From the IMG/VR virus record IMGVR_UViG_3300043446_003656, positions 1 through 60,775 of that record: 60,775 nucleotides of DNA; one strand, 5' to 3'. The notes below the pieces were generated by a model, which ran no database searches, was not told the origin of the DNA, and worked only from the letters and a program-made list of their open reading frames with translations. Below, piece by piece: positions 1 through 60,775 of this stretch (position 1 is the first letter of the stretch; each line of letters starts with the position of its first letter). The position numbers and the translations under genes are program-made. Source of the stretch: a virus. Lineage: Duplodnaviria; Caudoviricetes.

Positions 1-1
1 G

Positions 2-559
2 AATAAGTGGGTTCCTGTTAAAGGTAACAAACCACAGCCAGGTTGGGTAGTTTATTTTGACTTCCCTGGTGGTCGTGATATTGACCATGTTGGCTGGGTT
101 CTTAAAGATAATGGTGATGGAACTGCTTGGTGTATTGAAGGAAATACATCCGCTGATGGAAAGAAGGGTAGCCAGTCAAATGGTGGTGAGTGTGCAAAGA
201 AACTTCGTGCATATGGTCCCAACAAGAAAGGTCTTCAAGTATTTATTGCAGGATATGGAGCAGTTGACTATCCAGATGCAGATGCTCCAGCAACGCTTGA
301 AGAAAAGAAGATTGCACTTGCTGAAACCGTAAAAGCACAAGGTGTAGAAGTTCCTGCAGTTAAAACATGGACACCTATTAAAAAGGGTATGAAAACTCCA
401 AAGGTTAAAGAAATTCAAACGCTTCTTAAAATTAATGCAGATGGAGATTTTGGTGCTGGAACTGAAACAGCAGTTAAAAACTTTCAAAAGAAAGATAAAT
501 TGAAAGTAACTGGTATTGTTGATGAAGAAACATATCGTCATCTTAAAGGTGTAAAATAA
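2..559 (+). CDS. Endolysin, 5'-truncated (CHAP domain plus C-terminal peptidoglycan-binding domain)
   Basis: Frame 2 translated by hand: PQPGWVVYFDF..DHVGWV..CIEGNT (CHAP His motif), then IQTLLKINADGDFGAGTETAVKNFQ..VTGIVD (PG_binding_1 pattern); TAA at 557-559. Confidence 0.85.
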   Translation, partial: NKWVPVKGNKPQPGWVVYFDFPGGRDIDHVGWVLKDNGDGTAWCIEGNTSADGKKGSQSNGGECAKKLRAYGPNKKGLQVFIAGYGAVDYPDADAPATLEEKKIALAETVKAQGVEVPAVKTWTPIKKGMKTPKVKEIQTLLKINADGDFGAGTETAVKNFQKKDKLKVTGIVDEETYRHLKGVK

Positions 560-1213
560 TTGAAAAACAAAATTAAATCAACAGTGTTAGTGGCTACATT
601 AGTAGCCACTACATTTGTTGGATATTCAGCATTAGCCACGCAAGATGGCATTTATAAAGATCAGATTACTGCATTAAACTCTCTTGTTGTAAAAGAAGAA
701 AGCAGATCTGGTTACGTAAGATCAAAATTTAAACATTGGGTTTCAACTGGAAACAATTGCGACGCAAGAAAATCTGTAATAATTTCTGAAGCAATTAAAA
801 AACCAACGGTAGATAAATCATGTAAAATTACTGGGGGAGAATGGTACAGTCCTTATGACGATGTAAAAGTTGCAGATGCATCTAAGCTAGATGTTGACCA
901 CATGGTTCCATTAGCAGAAGCCTGGGATTCTGGAGCATCTTCTTGGGATGCTTTAAGGCGTGAAAAATATGCAAATGATCAAACAGACCCAATTCATTTA
1001 ATTGCAGTAACGGCAGCATCCAATAGGTCAAAATCAGATCAGGATCCAGCCGAATGGTTACCAACAAATAAATCATATATTTGTCAGTATATTACTAATT
1101 GGATTGCAATAAAAGTTCGCTGGAATTTAAATCTTGATCAAAAAGAAAAAGATGCATTAATTTTAACCTTAAAACAATGCAAAAAAACTAAAATTGTAGT
1201 ATCAAAAATATAA
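560..1213 (+). CDS. Secreted His-Me finger nuclease (DUF1524 family)
   Basis: Signal peptide; DVDHMVPLAEAWDSGA and NRSKSDQDPAEWLP motifs. Confidence 0.85.
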   Translation: MKNKIKSTVLVATLVATTFVGYSALATQDGIYKDQITALNSLVVKEESRSGYVRSKFKHWVSTGNNCDARKSVIISEAIKKPTVDKSCKITGGEWYSPYDDVKVADASKLDVDHMVPLAEAWDSGASSWDALRREKYANDQTDPIHLIAVTAASNRSKSDQDPAEWLPTNKSYICQYITNWIAIKVRWNLNLDQKEKDALILTLKQCKKTKIVVSKI

Positions 1214-1247
1214 GTTTATTTAATTTGTAATTCATGATATAATACTT

Positions 1248-3212
1248 ATGGCTTTAAAAGCCCTGGAGGATTATAGATTGGGAGATAAATTATGGAGATT
1301 ATCATTAACAGCCATCCTGGGCTTTGGATGGATGTTTTTAACTCCCGCCTATAGCGATGACCCACTTCAAATTGCTGCCAGCCAGATATCTCAACTTGAA
1401 TCAGATGTTCAAAAACTTACAGATCAGGCAAAAACTCAAGAACTAATAGATTTAGCAAAAAGCAAATATAGTGCAGCAGTTGCTGCAAAACAAAATATGC
1501 AGGATGCACAAACTGCGTATGATACTGCTGTTTCAGATGGTGCAACCGCAACAACAGCAAAAAATAATGCACAATCTGCGGTAGATTCTCAACAAACAGT
1601 TAGAGATTCCGCCTATACAAATCTGCAAAACAAACAAGATGCTTTAGATATAGCAAATATTAATTTATCAAATACTCCCGTACCATCGTCTGGCTCACAA
1701 GGAGTTTCATTTAGAATTTACCCGTTATCCAGAAGTGGAAATATTGCTTACTTATCTCAGTACGCTGGGCTAATGTGTCAAGGTGCACTTCCATATTTTT
1801 ATACATATGCTGGAGATGGTGCAATATGCGGATCATCTCAAAATATTATTGGTATATTTAACGCAACACTTACAATTCCAGAAGAAATTAATGATGTGTA
1901 TTTTGCTGGATATACAGACGATGGATTTAAATTATATGTTGATGGTGTATTGGAAATAAGTAACTGGATAGAACAGGGCGGAACTTGGAGTCAGTATTCA
2001 AGACACTTTAATACTTCAACAGATAAAACTTTAGAATTAGAAGTCTGGTGGTATAACGGCGGTGGACCAGGAATTATGACTATTGGCTGGGGGTATAATG
2101 GAATATGGACAGGAGTTCCAGGAGCATATTTATCTTACGGACAAGGATCTAGTCAAGAAGTTATAGATGCATATAATCAAGCTGTATTAGCACAGCAAAC
2201 AGCTCAAACAAACTATAACAATGCTTTATCTACATACAATACAGAAAATGATTTATTAATTCAATATAATCAAAACCTAACAACTGCTGAGCAAAACCTA
2301 ACAACGGCAAATGAAAACCTAACAAATGCTCAACAAAACCTAACAAATGCTACAAATAACTATAATACTGCAATAACAGAAATGCAGGTAGCAATTATTG
2401 ATGCACAAACAGAATATAATAAACAATGGGATTTTGAAGAAAAACAAAGAGTTGCTGCAGCAATTGCACAAGCATTAGCTAATCAACCACAGCCCACACC
2501 AGAACCTACAATAATAATAGATCCGACACCAGAACCTACTGTTGAACCTGTTGCTCCAACACCAACTCCTGAGCAAACAAAACCAACCGATCCCACTCCA
2601 GAGCCAACACCTGAAACAACACATTCGGTAGATCCAACTCCAGACCCAACTCCTGAGCCTTCAGTTGAGCCTTCACCAGAGCCTTCACCTCAGCCAACGG
2701 ATATAAATCCAAGTCTAACTCCTGAACCAACTCAAGATCCTGTTGTAATTCCTGATAAAACAGATAATTCTCCCGTATCTCCACAAATGGCAAATTTAAT
2801 TGCTGATATTACAAATTCTAACACATTAACTAAATTAACACCAGAACAAAAAATTGCTGTTGCGGGAACATTAGGTATTAAAACTGAAGAACTTGCTAAG
2901 GTAGCAGAACTAGCTAAGGCAGATCCAAATGTAGGACAAGCATTACAGGAATTCGGGGATAGAGCAAATGCTAATTTAAATGCCCCAATGCCCTACACAC
3001 TAGCAGATGCTACAACTGAAGTTGCAGCAGAAAAACTTTTGTCAGATCCAATTGGAGCGTTGACAAATATAGATTTAACACAAGTTCTTAGCCCATCTGA
3101 ATGGGGTAAAGATATGACAGATGATCAAAGAGAAAAGGCGCAAGAAGTAATTGTTCCTGTAATCATAGCATCTAATCTCGTGGCAGCAGCCATGACAAGG
3201 AGGATAAAATGA
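1248..3212 (+). CDS. Surface or secreted protein: coiled coil, PA14-like domain, Pro/Thr/Glu-rich stalk, C-terminal hydrophobic anchor
   Basis: YTDDGFKLYVDG..WIEQGG..WWYNGGG PA14-like motifs; LTxAxxN heptads; PTPEPT repeats. Confidence 0.7.
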   Translation: MALKALEDYRLGDKLWRLSLTAILGFGWMFLTPAYSDDPLQIAASQISQLESDVQKLTDQAKTQELIDLAKSKYSAAVAAKQNMQDAQTAYDTAVSDGATATTAKNNAQSAVDSQQTVRDSAYTNLQNKQDALDIANINLSNTPVPSSGSQGVSFRIYPLSRSGNIAYLSQYAGLMCQGALPYFYTYAGDGAICGSSQNIIGIFNATLTIPEEINDVYFAGYTDDGFKLYVDGVLEISNWIEQGGTWSQYSRHFNTSTDKTLELEVWWYNGGGPGIMTIGWGYNGIWTGVPGAYLSYGQGSSQEVIDAYNQAVLAQQTAQTNYNNALSTYNTENDLLIQYNQNLTTAEQNLTTANENLTNAQQNLTNATNNYNTAITEMQVAIIDAQTEYNKQWDFEEKQRVAAAIAQALANQPQPTPEPTIIIDPTPEPTVEPVAPTPTPEQTKPTDPTPEPTPETTHSVDPTPDPTPEPSVEPSPEPSPQPTDINPSLTPEPTQDPVVIPDKTDNSPVSPQMANLIADITNSNTLTKLTPEQKIAVAGTLGIKTEELAKVAELAKADPNVGQALQEFGDRANANLNAPMPYTLADATTEVAAEKLLSDPIGALTNIDLTQVLSPSEWGKDMTDDQREKAQEVIVPVIIASNLVAAAMTRRIK

Positions 3213-3403
3213 AAATAATAAAAAGTATATTAATGTACGCTGGCGAGGTAATTAAAGAAAGCATTGCTCAAATATTTACCCTCCTAGGGTTTTTTATAGC
3301 GTGGTTAACTCTTACTGGAACAGCACAACAAGTAGTTGGGCTGGCAACTGTTGCATCTACAGTAATATGGTTAGCAACAATTCCTTTAAGAAAAGATAAA
3401 TAA
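3209..3403 (+). CDS. Small two-TM membrane protein
   Basis: Two hydrophobic segments; overlaps the upstream stop. Confidence 0.6.
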   Translation: MKIIKSILMYAGEVIKESIAQIFTLLGFFIAWLTLTGTAQQVVGLATVASTVIWLATIPLRKDK

Positions 3404-3423
3404 ATGGAAGGAGGCAATAAATA

Positions 3424-3726
3424 ATGGCAAAGAAAAAAGTTGAAGTTGGATTTGGACTAGCCCCAGAAGCTTTGGAAGCTGGCCCAATTTCAAGTGTAAA
3501 AAACATATTCTTTAGAATAGTTGCTGTATTTGCTGCTTCAGGATTAAGCGTAATAGGTGCTGGTGCTGTAGTAGGAATTAGCACGGTAAAAGCTGTCATA
3601 TTGGCGGGAACTCTTGGAGTTGCCTCAGTAGTTGAAAAGCTTGCTCGTGGCTTTTTGGATGATGGCAAACTTACTATTACTGAAATAAATGCAGCATTTA
3701 ATTCAGTAGATAAAAAGGCAGAATAG
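3424..3726 (+). CDS. Membrane protein, possible holin
   Basis: Strong SD (GGAGG); two hydrophobic helices; near the endolysin. Confidence 0.45.
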   Translation: MAKKKVEVGFGLAPEALEAGPISSVKNIFFRIVAVFAASGLSVIGAGAVVGISTVKAVILAGTLGVASVVEKLARGFLDDGKLTITEINAAFNSVDKKAE

Positions 3727-3757
3727 TATAACATATCCTATATGGTATAATTAATTT

Positions 3758-4399
3758 ATGCCTTATAAGATAGTACAACATGGAAATAAATTTTCAGTAA
3801 TTGCCCAGGATACTGGGCACGTAGCTGGAACACATCCAAGTAAAGAAAAAGCACAAGCTCAAGTGGCTGCATTATATGCTAATGAACCAGAAGCTAGAAA
3901 GTGCATGACATGTGGATGTGATGATTTAGGTAATGATCATCATTATATTTCAGATACTGAAAAATGTTCTTATTGCATTAATAAAAAACAGGGACCATGT
4001 TGGGAAGGGTACGAGTATGCAGGCACAAAAGAAAAAAATGGTAAAACAGTGCCAAATTGTATCCCTCTTAAGAAACAAATAATAACAGGTGGCGACGGCT
4101 GGAGTATTGAATTCAGTACTCCAGACTGTCAACATGGTTGGTCAATTTTAAAAGGCGGGACTGGACAATCCATCGGTTGTTATCTTACGAAAGAAGAAGC
4201 AGAAAAAGCTTTAGATGCTTTACAAATTAAAGAAACTGATATGACAAAATCTATTTGGGATGGGGTATTTATACCAAATGGGGAAGCATTATCTGGAATA
4301 AATTTTGGAACACAATATCAAGATAGCAGATTTTATTATCCATCAAAAGCAACATATGAAAATGATGGGAAGCCAAGAGTTGGTTACGGAAATGCCTAA
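3758..4399 (+). CDS. Modular Cys-rich phage protein, possible head-associated protein
   Basis: GPCWEGYEYAGTKEKNGKTVPNCIP module; KSIWDGVF motif; TGGTATAAT promoter upstream. Confidence 0.6.
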   Translation: MPYKIVQHGNKFSVIAQDTGHVAGTHPSKEKAQAQVAALYANEPEARKCMTCGCDDLGNDHHYISDTEKCSYCINKKQGPCWEGYEYAGTKEKNGKTVPNCIPLKKQIITGGDGWSIEFSTPDCQHGWSILKGGTGQSIGCYLTKEEAEKALDALQIKETDMTKSIWDGVFIPNGEALSGINFGTQYQDSRFYYPSKATYENDGKPRVGYGNA

Positions 4400-4544
4400 A
4401 AAATCTTCAGGTAAATACAAAACTAAACATCCTTTTAACCCTATTCAAATAAAAGATGGTATGATTGTAAGGTTGAGAAAAGATGGAACAGTTAAAGCTG
4501 TTTTAGGTAAATACGGAGAATACAAAAAAGAAAAGAATAAATAA
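4392..4544 (+). CDS. Small basic protein
   Basis: MPKKSSGKYK..., likely start overlaps the previous stop. Confidence 0.5.
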   Translation: MPKKSSGKYKTKHPFNPIQIKDGMIVRLRKDGTVKAVLGKYGEYKKEKNK

Positions 4545-5149
4545 TGAAAAAAGTATATTTAGACGAAAATGTTTTCTATATAGAAAATTTTTTGCCTACA
4601 GATTTATGGCAAAAAACTTTGGATATTTGCAAAAAAGAAGATGGATGGAAATTTGAAGATTTAATTGTACCTCAAAGAGGAACAAAAAATATGCCATATG
4701 AAATTTATCAGGAATATTGGGACATAGTTTTAGGTAAATTAAAAGAAATATACCCAGAATCTGATCATATGTATAGATATACTGGACATTTTTCTGCATT
4801 TAAGCCAGCAAATGAAGCAATCGCTGATGATTGGGCTTTTGGACTTCATGAAGATGACAATGGATATAAAGAAGGATATAAAATAGATTCAGAAAATCCA
4901 GTTATTTTGCATGGATGTATCTATTATATAAATGATGATTATGATGGTGGGGAAGTTGTTTACCCAAGAGCTAATTTAAGAATAAAGCCAAAACCTAATA
5001 TGTTTTTATCTCATCCAGGAACTTCTAAATATTTGCATGGAGTAACACAAGTATATGGAAAAACAAGATATACATCTCCGATGTTTATCTTGGACAGAAA
5101 GCAAAAACAATTAATAAACCAAGTAGATGCGTTTGAGGGCGATGACTAA
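4544..5149 (+). CDS. 2OG-Fe(II) oxygenase (prolyl 4-hydroxylase-like)
   Basis: HED..YINDDYDGGE..HGV..RY facial triad and 2OG-binding Arg. Confidence 0.85.
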   Translation: MKKVYLDENVFYIENFLPTDLWQKTLDICKKEDGWKFEDLIVPQRGTKNMPYEIYQEYWDIVLGKLKEIYPESDHMYRYTGHFSAFKPANEAIADDWAFGLHEDDNGYKEGYKIDSENPVILHGCIYYINDDYDGGEVVYPRANLRIKPKPNMFLSHPGTSKYLHGVTQVYGKTRYTSPMFILDRKQKQLINQVDAFEGDD

Positions 5150-5807
5150 AAAATCTTTAATAATTAGTGGTACAGCAAGTATAGTGCCAGAAATGATATC
5201 AGTTTTAAAAAACAACAATTATCAAATTGATTTAACTTACAGGAACAAAGAAAAAATGTTGTTAAAGAAAGAATTATACGGAGAAGATGTAAATTGGATG
5301 TATTTGGATTTTGATTCTCCAGACTCAACAAATAATTTTTGTGAAAATTTAGCGTCTTATGATGTAGTAGTAATACTACCAGCGTCATCACCTGGTCGTG
5401 ATTTTTTTACAACTCCAGATTCTCAGTTGAGAATGTTCTATTCTAATTATGTTGTAAATGTAATGTTGGCTACAAAAAAAATATTAGAAAAATTATCGGA
5501 TGACGGTAAAATTATATATATATCTTCTGTTGCAGCAAATAGGCCAGTACCAGATATAAATTACGCAGTGGCAAAAGGAGTAATACAAATATTTTTTACA
5601 TCTTTATCTACCAAAGTAAGACCAAATCAAAGTGTATTTTCTCTTGCTCCAGGTTTAATTTATGATACTCAAGCGTTTTATGATAATGATCCGTCAAATT
5701 ACAACAATGACCCGTCACAACTAGCAACAAAAGAAGAAATTGCTTCTTTTTTAATTAAATCTGATGTAAATAATAACGGTAAAGTTATTAAACTTGGAAA
5801 AGATTGA
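5127..5807 (+). CDS. Short-chain dehydrogenase/reductase
   Basis: IIYISS..YAVAK (YxxxK)..LAPG; glycine-rich loop is degenerate. Confidence 0.8.
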   Translation: MRLRAMTKKSLIISGTASIVPEMISVLKNNNYQIDLTYRNKEKMLLKKELYGEDVNWMYLDFDSPDSTNNFCENLASYDVVVILPASSPGRDFFTTPDSQLRMFYSNYVVNVMLATKKILEKLSDDGKIIYISSVAANRPVPDINYAVAKGVIQIFFTSLSTKVRPNQSVFSLAPGLIYDTQAFYDNDPSNYNNDPSQLATKEEIASFLIKSDVNNNGKVIKLGKD

Positions 5808-5833
5808 CATTTTTTTATATTTTTTGGTATAAT
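5805..5833 (+). promoter_or_regulatory. SigA-type promoter
   Basis: TTGACA-N17-TATAAT with extended -10 TG. Confidence 0.8.
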
Positions 5834-5870
5834 ATAAAAGTCGGGGGAGACAGCGACTCTAAAAAACTGG

Positions 5871-5903
5871 TATAGTCCTGAGCAAGACTGTAAAAAACTA
5901 CTC
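5871..5903 (+). ncRNA. Candidate H-type pseudoknot element, copy 1
   Basis: TATAGTC-CTGAGCAA-GACTGTA-AAAAAC-TACTC; same consensus as three minus-strand copies. Confidence 0.5.
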
Positions 5904-5906
5904 CAT

Positions 5907-5977
5907 ATGTCTCTAGTGTAAAGGTAGCACAACGGATTCCAAACCCGTTAGTCAGAGTTCAAATCTTTGGAGACGTG
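5907..5977 (+). tRNA. trnW: tRNA-Trp(CCA)
   Basis: Acceptor ATGTCTC/GAGACGT, anticodon loop TTCCAAA, T-loop GTTCAAATC. Confidence 0.85.
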
Positions 5978-6116
5978 CGAATACTCCAGAGCCGTCCCTG
6001 AAGTTATACTTTGGCGTTAGGCGTATATAACAGACCAAACGGCTGGGGTTTCAAAAATAAAAATTGCCTTCGGGAATTTTTAAAAAACTAACTTGCTTAA
6101 AGAAAAGGAGAATAGT

Positions 6117-6524
6117 ATGACTAATACTTTTGCATGGGATCTTTTTAATGATCCTTTTTTTATTGGCTTTCAGCCAAACATTAATTCATGGACACGTGTA
6201 ACAACACAAAACAATTATCCACCTTACAATGTAATAAAACAAGATGAAGATACATATCTTGTTGAACTTGCTTTGGCGGGATTTAATAAATCTGAAATTA
6301 ATGTAACAGTAGATAATGGCAATTTAATTGTCAAGGGTGAAAAAGAAAATAAAGATGTAGAATTCAAGCATAAAGGAATTGCTACACGTTCTTTTACACG
6401 TTCATTTGCTCTTGGAGAGTATATGGAAGTTACTGGAGCTGAATTTGAAAATGGAATGCTTTCAATTATTATTGAAAGAATTATTCCAGAAGAAAAAAAG
6501 CCAAAATCTATTGACATCAAATAA
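6117..6524 (+). CDS. hsp20: Small heat-shock protein Hsp20
   Basis: YPPYNV..ELALAGF..HKGIATRSFTRSF..NGMLSI; SD AAGGAG before ATG 6117. Confidence 0.95.
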   Translation: MTNTFAWDLFNDPFFIGFQPNINSWTRVTTQNNYPPYNVIKQDEDTYLVELALAGFNKSEINVTVDNGNLIVKGEKENKDVEFKHKGIATRSFTRSFALGEYMEVTGAEFENGMLSIIIERIIPEEKKPKSIDIK

Positions 6525-6541
6525 ATAAAAAGGAGCATATC

Positions 6542-7072
6542 ATCAATATTAGTAAATTAGCAGAAAATATATTTTATTTTGAAAATATCATTGAAGATAT
6601 TGATGATATGCTTTTAAAAATACAATCAATCGAAAAGCGTGAAAATGAATTAAGACAAAATGGCACATATTTTGGCGTTAAGCATTTACTTGAAGGAAAT
6701 CTTTTACAACAAATAGAGAATATTTTTTGGGAAAATTTTATTTTAAGCACAAAAGAAAACAAAAATAATTTTAATTTAATTTTTAATGGACATGTTAGAA
6801 TGTATACCCCAGGTGCTGGGATCAGTCCACATACAGATGAATATTTTTTTGGAAAAAACAAATCAGATATGAAATATCCAGATTATACGGCTTTATTATA
6901 TTTTAACAACAATTATGAAGGTGGAGAACTGGGATTACCAGACTACAACATTTTATTTAAGCCAACACCTGGGAGTTTTTTAATATTTCCTAAAAATACA
7001 ACCCATGAAGTAAAAGACATATTATCTGGAAATAGATATATTGCAATGGCTTTTTTTGTGAAAAAAGATTGA
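6542..7072 (+). CDS. 2OG-Fe(II) oxygenase (first ATG at 6608; probable upstream non-AUG start)
   Basis: HTD..YFNNNYEGGE..HEV..RY; the open frame upstream encodes KLAENIFYFEN, like the paralog N-termini. Confidence 0.8.
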   Translation: MNISKLAENIFYFENIIEDIDDMLLKIQSIEKRENELRQNGTYFGVKHLLEGNLLQQIENIFWENFILSTKENKNNFNLIFNGHVRMYTPGAGISPHTDEYFFGKNKSDMKYPDYTALLYFNNNYEGGELGLPDYNILFKPTPGSFLIFPKNTTHEVKDILSGNRYIAMAFFVKKD

Positions 7073-7098
7073 CATTAAATATTTAATTAGTATATAAT
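7069..7098 (+). promoter_or_regulatory. SigA-type promoter of the ncRNA/tRNA operon
   Basis: TTGACA-N18-TATAAT. Confidence 0.8.
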
Positions 7099-7105
7099 AT
7101 AATCA

Positions 7106-7212
7106 GTACAGCAGACAACTTAGGATGGTATAGTTACAACACACAAGACCCTTATTGGTGGTTCGTGGTGGAATCTGGGCCATTGTGCAGTTCTAGGGAA
7201 TGTCTGCTGTAC
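7106..7212 (+). ncRNA. Candidate structured ncRNA of about 107 nt
   Basis: Perfect 12-bp terminal stem GTACAGCAGACA/TGTCTGCTGTAC starting at the predicted +1. Confidence 0.6.
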
Positions 7213-7218
7213 CTTTAT

Positions 7219-7291
7219 TGGCCCATAGCTCAGTTGGTAGAGCGTCGAACTGTTAATTCGAATGTCCCAGGATCGAGACCTGGTGGGCCAG
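7219..7291 (+). tRNA. trnN: tRNA-Asn(GTT)
   Basis: Cloverleaf; anticodon arm TCGAA-CTGTTAA-TTCGA. Confidence 0.9.
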
Positions 7292-7292
7292 C

Positions 7293-7366
7293 GGAACAAT
7301 AGCCAAGTTGGTTAAGGCCCCGAACTCATAATTCGGTTATCGTAGGTTCAAGTCCTACTTGTTCCA
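7293..7366 (+). tRNA. tRNA with CAT anticodon (Met or Ile2)
   Basis: Anticodon arm CCGAA-CTCATAA-TTCGG. Confidence 0.85.
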
Positions 7367-7373
7367 CGAATAA

Positions 7374-7448
7374 CGGACGATATCCTAGCCTGGTTTTGGA
7401 AGTACTCTTATAAGGTATGTATCGTTGGTTCAAATCCAACTCGTCCGA
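7374..7448 (+). tRNA. trnI: tRNA-Ile(TAT)
   Basis: Acceptor CGGACGA/TCGTCCG; loop CTTATAA; T-loop GTTCAAATC. Confidence 0.8.
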
Positions 7449-7451
7449 CTT

Positions 7452-7527
7452 GCCTTGTTAGCTCAGTGGCCAGAGCATCCGCCTTGTAAGCGGAGGGTCA
7501 TCAGTTCGACTCTGATACGAGGCTCCA
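7452..7527 (+). tRNA. trnT: tRNA-Thr(TGT), encoded CCA
   Basis: TCCGC-CTTGTAA-GCGGA. Confidence 0.9.
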
Positions 7528-7528
7528 T

Positions 7529-7601
7529 CTCTCTGTAGCTCAGGGGACAGAGCAGCAGGTTTCTACCCTGCGTGTCGGAGGTTCAAATCCTTCCAGGGAG
7601 G
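7529..7601 (+). tRNA. trnR: tRNA-Arg(TCT)
   Basis: GCAGG-TTTCTAC-CCTGC. Confidence 0.9.
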
Positions 7602-7605
7602 CTCT

Positions 7606-7676
7606 TCTCTTATGGTGTAATGGCAGCACAGAGGCCTTTGAAGCCTTTAGTTTTAGTTCGAGTCTAGATAAGAGAA
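7606..7676 (+). tRNA. trnQ: tRNA-Gln(TTG)
   Basis: GAGGC-CTTTGAA-GCCTT. Confidence 0.85.
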
Positions 7677-7679
7677 CAG

Positions 7680-7752
7680 GTTCCTATAGCTCAGTTGGTA
7701 GAGCAGCAGACTTTTAATCTGCGGGTCGTTGGTTCGAGACCAACTGGGGACA
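7680..7752 (+). tRNA. trnK: tRNA-Lys(TTT)
   Basis: GCAGA-CTTTTAA-TCTGC. Confidence 0.9.
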
Positions 7753-7753
7753 C

Positions 7754-7835
7754 GCCCGTATGGTGGAATAGGCAGACACAGCAGACTTAAAATTTGCCAT
7801 CGAAAGATATACCAGTTCAAGTCTGGTTACGGGTA
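7754..7835 (+). tRNA. trnL: tRNA-Leu(TAA)
   Basis: GCAGA-CTTAAAA-TTTGC with long variable arm. Confidence 0.9.
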
Positions 7836-7863
7836 CAATGATATAATTGTAGAAGGAGAAAAG

Positions 7864-8433
7864 ATGATAAAATTTGATGATTTAGAAAAAAATAGATATA
7901 AAATAGAGCAAATAGATGAAAATATCTTTCGGGTTGAAAATTTTATTACTGATCAAGAATGTAAAGATTTAATGCTTGAAATATTAAATAAAAGTGATAA
8001 AGATTGGCTATCTGACTTTGAAGAAAGATATACTGATAAAAATTTTGATTACACAGATCAATGGTATAAAAGAGCTTTAAATTTAACAGATTCTGAATAT
8101 CCGCAAAAATTAAAAAAAAGATTAAAAGATTTAATTAACTCTGATTTAAAAGTAAAATCTTTTTTAACTGTACAAAGACACGAGCCTGGCTCAGGTATTG
8201 AATTACATGTTGATAAAAAACATGATCCAAAATTAGAGTATGCTGCTGTTCTATATTTAAACGATGATTTCAATGGCGGGGAGCTTTATTTTCCTGAAAA
8301 AGATATAGAAATAATTCCTTTAAAAAATAGTTTAATTATATTTAATACTGATATAGAATATTCACACGAAGTAAAAAAAGTTTTGCCTGGCCCAACAAGA
8401 TACGCTATTGCTACTTTTATATGGAAACCTTAA
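7864..8433 (+). CDS. 2OG-Fe(II) oxygenase
   Basis: HVD..YLNDDFNGGE..HEV..RY; SD AAGGAG before ATG 7864. Confidence 0.9.
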   Translation: MIKFDDLEKNRYKIEQIDENIFRVENFITDQECKDLMLEILNKSDKDWLSDFEERYTDKNFDYTDQWYKRALNLTDSEYPQKLKKRLKDLINSDLKVKSFLTVQRHEPGSGIELHVDKKHDPKLEYAAVLYLNDDFNGGELYFPEKDIEIIPLKNSLIIFNTDIEYSHEVKKVLPGPTRYAIATFIWKP

Positions 8434-8912
8434 ATATATCAATAGCTGGGATGGGAGCAGTTGGGAAAGAATTAATAAAAATACTTCCAGACAATGTTAT
8501 TATAGATAAAATATTGGTAAAAAATTTACATAAGCATGAAAAAACAAAAAATGTTACATTGGATATGAATTTAATTTTAAAATCTGATTTAATCGTTGAT
8601 GTAATGGATGATGTGGACACATCTAGAATATTATTAAAAAAATGTTTTGAGTCAGAAAAAAATATTGTTTTATGTAATAAAGAATTTGTAAAGAACAATA
8701 TTGATTTAATTTGTCACGATGGACTATACAAAAGTAATGTTTATATGCATGGTATAGTATGTAGTAATAATTTAGATGAATTTATCCCAATTGATCACAC
8801 AAACTTAAAAAGTTTTATTGGTAAAGGTTACAAAATTTTTGGGTTTAGGGGCGGGGGGCCTCAAGAAACTGCAAAGTTTATATTAAGCGATATAATGAGA
8901 TCTTTACAATAA
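8421..8912 (+). CDS. Homoserine dehydrogenase-like NAD-binding protein, internally shortened
   Basis: IAGMGAVG, DLIVDVM, IVLCNK and C-terminal GGGPQETAxxILSD. Confidence 0.65.
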   Translation: METLNISIAGMGAVGKELIKILPDNVIIDKILVKNLHKHEKTKNVTLDMNLILKSDLIVDVMDDVDTSRILLKKCFESEKNIVLCNKEFVKNNIDLICHDGLYKSNVYMHGIVCSNNLDEFIPIDHTNLKSFIGKGYKIFGFRGGGPQETAKFILSDIMRSLQ

Positions 8913-8937
8913 TAGCAATTTGTAGTATAATTAATAT

Positions 8938-9126
8938 ATGGAAACTTTAAAAGAACGAGTTTTAACAAAATTAGATAGATGCGATAAATGCGGAGCTGAG
9001 GGATATGTTTTGGTTAAATTAATGTCGGGGAGCTTGGTTTTTTGCGGACATCATTTTATTGAAAATCAAGAAAAACTTTTAAAAATTTCTTATGACATAA
9101 TTGATGAAAGAGAGCATTTACAATAA
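8938..9126 (+). CDS. Small Zn-finger protein of actinobacterial/actinophage type
   Basis: DRCDKCGA..LVFCGHH. Confidence 0.7.
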   Translation: METLKERVLTKLDRCDKCGAEGYVLVKLMSGSLVFCGHHFIENQEKLLKISYDIIDEREHLQ

Positions 9127-9128
9127 AA

Positions 9129-9257
9129 ATGGGATCAAAAAGAAAATTAGAAAAAATTAAAAAAGCATTAGAGATTCGTCAAAAAACACATAAAGGCCCA
9201 GGCGGGAAAGTCCCAGGCTCTATGAATAAGAAAAAAACGGGGTATGCAAAACCATGA
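9129..9257 (+). CDS. Small basic protein (42 aa)
   Basis: Hand translation MGSKRKLEKIKKALEIRQKTHKGPGGKVPGSMNKKKTGYAKP; fills the gap and overlaps the next start. Confidence 0.5.
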   Translation: MGSKRKLEKIKKALEIRQKTHKGPGGKVPGSMNKKKTGYAKP

Positions 9258-9445
9258 AATTTCCATTAATTAAAACTATATCTTGGTATATTCTTCATTT
9301 CATAATGGTGTCTGGGATAGCAACTTGGATTTCTGGAGATCATAAAATTGGTATTACTATTGCTTCTGCAGAATTAGTTTTTGAAACAGCATTATATTTT
9401 GGGCACGAAACAATCTGGGAAAAGGTTAGAAAATCATGGAATTAA
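9254..9445 (+). CDS. DUF2061-like membrane protein
   Basis: LIKTISW..LYFGHETIW. Confidence 0.65.
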   Translation: MKFPLIKTISWYILHFIMVSGIATWISGDHKIGITIASAELVFETALYFGHETIWEKVRKSWN

Positions 9446-9879
9446 TACAAGCATTAAAAATTTTACAAGCAGATGCCTTTAAAATATATTTACAGGCTCA
9501 CGGATACCATTGGAATGTAGAAGGCATGTTGTTTCCAGAAATGCATGAAAAATGGCTTGAAGTATACGAAGATATTTATTCATCAATTGATAACATTTCA
9601 GAAATGTTGAGAAAATTAGATGAACGTGCTCCTATGACTATTGAAGAAATTCTTTCAAATTCTTCAATTTCTGATATCTATAACGGAGCAAACGTAAAAG
9701 ATCAAATTGAATCATTTTTAAATTCAAACGACATTATCATAAACAGTATTAAAGCTGCTCATATATTAGCGGATAAAGTTGGAGAAATTGGAATTGCAAG
9801 CGACCTTGAAATTAGAGATTCTATGCATAAAAAATGGGGATGGCAATTAAAATCAACAATCAAGACATCTTTGGTATGA
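9436..9879 (+). CDS. dps: Dps-like ferritin (DNA protection protein)
   Basis: HGYHWNVEG..FPEMHE..D.ISE..W.L. Confidence 0.9.
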   Translation: MELIQALKILQADAFKIYLQAHGYHWNVEGMLFPEMHEKWLEVYEDIYSSIDNISEMLRKLDERAPMTIEEILSNSSISDIYNGANVKDQIESFLNSNDIIINSIKAAHILADKVGEIGIASDLEIRDSMHKKWGWQLKSTIKTSLV

Positions 9880-10439
9880 TAGAAAAAATACAACAGTTAT
9901 TGCTTGAAAATAAAGTGGTAATTTTAGACGGTGCTTTTAAAGATACCCCAAGGTGGGATAGTTTTATATATTTAATTGATTTTTTATCTGCTGAAGATTA
10001 CTCTGGTACAGAAATAAGAAAAAGAAAACTGGGATTAAATAATGATTTATATTTAAGAGTTGCTGATGCTGTTGATATCGAGTCACAAAACAGCACTAAT
10101 AATTTAATGCCAGAGTTAAATAAAGTCGTTTCTTATTTTAACACTTTGTTTAAAGAAAAAACAAAATATTCTGAGTGCTATTTAAATCTTACTAAACATT
10201 GTGAATTTAAAGAGCCACATAATGATCAATGGACTGCAGTATCATGGAATTGTCAAGGAATTGTGGAGTGGAGAATTTATAAAAACGAAAACAATGAAGA
10301 ATATGATACGTTTATTTTAAACCCTGGAGACGTTATAATAGTTCCAAAATACATTAGGCATAGCGTAATCCCACTAACTCCAAGAGCCAGTATTTCACTA
10401 GCCTATAATATGGATAACAATATTGAATCTTACTCTTGA
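9876..10439 (+). CDS. JmjC/cupin-family oxygenase
   Basis: HND..WNCQG..LNPGDVIIVPKYIRHSV. Confidence 0.75.
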   Translation: MIEKIQQLLLENKVVILDGAFKDTPRWDSFIYLIDFLSAEDYSGTEIRKRKLGLNNDLYLRVADAVDIESQNSTNNLMPELNKVVSYFNTLFKEKTKYSECYLNLTKHCEFKEPHNDQWTAVSWNCQGIVEWRIYKNENNEEYDTFILNPGDVIIVPKYIRHSVIPLTPRASISLAYNMDNNIESYS

Positions 10440-10495
10440 CAAAGCATATTTTATAATAGTATAATATACATATAACTACTAACAAAGGAAAAAAA

Positions 10496-11407
10496 ATGAA
10501 GAAAATAGCTGCAATTTTAGCAGTACTTTTTGCTGTAACAATTCAACCAGTTCATGCTGAAACTCCAAAAACACTAGTAATTATTGACACTGGTGTTGAC
10601 ATGAGTCACCCTGCTTTAAATAATATTGTATATGAAGTGTGTGTTGCAGGATACAAATCTTGTCCTAACGGACAAAATTTTATGGAAGGTAAAGGTGCAG
10701 CAAATGTAACTTCGTCTATGTATTCAAATGAAGCTTGGTCGCATGGAACTAAAGTTGCTTCACTTGCATCAGGCATCCCAGTAATTGAGATCAGATGTGC
10801 TTCTTTAATTGGTACAAATGGCTACCTTGGATGCAATGCAAATACCTTGACAACAGCATTAAATTGGGTCATTGATAACAAAAATAAATTTAATATTGTT
10901 GCAGTTGCATCACCACTCGGCTCTTACAGCACGACATGTGATTTAAAAGCTGCATATGTTGCCCCAATAAACAAATTAAATTCATTAGGTGTTGCAATTA
11001 TGTTTCCAACGGGAAACGATTTTAAATATGTTTCTATTGACAATCCTGCTTGTGTTCCAGGCGTTATTGCAGTAAGTGCGACAGAAATTAAAATTGTTTT
11101 AGGTAAAACTCAACCAAAACAACTTGCTTTGTATGCAAACTATTCTGATCGTGTTGATTTTGCAGATGATGGCGGAACACTAACTAATCCAATGACTGTT
11201 GCAATCCCAGGTGGAAGCATGGGCACAGCGTGGGGAACATCATTATCTGTAGTTAATTTTGCAACAAAATGGGTAAAAGTTTTAAATGCCAAAAATCTAT
11301 CTTATAATGATGAGTATAATTTAATTAAAAATACTGCAGATTCATATACCAATATTATGGTAAAGAAAAACGTACTTGCAATTAATATTGCAAAGGCGTT
11401 ACAATAA
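10496..11407 (+). CDS. Secreted subtilisin-like (S8) protease
   Basis: Signal peptide; IIDTG, HGT, GN and GTS motifs. Confidence 0.85.
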   Translation: MKKIAAILAVLFAVTIQPVHAETPKTLVIIDTGVDMSHPALNNIVYEVCVAGYKSCPNGQNFMEGKGAANVTSSMYSNEAWSHGTKVASLASGIPVIEIRCASLIGTNGYLGCNANTLTTALNWVIDNKNKFNIVAVASPLGSYSTTCDLKAAYVAPINKLNSLGVAIMFPTGNDFKYVSIDNPACVPGVIAVSATEIKIVLGKTQPKQLALYANYSDRVDFADDGGTLTNPMTVAIPGGSMGTAWGTSLSVVNFATKWVKVLNAKNLSYNDEYNLIKNTADSYTNIMVKKNVLAINIAKALQ

Positions 11408-11411
11408 TACC

Positions 11412-11912
11412 ATGCAAACATTTTTACCATACGCAACTAAACGAGACAGCCTAGACGCTCTAGATAACAAACGACTTAACAAGCAAATATTAGAATGCTA
11501 TCAAATTCTTAATATTTTGACTGGCAATTCTAAATCTAATGCTTGGCGTAATCACCCCGCAGTTTTAATGTGGGAAGGTGCTGAGTCAGAATTGTATCGC
11601 TATGCAATGACAGCAGTCGCACTAGCAGAAATGCGTGGAATTAAAACTGATAAAAATCGAGCTAACTTAAATGCTTTATCTCGTTCACGCAAGTCTCTAG
11701 CATGGGAAGACAATACTCCAATTTGGGCTTCCAGTCCTTCTGTGATTAAACGTGTAAATGCTACACATAAAGCAAATCTATATCGCAAAGATCCAATTTT
11801 CTATGCAGAGTTTGCATCTTCAGTAAATGATCCGTATAATAAACCTTGTTGCGATAAATGTCAATATTTTTGGCCAACACATAAGGAGAAAAATGGATTC
11901 ATTCATGGGTAA
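11412..11912 (+). CDS. Pyrimidine-dimer DNA glycosylase-like protein (MSMEG_6728 family)
   Basis: MQTFLPY..LDNKRLNKQILECYQIL..WRNHPAVLMW. Confidence 0.85.
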   Translation: MQTFLPYATKRDSLDALDNKRLNKQILECYQILNILTGNSKSNAWRNHPAVLMWEGAESELYRYAMTAVALAEMRGIKTDKNRANLNALSRSRKSLAWEDNTPIWASSPSVIKRVNATHKANLYRKDPIFYAEFASSVNDPYNKPCCDKCQYFWPTHKEKNGFIHG

Positions 11913-12207
11913 GAGCGATGACGAAATGATAGGATATCTTGAAGATCAAGGAGCTATTGTTTGGGACGGGGTAGCAGATAACGGAGAAGCAGTTTTTAAA
12001 TTTAATTTGGATAAATTAAAAGAAATTTTGCCAGAAATGTATGAAGAAATTATGGCAGATATTGATAATGATTTAATGAAATTGTATGACCAAGGATTTG
12101 TGGAAATTGAATATGATGAAGATTTAAATGCTTTGTTCAGACCTACTCAAAAAGGTGCTGAATGGGCAAAAAAAATGGGATTCCCAGAGTTTCCATTCCC
12201 AAATTAA
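11893..12207 (+). CDS. Hypothetical acidic protein, possibly winged-helix
   Basis: SD AAGGAG; ORF track. Confidence 0.55.
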   Translation: MDSFMGKSDDEMIGYLEDQGAIVWDGVADNGEAVFKFNLDKLKEILPEMYEEIMADIDNDLMKLYDQGFVEIEYDEDLNALFRPTQKGAEWAKKMGFPEFPFPN

Positions 12208-12250
12208 GAGTTTATAGGATATAATAGAACTAATCACACGGAGGTGAAAT

Positions 12251-12469
12251 ATGGACAATAATCAACAAACTCCATCTAAACAGACAGGTAAGCCAGATTT
12301 GTCGGCACAAACTTCTCCAGGTAACGGAGCATCAGCTACACTAACTAACGTTGACGCAGCAAGCAAAATGGGAGTTCCTAGTCCATTGACAGGAGCAGAT
12401 GTTTCTATGACTACAGCTCAAAAAGCTGGGGGTAAAATTGTGACAACCGAAGCTGGATCAAAAAACTAA
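12251..12469 (+). CDS. Low-complexity hypothetical protein
   Basis: SD GGAGGTG; TATAAT upstream. Confidence 0.6.
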   Translation: MDNNQQTPSKQTGKPDLSAQTSPGNGASATLTNVDAASKMGVPSPLTGADVSMTTAQKAGGKIVTTEAGSKN

Positions 12470-12490
12470 AAAGAAACAGGCGGTGAAAAA

Positions 12491-12895
12491 ATGACAGAAA
12501 CAACAAATAACGAGCAGGATTTAACAAAATCTTTTCCAGATGGCGTTAAGGGACCAATAATTAATCAAGAAATTTCTCCAACAGATGCAACTTCAGCAGT
12601 TGCTCCAACTTCTGAGGAGATGTCAGAAGCAAATGAAGAATCTATTGCTAAGGCTGACAAGTGCCCTACATGCGGTCAATCTATGCCAATTAAAAAAGCA
12701 GAAGATGCAGAAGAAATGGAAAAATCAGAAACTTGTGCAGATTGCGGTAACAACCCTTGCACATGTGAAAAAAAATCTGCAGAAGTAGAATCTAAAGAAG
12801 AAGAAGCAAAAGAAACTCCTGAAGATGAAAATAAAGAAATGAAGAAGTCTCTATGGGATGGATCATTTTCACCAAATATCAAAAGAGGACTATAA
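12491..12895 (+). CDS. Acidic protein with repeated xxK(S/A) motifs and two CxxC
   Basis: LTKS, IAKA, IKKA, MEKS, EKKS, MKKSLWDGSF. Confidence 0.6.
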   Translation: MTETTNNEQDLTKSFPDGVKGPIINQEISPTDATSAVAPTSEEMSEANEESIAKADKCPTCGQSMPIKKAEDAEEMEKSETCADCGNNPCTCEKKSAEVESKEEEAKETPEDENKEMKKSLWDGSFSPNIKRGL

Positions 12896-12918
12896 TTCTA
12901 TTTTTTAAAAAGATTTAC

Positions 12919-12945
12919 AAAACAGCGGGCAACCCCCGCTGTTTT
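12919..12945 (+). terminator. Intrinsic terminator
   Basis: AAAACAGCGGG-caacc-CCCGCTGTTTT. Confidence 0.75.
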
Positions 12946-12961
12946 ATTTGAAAGGAAAAAA

Positions 12962-13336
12962 ATGAGAGTAGGAATATTAGGTAGTAAAGACTGGGAAAAT
13001 TATTCAGAAGTTATTAGATCCTTGACTGTTTTTATACAAGAAGCTCATGAATTAGGCCATGACGAATTGATTTTAGTGCACACTGGAAGTAAAGGTGCAG
13101 AAAATATGATTACTGAATATGTTGGAAAAACAAAAAAATTTTTGCGTGAAAAAGGCTTTAAAATTAAAGAAGAAGTAGCAGCCAGAAATTCTCAAATTAT
13201 AAAAGATATGTCTGTCATTGATTCAGATTTACAGTACGCTCTCCTATTTAGCACGGGAGATAAAAGAACAATTTCTTTTAAAAAAATATTAAAAGAATAT
13301 GGGATTCCATTTAGGATTATAGAGCTTGACAAATGA
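12962..13336 (+). CDS. SLOG/DUF2493-like protein
   Basis: MRVGILGSKDW..LVHTGSKGAE. Confidence 0.55.
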   Translation: MRVGILGSKDWENYSEVIRSLTVFIQEAHELGHDELILVHTGSKGAENMITEYVGKTKKFLREKGFKIKEEVAARNSQIIKDMSVIDSDLQYALLFSTGDKRTISFKKILKEYGIPFRIIELDK

Positions 13337-13457
13337 AAATAAAAAATGATAAAATAGATGTAGAATTACTTACCAAAATGGTAAGTCTTTTAACAGAAAT
13401 TAGGGATTTGTTAAAAGAAAACAAAACTGAAAAAGAAAGCAGATTACCTAGAAAAAT

Positions 13458-13694
13458 ATGACAAATAACGTAGTAGAATTAAATATAAAAGAAGCACATA
13501 AGTTTGTTGAACAAAATTTTAAAAAAGGTTTTTTTTGGGATGGATGGACAATAGTAAAGTGGTCGCCTGGACATAATGGATATTTAAAAACAAATGGTAT
13601 GTACAGAAATAATAAATGGGGATATGCTAACAAATATTTTTTAACTAATAAGGGGACATGGTTAATTCCAACAAAATATGTCACAAATACTTAA
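13458..13694 (+). CDS. Hypothetical Trp-rich protein
   Basis: ORF track; operon packing. Confidence 0.55.
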   Translation: MTNNVVELNIKEAHKFVEQNFKKGFFWDGWTIVKWSPGHNGYLKTNGMYRNNKWGYANKYFLTNKGTWLIPTKYVTNT

Positions 13695-13998
13695 AGAACT
13701 TGGAATAGATGAAAAAGACATTAAATGGTATCACCTTTCAGCATGTAAAGGTATGTCAATTAATTGGTTTTATGATGATTACGAAAACGATAAAATTCTT
13801 GCATCTACAACTGATCAAGTTTGTTTAAATTGCCCAGTAATTAAACAATGTTATAAAGAAGGTGTGGAAGCAAAAGAATTTGGAGTGCGTGGTGGAATTT
13901 ACATGAATCTTGGTAGAGTTGATAAACAAAATAACGCACACAAAACTAAAGAGACTTGGCTGCAGTTAAAAAAGATACATGGAAAAAATTTTTTATAA
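13678..13998 (+). CDS. whiB: WhiB-family Fe-S transcription factor
   Basis: W..ACKG..WFY..VCLNCPV..C..FGVRGG: four Cys plus a GVxGG turn. Confidence 0.9.
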   Translation: MSQILKELGIDEKDIKWYHLSACKGMSINWFYDDYENDKILASTTDQVCLNCPVIKQCYKEGVEAKEFGVRGGIYMNLGRVDKQNNAHKTKETWLQLKKIHGKNFL

Positions 13999-14248
13999 TA
14001 TACAAATGGCAAAGGCCATAAGAAATGTTAAGATGCCAGTAAAGGATCTTAAAATGGATGTTAGGGCAAGACCTAACTACTTAGCTTTAACTGTTTATGA
14101 AGAAAATATAATGCAGTATGAAATTGATAAAAGAGCTGACATTATGGAGTATTTACTTTTATGCAAACAGTTAATAGAATCTTACGGGGTTCGTTGTGAA
14201 ATAGAAGGGGTAAAACATGCCAGAGCCAAGAAAAGTATGGTTAAATAG
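13979..14248 (+). CDS. Hypothetical protein
   Basis: ORF track; overlapping operon. Confidence 0.55.
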   Translation: MEKIFYNIQMAKAIRNVKMPVKDLKMDVRARPNYLALTVYEENIMQYEIDKRADIMEYLLLCKQLIESYGVRCEIEGVKHARAKKSMVK

Positions 14249-14402
14249 AGAAAAGGTATATGCAGATTTAATCTCTGAGGGGGCTTACGCCTCCAAAGTT
14301 AGATATGTTTATGGGGGAATACTTTACGACGTGTTAATTGAAAATGATGAGTTTGAATTTTTAGATGAAGAAAATGATTATGATCTTGGAGGAGAAGAAT
14401 GA
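14217..14402 (+). CDS. Hypothetical protein
   Basis: ORF track. Confidence 0.5.
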   Translation: MPEPRKVWLNREKVYADLISEGAYASKVRYVYGGILYDVLIENDEFEFLDEENDYDLGGEE

Positions 14403-14629
14403 AATGCTATTCATGCGGTAAGCAAAAAAATGAATTGCATACTAAAAAATCTGAATTGCTTGATGGGGTAGTATGTTTTATGTGCCAATCCTGCATAGAT
14501 GAAAAATTTGAACCTAGGTGGGTAATTGTACTTGCTGCTCGTTCAAAAGGACCAAATATTGTTAAAGAATTTATTGTTAAAAGAAGATATATTGGTTCTG
14601 AGATATTAGCAAATGAGCTACTTGCATGA
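14399..14629 (+). CDS. Zn-finger protein
   Basis: CYSCGK..MCQSC. Confidence 0.6.
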   Translation: MKCYSCGKQKNELHTKKSELLDGVVCFMCQSCIDEKFEPRWVIVLAARSKGPNIVKEFIVKRRYIGSEILANELLA

Positions 14630-14922
14630 TTGATGTAACTGGAGATTTAGAAAAAGCAATAGAACTTGACGAATGCGTAGTATATTTTACTGCATCTTGG
14701 TGTGCTCCTTGCAAACAACTTAAACCAGTATATGCAAAAATTGGGATGCAAGATAAAAATAAAAAATATTTTGTTATTGATGTTGACACTATTGACAAAA
14801 AATATTTAAATAAGTATAATATTATGAGTGTTCCAAAAATATTTAAATTTTCTCGTGGAGAAATATCAAAAGAAATTATTGGACGTACAGAGCAAGAAAT
14901 AATTGAACAGATTGATAACTGA
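14626..14922 (+). CDS. trxA: Thioredoxin
   Basis: FTASWCAPCK..SVP. Confidence 0.95.
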   Translation: MIDVTGDLEKAIELDECVVYFTASWCAPCKQLKPVYAKIGMQDKNKKYFVIDVDTIDKKYLNKYNIMSVPKIFKFSRGEISKEIIGRTEQEIIEQIDN

Positions 14923-14933
14923 GGGTTAAATTA

Positions 14934-15518
14934 ATGACAACTATTGCAGCAATTCAAGGTAAAAACTGGGTGGTAATGGGTGCGGAAACAAATTCTACAC
15001 ATGATGATTATCGCAGAGTTAAAATGACGGATGATAAAGTTATAAATAACAACGGCATACTTATTGCTGGGTGTGGTACAGGTAGAGGTATGAATTTACT
15101 TCAACACACCTTTAAAGCTCCTAAACCACTTCCAGAAAGAACTCCAGATCAATTAGATAAATGGGTTTCAAATATTTTTATTCCTGAAATGCGTCAATTA
15201 TTCATGGATCATGGATATGACATGAAAGATGAAGGAGATTATGCTCAGCATGATACTGTATTTATAATTGCGGTTCAAGGCATAGTTTATCTTATTGACG
15301 AAGATTATTCTTGGGATAGAGATATAAGAGGTTATATAACATCTGGTTCAGGTGGAGATTTTGCACAAGGTTCATTATATAGAGCATCAAAAAATGGAAA
15401 ATTATTTACAAATATAGCAGAAGCTAAAAAAGAAATGAAATTAGCCATTGAAGCAGCAATTGAATTTGATGTATATTCAGGTGGGGATGTAAGGATATAT
15501 GTTCAACAGCCAGAGTGA
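14934..15518 (+). CDS. Ntn-hydrolase of the HslV/proteasome beta-subunit family
   Basis: N-terminal MTTIAA, GSGG.FA, DVYSGG. Confidence 0.85.
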   Translation: MTTIAAIQGKNWVVMGAETNSTHDDYRRVKMTDDKVINNNGILIAGCGTGRGMNLLQHTFKAPKPLPERTPDQLDKWVSNIFIPEMRQLFMDHGYDMKDEGDYAQHDTVFIIAVQGIVYLIDEDYSWDRDIRGYITSGSGGDFAQGSLYRASKNGKLFTNIAEAKKEMKLAIEAAIEFDVYSGGDVRIYVQQPE

Positions 15519-15690
15519 TAAAGATTTTTGGGAATGGTATGAAGTTGGAATAAATAATAATTGGATTACTAATTCTTTTTGTATGACTCATGACGGTGGT
15601 TACGGAGAAATGACTGATGAAGAACGTAATGAGTGGGAAGATGGTGGAGATCCATGCATGACAGTGGCGAGAATAACATACCTAGGTTAA
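15499..15690 (+). CDS. Hypothetical protein
   Basis: FCMTHDG..EWEDGGDPC. Confidence 0.55.
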   Translation: MFNSQSDKDFWEWYEVGINNNWITNSFCMTHDGGYGEMTDEERNEWEDGGDPCMTVARITYLG

Positions 15691-15881
15691 GCAGTATAGA
15701 TTACACTGGATTAACCTCCCCCTATTGTCCAGTTTGTGGAGATTTAAAATTCAAAACATGGATAGCAGTTGATTCAGAAACATTTGAAATACAAATTTAT
15801 GGATCAGATGGAGAATGTTGGGAATGTGGAACCAAATATACAATAGTTGTTCCACAAGAGAAAGAGGCAAAAAATGACTAA
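15633..15881 (+). CDS. Zn-ribbon protein (start uncertain)
   Basis: CPVCG..CWECG. Confidence 0.55.
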   Translation: MGRWWRSMHDSGENNIPRLSSIDYTGLTSPYCPVCGDLKFKTWIAVDSETFEIQIYGSDGECWECGTKYTIVVPQEKEAKND

Positions 15882-16200
15882 TATAAATCCTTTAGGCAAG
15901 CTTTTACTTGTTAAAGAAATTGAAGTATCAGAATCTAAGTCTGCTGGCGGACTTATTATTGCAGCAACTGCTGCTGAAAGAGAATTAAAAAAGGGCCAAG
16001 TTGTAAAAGTTGGTCCAGGCGAAAGAAGTAATTTTAATGGAGAATTATACCCTGTTGATACAATTAAAGAAGGGATGATTGTATATTATTCCCCAAACCA
16101 TGCTACAGAAGTATCCGACCCTCAAACTTCTGAAAGATTTTATTTTATAAATAGTGGTGTTTTATTTGGATACGAAGAAATAGAGGATATCAGTGCATAA
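15874..16200 (+). CDS. groES: Co-chaperonin GroES
   Basis: INPLGKLLLV..SAGGLII..GQVVKVGPG. Confidence 0.85.
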   Translation: MTNINPLGKLLLVKEIEVSESKSAGGLIIAATAAERELKKGQVVKVGPGERSNFNGELYPVDTIKEGMIVYYSPNHATEVSDPQTSERFYFINSGVLFGYEEIEDISA

Positions 16201-16444
16201 AGGGATAGGAAGAGCCCAACAAATACGTGGTCATAAAAGACGTGCGAAAGTTTTAAATATGCGTAAGCGTAGACCATTTAGAAAAAATACATCAGAAGCT
16301 GGAAACATTTATTGGAATCATTTAATTAATGATGAAGCAAAAAAGCTGAACAATAAAAAGATTGAATCTGAAAGTAAAATTAGTACAAGTCAGGTAGAAT
16401 CAGTAAAGCCACAAGTTCATAGAAGAAAATCTGGATCTGCATAA
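16193..16444 (+). CDS. Basic hypothetical protein
   Basis: ORF track; Arg/Lys-rich. Confidence 0.5.
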   Translation: MHKGIGRAQQIRGHKRRAKVLNMRKRRPFRKNTSEAGNIYWNHLINDEAKKLNNKKIESESKISTSQVESVKPQVHRRKSGSA

Positions 16445-16791
16445 TGAAAAAAGAATCTATTTTAGAAGAGGCTAAAAGAATTGTGCATGGGGAGCGTGGT
16501 GAAAATTATGGACATCCATTTGAAGATTTCTCTAGGACAGCAAAAATATGGTCTGCTATAATGGATGTTGAAGTAACTCCTGAGCAAGTTGCATTATGTA
16601 TGATTGGTGTAAAAATTAGTCGTGAGGTTAATCGTCCAAAAAGAGATAATATTGTAGACGGAGCGGGATACTTTGAAACTCTTGATATGGTAAAAAGAGA
16701 ACGAGAACGTAGAGCAAAAATGATGATGCATCCATCAATGACTAAATTGTTTGGTGTAAACCATATTGAAGATTGGGGTATGATAGATTAA
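16444..16791 (+). CDS. DUF6378-like phage protein
   Basis: ILEEA..GERGENYGHPFEDF.R.A.IWS..DNIVD.AGY. Confidence 0.8.
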   Translation: MKKESILEEAKRIVHGERGENYGHPFEDFSRTAKIWSAIMDVEVTPEQVALCMIGVKISREVNRPKRDNIVDGAGYFETLDMVKRERERRAKMMMHPSMTKLFGVNHIEDWGMID

Positions 16792-16943
16792 TGAAAGATG
16801 TAATAATGTCTTTATTTACAGGAGGAATATGTGGTGTTGTATTTGCAATTGCAAAATTACCAGTGCCAGCTCCGCCTGTTTTATCAGGATTAATGGGGAT
16901 CGTTGGTTTATGGATAGGGTATAAACTTGTCCAAATATATTAA
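16791..16943 (+). CDS. XapX/DUF1427-like small membrane protein
   Basis: Hand translation ..GVVFAIAKLPVPAPPVLSGLMGIVGLWIG.. Confidence 0.75.
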   Translation: MKDVIMSLFTGGICGVVFAIAKLPVPAPPVLSGLMGIVGLWIGYKLVQIY

Positions 16944-16980
16944 TTATAGATATATGGTAAGAAAGAGAGAGCAATACGAA

Positions 16981-17553
16981 ATGAAAACTGTAGGTTATAA
17001 ATTAAAGAAGTTTACTGTAGTGGGTGTTAAACCTGGATTTACAGCATCTTCAGATGATGCTTTTGAGGAAATTACGGATAAATCATTTCCTGGAAAGTGG
17101 AAAGTGATTATGTATTATCCAAAGGATTTTACATTTGTTTGTCCAACAGAAATCGTTGCATATGATAAATTATCTAAAGATTTTGAAGATAGAGATGCAG
17201 TTTTAATGTGCGGTTCTGTAGATAATGAATTTTCAAAACTTGCTTGGAGACAACATCATGAAGATCTTGGAAAAACCAATTCTTGGATGTTTGCGGATCA
17301 ACGCAAAGAAATTTATGATGATGAATACGAAGTTATTGACGGAGGCCTAGCTGAACAACTTGGAATTATTAATAATCAAGGCGTTACATGGAGAGCAACA
17401 TTTATTGTAGATCCTGAAAATGTAATTCAGCATATCACTGTTAATAATTTAGATGTTGGTCGTAATGCTGATGAAGCATTGCGTGTACTTGATGCATTGC
17501 AAACTGGAGAACTTTGTGCTTGCAATCGTCCAATTGGTGGAGCAACATTGTGA
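16981..17553 (+). CDS. ahpC: Peroxiredoxin AhpC
   Basis: YPKDFTFVCPTE..GRNADEALRVLDALQ..LCACN. Confidence 0.95.
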   Translation: MKTVGYKLKKFTVVGVKPGFTASSDDAFEEITDKSFPGKWKVIMYYPKDFTFVCPTEIVAYDKLSKDFEDRDAVLMCGSVDNEFSKLAWRQHHEDLGKTNSWMFADQRKEIYDDEYEVIDGGLAEQLGIINNQGVTWRATFIVDPENVIQHITVNNLDVGRNADEALRVLDALQTGELCACNRPIGGATL

Positions 17554-17726
17554 CATGGATTATATTGAACGGGGAAAAAGGTCACTCATGTGGCCTTCCC
17601 TGGTCAGTAGATGAACCAGGAATGGGGGCTATCCATTTACAAAAAAGACATGCGGGATCTGTGTGGGAATGTAAATGTGGTAAGCAGTATGAATGGTCAG
17701 GCAAAAAATGGAAAGATGCAATATGA
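17550..17726 (+). CDS. Small Cys/His-rich protein between ahpC and ahpD
   Basis: GTG start overlapping the ahpC stop; HSC..WECKCG. Confidence 0.5.
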   Translation: MTWIILNGEKGHSCGLPWSVDEPGMGAIHLQKRHAGSVWECKCGKQYEWSGKKWKDAI

Positions 17727-18235
17727 GTTGGGTAGATAGTTTAAAAGAATCTTTACCAGAATATGCTAAAGATATTAAATTAAATTTAGATGCTGTTATC
17801 AATAGAAGCACAGTAGATGCTGAATTAGCAACACATTTGGCTCTTGCTTCCGCTTTCGCTACTGGAAATGGCAAATTAATTGCTTTCATTGCAGCAGGAT
17901 CAAACAATGAAATTGAAAAAAATGCTGCATTAACTGCAGGGTCTATAATGGCTCAAAATAATATATGGTATCCGTATTTAGAAATGGCAAATGATCCAAA
18001 TCTAAAAGGTTTGCCAGCACAGCTTAGAATGAATGCTATTGCTACTCATGGCGGGACTTCAAAAGCAAATTTTGAAGCTTATTGTCTGGCTTCCTCTATT
18101 GTAGGTAAATGTCATTTTTGTGTAAAAGCACATTATGAAACATTAAAAGAAGAAGAGTATAGTGTAGAACAACTTCGAGATATTGGAAGAATAGCAGCGG
18201 TAATTAATTCTATTTCAAAGATTTTATCTGCATGA
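17723..18235 (+). CDS. ahpD: Alkylhydroperoxidase AhpD
   Basis: LPEYAKDIKLNL..GKCHFCVKAH. Confidence 0.95.
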   Translation: MSWVDSLKESLPEYAKDIKLNLDAVINRSTVDAELATHLALASAFATGNGKLIAFIAAGSNNEIEKNAALTAGSIMAQNNIWYPYLEMANDPNLKGLPAQLRMNAIATHGGTSKANFEAYCLASSIVGKCHFCVKAHYETLKEEEYSVEQLRDIGRIAAVINSISKILSA

Positions 18236-18769
18236 GTGAATACAATCAAGCCTTGAGAGATATAAAAAAAATACTTGATTCTTCAGATATACCATATTCT
18301 TGGTGGGAAGCTCAAATGTTTATAATAGAAAGATTAAAAAATAATGAATAGCATTGTATATGTTCTTACACTTGGCTTTATCTGTGGTTACATTGTTGGT
18401 TATATTCATGGAAATCCAAAATATAGGAGTAAATAATGGAAAATGAATCAAGTAAAAATATAGATTATTTATCTAATATATATACAGATGGAGAAAAATA
18501 CTATTGGGTTTTATATAACGGATATAGATATTATTTTGATGATTTAGGTTATGATTTTAAAGATCAAGCAGAAAGAAAATTGATGTCGAAAATTAAAGAA
18601 ATAGAGGAAAGATAAATGTTTTTGTTTAGTACGTTACAAATTTTAGGGTGGGTTGGCGTAGGCTATAACATTAAAGCTGATAATAATTGGGGTATTTTTG
18701 CTTCAATTCTTTTTGCATTTTTAATGGGATTAGCTCAAGCGTTACTTTCAATAACAGAGGGGTTGACAA
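18232..18769 (+). other. Run of very small ORFs (e.g. 18436-18615, 59 aa), some hydrophobic
   Basis: Hand translation; SD AGGAG before 18436. Confidence 0.4.
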
Positions 18770-19012
18770 ATGGAAATACCAGTAAGTCCAAGTGATTTAG
18801 ATTCAATAATCTATAATATAGCACGAGATTTGATTGAAGAACGTGCTATAAATGGATCAATTGATGGAGTTACAGAAGAAACAACACGTGAAGTAGTAAA
18901 CGATGTAGTGTTTATAGTAGAACGTTATATGTATTACATTAATAGTTTGATGGATACGGCAAGATTAAACAAAGCTAAAGAGTTATTTGAAAACCAAAAG
19001 GATTTTGAATAA
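18770..19012 (+). CDS. Hypothetical protein
   Basis: ORF track with SD. Confidence 0.55.
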   Translation: MEIPVSPSDLDSIIYNIARDLIEERAINGSIDGVTEETTREVVNDVVFIVERYMYYINSLMDTARLNKAKELFENQKDFE

Positions 19013-19155
19013 TGTCAATATGTAAATGTGGTATTTCAAAAACTTACCCCGAATGTGATTCTACCCATAAAAAAATAATTCAAGTCGAAAAACTTAGAAA
19101 AGCAATTATAGAAGCATTTGAAAAATATGAATCAGAGGAAAATATCAATAATTAG
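19012..19155 (+). CDS. CDGSH-type [2Fe-2S] mini-protein (47 aa)
   Basis: Hand translation MSICKCGISKTYPECDSTH, matching CxCxxSxxxPxCDxxH. Confidence 0.75.
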   Translation: MSICKCGISKTYPECDSTHKKIIQVEKLRKAIIEAFEKYESEENINN

Positions 19156-19182
19156 TTAATTAATGATATAATTATATTTGTA

Positions 19183-19572
19183 ATGATATCTCTCATATCA
19201 TTACGAAGGGTGATGAATATCAGAAAAATAGCTAAGATAATAGAAAAAAGAACAGAGGAAATCTCTGACAGGGCTGCAAAAGCATTTGGAACCCCTTGGT
19301 TCTTGGTGCTACACGCTTTGTGGTTTATACTATGGGTAGAGCTTCAAGTAGAGCCCTTTCCGTATGGACTTCTAACAATGATAGTTTCTTTAGAATCTAT
19401 CTTGTTATCTGGGTTAATTTTAAGTGCAACTGACAGGGAATCTGCTCGTGATCGTCAGGTTATGAACAGAGATTTGCGAATTTCGAAAGAAACTCAAAAA
19501 TTATTAGAGCATATGCACGAGGAATTAATGGAGATAAAAGAATATTTGAATGGCGGGGTGGAGTCAGAATGA
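19183..19572 (+). CDS. DUF1003-like membrane protein
   Basis: FGTPWF..PFPYGLLTMIVSLESI. Confidence 0.75.
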   Translation: MISLISLRRVMNIRKIAKIIEKRTEEISDRAAKAFGTPWFLVLHALWFILWVELQVEPFPYGLLTMIVSLESILLSGLILSATDRESARDRQVMNRDLRISKETQKLLEHMHEELMEIKEYLNGGVESE

Positions 19573-19754
19573 CCCTACTCTATCTGGGTATCATCGTTGT
19601 ATTACTACAATCCTACATAAGGCTTCAATACAGATACAAAAATCTTGTTAATCAGCACGTATTTATTATGGAAGATCTTTTAAAAGATATTTCAGAAATA
19701 AAAAACAAATGCAAAAAAGATAAAAAATCTGAATAAGCTTTATAAATATGATAG

Positions 19755-19784
19755 CCAGTATAGTCAGTTTTCTGGCTATACTGG
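19755..19784. terminator. Strong hairpin, probable terminator
   Basis: CCAGTATAGTCAG-tttt-CTGGCTATACTGG. Confidence 0.6.
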
Positions 19785-19812
19785 TCTTATAATATACCAA
19801 CAAATATCAGAT

Positions 19813-19863
19813 AAAAGATTATTAAAATTAAAGGAGACTTTTACAAATGATTACGGATATTGG
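19813..19863 (+). pseudogene. 3'-end remnant of an oxygenase paralog (direct repeat of 20537-20587)
   Basis: 43/51 nt identical; reads KRLLKLKETFTNDYGYW versus KRLLKLKETFINDHGYW. Confidence 0.7.
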
Positions 19864-20590
19864 CATGAGGCTAACTAAATATAGAAAAGTTTTTGTTTCA
19901 AAAAAACTAAAGCAATTAACCCCTGCTTCTTGGATATGGGAAGATTTTCTATCAAAAAAAGAATTAGAAGAAATTTTAAATGAAATAGTTTATAATGAAG
20001 AAAAAGATCAAGGTTTTTCAAGTATATTAAAAAGATATAGGGAAAGACTTGAATCCGTTTTTGAAGGTGGAATTTTTGAAATAGATGGTCCTATGGAAAG
20101 AATTGTAAGATATGAAGGTTGGAAAAATGGTATGGCTCCACATATAGACGTTTTGGTACAACAAGATGAATTAATAGAAAACATTCTTCTAACTGATGAA
20201 CAGGCATCTAAATGTGAGTATACAGAAACTAAATTTGCAGGCTACGGAATGGTTATATACTTAAATGATGACTTTGAGGGCGGTGAGCTATATTATCCAG
20301 AGTACGATATTCTTTATAAACCACAGGCAGGAGCGTTAGTAATACATGACGCTGAAGCAATTCACGGGGTTAGAGCAACATTAAGTGGAGAAAGAATAAC
20401 TCATCAAACAACAATTTCTGTAATTTTTAAAGTAGAAAAAAATAAATTTGAAAAATGGAAAACAAAATATCCTAATCACAAAGATCTATACGTAGATAGA
20501 CTAAATAACGATGCTTTAGGTTTAAAAATAGCTAACAAAAGATTATTAAAGCTGAAAGAGACTTTTATAAATGACCACGGATACTGGTAA
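19847..20590 (+). CDS. 2OG-Fe(II) oxygenase
   Basis: HID..YLNDDFEGGE..HGV..ER. Confidence 0.85.
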   Translation: MITDIGMRLTKYRKVFVSKKLKQLTPASWIWEDFLSKKELEEILNEIVYNEEKDQGFSSILKRYRERLESVFEGGIFEIDGPMERIVRYEGWKNGMAPHIDVLVQQDELIENILLTDEQASKCEYTETKFAGYGMVIYLNDDFEGGELYYPEYDILYKPQAGALVIHDAEAIHGVRATLSGERITHQTTISVIFKVEKNKFEKWKTKYPNHKDLYVDRLNNDALGLKIANKRLLKLKETFINDHGYW

Positions 20591-20716
20591 TTGCATTCAT
20601 ATATATAAGGATATAAAAGAAAATCCTTGTCCCTATTGCGGGAAAGAAACTCATGTGATAGACTGGGAATATCAAAACAAATTATATAAAAAATGGTTAA
20701 AAGATAACCCAGATGC

Positions 20717-20956
20717 ATGGAAGCAAGTAGGATGGTGGAGTATATGAGTATGGAAATTTTATCAATGCCCCAGTGGAAATCTAGAGTTTTAAGGGCGGTA
20801 GCCTGGATTTTGGGTATGCGTGGGGAGCATGTTTATTGTATTACTATGAATGTAGATCTTAATGATCCAAAACAAGCAAAAGAATTGTTACAAAATGTTA
20901 CATTGGACAATTTATCCAAAAATGAGGCGAAAAATGAGCAAAAAACTGAAGCGTAG
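20717..20956 (+). CDS. Hypothetical protein
   Basis: ORF track; start uncertain. Confidence 0.5.
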   Translation: MEASRMVEYMSMEILSMPQWKSRVLRAVAWILGMRGEHVYCITMNVDLNDPKQAKELLQNVTLDNLSKNEAKNEQKTEA

Positions 20957-21080
20957 GTATTTAGCAATACCTATATTGATATTATTGACAACCTATTCAA
21001 TATATCGTATAATTATAGACATAATGTCAGCATTTGAAGATGTTGACTTTTTAACAGAAGAGGAAGAATATGAGCAATAA
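20934..21080 (+). CDS. Small single-TM protein
   Basis: MSKKLKRRYLAIPILILL.. Confidence 0.5.
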   Translation: MSKKLKRRYLAIPILILLTTYSIYRIIIDIMSAFEDVDFLTEEEEYEQ

Positions 21081-21258
21081 AATTGAACTTGTTCAAAATT
21101 TAATTGTAGATGCCATGATGGATGGCTATAAAAAAATGGCTGAAGTACAGGGCTTAAACGAGCAAGAACTCATGGATCAAAATAGGGCGGGAGTTGAAGG
21201 ATTTGCTACAACACTCGCCAATAAGATCAATATGATCTATTCTAATATAGACAATTAA
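21070..21258 (+). CDS. Hypothetical protein
   Basis: ORF track. Confidence 0.5.
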   Translation: MSNKIELVQNLIVDAMMDGYKKMAEVQGLNEQELMDQNRAGVEGFATTLANKINMIYSNIDN

Positions 21259-21275
21259 TTAAAGCGGGAAGTGTA

Positions 21276-21554
21276 ATGTCCCATAAATACCTAGAATACC
21301 TAAGAGAGCATAATAGAGCTAAGGCATCTATATGTTCTTATTGCAAAAATAGGAGCGTAGACATCATAGCTGAAAAACATCAGATAAAATATGTATGCTC
21401 AGATCATTACATCTCCCCCACCGATTGTATATTGGATGTATCTGTCCCTGGAGTCTTACATTATACTTATCCACAGGGTAAGAAACCTGGACTTATGGAT
21501 CCAAATATAGGTGGATATATACCTAGAAATAAAGTGGAGCAAAGTGGAGTATAG
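21276..21554 (+). CDS. Hypothetical Cys/His protein
   Basis: CSYC..CSDH. Confidence 0.5.
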   Translation: MSHKYLEYLREHNRAKASICSYCKNRSVDIIAEKHQIKYVCSDHYISPTDCILDVSVPGVLHYTYPQGKKPGLMDPNIGGYIPRNKVEQSGV

Positions 21555-21965
21555 TGGAGAATATACAGTAGTTATCCACATATGTGCATAGGTTATCCAC
21601 AGATTTTATATACATAATATGGAACCATATATATGATGGCGTTCGTAATATACCACATATGCAAATTATGTGTCAAATCGTAATATATCTCAATATGTGG
21701 ACAACTTGTGGATATATGACCACATAGCATAAATTTTATATGTTGTCAAGCATTTATATGGTCAAATTGGTCATTATTTTGGTCATATAAAATTTATATG
21801 CATTTTTTACACAAAATGTACGATTAATTCGTAATATGTGTTCATAAATGCTTATTTATTCTATGTTTCTTTTATTTTATATATATTTTTCTATGGTATT
21901 CTAGGGAGCTTTCGTAATGGTATTTTTGGGAGGATCCAGGGGAAAATCCCGCCCCATCGTAATCC
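21467..21965. promoter_or_regulatory. DnaA-box cluster and AT-rich non-coding region
   Basis: TTATCCACA at 21467, 21572 and 21593; TTGTCCACA (minus) at 21696; near-match at 21707; five TCGTAAT. Confidence 0.65.
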
Positions 21966-21991
21966 CTATTTTGAAATCTGACCTGATCAAG

Positions 21992-22033
21992 AAAAAAGAA
22001 AGACCCCCGTGGTCCCGAATCCACGAGGGTCTT
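21992..22033 (-). terminator. Intrinsic terminator ending the minus-strand block
   Basis: AAGACCCCCGTGG/CCACGAGGGTCTT stem with a U-tract on the minus strand. Confidence 0.75.
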
Positions 22034-22078
22034 AATTGGACTTGGCGGAAGCCTGAACGCCCTATTGTTGCTATTTAA

Positions 22079-22444
22079 TTATACCACTGCATCTTTGTTT
22101 TTGTCAAGTCGCAATCCATGATAGTCTACAAATTCATCAAAGGAGTGTATCCCAGATTCATCTTCAATATAGTTCTTATCTAGCCAGATAGTAATTGCTG
22201 GGTGGTCTCCAGCCCCGTTGTCTGGACCAGCCCAGAGGCCGTATCCAGTCTCTTCGTTCCAATCAGGTCCGATTAGATTAGAGACAATAATGCGGGCACA
22301 ATATGATTCATCATCCCATCTTGGGCGGGCTTTTTCAAGAGCGTATGCTAAAGCACCATATCTATCTCCACCACCCCAATGACTATATAAACTAATTTGA
22401 TTACCATCAGTTTGAGCCAATGTATATACGATTCTGTCACCCAT
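22079..22444 (-). CDS. Conserved phage hypothetical protein
   Basis: MGDR..SLYSHWGG..ARPRW. Confidence 0.65.
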   Translation of the reverse strand: MGDRIVYTLAQTDGNQISLYSHWGGGDRYGALAYALEKARPRWDDESYCARIIVSNLIGPDWNEETGYGLWAGPDNGAGDHPAITIWLDKNYIEDESGIHSFDEFVDYHGLRLDKNKDAVV

Positions 22445-22638
22445 TACTTTGTTACCTCTATTTCTATAGCATCTGATACTTCATTATATTTGACCCAATT
22501 ATACACGTCATCAACCATACAGTCAATAGCATATTGAGTTAATTCTTCTTCCAGATTATTTGGATCAAATTGAGCCAATAACTCTTCATCCATATCTGCT
22601 GTATCCACATATGTAGATATAATAGCTTTAACTATCAT
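22444..22638 (-). CDS. Hypothetical acidic protein
   Basis: ORF track; coupled stops and starts. Confidence 0.55.
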   Translation of the reverse strand: MIVKAIISTYVDTADMDEELLAQFDPNNLEEELTQYAIDCMVDDVYNWVKYNEVSDAIEIEVTK

Positions 22639-22964
22639 TCCATACCCTCTAATGTAAGTTGCATTTCATCTTGCTCTTCATAGTAATTATTTACAACTGC
22701 AATTAATCTTTCACATAGTTCCACCACTTCACGCATTGTGACTGGTGTGGAATTATAATTACCTAAGTTGGACGTGATGTCTACATAATTTAACAAAAGT
22801 CTAAAGAACTTATGCTGCTCACGTACAGGTAAATGTGATATTTGCATAGCAACAAGTTCCAAGTTAATGTTGTTGTCAGACATAGCATCATAGGTTTGTT
22901 TTACATATTTTTCGTTTGGAGTTTTACCTCCTAGTTTATGAGTGATGGCTACAAATTTTGTCAT
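22635..22964 (-). CDS. Hypothetical protein
   Basis: ORF track. Confidence 0.55.
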   Translation of the reverse strand: MTKFVAITHKLGGKTPNEKYVKQTYDAMSDNNINLELVAMQISHLPVREQHKFFRLLLNYVDITSNLGNYNSTPVTMREVVELCERLIAVVNNYYEEQDEMQLTLEGME

Positions 22965-23087
22965 AAGTTCCCTATTCTATCAGATACGAACGTTTTTGTC
23001 TAACGGTTTCACTATTTGAGACGGAGCTTTTACTCCCCCGTCGCATGCGCAGAATGTCATATGTGATTTACAATCTGCACACATAAC

Positions 23088-23169
23088 AAACCCTACTCTA
23101 ACCCCGCTGCGGTCCAAACCGTACAGTGTACGAGATGGCCGCAATGGGATCTGCGAGGAATAGGGGTTT
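23088..23169 (-). ncRNA. Long GC-rich irregular hairpin
   Basis: Nested pairings CCTATTC/GAGTAGG, GATCCC/GGGGTT, TGCGGCCA/TGGACCGCA, CGTAC/GTACG. Confidence 0.45.
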
Positions 23170-23341
23170 ACGCTAAAGGGACAGCTGTCACCTTAGTGCG
23201 CTGCTTAGGCTCCTTAATTGGACGGTCAAAAGTAAGACCGCTATCCTTAAGAACCTTAATCATCTCAGCCGAAAAACGGCCACGGGCTCCTGGTTGGAAT
23301 CCTTTTGAAATGAGATATGCACGTGCACTTTGCTTTTCCAT
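23168..23341 (-). CDS. Stand-alone Lsr2-like DNA-binding domain (57 aa)
   Basis: Hand translation MEKQSARAYLISKGFQPGARGRFSAEMIKVL..; RGR hook; SD GGAAGG. Confidence 0.65.
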   Translation of the reverse strand: MEKQSARAYLISKGFQPGARGRFSAEMIKVLKDSGLTFDRPIKEPKQRTKVTAVPLA

Positions 23342-23342
23342 G

Positions 23343-23690
23343 TTATTTCCTTCCTTCTAGGTTTTTGGTGTATTCCTCATCGTCAACATCTTCTACGTCA
23401 ACAATGAATCCTTTGTCTTGTAAGTAATCACGAATCTCTTCGTGCATTTGTTCAGGTCCGTATTCTAAATCAAAACGGATATCATTTTCTAAAATAGCAG
23501 ACATAATGTTATCTGGGGTTTCCCTCCATATCCACGACATCGCTTCTATGTCTTCGTAGTCTGACTGGTGCATGTCAATCAAGGTGTCGTAAACCCACAG
23601 GTCCACAAGCCCTGGTCTCCATGGTTGGAGTTCTGAGTACTTAGTTACAAGTACTTGCCCCTCTAAAAGCATTGATAATCTATCAGTCAT
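23343..23690 (-). CDS. Hypothetical acidic protein
   Basis: ORF track. Confidence 0.6.
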   Translation of the reverse strand: MTDRLSMLLEGQVLVTKYSELQPWRPGLVDLWVYDTLIDMHQSDYEDIEAMSWIWRETPDNIMSAILENDIRFDLEYGPEQMHEEIRDYLQDKGFIVDVEDVDDEEYTKNLEGRK

Positions 23691-23910
23691 TATTCTCCCT
23701 ATGCCATTGTGCTAAAGTTCGGACGGTAAAATCTTGACCCAAATTGTAGCAGAAACGGACTGCCTGTGTCAAATCCTCGGTTTCGTAAAGAGGCGGGGAC
23801 AAGAGTTCTACATCAGAGGTATCGTAAACCTCAAATGAATCTACACCACCAGGGGAAACAGAATATTCAACTTCTAGAATTTCTAAAGGTGTTTTATTAT
23901 ACATATTCAT
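23683..23910 (-). CDS. Hypothetical protein
   Basis: ORF track. Confidence 0.55.
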   Translation of the reverse strand: MNMYNKTPLEILEVEYSVSPGGVDSFEVYDTSDVELLSPPLYETEDLTQAVRFCYNLGQDFTVRTLAQWHRENND

Positions 23911-24238
23911 GCAACTCCTTCATATATCTCAAAAGGTGAGATACACCTATCATTTGCCCATTTAAAGATATATCCTCTATCTCTAAAGACTTATATTCAT
24001 CTGAATCCATATCTTCAATCTCATTCATCTGCTTTTCTATATGGGCAGAATCTTGTTCCAGACTGATTATATGTAACTTAGCATACTCTTCTAGTTGTTT
24101 AAACAATCTAAGGTGAATGTCCCACTCTGATTCATAGTCAGGGTCATTGCAACATGGGCATTCATTCTCACATGAAAACATATCTAACTCTTCATTGTAA
24201 TATGTAGAGCACTTACATGTTTCACACATTGATGCCAT
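23897..24238 (-). CDS. Hypothetical protein with Cys-rich N-terminus
   Basis: CETCKC..CENECPCC. Confidence 0.55.
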   Translation of the reverse strand: MASMCETCKCSTYYNEELDMFSCENECPCCNDPDYESEWDIHLRLFKQLEEYAKLHIISLEQDSAHIEKQMNEIEDMDSDEYKSLEIEDISLNGQMIGVSHLLRYMKELHEYV

Positions 24239-24440
24239 TAGTAACCTCCTTAATTAGTTCTTGGTGGAGAATTGTAACATATGGATGACGTTTTATCAAG
24301 CCCGTCATTTTGTCATCATGAGCACAAGTAAGCTCCAGGTTATAGCCATCCAGTTTCTCAACCTCTATACCATGCTTCCATGCATCCATGATCACCGCTC
24401 CATAATTGGAGCGGGACATGGCATCAATGGTTAATATCAT
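24222..24440 (-). CDS. Hypothetical protein
   Basis: ORF track. Confidence 0.55.
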   Translation of the reverse strand: MILTIDAMSRSNYGAVIMDAWKHGIEVEKLDGYNLELTCAHDDKMTGLIKRHPYVTILHQELIKEVTNGINV

Positions 24441-25084
24441 TAGTATGCGCCTTCTTCAACACGTTCAATCTCAAAATTAGTAACAGAGATTTCTCCGCCA
24501 TATGAGTCAACATTTAAGTTATCAGAAACTAATGATTCAATGTCGTAGTCGCCATCAGCCATATCAACTTCAACTGTTAAGTCAACACGAACATAAGCAG
24601 TTACTTCAATTTCCTTAGTTAGTGGAACATCGAAGATTTCTGCAATCTGAGATAAAGTATCTTGTTCCGATGAGTCAGCATAAACTTCTTCTAAAAGTGT
24701 ACGTAGTTGAGATTCCTTGGAATACCAAGCATTTTGTTTTTCAACTAAGTTTTTATAATTGCGACGAGACTGGTCTAGAGCATATTCAATGTCTACAACT
24801 TTATCTGATGGGTAACTTACTTCCCCATTTTCAATCTTTTTGTATGTAACAAGCAGATTAGGGTTGTAGGTCTCTGGTGTCATTGTTTCCATAGTTTCTT
24901 CTTTCTTTTCGGTTATAGGGAGTATTGTAGCATCTGCCACTGACAAAAGTGTGGCGGGGGACCCACAAAGACATGTGAGTTCTGTCACATTAGGAGTATA
25001 TCCAGCTTTCATTGTATATTCAATTAAAGCATCACATTCACCCGTGCAGACATATGTATATTTAGACCAAGTTACTGTCTTCAT
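24440..25084 (-). CDS. Hypothetical protein: N-terminal Zn ribbon fused in frame to a separately promoted ORF starting at 24892
   Basis: CTGEC..CLCG; internal promoter at 24924-24945 and purine-rich SD before METMTPE. Confidence 0.6.
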   Translation of the reverse strand: MKTVTWSKYTYVCTGECDALIEYTMKAGYTPNVTELTCLCGSPATLLSVADATILPITEKKEETMETMTPETYNPNLLVTYKKIENGEVSYPSDKVVDIEYALDQSRRNYKNLVEKQNAWYSKESQLRTLLEEVYADSSEQDTLSQIAEIFDVPLTKEIEVTAYVRVDLTVEVDMADGDYDIESLVSDNLNVDSYGGEISVTNFEIERVEEGAY

Positions 25085-25308
25085 TATAGGTAATATTCAT
25101 CTCCTTCTACATATCCATAATGCTCGTTGTATTGTTTTTTAATTTCAGGAGTAGCCCATTCAAAGAATCTCCATTCAGCATATAGATTTCCTTCATTTAA
25201 ATTAGAACTATTCCATTGATCAAACAGGTGTTCTTCAATATCAACCTGAATAGCACCTAATATATGTTCTCCTACTCTATCTGAGAATAGGTCATCTACA
25301 TCAGCCAT
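25084..25308 (-). CDS. Hypothetical protein
   Basis: ORF track. Confidence 0.55.
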   Translation of the reverse strand: MADVDDLFSDRVGEHILGAIQVDIEEHLFDQWNSSNLNEGNLYAEWRFFEWATPEIKKQYNEHYGYVEGDEYYL

Positions 25309-26080
25309 TTATTTGCTCCATTCTGTAATCAGGGACATGTTCGGAATCCAAATATATCTTATGGGTCTGACATTCTTTGACACAATCAAGGTCTGCCTCG
25401 CCCAAATAATTACAAGATGAGCAAATCTCACCACAATCATTGTCGCAGTATTCTAGTGTATTTAATTCATCACAATCTCTACACTTATTATCATACTCTT
25501 CAATCTCTGTTACATTTCCACGGAGAATCTCATACTCCCCACCCCAACCTGTCTCCTCCTCAAAACTTAAAGTAAGTAAAGAATTAGGAACAAGATTAGA
25601 TAGTTTAGTTAGAACTGTGACAGCAGGAGACCATGCTGTATTATATTTATATACAACCCAGTTATCTTCACCCTCAGATTTATATTCAATTAGTTCTGTT
25701 TCAGGATATTCATCTCCGTCATGAACAGCAACATCCCATTTGGTTCCCCAGTTAGATGTATTCCAGTTATACCAATCGTGTTGAGTTTTAGCAAACTCTA
25801 CTTCCTTAGCAAACCAGTCAGGAGAATTTATGTCAATTCCAAGACGTGCAGGTTGCTTGACATATTCATCCATTGTAATACCGTCCTCTATTGGAGAATG
25901 CACATTCCAAAATGCAAAAACAGGGGCGGAATAAGTAGTCCATGATTGTTCCATTTCACCAGTCTTAGAATTCCAACTATCATGTAATACCTTGAATGGC
26001 TTATTTAATCTATCTTTAATCATATCTATTTCTTGCTTTGGACCTTGAATTGTCAAGGTGTTATATACCCAGTTTGGCAT
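25301..26080 (-). CDS. DUF1281/YubB ferredoxin-like fold protein with C-terminal Cys cluster
   Basis: MPNWVYN.L.I.G..WYNWN..NWGTKWD..NTAWSP. Confidence 0.8.
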   Translation of the reverse strand: MPNWVYNTLTIQGPKQEIDMIKDRLNKPFKVLHDSWNSKTGEMEQSWTTYSAPVFAFWNVHSPIEDGITMDEYVKQPARLGIDINSPDWFAKEVEFAKTQHDWYNWNTSNWGTKWDVAVHDGDEYPETELIEYKSEGEDNWVVYKYNTAWSPAVTVLTKLSNLVPNSLLTLSFEEETGWGGEYEILRGNVTEIEEYDNKCRDCDELNTLEYCDNDCGEICSSCNYLGEADLDCVKECQTHKIYLDSEHVPDYRMEQING

Positions 26081-26094
26081 TATATTCCTTTCGG

Positions 26095-26277
26095 TTAGAG
26101 AGCCCCAATTATAGCATCATACTCTGACACTTTTACTGCTTTACCACCACATGGGCATGTGATATTTATCATATATATAGGTGATACCTCGGAAATATCC
26201 ATAGTATATTCCATAGATGCATCACAGTTTGGACATACATATTCATATACCCACCAGTTACCATTTAAAGTTTGCAT
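26095..26277 (-). CDS. Zn-ribbon protein
   Basis: YVCPNCDASMEYT..TCPCGG, similar to the N-terminus of 24440-25084. Confidence 0.6.
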   Translation of the reverse strand: MQTLNGNWWVYEYVCPNCDASMEYTMDISEVSPIYMINITCPCGGKAVKVSEYDAIIGAL

Positions 26278-26496
26278 TGCGGAATTATAGCATTCGTAAA
26301 GGGATCATGTCAACTCTTCTTAATCGTAAATATGGGACAAATTGGACATTTCTTAATGTTCTTAATGTGATTTTTATCACAGTATCGGCCACACTATTTA
26401 CATTTTTTTAAATGATTATTTAAAGTTTCAAATGCAAATCCACTTCGGACTTGTATCTCAGCTTTACACTTTGGACAAATAACTATTTTCATTTTG

Positions 26497-26570
26497 CGAT
26501 TCGGACGGGACTTGAACCCGCAACCTCCACCGTGACAGGGTGGCGATCTAACCAATTGATCTACCGAACC
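26497..26570 (-). tRNA. trnD: tRNA-Asp(GTC)
   Basis: Reverse complement has CCACC-CTGTCAC-GGTGG and GTTCAAGTC. Confidence 0.9.
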
Positions 26571-26575
26571 AAGTG

Positions 26576-26601
26576 GAGCAGTTTTACATCATGCTCAGGA
26601 T
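26576..26601 (-). ncRNA. Candidate pseudoknot element, copy 2
   Basis: ATC-CTGAGCAT-GAT-GTAAAAC-TGCTC. Confidence 0.55.
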
Positions 26602-26607
26602 TTTTCT

Positions 26608-27639
26608 TTACGCTGTTAGCGCAAGAACTTTTTTCACAATAGAATTTTTTTCTGCTGTGATAACAGGGTCAAAGCCACTAGCGGAATAAATAAGCGATTC
26701 GCCATTTGCTTTTCGTGCTGTGCGATAATAATCTAAACGCTCAGTTAGGGCATTTACTACACCCCACGCTGTGCCTTTGATATTAGCGTTAGTTTCTGAA
26801 TTATGATAAAGGTCATCAAGCAGAACAACTTTGTTTTCCCACTTAGTAAGTGAACCTTTCTTATCATGCTCAGGCTTTGGATATAGCGTGTTGATAATCT
26901 CAGAGAATTTCTTATCTGTGACTTCACGCTGGAATAACAATTCTGCTTGCTTGCTAAATTCATCAAAGTAAGCAACAGATAGATTCAAGGCTTCACGAGC
27001 CTGTGCAATTTTGCCATCAACTGTCTGCGTATGGCGAATCTTGAAAGATTGCTTTGCAGATTTCATAGCAAAGTTAAGAGTATTTTGGCAACGAACACGA
27101 ACAGGCGTGATTGCTGCTTGAACAGCAACAGAACCATCATGGCTAGTATAAACAACTAGATATAGATTGGTTTTGTCGTTAGCACCCTTTGGGTCAAGAA
27201 CGAGAGTAGATGGAACATTCCATGTGCCAAATACAACACGACCATTTTTGAAAGACCCTGCTGAATCAACAGTGACATCAGGATTTGAATCGTGGAGATT
27301 TTCTGCGAAAGCAAATAAATCTTCATTTTGAACTTCTTTGTAGCGTGAACCTACAACAGAAAGAACATCTGTGTTGCCCGCTTCAAACGGATTGTCACGA
27401 ACAACAAGGAAAGATTCGGTTAAGAAATTGTGATTTGGTGCTAACTCAGAAACAGGCTCTAAGCGAACATTCCAATTCGAGAGATGAGCAGAATCCATAA
27501 TTTGTTTAATTGTAGGTTGCTCCTCATCTGTATTCCAAACATGATTAGCAGCAGAGTGCCAAGCAGGATTTGAGCGGGAATCAACAAGGGTGAAAGTCAC
27601 AGATTTATCTGCGATTTCTTTTGCGTGTGCAAGTGTCAT
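26608..27639 (-). CDS. DUF932 / phage-plasmid-like protein (TIGR03299-like)
   Basis: PAWH..VQNE..AGSFKNGRVVF..SHDGS..TPVRVRCQNTL..IRHT..GTAWG..NA..E. Confidence 0.9.
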   Translation of the reverse strand: MTLAHAKEIADKSVTFTLVDSRSNPAWHSAANHVWNTDEEQPTIKQIMDSAHLSNWNVRLEPVSELAPNHNFLTESFLVVRDNPFEAGNTDVLSVVGSRYKEVQNEDLFAFAENLHDSNPDVTVDSAGSFKNGRVVFGTWNVPSTLVLDPKGANDKTNLYLVVYTSHDGSVAVQAAITPVRVRCQNTLNFAMKSAKQSFKIRHTQTVDGKIAQAREALNLSVAYFDEFSKQAELLFQREVTDKKFSEIINTLYPKPEHDKKGSLTKWENKVVLLDDLYHNSETNANIKGTAWGVVNALTERLDYYRTARKANGESLIYSASGFDPVITAEKNSIVKKVLALTA

Positions 27640-27981
27640 TTTTTACCTTTCTTTAGACGAACCCCAAGTATAACAGATTGGTTTAGCATTTGTCAATAGT
27701 ATCTCACTATTTGATACGAAGAGTTTTATAAAATACCCATAAACCCACGCCTAGAATTGCTGGTGTGAGCAAAATCACAAACGGTGCTAAAAGTACAGTT
27801 TCCATAACCCCCTATTTTATCGTAAGTCCATGGGTTTTGTCAAGCTTTCTTAATGTGATGTTAATCACACGGGTCGGCCCGTCTCACAATATGGAATAGC
27901 GTCGTGGGCTACGAATTTAATTCCAGCTATTGCTGCACGATCTTATCGGTTATCACTCCTGGCTATTTATTTAATTGTGTG

Positions 27982-28008
27982 AAGCAGTTTTATAACTTGC
28001 TTAGGTTA
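27982..28008 (-). ncRNA. Candidate pseudoknot element, copy 3
   Basis: TAAC-CTAAGCAA-GTTA-TAAAAC-TGCTT, with a compensatory change in stem 2. Confidence 0.55.
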
Positions 28009-28014
28009 ATTTGT

Positions 28015-28182
28015 TTAGTAAGTTTTTACCATAGCAAAACGAGTTTGATTATTTGCTAGGCGCAACATAACACGAGTTACATTGTTACGAACAGGTGTAA
28101 ATTTTTCAATACGACCTGTTACTCCAGCATTTGATGTTGTGAATAAATCACCGATTTGGTAAGTGTATCCGCCAAGTGTCAT
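28015..28182 (-). CDS. Small SH3-like protein (55 aa)
   Basis: Hand translation MTLGGYTYQIGDLFTTSNAGVTGRIEKF..; SD AGAAAGG. Confidence 0.65.
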   Translation of the reverse strand: MTLGGYTYQIGDLFTTSNAGVTGRIEKFTPVRNNVTRVMLRLANNQTRFAMVKTY

Positions 28183-28218
28183 TTTTATTTTTGCCTTTCT
28201 ATTCGGGTTTAGTTAGGG

Positions 28219-28248
28219 TGAGCAGTTTATTATGACTTGCTCAGGTCA
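28219..28248 (-). ncRNA. Candidate pseudoknot element, copy 4
   Basis: TGAC-CTGAGCAA-GTCA-TAATAAAC-TGCTCA. Confidence 0.55.
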
Positions 28249-28265
28249 GTTTCCCGATTTAGGAA

Positions 28266-28691
28266 TTATAGATAACGAGCAACAGCATTGTAAGTAGAAG
28301 TTGAAACTACTTCCTCATCTGTCATTTTCAGAATACGAATTGCGTTAGACAATTCCTCTTTCATCTCGTTGTATGTGTGTTGATGAAGTTGCTCAAAATC
28401 TCTCTGTGGTTCAACAGGGAAATCTGCTTCATTACAGGTTAGGTCAAAATCTACATTGAGAGTTTTGTTCCATGAGCGATAGTTGGTGCGGAAGTTCTCT
28501 GCTTTTGCTATGTTAGCAACAGCAAACTTACCTACTTCTTTGCGCCACTTCTCAACAGATTTTTGATACTTTGCTTCATTTTCAGATTGGTTTTCCCAAT
28601 CCTTTTCTAACTTAGCAAGGCGAGTTTCAAGTGCCTTGATGATTTTAGGGGTAGCGATTTTTACGCTAATTGCTTTTTGGTTTCTAGCCAT
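28266..28691 (-). CDS. Hypothetical helical protein
   Basis: SD GAAAGGA; own promoter. Confidence 0.65.
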   Translation of the reverse strand: MARNQKAISVKIATPKIIKALETRLAKLEKDWENQSENEAKYQKSVEKWRKEVGKFAVANIAKAENFRTNYRSWNKTLNVDFDLTCNEADFPVEPQRDFEQLHQHTYNEMKEELSNAIRILKMTDEEVVSTSTYNAVARYL

Positions 28692-28776
28692 TTGTTTTGT
28701 TTCCTTTCGGGTTAGGGTTTGAGAGAGTTATTATAGCAGGGGGGTCAGACATTGACCCCCCTGTATTATTATTTAG

Positions 28777-28938
28777 TTATGCCTTGAAAGTAGTCCAGCG
28801 AGTATCGCCATTTACTTCAAGTTTCACACGCACCGAGCCAGATGCGTTCGGAACAATCTCCTTGATAGTTCCTGTGACCTTTGACTTGCTAGTAGTGAAT
28901 AAATCTCCTACTTGATAAGTTTTGCCATTTGCGGTCAT
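28777..28938 (-). CDS. Small SH3-like protein (53 aa), paralog of 28015-28182
   Basis: MTANGKTYQVGDLFTTSKSKVTGTIKEI.. Confidence 0.65.
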   Translation of the reverse strand: MTANGKTYQVGDLFTTSKSKVTGTIKEIVPNASGSVRVKLEVNGDTRWTTFKA

Positions 28939-29155
28939 TTTGCTTCCTTTCTATTTGTTGTTAGGTGGTATTCTAGCATACGAGCCATGTTACTCGCAAG
29001 TAGAAATCGTGTTATTTGGTGTGATTTACATCACATAAATTCGAACGGGTCTCTATCCTCGAAAATAGACTCAAATAGTGCTAAATCTCCTGTCTCCAGG
29101 GCATAGTCTAAATCTAGTGCCATATTTTCTCTGATCCGCTCTGCTTGCTCATCTA

Positions 29156-29467
29156 TCATTCTGCATCACCGATGCAATCTGAACAATCGCAATACCATGC
29201 ATGATTAACCCATGCATCAAGGTGGTGTCCCTCGACAATAGCATTAGCAGGTGCAGAGTCTTGCCCACGCCATGATACGCCTTCGGGTAGTTTAATTAAC
29301 TTATCATAGTCCTCATCATTACATGCTTCAATAGCTTCTATGCAAGGGTCAATCATAGAAAGCGGGACGGGTGGATAGTGATTACTCCTTAATTGTATTG
29401 CAATACTATCACGCAGAGATACATCTAAATCTCCACTTGCTAATTCGGTTGCTAAATTACTTCCCAC
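29156..29467 (-). CDS. Hypothetical protein
   Basis: NHYPPVP..HHLDAW. Confidence 0.6.
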   Translation of the reverse strand: MGSNLATELASGDLDVSLRDSIAIQLRSNHYPPVPLSMIDPCIEAIEACNDEDYDKLIKLPEGVSWRGQDSAPANAIVEGHHLDAWVNHAWYCDCSDCIGDAE

Positions 29468-29666
29468 TTACTTCTCCATTTCTATAAAAATTCATTGTGT
29501 GCATTTTGCCATTAGGTTCAAGTAGATTATAGGTTGCATAGTCTTTGGCATCTCCTACATCTACGCATTTTCTAAACGCATCTACGGCAGATAGCGCATC
29601 TGAAAATCTATAACTAGAGTGATAATTTCCGTCATAGTGTGTAGTTATTACATAGTTGTATTCCAT
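29457..29666 (-). CDS. Hypothetical protein
   Basis: SD GAAAGGA; promoter at 29690. Confidence 0.6.
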   Translation of the reverse strand: MEYNYVITTHYDGNYHSSYRFSDALSAVDAFRKCVDVGDAKDYATYNLLEPNGKMHTMNFYRNGEVSGK

Positions 29667-29733
29667 GATTATCCTTTCGAGAGTAGTTGATTATAGCAGA
29701 GGGGACTGACATTGGTCAAATCCCCTCTGAGCC

Positions 29734-30231
29734 TTACCATGAGGACTGATAATAAAAGGACAAATCCTCAAAATCGGGCAATTCGGTCAATTTGGACAAT
29801 TGCTTGATAGTTGATTTAATTCCATCCCAATAATATTCATCAATATCATATGAACCAAAAAAGAAACCTGCTTGTGGCATTAATTCTTTAGGGTCTTTAT
29901 GGAATAAGGCTTGACGGGCGGTAGTTAAAAGTTCCTTTAACTTATCATGAGATACATAGTATTCACCGCAGTCATCCTCGCCATCTTGTACATTTTGTAC
30001 AAACCAATTATGAACAGAATTAACTTTGCGCCAATAAGCAGCATTTACGCTAACACTTACGCCATAAATATCTTTTTCATCTGCTACATGATCTAAACCA
30101 GCAGCATTTACAATATTATTCCATTGTGGGAAAGTAGCAGCAGCATAGTCTATTTCATCTTGTTTATCAAGAATAGACCAATCTATTTTATTTACATATT
30201 TACGAGCAGAGAGATACATATCTAAACCCAT
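29734..30231 (-). CDS. Conserved phage protein (MGLDMYL..YWRK..YQSSW type)
   Basis: Characteristic terminal motifs. Confidence 0.7.
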   Translation of the reverse strand: MGLDMYLSARKYVNKIDWSILDKQDEIDYAAATFPQWNNIVNAAGLDHVADEKDIYGVSVSVNAAYWRKVNSVHNWFVQNVQDGEDDCGEYYVSHDKLKELLTTARQALFHKDPKELMPQAGFFFGSYDIDEYYWDGIKSTIKQLSKLTELPDFEDLSFYYQSSW

Positions 30232-30235
30232 TTAA

Positions 30236-30514
30236 TTATTCTCCTAACACATCTCTTGAAATTTGGTCAAACATTTCTACTTCCTCGACCATAGCATTAA
30301 ATTGACTTTCGGTCATAAGAATAGAAGTAATGCGAGTTGCAACATTGGCAGTTAAAGTGCCTGAGTATTTGAACATAAGAGAAATTAATTCTTCCTCTGA
30401 TAGATAATTTGCAGTTTTAACAATTTCAGCAGCCATAGTCATAACTTCGAAATCTGTCATGGCTTCTTTGCTTGCTTCTGCAATTGCGTGTGCTTGTGCA
30501 ATTCCACTTAACAT
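30236..30514 (-). CDS. Hypothetical protein
   Basis: SD GAAAGGA; promoter at 30545. Confidence 0.6.
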   Translation of the reverse strand: MLSGIAQAHAIAEASKEAMTDFEVMTMAAEIVKTANYLSEEELISLMFKYSGTLTANVATRITSILMTESQFNAMVEEVEMFDQISRDVLGE

Positions 30515-30707
30515 TGTGGTTTCCTTTCTTTCGGGTGAGGTGCAATTATACTAAATCCCACCGACATTTTCAATTTGACACGCCGTAATTCTCATAATTT
30601 GAGACAAAAATGTGGTGATAAATATCACATTCGTAACGACACGCCCGACTGCGTCGGCCAATGTCCGTTATGTCCAAATTATTTACGCATAAATTAAAGA
30701 ATTATGA

Positions 30708-30736
30708 AAGGGCCTGGTGTCAGATCCAGGCCCCTT
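30708..30736. terminator. GC-rich hairpin, probable terminator
   Basis: GGGCCTGG/CCAGGCCC stem. Confidence 0.6.
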
Positions 30737-30755
30737 CTCTCTCTCACCCGTTACA

Positions 30756-30953
30756 TTAAAAATCTACGGGCACATCTATATTTAAATCCTGGAATGCTAA
30801 CATAGCATAAACCTGAATCTCTTCTTCTGTTGCTTCGGACCAATCTACGTAGTTCATGAAATCCATTTGATTTTGTACACGCAGCGCAATTTCATCTGAA
30901 ACACCAAGCTTGTCAGCAATCATGTATGTAAAAATATTTCCGCCTTTAATCAC
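30756..30953 (-). CDS. Hypothetical protein
   Basis: ORF track. Confidence 0.5.
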   Translation of the reverse strand: MIKGGNIFTYMIADKLGVSDEIALRVQNQMDFMNYVDWSEATEEEIQVYAMLAFQDLNIDVPVDF

Positions 30954-30954
30954 A

Positions 30955-31242
30955 TTACACCGCCAATTCTAAAATTGCACTAGTGCCACCGTGATTAATT
31001 TCTGCTAATTTGCTAATGATATCTGCACGAGACATTGATTTAAGGTCAGAGAAATATTCACGAATGCATGCAACATTCATTTGAGCAAATGTTTCTGCAG
31101 GCACAAGCATTAAACGCATATGGAATTCTGAGCCTTGGCGAATTTTTGAATTAAACTGTACACCGTCAACACTGAATGGATGACAATCCCATTCCGCTGT
31201 AGTAGTATCGGGAGCGATATATTCTGTATTTTTATTTTTCAT
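30955..31242 (-). CDS. Hypothetical protein
   Basis: ORF track; SigA-type promoter upstream. Confidence 0.55.
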   Translation of the reverse strand: MKNKNTEYIAPDTTTAEWDCHPFSVDGVQFNSKIRQGSEFHMRLMLVPAETFAQMNVACIREYFSDLKSMSRADIISKLAEINHGGTSAILELAV

Positions 31243-31481
31243 TTTTTCTTCTTTCGGGTTAGAGTTGGTTAATTATATACTGGTGAGCAGGTCTTTGTCA
31301 AGTTTAGTTACAAGGACCAAACTCATCCCAAGCAAAATATTCATTTTCTTGACCAATGCAATCGCAAGCCAATCTTTCGACATTACCTTGCATGTCAAGA
31401 ATTACGAAACCTGCGCCCTCGCAATCATTACAAGGAACGCCAACGATTTCTGCAATTTCATCAAACGGAGTTTTCATTTTA

Positions 31482-31688
31482 TTATTCTCCTGTGCTAACT
31501 GCTAAAGTTCGCCAAACTTTTTTGATACCATGAGTAGGGCGAATTTCTACGAGATAACTCTCGCAATTCTCACCATACCAAACGGCACGATTATCTTTTT
31601 CCGCATGAGTAATTTCACCCTCTACGGAACGGGAACGATAGAATTTTCCTACAAGTAGGCTTTCAATTGAGTAGATATTTGCTGACAT
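31482..31688 (-). CDS. Small SH3-like protein, paralog of 33990-34187
   Basis: MSANIYSIESLLVGKFYRSRSVEGEI; start lies downstream of the promoter at 31713. Confidence 0.7.
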   Translation of the reverse strand: MSANIYSIESLLVGKFYRSRSVEGEITHAEKDNRAVWYGENCESYLVEIRPTHGIKKVWRTLAVSTGE

Positions 31689-32406
31689 TTTTACCTCTTT
31701 CTTTGTGTCGCTATTATAGCAAACGGGTCTGACATTTTCAAGCGACACGCCGTAGCGTGTCAGTGTGATTTATATCACACTTCGGGGGTTTCGTGATTTG
31801 GATTACAATCACACCATTCAAAATCATAGTCCCCGTCAGGTGAAACCCAACCATTGACTATTCCTGAACCTTTACAATCTGAACAATTTTTATTCATGGA
31901 TACACTCACTTTCTATTTCATGTCCAAACTCATCTACGAGTTCCTCATAAATTTCATCTATATAATCTAAAAAATCTGACATTTAGTTTTCCTTTCTTAT
32001 TTTCTAACTATCGTTAGTTTAGCATAACCCACCGACATTTTTCAACTTACTAGCAAGTAATTTCATATTTTGAGACGCTCAAGTCCTGTGATAAATCTCA
32101 CATTCGTAACGACACGCCCGACTGCGTCGGCCAGTTAGTTGAATATTAAACTATTTAAAAAAAGGCGAAACAAGATCACTAAATATTTTTAGTGATTTGT
32201 TTTTTTTATGTTTTGTTTTACGAGTATATTTCTTTTTATTTTTTTGTGGAGTTGCTGCATTACTGCGACGCAATTCCTGAACTCGTTTTACTTTTTCATT
32301 TGTCATTGTTATACCTCACAATCATGTCCAAAATAAAATTCAGCTGCATCGTTTTCATCAAACATATCAAAACGACGATTACACTCTACGCATTTCTCAA
32401 ACATTT

Positions 32407-32706
32407 TTAGTTTTCCTTTCTAATTTCATGCAAACGAATTACTTTTGCAAACTTTCTAGCACCTACACGGACACGCTCACCCGTGAAACAATTTGTACAA
32501 TACAAACCCTCATGAGCAAATTCGCAAATTTTGCAGGTGCGAATTGTAGGATTATCTAAACGCTTAACTACAATTTCTGAAATAGGTGTAGTCATTAAAC
32601 CTAATTCTAAATCCATGACTAAATCTTTATCAGCGAATTCAATAGGCTGAAATTCTAAATCGTTAATTCTTTTAATTTCTAAATTTGACATTGAAATTAC
32701 TCCCAA
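32407..32706 (-). CDS. Zn-ribbon hypothetical protein
   Basis: CKIC..CTNC. Confidence 0.55.
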   Translation of the reverse strand: MGVISMSNLEIKRINDLEFQPIEFADKDLVMDLELGLMTTPISEIVVKRLDNPTIRTCKICEFAHEGLYCTNCFTGERVRVGARKFAKVIRLHEIRKEN

Positions 32707-32885
32707 CTTCTAGTAGTAGCGAAAACCTTACGATTTGAAGGTTTATAATTTGGAAGGTAAGTTAGATTTACCTCATCTATAATTTGTTTTTGTGAAACTA
32801 AATCTAGGAAAGAGTTAGCGTATTCCTCAGAGGGAACTAGGAGAGTAGTAGAACTACCGCCTACTTTATAATTTAGTGAGAACAT
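32697..32885 (-). CDS. Hypothetical protein
   Basis: SD GAAAGGAG. Confidence 0.55.
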   Translation of the reverse strand: MFSLNYKVGGSSTTLLVPSEEYANSFLDLVSQKQIIDEVNLTYLPNYKPSNRKVFATTRSWE

Positions 32886-33087
32886 TTGGTTCTCCTTTCT
32901 TTTTTATTTATTCTTATTTAATTTTGTATAATGGAATTATAGCATGGGGGTCTGACATTTTTGGGGCGACAAAACGGACATTTGCGACAATTGGGATTGT
33001 GAGTTAGGTCACATTTTATTTTTACGCTCAAAAGTTCAGGTGATTTAGGTCACAATCTTAAAGACACGCCCGACTGCGTCGGTCCAT

Positions 33088-33103
33088 TCGAACATTTGTT
33101 CGA
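33088..33103. promoter_or_regulatory. Actinobacterial LexA (SOS) box
   Basis: TCGAAC-ATTT-GTTCGA, perfect consensus. Confidence 0.7.
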
Positions 33104-33232
33104 GATGGATAGATCAGCTTTTATTCTTCTTCTTTTGGAAAAAATCCATTTTGCTTTATATCTAAATAAAGTTGTTTTGCGCAATAATAACAAACAATAA
33201 ATAAATTTAATTGAATTAGTGAAGTGATTAGT

Positions 33233-33421
33233 CTATTCAGCGTCAAGGTCAAACTCGCTTTCATCAAATTCAATCGCTAAATCTTTTTCATCTACTAAAT
33301 CAAGCGGGATTTCATCTGATTCAGTTTCAGTTTCGATTTCTTCATTTTCCCAATATTCAGGCTCTCTGTCCCATGGGTCATACTTTTTTTCCCAAGAGGG
33401 AACATAACTAGTCATGGTCAT
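33233..33421 (-). CDS. Very acidic small protein
   Basis: ORF track; Asp/Glu-rich. Confidence 0.5.
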   Translation of the reverse strand: MTMTSYVPSWEKKYDPWDREPEYWENEEIETETESDEIPLDLVDEKDLAIEFDESEFDLDAE

Positions 33422-33615
33422 TACTTTACCACACTTTCATTTTTTCCATAAACTGCTTGAATAAATCTATCTTCGTTAAAATTAGGGTTATCATCTGCAA
33501 ACATATCCGCAAAATCAAAAACTAATTCTTTGAAATCTGAAATTTCTACGGGGTAATTTGATAAGTAGCGATTTAGGATTTCCGCTACTGCTACATAGTC
33601 TTTTCGGGTCATCAT
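33421..33615 (-). CDS. Conserved small phage protein (MTRKDY..DNPNF..RF)
   Basis: Motif pattern. Confidence 0.6.
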   Translation of the reverse strand: MMTRKDYVAVAEILNRYLSNYPVEISDFKELVFDFADMFADDNPNFNEDRFIQAVYGKNESVVK

Positions 33616-33989
33616 TTTACTGCACCTCTATTTTCATTATATTAGCAGAAAACTTTACTTTTTCTGCTTGCTTACTTTTATTTAAGTTAGCCACTAGGGT
33701 ATCTATATCGTTAATATTAGTAGCAACATTTCCAACAGATAGCAAACGGCTACCTTGCCATAGGGAGTATTCTATTTTCATTATTTAGTCTCACTTTCTT
33801 TTTTAGTTAATACGGACATAGCCTCTAGGGTAGAAGCCTTACGCTGTGCCTCTACATAGGCACGGAACTCATCTAGGTTCATTTGTTAGTTATCCTTTCT
33901 AAGATACTTACTTATTTATTTGTTATGGCGTTAGCCTACCATAAGCCACCGACAATTTCAAGCGACACGCCGATAGGCGTTAGTGTGAT

Positions 33990-34187
33990 TTAGCCCACAC
34001 TTACGGCTACTGAGCGGTAGGTGTATCCTCCGCCACTTTTACGGATACGGACACGATACGCCTCAGCGTTATCATACCATACGGCGTGAGGGTGCTTTTC
34101 AGCCTCTACGATTTCGCCCTCTACGGAGCGGGAGCGATAAAGCTTACCTACTAGTAAGCCCTCTATTGAATAAAGATTAGCAGACAT
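33990..34187 (-). CDS. Small SH3-like protein
   Basis: MSANLYSIEGLLVGKLYRSRSVEGEI. Confidence 0.7.
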   Translation of the reverse strand: MSANLYSIEGLLVGKLYRSRSVEGEIVEAEKHPHAVWYDNAEAYRVRIRKSGGGYTYRSVAVSVG

Positions 34188-34369
34188 TATTTAGACACTT
34201 TCCAATCTGTCCACATAGGTAGACGCTCAGGGTCAGTATCGTTATACCAACTTTCAATATTATTTTCACAAACCTCGCAGAAAGTGAAACGCTCATCTCC
34301 AACCATAGAGATAGCAGATTTATTAGGGGTGTGTGTCTTACACACTTCGTTAATTGTTAGTGTAGTCAT
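34187..34369 (-). CDS. Small Cys/His protein
   Basis: CKTH..FCEVCE. Confidence 0.55.
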   Translation of the reverse strand: MTTLTINEVCKTHTPNKSAISMVGDERFTFCEVCENNIESWYNDTDPERLPMWTDWKVSK

Positions 34370-34463
34370 TTGAGACCACCTTTCTTTAGTAGTTAATTTT
34401 GTTTTGCTGACCTGATTATTTGCTTACTTATTTAGTAAGGCTCACAGGATTTTTATTTAGTTT

Positions 34464-34697
34464 TTATTTCTTACAATACTTAGCGTATTTTACGAATAAC
34501 TTTCGGTATCCGCAGGTATCGCAGTATCTATTGAAGTAAGGTTGCTTAGTAGCAACACCTTGAACATCTGTCCAAGTAGTATGCTTACAAGTAGGGTCAT
34601 TACCCGCTACATTGTAGTCATTGTAGTAGTAAGGGACATGGCTCCAAAGTTGGTAGCCGTTAGCGATTACTTTATCTAATTTTTTTTCTAGTGACAT
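34464..34697 (-). CDS. Zn-ribbon hypothetical protein, first gene of the minus-strand block
   Basis: CKH..CDTCG; promoter at 34730. Confidence 0.55.
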   Translation of the reverse strand: MSLEKKLDKVIANGYQLWSHVPYYYNDYNVAGNDPTCKHTTWTDVQGVATKQPYFNRYCDTCGYRKLFVKYAKYCKK

Positions 34698-34947
34698 TTT
34701 ATTGTCCTTTCTTTTTATCTAATAAGTAAATACTAGCACACCTCTCTGACATTTTCAAGTCGCAAAACGGACATTTCGGATATTTTTTATGTGATTTAGA
34801 CCACATTTTACGCTCAAAATGCTATCAAATCGGACATTATGGGCACACTATCTTTTTTATTTTTTGATTTTTAAACGTGGATCATACAATTTAAAAAAAT
34901 ATTAACATTTTTGTCAATTTGAAAAGTAAAATGTTATAATAAATTTT

Positions 34948-35751
34948 ATGTATAAAGCTTTGCAAGAATTTCAAGAACCTATCTTGTCTAAACTTAAAAA
35001 ATTAAGTGACGAGGTATATTTGTATGAAAATTTTTTGTCAGAAGAAGAATGTAAAGAAATCGTCGAAGAAGTAAAAAATACGCCAGATTATGTTTATCAA
35101 AAAGAAAAAAATTTAGTTTTAAAAGACTCATTTAATGTATCTAAATTAGCTCAATATAGAGATAGAATTAAAGAAGTATTTAATTTTAATGAAAAAGTAA
35201 AAGAAAAGCATATATCAAACAATTGGACTTTTGTTAGGATGAGACCAACTGGAGTTGGGGATGGTCCACATGTTGATTGGCCAAACTTTTTAAATAAAAT
35301 TAAAATTTCTATTAATGAATCAGAAGATGAAAAAATTAAAATAAAGTTTCAATGGGTAACAATTTTGATTTACTTTAATGATGATTTTGGTGGGGGAGAA
35401 ATAGTATACCCAGAATATGGAATAGAATATCACCCTAAAACAGGAGATTTACTTGTACATAATGCAGAAGTCGTACATACTGTCTATAGAGTTAAATCAG
35501 GAGAAAGATTTTTTTGGCAAGGGGACGTGGCAGCTGATTTTTTTACTGATGAAGATGGAATAAAAATTTATTCAGAAGCAAATGAAAAAATAGGTAATAA
35601 AGATACCGAAGGAGAAGATTTTCTTTTTTCAATAAACCATAGACCGATATTGTCAAAAAGATTGACAAAATGGGCAGAAGATGCAAAATGGAATCCTGAT
35701 GATGAAAGCTTTATAATTAATGGTATAATAAAGAAAACAAGGGAATTATAA
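34948..35751 (+). CDS. 2OG-Fe(II) oxygenase
   Basis: HVD..YFNDDFGGGE..HTV..ERF. Confidence 0.85.
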   Translation: MYKALQEFQEPILSKLKKLSDEVYLYENFLSEEECKEIVEEVKNTPDYVYQKEKNLVLKDSFNVSKLAQYRDRIKEVFNFNEKVKEKHISNNWTFVRMRPTGVGDGPHVDWPNFLNKIKISINESEDEKIKIKFQWVTILIYFNDDFGGGEIVYPEYGIEYHPKTGDLLVHNAEVVHTVYRVKSGERFFWQGDVAADFFTDEDGIKIYSEANEKIGNKDTEGEDFLFSINHRPILSKRLTKWAEDAKWNPDDESFIINGIIKKTREL

Positions 35752-36335
35752 TGGGACCTTTTATAAACAGTCAAGAAGTACTAGAGCTTGGCGAAGATAT
35801 ATATATAATAGAAAATTTTTTAACTCAAGAAGAATGTCAATATTTTAAAGATTTATTTGATAAAGGTATTGAGGCAAATGGGCATAATCTAGAACTTGGT
35901 TTTGGTGTTGTTTCTAATAATTTTGAAGAAATTGAAAAAATTAGAGATAGAATTAAATCAATTATTGATCCAGTTTATGAACTTGGACACAATACAGCTG
36001 TGAATTTAATGAAAGTTGGAAATTCATGGGGACTACACTACGATGCTCAACAATTTGAAAAAATAAGAGGCAAGGCAAATCAAAAAGATCCTCTTGATGA
36101 ATATGATTTAGTTAAAGATAGTAAATACGGGACTGTGCTTTATTTTAACGAATTTGGTGGTGGGGCTTTAAATTATCCTTTGCAAAATATACAGTATAAG
36201 CCAATGCCTGGAACCTTAGTGGTTCATAGTTCAGAAAAAATATGTAGCCATGAAGTATTAGAGGTTACAGAAGGATACAGATATTCTTACTCTAATCATT
36301 TATCAATACCAATTTTAATACCTAGGAACTTATGA
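35751..36335 (+). CDS. 2OG-Fe(II) oxygenase
   Basis: HYD..YFNEFGGG..HEV..RY. Confidence 0.85.
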   Translation: MGPFINSQEVLELGEDIYIIENFLTQEECQYFKDLFDKGIEANGHNLELGFGVVSNNFEEIEKIRDRIKSIIDPVYELGHNTAVNLMKVGNSWGLHYDAQQFEKIRGKANQKDPLDEYDLVKDSKYGTVLYFNEFGGGALNYPLQNIQYKPMPGTLVVHSSEKICSHEVLEVTEGYRYSYSNHLSIPILIPRNL

Positions 36336-37075
36336 TGAAAGTTGCTATTTTTGGAGATTGTCATACTGCAAGAGTTTGGGAGCACCATAATTTTGATGAT
36401 AGTAAGTATACTCTCAGAATGTGGGGAAGAGCAGGAACTTGGTCATATGGCCTAGATTTAAAAGAAAAATCTTTAGAGAATATGGATAATTGCTCTCATG
36501 AGCAGGGAGATCCAAAATGTTCGCTATCTTCTGGAGTTGAAGTAGCAGGGCAAAAGATAATGTTATCTAAAATGAACGAGGGCTGGAACCCTAAAGTTTC
36601 TTTTAAAGAAGTGGAAGAATCTGATCTAATAATGCCTTGGATTGGCTACATAGATATAAGACAATACCTTCCAGTACATCAAAATGCAGATGAAGTAGCT
36701 AAAATAGTAGTTGATAAGTTTATTAAGTTTTTCCCAGATAAAAAAATTAGATTTATAGAGCCTTTACCTCAATTTACAGAAATGCTTTTAAAATATGAAG
36801 GAATACACCCTTCATATACCTATGAAGAAAGACTTGAGCAGAATAAACTATATATTGAGGGTTTAAGGAAATATTCAAAAGAGGCGGGATTTATGGAACC
36901 TGTTTCCCAACAGGATATATATCGTGTCACTGGTAGAAATGAGTTTACTACCGATATGACACATAATAGAGCTCCTCATCCTGTAGATGGACTAAAAGAT
37001 GAATATCATGCAAAAATATATGAATTATTTAGAGATGAAATAGAAAAGACTATTTCGTACTATCATCTTTCTTAG
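36332..37075 (+). CDS. SGNH-hydrolase-like protein (GDCH variant)
   Basis: AIFGDCHT..WIGYIDIRQYLP..IEPLPQF. Confidence 0.5.
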   Translation: MMKVAIFGDCHTARVWEHHNFDDSKYTLRMWGRAGTWSYGLDLKEKSLENMDNCSHEQGDPKCSLSSGVEVAGQKIMLSKMNEGWNPKVSFKEVEESDLIMPWIGYIDIRQYLPVHQNADEVAKIVVDKFIKFFPDKKIRFIEPLPQFTEMLLKYEGIHPSYTYEERLEQNKLYIEGLRKYSKEAGFMEPVSQQDIYRVTGRNEFTTDMTHNRAPHPVDGLKDEYHAKIYELFRDEIEKTISYYHLS

Positions 37076-37275
37076 TAACTAGTCTTCCTATTAAGGCATT
37101 TATGTAATTGGCAATTCTTGTACCCCGCCCTATATTTAAATTACAATCACATGATTCAGGATGCCTTACTTCCCTATTAAATGCTGGCGTAGTTAATGTT
37201 TTATGAAAATGCCTTGGCGACATAATATCTCCCTTTTTTTATAATTTTACCACAAAATGAGATATAATAATAGCT

Positions 37276-37941
37276 ATGAGCGCAATTATAATTGGCGATT
37301 GCCATACTTTAAGATTAGCAGAAAACTCAGACTTTAATGTTTGGGCAAGACATGGTTTTAAAATGATTGATTTTGTAAATTCTGAAGATATATTGAATTT
37401 AAAATCACATGTTTCTTTCATTCCAGAGGAATACCTAAATAATAAAAAAGATATCCCAGATCGTATTCCTTTTTCGGCCTCATTAAATTATGACACTATT
37501 ATTTTTTGGCTTGGTTATGTTGAGGTTAAAGAGTATCTTCCAGGACACAGCGATGAAAGAATAAATTTAGTAGTTGGAGCTTATTTGGAAAAAATAAAAA
37601 ATTTATTTCCAGATAAAAAAATAATTATAATTGAACCATTGCCTCAGTTTGAAGAATTAGTTTATGTATACCCAGTACGTCCAGATACTGAAGAAAAAGT
37701 ACTATATACGTATGCTGAAAGAGATAAAGCTTCAGATAGATTAATTAATTCTATTAAAACAATAAATACAATGAATGAAAATTTTCAAATTATTCCAAGA
37801 TGCGAGATATACAAATCTTTAAATGTATCTTCACTAAATTCAGACATGATGTACTTTGAAGAATCAGTTAATAAAAAAATAGATGCACTAAGTCCAGAAA
37901 ACTACGCAGTGATTGCATCTATGCTAAAAGAGAAGATATAG
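37276..37941 (+). CDS. SGNH-hydrolase-like paralog (GDCH variant)
   Basis: IIIGDCHT..WLGYVEVKEYLP..IEPLPQF. Confidence 0.5.
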   Translation: MSAIIIGDCHTLRLAENSDFNVWARHGFKMIDFVNSEDILNLKSHVSFIPEEYLNNKKDIPDRIPFSASLNYDTIIFWLGYVEVKEYLPGHSDERINLVVGAYLEKIKNLFPDKKIIIIEPLPQFEELVYVYPVRPDTEEKVLYTYAERDKASDRLINSIKTINTMNENFQIIPRCEIYKSLNVSSLNSDMMYFEESVNKKIDALSPENYAVIASMLKEKI

Positions 37942-37942
37942 T

Positions 37943-38257
37943 CTATTTGCCACGCTTTTGTACTTCTGCGTTGCGCAGCATTGTAACTGCGTCTATATAT
38001 GAAAGTTTATATGTTGGTTCCAGTTTCGGCTCATTTTTCGGCTCACTAATTGTTTCACGTGGAACACCATAATATAACATTAAACCAAGTGTAATAATCA
38101 TTGGGACATATATTGGAGAAATTGAAGCAATAAACCAAAGAACTGTCAAGATACTAAATTGTTTAATTCCAAATCTTGCCTTGGATGGTTTGCTTCCATA
38201 TGACAATTCATGCATAGGATGCGACATTTTTGTATCTCTTCTATTATAGTTTTCCAT
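37943..38257 (-). CDS. Membrane protein
   Basis: Two hydrophobic segments. Confidence 0.5.
   Translation of the reverse strand: MENYNRRDTKMSHPMHELSYGSKPSKARFGIKQFSILTVLWFIASISPIYVPMIITLGLMLYYGVPRETISEPKNEPKLEPTYKLSYIDAVTMLRNAEVQKRGK
38051..38066. promoter_or_regulatory. parS-like site
   Basis: TGTTTCACGTGGAACA. Confidence 0.55.
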
Positions 38258-38442
38258 TGATATTTTCCGCCCTTTACCATATCTGATATTTGTATTTTTT
38301 TACCTGATTTTGTTTTATACTTTGTTTCTGGATCCAGATGATCAAAAGAAAGAGCTGCTGGATGCTTGTTGTACCCGCAGATCTCACATCCTGCTTTAAG
38401 TTTTATCTTGTCAATCCTTTTACGGATTTCTTGCGGTGTCAT
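38146..38442 (-). CDS. HNH endonuclease-like protein
   Basis: CEICGY..FDHLDP..CRILCMNCH. Confidence 0.8.
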   Translation of the reverse strand: MTPQEIRKRIDKIKLKAGCEICGYNKHPAALSFDHLDPETKYKTKSGKKIQISDMVKGGKYQWKTIIEEIQKCRILCMNCHMEANHPRQDLELNNLVS

Positions 38443-38456
38443 ATACCGCTATTATA

Positions 38457-38645
38457 TCAATCTTCTACTTTTAAAGCAGGGTCTGGACCTAAAATTTTAC
38501 CTTCTGTATGAAATTTTTCTAACTCGTTTGCCTTATCAGGGTTTTGTAAAGCTAATAAAGTCATAAGTACATCATACACTCTTAAATTTTGTATGTAAAT
38601 TCCTGCTAATAATTCTTCTATTGCTTGTCTCTGTTCGTCGCTCAT
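38457..38645 (-). CDS. Hypothetical protein
   Basis: ORF track. Confidence 0.55.
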   Translation of the reverse strand: MSDEQRQAIEELLAGIYIQNLRVYDVLMTLLALQNPDKANELEKFHTEGKILGPDPALKVED

Positions 38646-39109
38646 TTAAAATTATCCTTACTGTGTTTATTCATAACTTGTACAAATTCTTTATTTCCAA
38701 ACCAATGTATTTTGCCATCTACTTCCCAATATAAATTAAATCTATTTAACAATGTTATTTTAATTGCATGACTTAAAACTTCTGCATCCAATCTTCCACC
38801 CGCTTCCGTAACTCTAAGATAGGGTACGCCATCTACTTCCTGCAGGCTAAAAATTGCTAGGATTTTATCTGGGCGCATTTCATCGGGGTATACATCTGGT
38901 TGCCTCAACCACTCGCATTCAAAGCCTCTACAGGGATTCTGTGGGCGATTCTCGTATTCTCCACAACCTGCACCAATTTGTAATATTGGACATGCAGATC
39001 CGCCAAGTTTAAATGTTTTGCCGTCTTGCATAACAAGATCAGTTTCTCCATGAAGATATCCTTCGCAACATTTAGTGCATTCTCCACAAGATCTAGAAAT
39101 TTTCTTTAT
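38642..39109 (-). CDS. YkgJ-like Cys-cluster (CxxCxxCC) protein; first ATG at 39031
   Basis: Open frame upstream of the ATG encodes RSCGECTKCCEG; downstream GCGEYENRP..CRGFECEWL. Confidence 0.7.
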   Translation of the reverse strand: MKKISRSCGECTKCCEGYLHGETDLVMQDGKTFKLGGSACPILQIGAGCGEYENRPQNPCRGFECEWLRQPDVYPDEMRPDKILAIFSLQEVDGVPYLRVTEAGGRLDAEVLSHAIKITLLNRFNLYWEVDGKIHWFGNKEFVQVMNKHSKDNFK

Positions 39110-39323
39110 AGTAAACCTGCTTCATCATTTTTTCATACATGTCGGAACCTGGAATTATTTTATAGTCACACATTCCATAAAAACATCGCCATTCAGTTCT
39201 TTCTTCCAGGGGATTGAAAAAAGGAACCATATATGTTAGATGATCTTTATTTATACAGAGTATTGGATCTACTCTTCCATCAAGTGACATTTGATAATAA
39301 GTTGAAAATATTCTATGTTCCAT
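39093..39323 (-). CDS. Hypothetical Cys/His protein
   Basis: ORF track. Confidence 0.55.
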   Translation of the reverse strand: MEHRIFSTYYQMSLDGRVDPILCINKDHLTYMVPFFNPLEERTEWRCFYGMCDYKIIPGSDMYEKMMKQVYYKENF

Positions 39324-39369
39324 ATTTTAAAAAGGGAGGGAACCCTTTGATCCCCTCCCTTCCTTAAAC

Positions 39370-40014
39370 TTAGCTAGTCGCCAAGCCTATCACTATTGAG
39401 TTCATTCGAGTATTAACTCTTTGAACATATTCTCTGACGCTAAGACCTCCAGCACTGTGATACCAGAGTTTCTTATTACCAGCGTAGGCTGGCATATAGT
39501 GCGCAGCGATTACTTTTTCCCAATCGCCGTATTTTTTCCAGAGATAACGGACTTCGCCTCTCATACGAGCATCTTGTACCCATTCAGGTGCAAGACAAGC
39601 CGTTTTGAAACCTTTGTAGTTATTCCATGTTATAGGCATATACTGATATGCGCCACAAGCAGATGACCATTTTGATTTAGCCGAATACCTGCCATTTGAT
39701 TCTACCTGCTTTATAGAATACATAACGATTTCAATTTTTTCTTTGAAGCTAAGTGCTTTACTCAGTTTCTTTTTGTTATTAATATTATTATTAATATTAA
39801 TATTATATAATCTAATAGATATATATTTTATATTTAAGTTATTATATATATTAGATATATTTTTATTATATATAGCTTGATTTTTATTGTCAAGTTTTAT
39901 ATTTTCTAACTCCGTTTTAGCCTGCAATGCCATAGCATGTGGAGAGCCTAATAAAGAATTAGCCATAGTTATCAATATAACTAATGTTAGATGGAATTTA
40001 GTTTTAAAGTTCAT
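39370..40014 (-). CDS. Secreted lytic transglycosylase (lysozyme-like fold)
   Basis: Signal peptide; QVESNG..ACGAYQYMPITW..VQD..AAHY; SD AGGAGGT. Confidence 0.8.
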   Translation of the reverse strand: MNFKTKFHLTLVILITMANSLLGSPHAMALQAKTELENIKLDNKNQAIYNKNISNIYNNLNIKYISIRLYNININNNINNKKKLSKALSFKEKIEIVMYSIKQVESNGRYSAKSKWSSACGAYQYMPITWNNYKGFKTACLAPEWVQDARMRGEVRYLWKKYGDWEKVIAAHYMPAYAGNKKLWYHSAGGLSVREYVQRVNTRMNSIVIGLATS

Positions 40015-40089
40015 TCCCTTACCTCCTAGTTTTACTGACAGGTAATATCAATTCTAGCATGATATAATATTTTATACAAGGAGCATTTA

Positions 40090-41133
40090 TTGAAAATATC
40101 ATTTACTGGGCCAGCTATGCGTTTTATGGATAGAAATGTTGGGTATGGCGAAGCATCACATCATATTATAAAATCATTTAAAAAACTGGGATTAGACGTA
40201 GAATTAGAAGCGAAAAAAGCAGACATAGAAATATCCTTTGCAGATCCTGGGAATTATACTTTTTATGATCCTTCTTCATATAAAATAGGATATTCTGCCT
40301 GGGAATCTTCTGAGATGTCTCAAAAATTTAAACAAAATATTGATAAGTGCGATGAATTATGGGGGACATCTTTTTGGATTTCAGATATTTATAAAAAACT
40401 ATTTCCTACAAAAAATATTTTTACTTATCAACATGGAATTAGTGAATCTTGGAAACCAAAATTAAGAAAAAATAATAGAGAACCATTTACCTTTTTACAT
40501 ATTGGAGAACCGTTTAGTAGAAAAGATGCTCAAATAGTTGTTGATTCTTTTGTTGAACTTTTTGGTCACGATCCTAGGTATAGATTAGTTTTAAAATGTC
40601 ATAAAATAAATACAACAAGAGTTAAACATCCAAGAGGGTATGATCTTTCTCCCGCAGCTTTATATGATAATATTGTTGAAATATCTGGAACATTAAGTGA
40701 AGAACAAATGATTGGCTTATATGATCAATCTGATGTTTTTGTTTATCCAAGTTGGGGAGAAGGATTTGGATTCCAACCATTGCAAGCTTTAGCAATGGGA
40801 ATGCCAGTAATTTGTGTTGATGAATGGGCAGATTATGATAAATTTATTACTTGGCCAGTTAAATCAAAATGGAAACTTAGTCCTTGGCAATCAAAACATC
40901 CAGGATATATGCTAGAGCCAGATAAAGAAAGTTTAAAAAATCAAATGTTAAAGTCAGTAGAAGAATACAATAAAGTTCTACCTGAGACTTTTAGAAATTC
41001 TTTTGATATACATAGGGAATATGATTGGATTGAAGTTACAAAACCTGCAGTAGCAAGATTAAAACAAATTTATGCAAATATATTAATAGAAAAAGAATAT
41101 TTTGATCTTGAGCGTTTAAAAAACAAAATGTGA
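40090..41133 (+). CDS. GT4-family glycosyltransferase
   Basis: WESS..RKD..DVFVYPSWGEGFGFQPLQALAMGMPVI. Confidence 0.9.
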   Translation: MKISFTGPAMRFMDRNVGYGEASHHIIKSFKKLGLDVELEAKKADIEISFADPGNYTFYDPSSYKIGYSAWESSEMSQKFKQNIDKCDELWGTSFWISDIYKKLFPTKNIFTYQHGISESWKPKLRKNNREPFTFLHIGEPFSRKDAQIVVDSFVELFGHDPRYRLVLKCHKINTTRVKHPRGYDLSPAALYDNIVEISGTLSEEQMIGLYDQSDVFVYPSWGEGFGFQPLQALAMGMPVICVDEWADYDKFITWPVKSKWKLSPWQSKHPGYMLEPDKESLKNQMLKSVEEYNKVLPETFRNSFDIHREYDWIEVTKPAVARLKQIYANILIEKEYFDLERLKNKM

Positions 41134-41179
41134 TAGAATATAAATCTTAATCAAAAAAGAAATAGAGGTCTACAAACAA

Positions 41180-43108
41180 ATGTCTGGAACTATACAAAAC
41201 CCATATGAAAATTTTATTGCACTGTCTCGTTATGCAAGATGGATTGAAAAAGAAAATCGAAGAGAAACTTGGCAAGAAACGGTAGATCGTTATTTTGATT
41301 TCATGGTTAATCATCTTAATGGGATGGGTTATTTTCCAGACAAAAAACTTGTATCTGATTTAAAAACGCAAGTATTTAATAGAAATGTGATGCCATCTAT
41401 GCGATCAGTGATGACTGCTGGACCAGCGTTAGAAAGAGATCATGTTGCAGGTTATAATTGTTCTTTTGTTCCAGTTGACAATGTAAGATCTTTTGACGAA
41501 ACAATGTATATACTTATGTGTGGTACTGGTGTAGGATTCTCTGTTGAGTATAAGTACGTTAATAAACTTCCTTCAGTCCCAGACACCTTAGAAAAAACAA
41601 CAACAGTAATTATTGTGGATGATTCTAAACAAGGTTGGGCAAAAGCGTATAGAGAATTGCTTGCCTTGTTATGGGCAGGACAAATCCCCTCAATAGATGT
41701 AAGTAAAGTTCGCCCAGCAGGAGCAAGATTAAAAACTATGGGCGGAAGATCGTCTGGCCCACAACCATTGATAAATCTTTTTGACTTTACTATAAAGATT
41801 TTTAAAAATGCTGCAGGTCGTCAACTTAAACCAATTGAAGCACATGACATAATGTGTAAGATTGGAGAAGTTGTTGTAGTCGGAGGAGTTCGTCGTTCTG
41901 CTATGATATCTCTTTCAAATATTAATGATATCGAAATGGCTCAAGCAAAAGTTGGAAATTGGTGGGAAAATAATTCACAAAGATCTCTTTCAAATAATTC
42001 CGTAGCTTACTCACGTCGTCCAGAAATGGCTCAATTTATTACAGAATGGAAAAACCTGTATGATTCAAAGTCAGGCGAACGTGGAATATACAACGTCGCA
42101 GCAGCACAAAAACAAGCATCAAGATGGGGACGTAGAGATCCAGAGATTCATTATGGAACAAACCCTTGTTCAGAAATTATACTTCGCCCATATCAATTTT
42201 GTAATCTTTCTGAAGTTGTAATTAGGCAAAATGACACAAAAGAAGATATAGCAGAAAAAGTAAAACTTGCGACAATTCTTGGAACTTGGCAATCAACACT
42301 TACAGACTTTAAATATCTTCGTAAGATTTGGAAAGACAATACAGAAGAAGAAAGACTACTTGGAGTTTCTCTTACTGGCCAATTTGGTCACAAGTTCATG
42401 TCTGGGAAAGAAAATTTAAAAGAATTAGAATCTTACTTAGAAAATCTTAGGGATTACGCCAGAGATGTAAATAAAGAAGAATCTCAAAAATTGAATATTA
42501 ATGAATCTGCAGCCATTACTTGTGTAAAACCTTCTGGTACAGTATCTCAATTAGTTGGCGTATCATCTGGAATGCATCCTTGGCATAATGATTATTATAT
42601 TCGTACTGTCCGTGGGGATAAGAAAGACCCACTATCTAAATTTTTAATGGATGCTGGGATACCTTTTGAGGATGATGTTATGAAACCAGATGCTACCACA
42701 GTATTCTCATTCCCAATGAAAGCCCCAGAAGGAGCTATATTAAGAAATGATCTTACGGCTATTGAACACTTAAATATTTGGCTTACATATCAAAGGGCTT
42801 GGTGTGAACATAAACCATCTATTACTGTTTCAGTCAAAGAAGATGAATGGATGGAAGTAGGAGCTTGGGTATGGAAGCATTTCGATGAAGTATCGGGAAT
42901 ATCTTTCTTACCTTATTCAGATCATACATATAAGCAAGCCCCATACCAAGATTGCTCTGAAGAAGAGTACCTAGAATCTTTAGCAAAAATGCCATCTGAA
43001 ATTAATTGGGACGCAATTTCACTCTATGAAACTGAAGACACAACCTCTGGGACCCAAGCTTTGGCTTGTGTGGCTGGGGAATGCGAAATTGTTGATATAA
43101 ACTCGTAG
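41180..43108 (+). CDS. nrdJ: Class II (adenosylcobalamin-dependent) ribonucleotide reductase
   Basis: YNCS, GTGVG, GGVRRSA, TNPCSE, FCNL, KPSGTVS and C-terminal CVAGEC. Confidence 0.95.
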   Translation: MSGTIQNPYENFIALSRYARWIEKENRRETWQETVDRYFDFMVNHLNGMGYFPDKKLVSDLKTQVFNRNVMPSMRSVMTAGPALERDHVAGYNCSFVPVDNVRSFDETMYILMCGTGVGFSVEYKYVNKLPSVPDTLEKTTTVIIVDDSKQGWAKAYRELLALLWAGQIPSIDVSKVRPAGARLKTMGGRSSGPQPLINLFDFTIKIFKNAAGRQLKPIEAHDIMCKIGEVVVVGGVRRSAMISLSNINDIEMAQAKVGNWWENNSQRSLSNNSVAYSRRPEMAQFITEWKNLYDSKSGERGIYNVAAAQKQASRWGRRDPEIHYGTNPCSEIILRPYQFCNLSEVVIRQNDTKEDIAEKVKLATILGTWQSTLTDFKYLRKIWKDNTEEERLLGVSLTGQFGHKFMSGKENLKELESYLENLRDYARDVNKEESQKLNINESAAITCVKPSGTVSQLVGVSSGMHPWHNDYYIRTVRGDKKDPLSKFLMDAGIPFEDDVMKPDATTVFSFPMKAPEGAILRNDLTAIEHLNIWLTYQRAWCEHKPSITVSVKEDEWMEVGAWVWKHFDEVSGISFLPYSDHTYKQAPYQDCSEEEYLESLAKMPSEINWDAISLYETEDTTSGTQALACVAGECEIVDINS

Positions 43109-43182
43109 TTGTATGTTTCTGTGGATTAATGCCACTAAATGATATAATTAAAAAATAAAATATATTTTAATTTGAGGTAGGC

Positions 43183-43527
43183 ATGCAAAGTACAAATTTT
43201 GATGTGATTCAAGGAGACACCTGGTCTATAGATATAGAATATGAAGATGCTGAGGGCAACCCAATCAACATATCTAATTATAATATCTTAGCTGAAGTAA
43301 AAGATAAGCCAGGAGGTAATCTTTTATGTGCTTCATCTCAAAGTGAAAATGGAATTGAACTTATTAATTTCCCCGAAAAAAATAATGCAATAAGAGTGAC
43401 TTTTACTCCAGAAAAAACATCTAAGTTTAATATTCCAAAATGTGCATATCAAATAAAAGTTATTGAAACAGGAGACACACTGTTGTCGGGTTGGATAAAA
43501 GTAGACCCAGGAGTTATAGATGGCTAA
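43183..43527 (+). CDS. Tail/baseplate Ig-like protein (BppU N-terminal-like)
   Basis: IQGDTW..D.EGNPINISNY..YQI..LLSG.I.V.P.V. Confidence 0.6.
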   Translation: MQSTNFDVIQGDTWSIDIEYEDAEGNPINISNYNILAEVKDKPGGNLLCASSQSENGIELINFPEKNNAIRVTFTPEKTSKFNIPKCAYQIKVIETGDTLLSGWIKVDPGVIDG

Positions 43528-43969
43528 ATCTTATTATCAAACAACAAAAGTTGTAAAAGTTACTGATGAAAAAAAGGTAGTTGTAAGATCACCAGGACTT
43601 GCTGGTCCTAAAGGTGATGCTGGTACAACAGTATTAACAGGACCAGGTATTCCATCTTCATTGGTGGGAAAAGTTGGAGATCTGTATATAGACACTAATT
43701 CTAAAATTACTTATGGCCCAAAAACTATTAACGGCTGGCCAACACAACCATTGTTTGAAATGTTTAATAGAGATTTACTTGGACAAGTATTTAATATTGG
43801 TGTCGCATCTGATACTTGGGAAATAGAACATGGACTTGGATATAATCCTAATGCAACAACCATCTCATCTGATGGAACTGTTATAGAAGGAGATATATCC
43901 TACCCTGATGAAAATACAATCGTAATACGATTCATCGGGGTTACAACTGGAAAGGCTTATCTTTCCTAG
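43520..43969 (+). CDS. Minor tail protein with short collagen-like segment
   Basis: GLAGPKGDAG; GDLYID..YGPK; WEIEHGLG. Confidence 0.65.
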   Translation: MAKSYYQTTKVVKVTDEKKVVVRSPGLAGPKGDAGTTVLTGPGIPSSLVGKVGDLYIDTNSKITYGPKTINGWPTQPLFEMFNRDLLGQVFNIGVASDTWEIEHGLGYNPNATTISSDGTVIEGDISYPDENTIVIRFIGVTTGKAYLS

Positions 43970-43990
43970 TTACGAAAGGGTGGTTAATAA

Positions 43991-45331
43991 ATGTCAAGAA
44001 AATTTCTGACCAATATTGATCTGAACACAAACGAACTGCAAAATGCAGTTGTTCAAAACCTTTCTTCTGCCCCGAATAGTGGCAATAAGGAAGGTCGTAT
44101 TTACTACGACTCTGTTACACACAAGTTAAGATACTTTGGTGCAGCAGGTGCGTGGTATGATTTAGCTGCAGGTGGTACGGCTGCCTCTACTGTCACTTTG
44201 ACAGGAGACGTAACTGGCACTGCTTATGTAAATCCCGCTACTGGGATTATAACTTTATCAACTACAATCGAGCATGATTATGTTGATTCAATTAGTGGCA
44301 CAGCTAATCAAATTGTCGTATCTGGTTCTGGTGGAGCAGGCTCTACACCAACAATCAGTTTATCTGATGATGTAAATATCACTAGTTCATTAAATGTAGC
44401 AAATGGTAAATTTACAGTAGATTCAAACGGCAATGCTTATGCTAATGGAACATTAGAGGTTGATGGTTCAACAACTTTACAGTCTGACTTAACAGTTAAT
44501 GGAAATTCCACATTAAATGGAACATTACAAGTTAATAACTCTGCAAACATCACTGGCGATGTTGAAATTGGTGGAACATTAACAATTGATGGAAATATCC
44601 AACTTTCAGGTATTGAATTTGTAAGTAATCTTGGTAATTCTATACAGGAAACTGGATCTAATCTTGTAATTACAGCAGGAAATGGAAACATTGTCCTAAA
44701 TCCAGACGGATCGCTTGTTGTCAATTCTGACATGTCTGCAAATGCAGTACATACACAAACAGTAGTTAACAATGACGGATCTCTGGCAGTACAATCTGAT
44801 ACATCTGTAGATATTTCTGCTCCAGCAGTAAGTATTACAGGTCCATTAAATGTAAACGATAATACTACATTTCAAAATAATGTAACAATCGAAGGTAATC
44901 TAGAAGTATTAGGAACACTTAATGCTATTAATAGAGAAACCCTTGATGTTGCAGACAATGAGATTACATTAAATTCAAATTGGACTGGTGCTCCAACTCA
45001 AGATGCTGCAATTAAAGTTACTCGTGGTACTGCAAACGATGTTGCTCTTTTATGGAGTGAATCTAATGATCAGTGGCAATTAACAAATGATGGAACAAAC
45101 TATCATTCAATTGCACGTAAATACGTTGAGGTAATTGGAGATGATTCAAATCGTCAATTCCAAATTACACATAATTTAAATACTTATGATGTAACAATTC
45201 AGGTTTATGAAAATAATCCTAATCGTGAGCTAGTAGAAACAGATATAAATATTGTTGATGCAAACAATATTATTGTTGGATTTACAGTAGCTCCTTCAAC
45301 AAACGCATATAGAGTAGTCGTAGTAGGCTAA
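43991..45331 (+). CDS. Tail fibre/spike protein
   Basis: Beta-repeat segments (LTVNGN); C-terminal ITHNLNT.DV..YRVVVVG. Confidence 0.7.
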   Translation: MSRKFLTNIDLNTNELQNAVVQNLSSAPNSGNKEGRIYYDSVTHKLRYFGAAGAWYDLAAGGTAASTVTLTGDVTGTAYVNPATGIITLSTTIEHDYVDSISGTANQIVVSGSGGAGSTPTISLSDDVNITSSLNVANGKFTVDSNGNAYANGTLEVDGSTTLQSDLTVNGNSTLNGTLQVNNSANITGDVEIGGTLTIDGNIQLSGIEFVSNLGNSIQETGSNLVITAGNGNIVLNPDGSLVVNSDMSANAVHTQTVVNNDGSLAVQSDTSVDISAPAVSITGPLNVNDNTTFQNNVTIEGNLEVLGTLNAINRETLDVADNEITLNSNWTGAPTQDAAIKVTRGTANDVALLWSESNDQWQLTNDGTNYHSIARKYVEVIGDDSNRQFQITHNLNTYDVTIQVYENNPNRELVETDINIVDANNIIVGFTVAPSTNAYRVVVVG

Positions 45332-45348
45332 AAGGTAAAGGGGTCGGA

Positions 45349-45711
45349 ATGTCTAAAAAAATATTAGTTCCATTTAAGTTACTAACACTAGCTTCCGACC
45401 CTTTATCTGGTAACGAAGGCGAAGTTTATTTTAATACAACTGATAAAAGTATTAGAATCCATAACGGTGAATTTTGGATAACAATAGTTAAGAGTGATGA
45501 TCCAACTCCATTTTATCAACATACACATACTTATGATGGTGATGTACATACAATTGATTTACAAAATAAAATTGATTTTAAAACTTTATCAGGTGGTTCT
45601 GTAATTCAAGATTTACCTGTTATAATAGGTGTTGATGGTGGAAATCCAAATTCAGCAATAGATCCATCTTCATTTTCGGTGCTGGACGACGGAGAAATAA
45701 ATGGCAACTGA
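45349..45711 (+). CDS. Minor tail protein
   Basis: EGEVYFNT; DGG motif. Confidence 0.55.
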   Translation: MSKKILVPFKLLTLASDPLSGNEGEVYFNTTDKSIRIHNGEFWITIVKSDDPTPFYQHTHTYDGDVHTIDLQNKIDFKTLSGGSVIQDLPVIIGVDGGNPNSAIDPSSFSVLDDGEINGN

Positions 45712-46873
45712 TTTCCCAGAAAATTTAGACAATTTTACAAACCCAGATTCAAATAATCCTTTATCAAATCCATCTCACTCAGAACAACATGCAAATGCTA
45801 ACGATGCCATTGAAGCATTACAAGCAAAAGTTGGTATTGATGGTTCAACGGATCCAAATTCGTTAGATTATAGAATTTCACAATTAGAAATATCCCCACT
45901 TGATACAGAACAAATTCAAGATGCAATTGCTGCAGCATTTGCAGCGGGAGATCAAACAGATATAACTGTAAGTTATAACGATGCATTAGATTCATTAACA
46001 CTTTTAGTTAATAATGCACAAACAGCGGGTTATACAAGTGTTGTTCAACACTATGTAAAAAATTCTACAGGTTCAACAATTAATGCAGGAACTCCTGTAT
46101 ATATATCTGGCGCAACTGGCGCAAATATGCTTATATCAAAAGCATCAAATTCAGGAGAATCAACATCAAGCAAAACTTTTGGTTTGCTTGCTCAGGACCT
46201 AGCACAGAACGCAATTGGTTTTGTTGTAACAGAAGGTCTTCTATCTGGACTTGATACTCATATAGCAAATGCTGGAGATCCAGTATGGCTTGGCGCAAAT
46301 GGTCAATTAGTATACGGATTAGCCAATAAGCCAATAGCTCCTGCACACTTAGTATTTATAGGTATTGTAACTAGAGCACATGCTCAAGTTGGTCAAATAT
46401 TTGTTAAAATTCAAAATGGTTTTGAACTTAATGAATTACATGACGTAGACCTTGATTATTCAAATCCTCCAGCAGATGGAGATGTTTTATCTTTTAATTC
46501 AATAACTGGAATGTGGACAAACTCTACTGCAGTTAAAGACATAGAAAATAAACTAGGTTTAGAAGGAAATAATGATTTAGAAGTGACGGGAATTGAAAAT
46601 CCTACAGTCATAGATAGTTTTGATTCTACAGCTTACACAACAGCAAGTTATAGAATACAAATAAAGAAGGATAACTTACAAACATCCTCAAATGTAACAG
46701 CAATTTATATAGATGGAAGCATCTATATGTCTGAGTATGACGTGGTATCAAACACAGACACTGTTTTAGCAAATTTGGAATTTACTAAAACAGGAAGTAT
46801 AATTAATTTATTAGTGACTCCGTTGGTAAGTCCGATTATTGTCAGATATTACCGTACAGCACTTAAAAACTAA
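45701..46873 (+). CDS. Tail protein
   Basis: HSEQHANANDAIEALQAKVG; ELNELHDV fibre motif. Confidence 0.65.
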   Translation: MATDFPENLDNFTNPDSNNPLSNPSHSEQHANANDAIEALQAKVGIDGSTDPNSLDYRISQLEISPLDTEQIQDAIAAAFAAGDQTDITVSYNDALDSLTLLVNNAQTAGYTSVVQHYVKNSTGSTINAGTPVYISGATGANMLISKASNSGESTSSKTFGLLAQDLAQNAIGFVVTEGLLSGLDTHIANAGDPVWLGANGQLVYGLANKPIAPAHLVFIGIVTRAHAQVGQIFVKIQNGFELNELHDVDLDYSNPPADGDVLSFNSITGMWTNSTAVKDIENKLGLEGNNDLEVTGIENPTVIDSFDSTAYTTASYRIQIKKDNLQTSSNVTAIYIDGSIYMSEYDVVSNTDTVLANLEFTKTGSIINLLVTPLVSPIIVRYYRTALKN

Positions 46874-46881
46874 GGAAAATA

Positions 46882-48474
46882 ATGGCAACAGTAAATAAAA
46901 ACTTTGTAGTAAAAAATGGTCTGGTAGTTCAAGGATCTACCGCCACCGTAAATGGTAATAATATTCTTACTGAGAATAATGGCGATACATATATTCTCAA
47001 TTTGGTAGGCGGAGCTACACTAGTTAAATCTGTAGATAACACAGTATTTACAGTAGATAACACTGGCTACCTTACAATTAATTCAGAAGTTTTTGATTCA
47101 TATGGATCAGCAGCTGCAGCATATGATGATGCAGTAGCAGATTCAAATTCATACACAAATAATGCAATTTCAGCAGAAGTTACAAATAGAAACAATGCAA
47201 TTGCTACAGCTTCAAGCAACTTAGAAGATTATGCAGATAACGCAGCTGGTAATGCTGAATCTGCTGCAAACTCTTATACAGATGGCAAAATTTCAACAGA
47301 AGTTACAAACCGTAATAATGCAATTGCAACTGCTAAATCAGAAGCAATTTCATCTTCAAATGGTTATACAGATTCTGCAATTTCAACAGAAGTTACTAAT
47401 CGTAATTCAGCAATTGCTACCGCAAAAGGAGAAGCAATTTCAGATGCATCAGCAGATGCTACTACAAAGGCTAACGCAGCCCAAGCAGCAGCAGAGCTTA
47501 CAGCGTCAAATGCTCTTTCTTCTGCAGTAACAGATCTTGAAGGTCAAATTTCAGATGCAGAAACTAATGCAAATACTTATACAAATAACGCAATTACAGC
47601 ACTTAATCTTGCTGGCACATACGACGCTCTTGGAGCAGCGTCTGCAGCAGAAGCAGCAGCAAATTCATATACAGATGAAAAGGTAGCAGATCTTGTAGAT
47701 TCTGCACCAGCACTTCTTGATACACTTAATGAATTAGCAGCAGCAATTGCTGATAATCCAAACTATGCATCAGATGTTGCCAACCTAGTTGCAACAAAGG
47801 CTGATACTTCATATGTAAATTCAGAAATATCAGATCTTGATTCAGCAGCACAGGGTTATGCTAACGCTGCAAAATCAGCAGCAGAAGCAACCGCATCAGC
47901 AGATGCTACTACAAAGGCTAACGCTGCACAATCAGCAGCAGAAGCAACCGCATCAGCAGATGCTACTACAAAGGCTAACGCAGCCCAAGCAGCAGCACAG
48001 TCTTATGCAGATGGTATTGTAAATACACTTTCATCAAATACTTCTTCAGACATAACAGATGCTATCTCTACAGCTAATTCTTATACAGATTCAGCAATTG
48101 CATCTGGAGATTCAAATGCAACTCCAACATATGCTGGAATTAATCTTGATTGGGTAAGCAAATTAATTGCTGGATATGCAAGCGGATCAGGAACTTTAGT
48201 TCCAGTACAATGGTCTTCAAGTTACGGAACTGCTAAATTTACAGTTCACGTAAGAGACGGAATTCATTCACAAGCATCAGAAGTTTTGGTTGCCCGTGAT
48301 AGCTCAAATAATGTTCATGTAACAGAATATGCAATAGTTACAACAAATGGAATTCTTGCAGATGTTTCAGCAACTTATGATTCTGGCAATATGAAGATAA
48401 CTGTAACTCCAACTAATGGTCATACATCAGTTGAATGTGCAGCTTCAGGTTCAGCAATAATTTGGGCTGACTAG
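46882..48474 (+). CDS. Tail fibre protein with Ala-rich coiled-coil repeats
   Basis: ANSYTD, EVTNRNNAI and ASADATTKANAA repeats; APALLDTLNELAAA. Confidence 0.75.
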   Translation: MATVNKNFVVKNGLVVQGSTATVNGNNILTENNGDTYILNLVGGATLVKSVDNTVFTVDNTGYLTINSEVFDSYGSAAAAYDDAVADSNSYTNNAISAEVTNRNNAIATASSNLEDYADNAAGNAESAANSYTDGKISTEVTNRNNAIATAKSEAISSSNGYTDSAISTEVTNRNSAIATAKGEAISDASADATTKANAAQAAAELTASNALSSAVTDLEGQISDAETNANTYTNNAITALNLAGTYDALGAASAAEAAANSYTDEKVADLVDSAPALLDTLNELAAAIADNPNYASDVANLVATKADTSYVNSEISDLDSAAQGYANAAKSAAEATASADATTKANAAQSAAEATASADATTKANAAQAAAQSYADGIVNTLSSNTSSDITDAISTANSYTDSAIASGDSNATPTYAGINLDWVSKLIAGYASGSGTLVPVQWSSSYGTAKFTVHVRDGIHSQASEVLVARDSSNNVHVTEYAIVTTNGILADVSATYDSGNMKITVTPTNGHTSVECAASGSAIIWAD

Positions 48475-48484
48475 TTTTAAAGGT

Positions 48485-48517
48485 TTGGGGGAACCTTTCA
48501 AAATCCCCCAAAAAAAA
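48485..48517. terminator. Hairpin, probable terminator
   Basis: TTGGGGGA/TCCCCCAA stem. Confidence 0.5.
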
Positions 48518-48543
48518 CAAATTTTAGGGGATAGTGAACTTAA

Positions 48544-48906
48544 ATGACAGTTACAAATAAAGATTTTAAAGTAAAGAACGGATTATCCGTTGCGGGGAAT
48601 GCTACATTTGATTCCCAGGTTATATTAGGCTCTACACCCCTAGCCTTTGATACAAATACAAATAGATTACAATTATTTATTAACGATGCTTGGAAAAGCA
48701 TCGCTACTCTTGATGATGTTGCTAACACATCAAATCAAATTAATTTTATGGATATTGGATTGGCAATTGATTATAATGGTCTTCCAGTTTACATAGTGCA
48801 AGGCAACGGTGTCACCCCGTCTGGTGACTCTAAATTCCTAGATGGGGGTAATCCATCAACAGCAAGTACAGATTTTATATTTGATTCTGGTGTAATAACC
48901 GTTTGA
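48544..48906 (+). CDS. Minor tail protein
   Basis: NKDFKVKNGL N-terminus resembles that of 46882. Confidence 0.6.
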   Translation: MTVTNKDFKVKNGLSVAGNATFDSQVILGSTPLAFDTNTNRLQLFINDAWKSIATLDDVANTSNQINFMDIGLAIDYNGLPVYIVQGNGVTPSGDSKFLDGGNPSTASTDFIFDSGVITV

Positions 48907-48953
48907 GTTAAGCGTAATTTCTGGTATAATTTCAAAAATAAGGGGTAATAAAA

Positions 48954-51900
48954 ATGTCAACAGTAAGAATTCAAGTACGCAGAGGAACAGCAGCAGATTG
49001 GTCTTCCGTAAATCCAATATTAGCAGGCGGAGAGATTGGTTTTGAAACCAATACAGGCAAGCTTAAGGTGGGAGATGGCACAACAGCATGGTCTAGTTTA
49101 GATTATGTTGCTTCAGATGTTCCTGCGGTAAGCGAAATTGCAATGGATGCAATTTATGCTGCATTGACTCCAGGTTCAGGTTTATCAAAATCATATAATG
49201 ATGCAGATGATGAGATCAATATTGAAAATACTGGTGTACTATCATTTAATACACGAACTGGCTCAGTTACCCTTACAGACACAGACGTTAATAATGCCCT
49301 AGGTTACACAGCAGCAGATGCAGCAGATGTAGTATCTTTAGGAAATCAAACATCAAGCGATATTACAGCAGCAGTAGCAACTGCCAATGCTTACACTGAT
49401 GGTGCAATTGCTCAAGAAGTTTCAGATAGAGATACAGCAATACAGGTTGCTGTTGATGCAATTGACACAGATGCTATTGAAGAAGGTTCTTCAAATAAAT
49501 ATTACACTCTTGAAAGAGTACAAGACGCAGTAGGAGCAATGGCTGTAGAGGGATCTGGTGTATCTTTAAACTATGATGATGCAGCAGGAACTTTAACAAT
49601 TTCAGAAAATTTAGTTGCGGGACAAAATTTAGAAAAAACACAAAATAATGATGGTACAGTTACATTTCAAGTTAAAGATAGCCCATCTTTTGGTGGCAAC
49701 ACTGGAGTTGTAAACTTATTAGTAGGTAATGATATTTCAGTAGACGGAGAAATTACAGCAAATGATTTAACAGTCACTGGAAATCTAACGGTTAGTGGAA
49801 CAACTACCACAGTTAATTCAACAAATTTATCAGTTACAGACCCAATGATTTATATGGGAGAAAATAATAATTCAAATGCAGTAGATTTAGGTTTTGTTGC
49901 TTCGTTTAACGATGGAACATACCAACATTCAGGTCTAGTTAGAGATGCATCTGACGGATATTGGAAACTATTTTCTGGTGTTCAATCAGAACCAACATCA
50001 ACAGTTAATTTTTCATCTTATACAAAAGATAATTTAGAAATTGGAAGATTAGTTGCGGATGAAGCAAAAATTGGTGATGTTTTAGCTACAGAATTGCAAC
50101 ACGTTCATGGTGTTACATCTCCTATCCAAACACAAATTAATAACATTAACACAGATATTTCTTCGCTAGAAGATACAAAAGCAAATAAAGATTCAGAAAC
50201 TTTTATTGGAGACGTTGTATTTAATGTTGACACAGTTTCTTTCCCACAAAACTCAATAGACGGATCTGCGTTAGCAACTGGCAGTGTTGCAACTTCTAAG
50301 TTTGAAAATAATTCAGTTACTGAAGATAAGATAGCAGCATCAGCTGTAACTACTTCAAGAATAAACAATCAAGCAGTTACAACTGCTAAAATTGCAGATG
50401 ATGCGGTTACAAATAACGAATTAGCAGATGATGCAGTCTCAACATCAAAAATTGTAGGTTCTGCAGTAACAACAGATAAAATTAATGACGCAGCAGTAAC
50501 AACTGCTAAGATTAATAATGCAGCAATTACAACAGACAAGATTAATGACGCAGCGATAACAACTGGCAAAATTAACGATGCAGCAGTTACAACTGCTAAG
50601 ATTGATGATTCAGCAGTTACATCATCAAAAATTAACGACGGCTCTATCTTAACATCTAAGTTAGATACAGCAGCAGTTACAACTTCAAAGATTGATGCAG
50701 CAGCTGTTACAACTCCAAAAATTGTTGATTCAGCAATCACAACTGCAAAAATAAATGATTTAGCAGTAACAACAGGTAAACTTTCAGATGGTTCTATTAC
50801 AGAAGCAAAACTTGCAAACAATTCTGTAACTAACGATAAGGTAAATGATCTTGCAATATCAAAGGTAACAGGATTGCAAGACGCACTAGACGATAAAGCT
50901 CCTTTAAATGCTCCAACAATTACTGGAACAGCAACATTTACTGGAACCGTTAGTCTTCCATCTTCAACATCTATAGGTACAGTTTCTTCTACAGAAATTG
51001 GATACCTTGATGGAGTAACGTCAGCAGTTCAAACACAAATTGATGCTAAAGCTTCTTCATCAAGTGTAAATTCACATACATCTGCTACTACAAATGTGCA
51101 TGGAATTTCTGATACTTCCGCACTTGCTACAAAAACATATGCAGATTCTGCAGTAAGTACACATGAAGCAGACACTACAAATGTCCATGGCATTGCAGAT
51201 ACATCTGCACTTGCAACAAAAACCTATGCAGATGGTAAGGCATCAGATGCACAATCTGCTGCTGCTTCAGCACTTTCTTCACACGAGGCTGATACAACAT
51301 CAATTCACGGAATTTCTGATACTTCAAAGCTTGTAACAACAGACGATTCTGGAACAGTTACATCTACAATGATTGCTAATGGCACAATTGTAAATGCTGA
51401 TATTAATGCTTCAGCAGCAATTGATTGGACAAAATTAGCAGTATCTTCAACAGTATCTGCTACAGAATTAGGATATGTAGATGGAGTTACATCTGCTATT
51501 CAAACACAGTTAGATTCTAAAGCACCTACTGCTTCACCAACATTTACTGGTACAGTATCGGGTGTTACAAAATCAATGGTAGGCTTGGGCAATGTAGATA
51601 ATACTTCAGATGCAAATAAGCCAGTATCTACTGCAACACAGACTGCTCTTGATGCTAAATTAGCACTTGCAGGCGGAACAATGACTGGTGCACTTACACT
51701 ATCAGGTGCTCCTACAGCAGATTCTCATGCAGCAACAAAAGCATATGTAGATAACGTATCTGCAGGATTAAACTTCCATCAGCCAGTACGTGTTGCTACA
51801 ACAGGAAATATTACACTAAGCGGAACTCAAACAATTGATGGAGTTTCTTTATCAGTTGGAGATCGTGTACTTGTAAAAGATCAAACTACACAAACTCAAA

Positions 51901-52973
51901 ATGGTATTTACGTAGTTGCTTCAGGATCATGGACAAGAGCAACAGATGCAGATAATACTCCTTCAGGAGAACTTGCAGGTGGAGACTTCTGCTTAGTTCT
52001 TGAAGGTACTGTAAACTCTGGTTATGGATATGTTTGTTCTAACACATCAACAATTACAATTGGAACAACAAACATTACTTATTCAGCATTTAATGCTGCG
52101 AAGGCAGTATCTGCTGGAACTGGTTTGACAGAATCAACTCCAGGAACACTAGGAATTGATACTGCTACAACAGTAGATGTTTCAACATCACAAACACTAT
52201 CAAACAAGACATTTGTAGCCCCAGTTTTGGGAGCAGCAACAGCTACATCAATTAATAGCACAACAATTCCTACATCTAAAACATTAGTAGTAACAACAGA
52301 TAAATTATCTGTCCACGCTGCTACAACATCTGCAGAACTCGCAGGTGTAATTTCAGATGAAACTGGTACAGGAGCTCTTGTATTTGCTAACTCTCCAACA
52401 CTGGTAACTCCAGTGCTTGGAACACCAGCATCTGGCACAATGACAAATGTAACAGGACTTCCATTAACAACAGGTGTAACTGGAACTCTTCCAGTAGCAA
52501 ATGGTGGTACAGGAGTTACAACTTCAACAGGTAGCGGAAATGTTGTTCTTTCAACATCACCAACACTTGTAACACCAACATTAGGTGCAGCATCTGCAAC
52601 AAGCATTGCGTTCTCAGACGGAACTCAAACTCTTGCAGGAACACCTTCATTAACACCAATTAATACACAAACTGCTTCAATAACTCTTAGCTCATCATTT
52701 GCTAAAGATTCATTCGTTCAAATGAACGTTGCATCAGCAAATACTGTAACAATCCCACCAGATTCAACATATAGCTATGGAATTGGTGCATCAATTGACT
52801 TCCAGCAACTTGGAGCGGGACAAACAAGCTTCGTAGCTGGCGCAGGAGTTACACTCCAAGCAGCATCAATTAATGGTACTGCAGCATTAAAATTCAGAGG
52901 ACAATACTCAGTAGCAACTGCCCTTAAGGTAGCAGCTAATACATGGGCACTCTTCGGAGACTTATCAATCTAA
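48954..52973 (+). CDS. Long tail fibre (Mtd-like N-terminus; 10-residue AVTTAKIND repeats)
   Basis: IQVRRGTAADW..NPILAGGEIGFETNTGKLKVGDG; tandem VTTxKIxD; GLGNVDNTSD; GDRVLVKDQ. Confidence 0.8.
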   Translation: MSTVRIQVRRGTAADWSSVNPILAGGEIGFETNTGKLKVGDGTTAWSSLDYVASDVPAVSEIAMDAIYAALTPGSGLSKSYNDADDEINIENTGVLSFNTRTGSVTLTDTDVNNALGYTAADAADVVSLGNQTSSDITAAVATANAYTDGAIAQEVSDRDTAIQVAVDAIDTDAIEEGSSNKYYTLERVQDAVGAMAVEGSGVSLNYDDAAGTLTISENLVAGQNLEKTQNNDGTVTFQVKDSPSFGGNTGVVNLLVGNDISVDGEITANDLTVTGNLTVSGTTTTVNSTNLSVTDPMIYMGENNNSNAVDLGFVASFNDGTYQHSGLVRDASDGYWKLFSGVQSEPTSTVNFSSYTKDNLEIGRLVADEAKIGDVLATELQHVHGVTSPIQTQINNINTDISSLEDTKANKDSETFIGDVVFNVDTVSFPQNSIDGSALATGSVATSKFENNSVTEDKIAASAVTTSRINNQAVTTAKIADDAVTNNELADDAVSTSKIVGSAVTTDKINDAAVTTAKINNAAITTDKINDAAITTGKINDAAVTTAKIDDSAVTSSKINDGSILTSKLDTAAVTTSKIDAAAVTTPKIVDSAITTAKINDLAVTTGKLSDGSITEAKLANNSVTNDKVNDLAISKVTGLQDALDDKAPLNAPTITGTATFTGTVSLPSSTSIGTVSSTEIGYLDGVTSAVQTQIDAKASSSSVNSHTSATTNVHGISDTSALATKTYADSAVSTHEADTTNVHGIADTSALATKTYADGKASDAQSAAASALSSHEADTTSIHGISDTSKLVTTDDSGTVTSTMIANGTIVNADINASAAIDWTKLAVSSTVSATELGYVDGVTSAIQTQLDSKAPTASPTFTGTVSGVTKSMVGLGNVDNTSDANKPVSTATQTALDAKLALAGGTMTGALTLSGAPTADSHAATKAYVDNVSAGLNFHQPVRVATTGNITLSGTQTIDGVSLSVGDRVLVKDQTTQTQNGIYVVASGSWTRATDADNTPSGELAGGDFCLVLEGTVNSGYGYVCSNTSTITIGTTNITYSAFNAAKAVSAGTGLTESTPGTLGIDTATTVDVSTSQTLSNKTFVAPVLGAATATSINSTTIPTSKTLVVTTDKLSVHAATTSAELAGVISDETGTGALVFANSPTLVTPVLGTPASGTMTNVTGLPLTTGVTGTLPVANGGTGVTTSTGSGNVVLSTSPTLVTPTLGAASATSIAFSDGTQTLAGTPSLTPINTQTASITLSSSFAKDSFVQMNVASANTVTIPPDSTYSYGIGASIDFQQLGAGQTSFVAGAGVTLQAASINGTAALKFRGQYSVATALKVAANTWALFGDLSI

Positions 52974-52993
52974 TAAAAAAGGGGTAAAAATAA

Positions 52994-54478
52994 ATGGCAA
53001 AACTACAAGGTAGATTCGCTGAGGGAGCAGATTCAAGAATCCCACCATTAGCAGTAACAGGATTAACAGTTACAGATGTAGGAACAAGCAGACCATTTTT
53101 GGCAACTGCAAATACTACTTCTGCTGCATCAGCAGCAAATACGGGGGGAGCTTTTACTGTATCGTGGACAGTTCCTTCTAATTCTACCGCAGCCACACAA
53201 TACTCAATTACAACTAGCCCCAGTACATATACTGCTGTAGTTTCAGCTCCTGCAACCTCATATACTTTTCAAGGACTTGCATCTAACGTTTCATATTCTG
53301 TTACAGTAACTCCACAAAACAATTTTGGAAACAGTTTATCAACAACCTCAAGTTCTGTTTTATCTACAACAGTGCCAGATGTACCAACAGGTGCATCAGC
53401 AACAGCTCAAGTTAACCAAGATACAATTACATTTACTGCTCCATCAAATAATGGTGGTAAAGCATTAACTAATTTTTATGTTTTAGGTAGTGATGGAACT
53501 TCAGGAAATACAAATAGTGGTTCTACTTATACTGTAACAATTGGAGATACAGCAAATACTTCTCAATATTATAATGTTTATGCAGACAATGCAAACGGAA
53601 GATCTCTAGCCTCTGTTGCTACCGCTACGGTTACAACACTTGCTCCAAGCTTCTTTAGCCCACCGTTTTTCCCACCGTTCTTCCCACCAACATTCTTTGC
53701 CCCACCATTCTTCCCACCGTTCTTCCCACCATTCTTCCCACCATTCTTCCCACCAGGGTTCTTCTCCCCACCGTTCTTCCCACCGTTCTTCCCACCATTC
53801 TTCCCACCATTCTTCCCACCAGGGTTCTTCTCCCCACCGTTCTTCCCACCAACATTCTTTGCCCCACCATTCTTCCCACCAACATTCTTTGCCCCACCAT
53901 TCTTCCCACCAGGGTTCTTCTCCCCACCATTCTTCCCGCCAGGGTTCTTTGCCCCACCATTCTTCCCACCAAGATTTTGCATTGATCAAGATACAGTTAT
54001 TGCAATAGTTTCAGAATCTGGAGGATTAGATTGGATTGCTGCAAAAGATATTGAAATAGGAGCAAAAATTTGGTCAGTCACATGGGACGGGCTTGAATCT
54101 GAATATACCTTTGATCCTTATTCATGGAATTCTGAAAAAATAGATAATTTACATATGGTAACATCTGAAATTTCAAACATACTCAAGCATACAAAAGATG
54201 TTACAATGTTAATAAATAATGATCCAGACATGAGATTCTCCCTAGAACAAACTGTTTTAATAAAAAGAGAACAAACATATTTATTTGGAGCAACTGGACA
54301 AATAGAAATAGGAGATATCGTTATTGAACAACAAGTAGATGGATCTTTCAAAGAGATTCAGGTTACAGAAATAAATATAATAGATGAGCAGAGAGAAGTC
54401 TTTGAATTCGATGCTGCCCCTCACGACATATTAATTGCTGGAAATTTGATTGTTCACAACAAGAAAATCTTTGCTTAG
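52994..54478 (+). CDS. FN3-like domains, (PPFF)n repeat and C-terminal Hint (intein-like) domain
   Basis: FTVSWTVP..YTFQGL..YSVTV (FN3); 23 FF/PP units; CIDQDT..IEIG..IEIGD..LIAGNLIVHN. Confidence 0.85.
   Translation: MAKLQGRFAEGADSRIPPLAVTGLTVTDVGTSRPFLATANTTSAASAANTGGAFTVSWTVPSNSTAATQYSITTSPSTYTAVVSAPATSYTFQGLASNVSYSVTVTPQNNFGNSLSTTSSSVLSTTVPDVPTGASATAQVNQDTITFTAPSNNGGKALTNFYVLGSDGTSGNTNSGSTYTVTIGDTANTSQYYNVYADNANGRSLASVATATVTTLAPSFFSPPFFPPFFPPTFFAPPFFPPFFPPFFPPFFPPGFFSPPFFPPFFPPFFPPFFPPGFFSPPFFPPTFFAPPFFPPTFFAPPFFPPGFFSPPFFPPGFFAPPFFPPRFCIDQDTVIAIVSESGGLDWIAAKDIEIGAKIWSVTWDGLESEYTFDPYSWNSEKIDNLHMVTSEISNILKHTKDVTMLINNDPDMRFSLEQTVLIKREQTYLFGATGQIEIGDIVIEQQVDGSFKEIQVTEINIIDEQREVFEFDAAPHDILIAGNLIVHNKKIFA
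53651..53971 (+). repeat. Coding tandem repeat (TTCTTCCCACCR)n
   Basis: 12-nt unit with 18-nt variants encoding xFFxPP. Confidence 0.95.
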
Positions 54479-55185
54479 TGTCTATTTATCATTTACATAT
54501 CCCTAGAACTTCTGGGATATATGTTAAGAATAATGTGTTACCCCATCTAATAACAGGTGGGGTTCCACATTTTGTATCTAACAGGACACATATAGATATT
54601 GATAAAATTTCTAATAGTAAATTTGTGGGCGGTCATTTTGGATTGATGCCGTTGGATTACATGGATAACCCAGAAATTTTTACTGTATTAAGAAACCCTG
54701 TTGATAGGTTTATTAGTTATTTTAAATATACCACTGGACGGATAAGAATGGGTCAAGAAGCAGAAGAAAAAAAATATCAATGGTTGTATGGAGAAGAATC
54801 TAAAATACAATCTAATTCACAATCAAAATTTTTAACTGGTAGAATTAACATAGATAAATTTAACAATGGAATACACTATTTACAAGAAAATGTAAAAAAC
54901 CATTGGTTTTTGGAAGATTATTCATTAAATTTAAATGATGTTTTGACGAACGTAGATAAATTTTACTCCTATAGTCTTGATAATCAAAACATATTTTTGG
55001 AAGATTTAAATAAAGCTTTATATAAAAATTTTGGATTCAATACTTTTAAATATAAAGATAAAGCTAATTGTTCTCCAGAAATAGGGGTTGTATTTTCTAA
55101 AAAAGATATAGATAGAATAATAGAATTAAACGAGCTAGATATGCAGGTATACGAATATGTACAAAAGAGTAAAAAAAGATACTAA
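54478..55185 (+). CDS. Sulfotransferase-family protein
   Basis: HLHIPRTSG (5'-PSB-like), GHF, LRNPVDRFISYF (3'-PB-like). Confidence 0.8.
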   Translation: MSIYHLHIPRTSGIYVKNNVLPHLITGGVPHFVSNRTHIDIDKISNSKFVGGHFGLMPLDYMDNPEIFTVLRNPVDRFISYFKYTTGRIRMGQEAEEKKYQWLYGEESKIQSNSQSKFLTGRINIDKFNNGIHYLQENVKNHWFLEDYSLNLNDVLTNVDKFYSYSLDNQNIFLEDLNKALYKNFGFNTFKYKDKANCSPEIGVVFSKKDIDRIIELNELDMQVYEYVQKSKKRY

Positions 55186-55747
55186 GTGGACCATACAACA
55201 CCTAGGTAATTTTAACATTCTTAATTTAAAAAAAGAGTTGCAGTCTTATAATGAGGAATGGTTTATTGATACTTCAAGGCAGGAAAAGGGTTATACACAT
55301 AGACAGACGCAGATGTATAGAATATGTGCTACTGATTATGAATGGATTCCAGGGACTCCAATTATAACTGAAAATTTTAATACAATTAAAAATGAATCTG
55401 CAAGAAAAGAATTATTTGACATTTATAAAGAATTAGAATATTATTATTCTGGAAAAGTAATAAGATGTGAATTTATAAAAATGTTTGGAAACTCTGAGAT
55501 TCTAAAACATACTGATGGTGGAGCATTGCTTCATTATTCTAGAAGAGTTCATATCCCATTAGTAACTAATAATTTAGTTACGTTTACAGTTTATAATAAT
55601 ACTATAAACATGGAAGAGTCTGGTTGGTATGAAATCAATAACCAATTACCCCACTCTGTTAGCAATAAAAGCGATCAAGACAGAATACATTTAATTATTG
55701 ATATATTGCCAGATGATATGCTTACTTATAAAATAGGAGAAAATTAA
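55157..55747 (+). CDS. Aspartyl/asparaginyl beta-hydroxylase-like 2OG oxygenase
   Basis: HTDGG..RRVHIPLVTN..EINN..HSVSN..DRIHLIID. Confidence 0.85.
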   Translation: MYKRVKKDTKWTIQHLGNFNILNLKKELQSYNEEWFIDTSRQEKGYTHRQTQMYRICATDYEWIPGTPIITENFNTIKNESARKELFDIYKELEYYYSGKVIRCEFIKMFGNSEILKHTDGGALLHYSRRVHIPLVTNNLVTFTVYNNTINMEESGWYEINNQLPHSVSNKSDQDRIHLIIDILPDDMLTYKIGEN

Positions 55748-56406
55748 TGAAAAACTGGGATTCAGAAAGTATGCTTTTCCCAGGCGTATGGGTATACAAA
55801 AATGTTTTTAAAAAAGAATTGGATATCGTAAATAGAGTTGAAAATTTGATTGCTAACAATAAATCAAATTTCTCTTGGGTTGAAGCAACAGTAGGGTATC
55901 ATGAAAAAAAACCAGAGTACAGAGATTGTGTAGATTTTAAAATTGGAGAAATAAAAAATCCAGTTACAGAAGATCAAATAAAATTTAATGAAATTTGGAA
56001 AGATTCATATGAAGCACAAAGATATGCAGTCCAGGATTATTGCAATAGATATAACATAATTATGGATTATTGGGAAGTAATGAATTTTATTAAATATGGT
56101 CCAGGGCAACATTTCCAAGAGCACGGAGATGATGGGTTTTCATATAGTGCCACTGTCTCGTTAGTAGCATACCCAAATTCTGATTATGTTGGTGGTGGTT
56201 TATATTTTCCAAAATTAAATTTAAAAATACAGCCAGAAGCGGGAGATCTATATATATTCCCTTCTACATATTTATTTTCGCACCAAGCTTTGCCTGTAGA
56301 AAATGGTACTAAATATTCAATTGTTACAATGTTAGACTATAACGATCATTCACATTGTGAAGAGTTTTATAAAATGAGACAATCAAAAATTAATAAAAAT
56401 GTATAA
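55747..56406 (+). CDS. 2OG-Fe(II) oxygenase (P4H-like)
   Basis: KYGPGQHFQEHGD..Y.GG.L.F..FPS..H..GTKY. Confidence 0.9.
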   Translation: MKNWDSESMLFPGVWVYKNVFKKELDIVNRVENLIANNKSNFSWVEATVGYHEKKPEYRDCVDFKIGEIKNPVTEDQIKFNEIWKDSYEAQRYAVQDYCNRYNIIMDYWEVMNFIKYGPGQHFQEHGDDGFSYSATVSLVAYPNSDYVGGGLYFPKLNLKIQPEAGDLYIFPSTYLFSHQALPVENGTKYSIVTMLDYNDHSHCEEFYKMRQSKINKNV

Positions 56407-57100
56407 TATAAAAGCTTTTAAAACTCAACCAGAATTAGCTAATTTAGAACCATTGATTGCAAATAGAGATTGGATGGATAACACCTGGGAAGCACATGCT
56501 TACCATTGTTTTCCAGTAAGTCTTGCCAATAAACTTGGTTGGTCAATATCTTATCCAGAAGATATTGTTTTTATTTGGGACGGAATAAATGATTCAGAAC
56601 CAAGTCATGTAAAAATTTTACATGGTGAGAAATATGCATATTCTGGAAGAGCAAATGGGACAATAAGTTTTAAAACTGGAATAAAGTTTGAAACAGAAGA
56701 TAATCTAACAATGATCCATATGCCAGTTCCTAATTATTTTAGGGACGGTTGGACCCCATTTACAACTTTAATAAGTACATCTTGGTATAGTGGAGAATTG
56801 CCATCTGCAGCAATGATTACAAGACCAAATCAGGAAATTACAATTAAAGCAGGCACTCCAGTTGCAGCAATTTTACCTATAAATCTATCAGATTTACAAA
56901 ATTCAGAAATTAATTTTTTAAAATTATCTGAAATGAAAAAATCTAATGTTGACATGAATGAGTATTCAAATGCTATATATGAAGAAAATAGACTCGGAAA
57001 ATGGACAGATTATTATAGAAATGCAACAGACCATAATGGTAATAAAATCGGGGAACATCAGGTAAAGACTATTAAACTTAAGGTTAACGAAAATGTATAA
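56399..57100 (+). CDS. DUF6065-like protein
   Basis: RDWMD..AYHCFPVSLAN..GW..TIKAGTPVAAILPI. Confidence 0.7.
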   Translation: MYNIKAFKTQPELANLEPLIANRDWMDNTWEAHAYHCFPVSLANKLGWSISYPEDIVFIWDGINDSEPSHVKILHGEKYAYSGRANGTISFKTGIKFETEDNLTMIHMPVPNYFRDGWTPFTTLISTSWYSGELPSAAMITRPNQEITIKAGTPVAAILPINLSDLQNSEINFLKLSEMKKSNVDMNEYSNAIYEENRLGKWTDYYRNATDHNGNKIGEHQVKTIKLKVNENV

Positions 57101-57800
57101 TTTGAACGCTTATCAAATTAATAAAGAGGCAAAAACAAAGATAGAACCGCTAGAAACAAATAGAGATTGGATGAAAGATAATTTTTATGCATATAATTGT
57201 TTTCCAATAACAATGGTTAACAAATTAGGTTTTGCAGTATCTCTTACTCGTGATGTTTCATTTATGTGGCACGGATACTCTGGAGAAGGTTTGCGACACG
57301 ATATAGAAGTGTTTGAAGGTGAAGATTTATGCTATTTTGAGAGAGGTGGAGGTGTAATTGGATTCCCAACAGATTTTATCATTACATCTGATGAAAACGT
57401 CTCTTTGTTAACAATGCCTGTACCAAATCAATTTACAGACGGGATACAAGCATTTTCTTCTATAATTAGTAGTTCTTTTTATACAGGTGCGTTACATGTA
57501 GTTTGCAAGATTACATCTCCAAATAAAATAATTACAATAAAAGCGGGGACTCCAATTGCTGCGATACTTCCTATAAGTTTAGGGGATATACAGGATTCTA
57601 CTTTAAAAATAAATAATTGGGACAATTCTTTAAATGTTTTGCATGCTGAAAAATATGTGGATAGATTGAAAAAATATGGAGAAGAGAATAATAGACCTGC
57701 TATGTGGTATCAAAAAGCAGTAAACCAAAATGGGGAAAAAATTGGTTCACATGAGGTACAGAGTATAAAATTGCATGTAGAGAATGAAAATGTGGTATGA
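57093..57800 (+). CDS. DUF6065-like protein (tandem paralog)
   Basis: RDWM..AYNCFPI..TIKAGTPIAAILPI. Confidence 0.7.
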   Translation: MYNLNAYQINKEAKTKIEPLETNRDWMKDNFYAYNCFPITMVNKLGFAVSLTRDVSFMWHGYSGEGLRHDIEVFEGEDLCYFERGGGVIGFPTDFIITSDENVSLLTMPVPNQFTDGIQAFSSIISSSFYTGALHVVCKITSPNKIITIKAGTPIAAILPISLGDIQDSTLKINNWDNSLNVLHAEKYVDRLKKYGEENNRPAMWYQKAVNQNGEKIGSHEVQSIKLHVENENVV

Positions 57801-57820
57801 TATGGTGATAGGAATATAAA

Positions 57821-58573
57821 ATGGAAATAGTAAATGGAAATGAATGGATTAAAAATGCTCCAAAATCTATAACCCCATCAGGGTTTTTTGGTAGCGGTCC
57901 TGAAAACATCGTAGAGCTTGAAAACTTCTTAACAGAAGAAGAGCAAGCACGATTAATAAATTTTGCATTAAACAATAAAGTTTGGGACAAAACAGAAAGC
58001 CATGTTGATCAAGATGGTCTTGTGCTTTATGACCACAGCATTTGGGAAGATAGAGTTTGTACGGGTAACTCTTTAAAAGAATCTGACCCAACAATATTAG
58101 ACTTGTTATGGGACATGATAGATAGATTAAAAATAGAAGTAGATAAATTTTTTAACGTTGATGTACAAGCAACTGGGCCAGCCATAGTAAGATGGCCTGT
58201 TGGAGCAAGACAGGAGCCACATGCAGATAAAGAATTTTGGGTCGGAGAAGAAACAGGAAGACCAAACGATTTCCCTTGGTACGATATTGCGGGTTTATTT
58301 TATTTTAATGATGATTACGAAGGGGGAGAGTTATATTTTCCTCAACATGGAATAGAATTTAAACCAAAGCCAAGAGCAGCATATTTTTTCCCAGGAGATA
58401 AATATTATGCACACGGAGTAAGACCAGTAAAATCTGGAAATAGATTTACCTCCCCATTTTTTTGGACAATTATGAAACATACGGGAGAAAAACAACCGCC
58501 AGCAGATTATATTGGTGGTTTTGATAATGCAGAATACAAGAAAATATTTGAAAAAGGAGAAAATAATGCATAG
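57821..58573 (+). CDS. 2OG-Fe(II) oxygenase (P4H-like)
   Basis: HAD..YFNDDYEGGE..HGV..RF. Confidence 0.9.
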   Translation: MEIVNGNEWIKNAPKSITPSGFFGSGPENIVELENFLTEEEQARLINFALNNKVWDKTESHVDQDGLVLYDHSIWEDRVCTGNSLKESDPTILDLLWDMIDRLKIEVDKFFNVDVQATGPAIVRWPVGARQEPHADKEFWVGEETGRPNDFPWYDIAGLFYFNDDYEGGELYFPQHGIEFKPKPRAAYFFPGDKYYAHGVRPVKSGNRFTSPFFWTIMKHTGEKQPPADYIGGFDNAEYKKIFEKGENNA

Positions 58574-59420
58574 CCTAAATATAAGAGAAGATTTAGACAA
58601 TTTAAGCTGGGAAGAGTTATATCCAGGAATAATTCTATATAAAAATATGTTAAAAGATCCTTTAAAGGCATATGAAGTTATGATGAGATCGGAAGAGAGT
58701 AGTGAAGGCAAATACTTCTTTAAAAAATGGGATCCATGGGCTCATTTTGGAACATATACTCAGGCAAAATCTATTGAAGAGCAAGAAGTTGCAGAAAAAG
58801 GAATAGTCTTTGAAGAAGAAAAAGCATTATTTGAAGAAATTGCAGTAGCATATGACAGAGCTATTTCTCATTATTTTAAACATACAGAAATTTCAATTCC
58901 AGAAAATGCAAGATATAGCGGACAGTCTTGGTGTAAATATTTTAATAAAATTGATAATTTAAATAACAATATGACAATGCAATATCATACAGATTATATT
59001 ATTTCTCAATCTGAAATGCCAGGAGAAAAATTTCATACTACATGTACATTTTATATAAATGATAATTATAATGGCGGTGATGTTGAATTTTATGTCAATG
59101 GAGATATAATGAATTATAAGCCAAGCGCAGGAGATTTAATGATATTCCCGTCACGAGTACCTTATTACCATGGTGTTAAAACTATTCCAGATGGTAATAA
59201 ATTTTTTATCAGAAATTTTATAATGGAAGATTTTAATGGTTCAGAGGAATGGTTAGAAAATCAAAGAAAATTTGGAGCTTATAAATGGGCTCAAAAAGAA
59301 CTAGAGAGAATCAAGCATGATGATCCAAGAAATATGCTTTATTTAAAAGATAACAATATAATTTCTTATGATGATTTAATGCAATTAAATTCTGAAGGAG
59401 ACAATGATGGAACTAACTAA
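58566..59420 (+). CDS. 2OG-Fe(II) oxygenase
   Basis: HTD..YINDNYNGGD..HGV..KF; SD AAGGAG before 58566. Confidence 0.9.
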   Translation: MHSLNIREDLDNLSWEELYPGIILYKNMLKDPLKAYEVMMRSEESSEGKYFFKKWDPWAHFGTYTQAKSIEEQEVAEKGIVFEEEKALFEEIAVAYDRAISHYFKHTEISIPENARYSGQSWCKYFNKIDNLNNNMTMQYHTDYIISQSEMPGEKFHTTCTFYINDNYNGGDVEFYVNGDIMNYKPSAGDLMIFPSRVPYYHGVKTIPDGNKFFIRNFIMEDFNGSEEWLENQRKFGAYKWAQKELERIKHDDPRNMLYLKDNNIISYDDLMQLNSEGDNDGTN

Positions 59421-60153
59421 ACTAGATGATGATATTTTTATTTATAGAAAATTTTTAACCGATGAAGAATCTGATGCAATAAAAGCTGTAATCGAAGAGT
59501 ATGCTGAAAAAGACCCAGATTACTGGAAAGTAATTTCTTTTTACGAATCTTATTCTGCTGGGTATCCAGATGCAGGAGATCCACTTTTTGAAAAACACGG
59601 ACTACCCTCAGATTTCCTGGATAAATTATATTGGAGATATGTTGATGCTTGTGCAGATTTAGCTGGTATTGATAGATCAAAAGTTTCAAAAATTAGTTTC
59701 CATATTCAAAGATGGTTGCCAGGAGCTTTTGCACAATTACATTCAGATAATTCAGATGAAAATGGCAAACTTGGCGCATTTACAAGAAGCAGATATGCAG
59801 GCTTTTTATATTTAAATGATGATTTTACTGGGGGGCTTTTAAAGTTTCAAGCTCAATATGGACAAAAAGAATTAACAGTTGTTCCAGAAAAGGGTATGTT
59901 TGCAATATTTCACGGAGGTCATAAAAATATGCATCAGGTCACTCCAATAGAAAGTGGAATAAGATACACCATTGGTTCATTTTTTGATGATCGTGAAGAA
60001 TCAGAATATACTCAAGAGGAAAGAGATGCTTGGGCCACTGAGTTAGCCGAAGTTAGAGCATTACAAAAAGAAGAACAAAAAGTTTGGGCAGAAGTTAAAG
60101 AAGATGGGTATAGATTAACTCCTCAAGGCCAAAAATACAGATTGGATGGATGA
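59404..60153 (+). CDS. 2OG-Fe(II) oxygenase
   Basis: HSD..YLNDDFTGG..HQV..RY. Confidence 0.9.
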   Translation: MMELTKLDDDIFIYRKFLTDEESDAIKAVIEEYAEKDPDYWKVISFYESYSAGYPDAGDPLFEKHGLPSDFLDKLYWRYVDACADLAGIDRSKVSKISFHIQRWLPGAFAQLHSDNSDENGKLGAFTRSRYAGFLYLNDDFTGGLLKFQAQYGQKELTVVPEKGMFAIFHGGHKNMHQVTPIESGIRYTIGSFFDDREESEYTQEERDAWATELAEVRALQKEEQKVWAEVKEDGYRLTPQGQKYRLDG

Positions 60154-60775
60154 AATGCAAGAAGCATCATCAATTATGCATAATGGTAAAAAACAATATG
60201 TAATGTTTGATTTATTTGAACAAAATCAAGATATTTGGTATTTAGAAAATGTTTTAAGTAGTCCAGAAAAGCTTGTTGAGTTTATTGAGGATTCAGATAA
60301 AGACGAATTGATCCTAGATATTATTCCAAAATGGGAACTCTGGACAGCAAGTGACGATAACACTGTTGTATATGGAGCTACAAAAACTATATTCAAGGAT
60401 AATAAAAATAAAAAAACAAATTCAGAAAAAACAAATAGAAGAGCTTTGTATATAATAAATAGCTTGCTGATGTCCATAGAAATGTCTTGGGATAAATATG
60501 CAGATGGTCATGGACTAAATAAAGATAATTATATCCTAGATCATAGTATTTTGCCAGTTAAAAAATGGAACGCTGGCATGAATATGGGTCCACATTTTGA
60601 TGGACAAGATGGTCACACAGAATTAGCTTTTTCTATGGTTACATATTTAAATGATGAGTACGAGGGCGGGGAAATAAATTTTCCAAATCATAATGTTATT
60701 ATAAAGCCAAAGCCTGGAAGTTGTATAATATTTCCTTCACAAAATCCATATGTTCATGAAGTAAAAACAATACAT
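60146..60775 (+). CDS. 2OG-Fe(II) oxygenase, 3'-truncated by the window end
   Basis: Hand translation MDEMQE..MGPHFDG..YLNDEYEGGE..FPS..HEV. Confidence 0.9.
   Translation, partial: MDEMQEASSIMHNGKKQYVMFDLFEQNQDIWYLENVLSSPEKLVEFIEDSDKDELILDIIPKWELWTASDDNTVVYGATKTIFKDNKNKKTNSEKTNRRALYIINSLLMSIEMSWDKYADGHGLNKDNYILDHSILPVKKWNAGMNMGPHFDGQDGHTELAFSMVTYLNDEYEGGEINFPNHNVIIKPKPGSCIIFPSQNPYVHEVKTIH

Follow-up and report, generated by a model that had tools for sequence, protein, structure and literature searches.

Why does a phage set the same promoter, again and again, before the genes of one block, and whose activator would read it? We address this question for IMG/VR record IMGVR_UViG_3300043446_003656, of which the whole stretch of 60,775 nucleotides was analyzed and is referred to here as the window. 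The record was found in aquatic runs, its GC content is 35%, and it is a fragment that is about 56% complete; most of the phage proteins have no assignable function in Pfam or PHROGs. The best explanation of its source, and a fairly probable one when all of its parts are taken together, is an uncultured aquatic siphovirus-like actinophage with a genome of roughly 100-110 kb. The locus itself comprises:

22079..34751, minus strand: block of about 35 small ORFs in one direction, nearly all ORFans (ORF lists; Pfam and PHROGs mostly blank; promoter scan)
26608..27639, minus strand: DUF932 protein, 343 aa (Pfam PF06067, E=1.3e-52)

The block genes are probably early-type, the sole basis for the terms "early" and "takeover" being the many small ORFans.

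The initial annotation had listed nine minus-strand elements of the form TGTC(A/G/T)G-N10-TANNNT. All nine were found in place on that strand, each followed by a GAAAGGA- or AAGG-like SD, an ATG 23-50 nt downstream, and an ORF of 30-147 aa. The pattern TGTCDG-N10-TANNNT occurs 14 times in the window against a mean of 1.72 by chance, as estimated from 100 dinucleotide shuffles (maximum 6; 0/100 reached 14). Thirteen of the 14 matches lie on the minus strand, 12 of them within 22861-34751, and 10 of these 12 block sites stand 23-50 nt upstream of an SD and ATG. Three block sites (26108, 25351, and 22861) were absent from the list of nine. The promoters and the weaker candidate are:

34730..34751, minus strand: promoter TGTCAGAGAGGTGTGCTAGTAT; TTGAAA at 17 bp; SD and ATG 32 nt downstream; ORF 34697-34464, 77 aa
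33933..33954, minus strand: promoter TGTCGGTGGCTTATGGTAGGCT; TTGAAA at 17 bp; ATG 50 nt downstream; ORF 33882-33781, 33 aa
32936..32957, minus strand: promoter TGTCAGACCCCCATGCTATAAT; without -35 (best 2/6); ATG 50 nt downstream; ORF 32885-32697, 62 aa
32016..32037, minus strand: promoter TGTCGGTGGGTTATGCTAAACT; TTGAAA at 18 bp; ATG 33 nt downstream; ORF 31982-31890, 30 aa
31713..31734, minus strand: promoter TGTCAGACCCGTTTGCTATAAT; TTGAAA at 17 bp; ATG 24 nt downstream; ORF 31688-31482, 68 aa
30545..30566, minus strand: promoter TGTCGGTGGGATTTAGTATAAT; TTGAAA at 17 bp, without TG; ATG 30 nt downstream; ORF 30514-30236, 92 aa
29690..29711, minus strand: promoter TGTCAGTCCCCTCTGCTATAAT; TTGACC at 18 bp; ATG 23 nt downstream; ORF 29666-29457, 69 aa
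28730..28751, minus strand: promoter TGTCTGACCCCCCTGCTATAAT; without -35 (3/6); ATG 38 nt downstream; ORF 28691-28266, 141 aa
26108..26129, minus strand: promoter TGTCAGAGTATGATGCTATAAT; extended -10; ATG 27 nt downstream; ORF 26080-25301, 259 aa
25351..25372, minus strand: weaker candidate TGTCAGACCCATAAGATATATT; without extended -10 TG; ATG 42 nt downstream; ORF 25308-25084, 74 aa
24924..24945, minus strand: promoter TGTCAGTGGCAGATGCTACAAT; ATG 40 nt downstream; ORF 24883-24440, 147 aa

The site at 26108, missed in the initial annotation, is a good promoter as judged from its sequence; that at 25351 lies within the upstream 259-aa ORF, at its 3' end. The match at 22861 lies within an ORF, has a poor -10, and is probably due to chance, and the matches at 7096 (minus strand) and 39140 (plus strand) look like chance as well. 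The closest promoter upstream of the DUF932 gene is that at 28730..28751, and the 24924 promoter is the window's best match to the recA promoters of small actinobacterial genomes. The 33-aa ORF at 33882-33781 is followed by more small ORFs.

The spacing, said to be invariant, indeed is so: on the minus strand of the window, N10 gives 13 matches, and no other spacing between N4 and N17 exceeds 3. Half of the 12 block sites have, 17-18 bp upstream of the -10, a hexamer that agrees with TTGACA at 5/6 positions (TTGAAA at five sites and TTGACC at one), a feature that the initial annotation had not noted. The contrast drawn with the other strand also stands, the element occurring in 0/14 plus-strand promoter candidates against 7/16 on the minus strand; genes on the plus strand of this phage are served by extended -10 promoters that lack the TGTC box. 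Within the block, the promoter scan places the promoters with the box (centered near -26) at 24924-34751, whereas the candidates of the distal part (22.1-24.3 kb) are of the form TTGACA/TTGATA-N17/18-TAyAAT.

Using the DUF932 protein as an anchor, we fetched 35 related loci. In 30 of these 35 loci, from phages of about 100 kb, the motif is conserved, one-stranded, and fixed at N10 (332 matches, against at most 83 for any other spacing and 8 on the opposite strand). When gene-strand sites are picked by TG.TA.AAT alone, TGTC appears at offset 16 in 190/392 and at other offsets almost never. The logo of 300 unique sites reads aaTGTC-A(76%)-G-T(74%)-S-S...T(86%)G(90%)cTAtAAT, and the -10 is near-consensus and extended at nearly all family sites. 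A match of at least 5/6 to TTGACA at 16-18 bp accompanies 30.7% of 293 sites, against 1.9% of control positions, and 54% of the 293 have at most 3/6. Complete relatives keep the motif within one 10-13-kb block in a single orientation; in three of them the in-block share of matches is 19/22 (with 2 more at the other end), 9/16, and 19/20.

Orthologous promoters of sister phages are the same except at position 5 of the element, which is A or G and is nearly uniform within a phage (for example, 9/9 G at locus L006 and 6/6 G at locus L002). Taken at the level of sequence, this A/G pattern shows that the element itself is subject to selection or conversion. The uniformity need not reflect the specificity of PafB, because one candidate host genome, G203, tolerates both A and G at this position.

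The resemblance that the question turns on is to host promoters under the DNA-damage activator PafBC. In the excerpted text of PMC8635444, the PafBC promoter motif is given as tGTCgg(N10)tA(N3)T, the GTC is invariant, the element occupies -28 to -23, and the mycobacterial promoters are described as lacking a -35 consensus; excerpts of the same paper and of PMC11804915 describe the PafBC-dependent (RecA-NDp, recA P1-type) promoters as read by sigma adaptation. The phage promoters share the 22-nt architecture of those of Mycobacterium and other Actinobacteria, TGTC(A/G)G, 10 nt, and TAnnnT. Every window site carries TGTC(A/G/T)G, and thus the GTC triplet that the class demands, and the class's 10-nt gap to the sigma-A -10 is held in window and family alike. 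The family logo carries the match further, to TGTCAGTGG, and the extended consensus of the phage sites is that of the recA promoters of small low-GC actinobacteria.

There are also differences. The phage sites number 10-20 per genome, sit in one block, and precede ORFans, not repair genes; at position 5 they mostly have A in place of G; and about 31% bear a -35-like hexamer, unlike the mycobacterial class. Their -10s are strong, whereas those of host PafBC-type sites are weak (TACCTT, TAGAAT, TATGGT). It is the phage setting, the -35-like hexamers, the A at position 5, and the strong -10 that set these promoters apart from the known PafBC class. The phage promoters may be strong without any activator, and the hexamer together with the strong extended -10 implies that dependence on PafBC is perhaps partial.

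A PafBC promoter presupposes a suitable host, and here the phage carries a marker of its own:

13678..13998, plus strand: WhiB-family protein (Pfam PF02467, 32.8 bits, cut-off 23.6; PHROG WhiB 3.3e-12)

WhiB (PF02467) is found in 5/5 phage records and in one of 14 control genomes, that of C. glutamicum. WhiB-family genes are an actinophage marker in the literature (PMC10914622), and their presence in this phage family points to an actinobacterial host, probably a streamlined low-GC one. The initial annotation had framed its experiments in M. smegmatis, the wrong host for an aquatic contig of 35% GC. The candidate-lineage genomes that we compared have 46.5-49% GC against the 35% of the phage.

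Do such hosts possess PafBC? WYL domains occur in 250/251 sampled genomes of the class to which an Aquiluna MAG belongs, and 5/5 small low-GC actinobacterial genomes have adjacent WYL-domain genes of about 310-340 aa each. In genome G090, the pair consists of a PafB-like protein (WYL and WCX) and a PafC-like protein (HTH_PafC, WYL, and WCX), followed by tatC; in an alignment to the solved M. smegmatis chains 7p5x/9fnd (E~3e-32), the former keeps the DNA-reading arginines R46 and R50. The recA loci of all five genomes have exactly one motif match each, 61-200 nt upstream of recA. Four of the five recA promoters read TTGTCAGTGGC...TA(N3)T, and TGCTA is present in three of these; since the four are near-identical in the promoter, the five loci are not independent. 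Allowing up to one mismatch, the phage-derived consensus has 16 matches in six genomes against 3 for the reversed control; the perfect matches there are three, all of them recA promoters. Across 251 genomes, perfect matches occur in 10 against 0 for the control: 6/14 genomes of up to 1.5 Mb and 4/237 larger ones. In both of the genomes examined for further host sites, these stand before carD and before the gene of a small LysM protein. The loose pattern, counted genome-wide in candidate hosts, is not enriched (15 and 13 matches against 16 and 15 in the control).

The reading of these elements as PafBC/RecA-NDp-type promoters therefore stands in part: the published geometry, WhiB, and the pafB-pafC pairs and recA promoters of candidate lineages speak for it, and the -35-like hexamers at about 31% of sites speak against it. 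None of the tests able to refute a PafBC-type reading wired to a host activator did so. The other proposal, that the phage brings its own WYL factor from outside the window, found no support, as a six-frame search for PF13280 gave 0/1 for the window and 0/5 for relatives that are 99-100% complete.

We consider it probable, if well short of certain, that the host PafBC switch drives about 10 promoters of the small-ORF block. Each promoter joins a sigma-A -10 (mostly TGnTAtAAT) to TGTC(A/G)G, which occupies -28 to -23 with a gap of exactly 10 nt. Host promoters of this design are served by the heterodimeric WYL activator PafBC through sigma adaptation: the HTH of PafB reads the GTC of the -26 element, and the HTH of PafC grips sigma-A domain 4. 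Host PafBC bound to the phage boxes would then recruit RNAP-sigma-A, single-stranded DNA arising from infection would activate PafBC, and the block would be switched on or boosted along with the host alarm regulon. Because most promoters have an extended -10 and about a third a -35-like hexamer, basal PafBC-independent activity is to be expected, and PafBC should be a booster, not an absolute requirement. A wider version is doubtful, and we offer it tentatively: that a family of aquatic actinophages of about 100-115 kb keeps an early host-directed block under the host ssDNA alarm PafBC, that the infecting DNA trips the sensor, that sigma adaptation puts RNAP on 10-20 promoters, and that the A/G switch tracks the PafB variant of the host. 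If true, the promoter boxes would be a host-range determinant, and their number a sink blunting the host damage and defence regulon.

Could a phage protein without a WYL domain read TGTCAG in place of the -35 instead? The T4 middle promoters, which combine a MotA box with sigma appropriation by AsiA, likewise serve a phage gene class and join a sigma-70-type -10 to an activator box that replaces or overrides the -35 contact. On such a model the block would form a middle class, turned on by a phage product made earlier, and its boxes would resemble those of PafBC through convergence or competitive mimicry. The box does sit where activators replacing sigma-4/-35 contacts act, the many phage proteins without assignable function leave room for a DNA-binding factor, and a uniform A or G per phage fits a phage-specific reader co-evolving with its boxes; excerpts of PMC8635444 themselves draw the parallel between PafBC and AsiA/MotA. 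T4, however, has its own activator and co-activator, whereas here we found no candidate phage factor and the box is the host's own: HTH_PafC and Sigma70_r2 are each absent from 5/5 phage records, as is WYL, HTH_11 gives a single sub-threshold match of 16.4 bits in these records, and no MotA- or AsiA-type Pfam matches among the window's 104 ORFs. It would also have to be a coincidence that box, flanks (TGTCAGTGGC), and spacing are those of the recA promoter in candidate host lineages, and we think such an activator unlikely. DriD of Caulobacter and other WYL activators of the SOS-independent damage response are, in excerpted accounts, ssDNA-sensing and bound at fixed promoter positions; DriD, however, forms homodimers and has a palindromic site of its own, and the phage box and spacing are PafBC-like, not DriD-like.

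That the promoters are ordinary strong sigma-A promoters, with TGTCAG as a spacer kept by duplication and gene conversion, or as the operator of a repressor that turns the block off, has only a small chance of being right. A near-consensus TGnTAtAAT should be enough for sigma-A, and the box-less extended -10 promoters of the plus-strand genes and the -35-like hexamers agree with this reading; recurring spacer families (ACCCCCC) are what duplication would give, and the uniformity of position 5 per phage fits gene conversion. Yet TGTC keeps one exact offset across the 300 unique sites, from phages with anchor-protein identity down to 62%, even though its flanks and the remaining spacer positions are variable, and the identity with host recA promoters goes beyond what duplication alone explains. 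Repressor operators are usually palindromic, and the palindrome GTCWGAC occurs at a minority of sites only. The boxes might instead act mainly as a sink, 10-20 strong boxes multiplied by replication pulling PafBC and RNAP off host repair and defence genes with block transcription secondary. This fits the density of about 1 box per kb of block, when a 1.4-Mb host genome has only a few, as well as a link between pafBC and mycobacteriophage resistance reported in a 2025 paper, as cited in excerpts of PMC12848934. Every box is nevertheless placed before a -10, SD, and ORF, and strictly co-oriented with the genes, which argues that transcription is the selected function and makes a sink as the main role very unlikely.

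A cultured comparison weighs against the host PafBC reading. Streptomyces phage Jay2Jay and its relatives (Stanwilliamsviridae, about 130 kb) have an RNR 67% identical to that of our phage and the same layout, in which small ORFs and an Lsr2-like gene make up a minus-strand block that is followed by glycosyltransferase, RNR, and structural genes. The first 50 kb of the 133.5 kb of Jay2Jay contain 1 chance-like motif match against 3 in the reversed control, so this promoter class is not used within those 50 kb. The search for RNR homologues returned only phage contigs, mis-binned in MAGs of many phyla. The window also has a weak Lsr2-like match.

A sigma-A-type -10 and, at fixed spacing, a PafBC-type -26 element precede the genes of one block, a minus-strand run at 22079-34697 of ~35 small ORFs that are nearly all without family assignment, the exceptions being DUF932 and a weak Lsr2-like match. 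The pattern TGTCDG-N10-TANNNT occurs 14 times in the window against 1.72 expected, a count reached by none of 100 shuffles, and 12 of the 14 matches lie on the minus strand within the block. All nine sites of the initial annotation are present where it had placed them, and three block sites can be added to its list: 26108 (good), 25351 (weaker), and 22861, which is probably a chance match. The spacing, which had been called invariant, is indeed so, with 13 matches in the window for N10 and no more than three for any other gap. At ten sites an SD-like GAAAGGA and an ATG follow 23-50 nt downstream, as the description of each site as leading into an SD and an ORF would have it.

The plus strand had been said to use other promoters, and this holds: the element is found in 0/14 plus-strand promoter candidates versus 7/16 on the minus strand, and the plus-strand candidates are of the two kinds described, extended -10 or TTGACA-N17/18-TATAAT. 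Overlooked at that stage was that in 6 of 12 sites the -10 is preceded, at 17-18 bp, by TTGAAA or TTGACC, which means that TGTC starts 1-2 nt after a hexamer resembling a -35. The box at 24924 reads TGTCAGTGGCAGATGCTACAAT, and several of the boxes (TGTCGGTGG...) match the mycobacterial consensus, so that the idea is directly testable with existing M. smegmatis reagents.

Some smaller observations belong here. A second class of promoter, at plus-strand genes (1238, 7842, 19167, 40063, and 43143), lacks both the -35 and the -26 element and has an extended -10 for which aTGATATAAT is a recurring form. Recurrent words are found ~40-60 nt upstream of the minus-strand promoters 31713, 33933, 34730, 24924, and 26108: one is AAATCACA, which at 31713 comes with a GTGTGAT...ATCACAC palindrome, and another, ACGGCGTGTC, occurs at 30545, 31713, and 33933. 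Such words might terminate the unit before or serve as a second operator; they show no conservation in the logo of the phage family sites. Hairpins overlapping the promoters, as at 28730 and 29690, were rejected as a general feature (4.0% of 247 sites vs 2.3% of control positions).

The geometry of the phage motif is identical to the published layout for PafBC, the heterodimeric WYL activator of actinobacterial DNA-damage promoters, as had been proposed. That motif is tGTCgg(N10)tA(N3)T, and its 5' part, known as the “-26 element”, covers -28 to -23; PafB uses R46 and R50 to read the GTC triplet, which is strictly conserved throughout actinobacteria, the promoters are without a -35 consensus, and PafBC wedges between the DNA and domain 4 of sigma-A (PMC8635444). 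In vitro, strictly PafBC-dependent transcription is triggered by ssDNA (PMC11804915), and promoters of this class, also termed RecA-NDp, stand before damage-response genes in Actinomycetales (PMC5087735).

With the DUF932 protein as anchor, 35 loci were collected on viral contigs, of which many measure 97-112 kb, and 30 of these loci carry 5-19 motif matches on the gene strand. Over all family loci there are 332 gene-strand matches versus 8 on the opposite strand. The four remotest loci, with 30-52% anchor identity and 40-50% GC, show 0-1. The 300 unique family sites give the logo aaTGTC-A(76%)-G-T(74%)-S-S...T(86%)-G(90%)-c-TA-t-A-A-T; the older RecA-NDp consensus has GTG after the hexamer. 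When sites are selected only on TG.TA.AAT, TGTC stands at the exact offset of 16 in 190/392 gene-strand sites and almost nowhere else. Three complete relatives with terminal repeats have the motif restricted to one 10-13-kb block in a single orientation. In a wider viral collection a pattern with the 10-nt gap has matches at 164 loci or more, 12 of those listed having at least two within 600 bp, and 17 contigs with 2-7 matches stand among the 80 rows listed; a control pattern with an 11-nt gap instead of 10 gave 120 loci, none with two matches.

At position 5 of the box a given phage has almost always the one letter, A or G (9/9 G in one relative, L006; 6/6 G in another, L002; all A in most others), and orthologous promoters of sister phages differ there alone, for example TGTCGGTGGTAGATGCTACAAT versus TGTCAGTGGTAGATGCTACAAT. 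We read this uniformity as a sign of selection on the box itself. The pattern agrees with a reader acting in trans and preferring different letters in different hosts, with gene conversion as an alternative source, and one candidate host genome, G203, has both letters.

The window is an entire linear contig of 60,775 bp, 56% complete by CheckV, with ORFs that run past both ends; its GC is 34.6% overall and 29-42% across 2-kb windows. The following features are among its assignments:

Selected features of the window
560-1213, GmrSD C-terminal-type nuclease domain
10496-11407, subtilase
13678-13998, WhiB-family protein (Pfam)
14934-15518, proteasome-subunit-like protein
23168-23341, small Lsr2-like protein, weak match, inside the block

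Further Pfam matches are to DUF7455, DUF6378, Hsp20, Cpn10, thioredoxin, AhpC, a DenV-type glycosylase, a class II RNR, and a glycosyltransferase. The whiB gene serves as an actinophage marker (PMC10914622); WhiB is present in 5/5 phage records; of 14 control genomes, only Corynebacterium was positive. Ten tRNA genes (5907-7836 and 26496-26570), nine of them in one cluster and tRNA-Asp inside the minus-strand block, are mostly for A/T-ending codons (Ile-TAT, Thr-TGT, Arg-TCT, Gln-TTG, Lys-TTT, Leu-TAA), a set that fits a phage more AT-rich than its host. The low GC first suggested a Firmicutes-type host with plain TTGAAA-N17-TATAAT promoters, a view given up in light of WhiB and of the comparison of recA promoters. 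Inference of the host from homologues of the RNR was likewise abandoned: the 13 loci (L036-L048) are most likely phage contigs mis-binned into MAGs of many phyla, labelled Saccharibacteria, Brevundimonas, Bacteroidia, cyanobacterium, Methanobacteriota, Aquiluna, and others, and carry no host signal.

WYL domains occur in 250/251 genomes sampled from the class of an Aquiluna-labelled MAG, a sample centered on that MAG that takes in six genomes flagged as unpublished, on which none of the individual claims depends. In all five small low-GC actinobacterial genomes compared (1.3-1.4 Mb; GC 46.5-49% in two sampled), two WYL-domain genes of ~310-340 aa each lie side by side. In one of them, G090, the pair consists of a PafB-like (WYL+WCX) and a PafC-like (HTH_PafC+WYL+WCX) protein, followed by tatC, and the former, which keeps both arginines, matches the solved M. 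smegmatis chains 7p5x/9fnd along its whole length (E~3e-32). On the side of the candidate hosts, the evidence fits the PafBC reading.

The same box stands at recA in these plausible host lineages encoding PafBC. At every one of the five recA loci a single motif match lies 61-200 nt upstream of the gene; four read TTGTCAGTGGC...TA(N3)T, three of these with an extended -10 (TGCTA), and the fifth reads TGTCGGAGGC, it being understood that four of the five promoters stem from closely related genomes. Conversely, a consensus built from the phages only, TGTCAGTGG-N4-TGNTA-N3-T, with at most one mismatch has 16 matches in six genomes versus 3 for the reversed control, the three perfect ones being recA promoters (G090, G132, and G170). 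Across the 251 genomes, perfect matches occur in 10 (11 sites; reversed control 0), in 6/14 genomes of 1.5 Mb or less versus 4/237 larger ones, a distribution that suggests actinobacteria with small, streamlined genomes as the closest fit. The looser pattern is not enriched genome-wide in two candidate hosts (15 and 13 matches vs 16 and 15 for the control). Extended-form sites lie before carD and a small LysM protein in both of two genomes examined, and others there before genes for a trypsin-like peptidase and a C5 methylase. RecA-NDp targets in mycobacteria include the LysM protein ChiZ.

We consider it probable that host PafBC drives the block through these boxes, with ssDNA arising on infection as the trigger. 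PafBC would bind the boxes and adapt RNAP-sigma-A to the phage promoters, infection-derived ssDNA would activate it, and the block would be switched on or boosted along with the host alarm regulon. A MotA-like reader encoded by the phage is unlikely. T4 has its own MotA/AsiA, but for the present phages we found no evidence of a self-supplied reader: the WYL factor that the initial annotation had allowed for was found neither in six frames of the window nor in any of five relatives (99-100% complete), and the five phage records gave no PafC-type HTH, no sigma-70 region 2, and for HTH_11 just one sub-threshold match.

Of 293 family sites, 30.7% have a hexamer resembling a -35 (5/6 or better to TTGACA, 16-18 bp) versus 1.9% of control positions, and the match to TTGACA is 3/6 or less at 54% of the 293. 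With a near-consensus extended -10 and such a hexamer in a third of the sites, basal activity independent of PafBC is to be expected. That these are plain promoters, in which the box is a conserved stretch of spacer or the operator of a repressor, is quite improbable, and very improbable is the idea that the boxes act as a sink for PafBC.

To our knowledge, PafBC and its adaptation of sigma are known solely as a bacterial damage response. No report of phage promoters of this class was found in the literature on PafBC or RecA-NDp with phages; the class itself is known, and its wholesale use by a phage is unreported in the literature searched. PMC12848934 refers to a 2025 paper that links pafBC to mycobacteriophage resistance. 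If host PafBC does drive the block, this would be the first virus to exploit the PafBC route, with a whole gene block on PafBC boxes, and a counterpart to T4 MotA/AsiA supplied by the host rather than by the phage. The timing of phage genes would be tied to an ssDNA sensor, not to LexA/RecA, and the box offers a sequence signature for linking uncultured aquatic phages to actinobacterial hosts.

Among cultured phages, megablast of window 24000-35000 gave no match. In its RNR the phage shares 67% identity with ~130-kb Streptomyces phages. One of these, Jay2Jay (NC_029098.1, 1-50000), shares the layout of a minus-strand small-ORF block that includes an Lsr2-like gene, followed by glycosyltransferase, RNR, and structural genes, but has no PafBC-type promoter cluster in that first 50 kb. 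As far as examined, the promoter feature is therefore specific to the aquatic low-GC phage clade. The shared layout extends to intergenic gaps of ~100 nt in front of almost all small minus-strand genes. In a single aquatic study, four metatranscriptome runs contain 6-15% of the window's words, in short contigs that match best over the DUF932 gene and are uninformative on starts, strand, and transcription.

Two further observations deserve mention. In G132, four same-strand PafBC-type promoters lie within 6.5 kb of a 45.7% GC stretch (L353, G132:C1:440500-452500), before a trypsin-like peptidase, two unknown proteins, and a TPR-subtilase-DSPc phosphatase operon; this cluster may be a damage- or phage-induced island, and a comparable one is found in G090 at ~450-475 kb. 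In the window itself, more than 10 paralogous genes of the 2OG-Fe(II) oxygenase type (Pfam) occupy 4544-8433, 35751-36335, and 55157-60775, together with two DUF6065 genes, one Asp/Arg hydroxylase-like, and one sulfotransferase-like gene, an expansion that is unusual in a phage.
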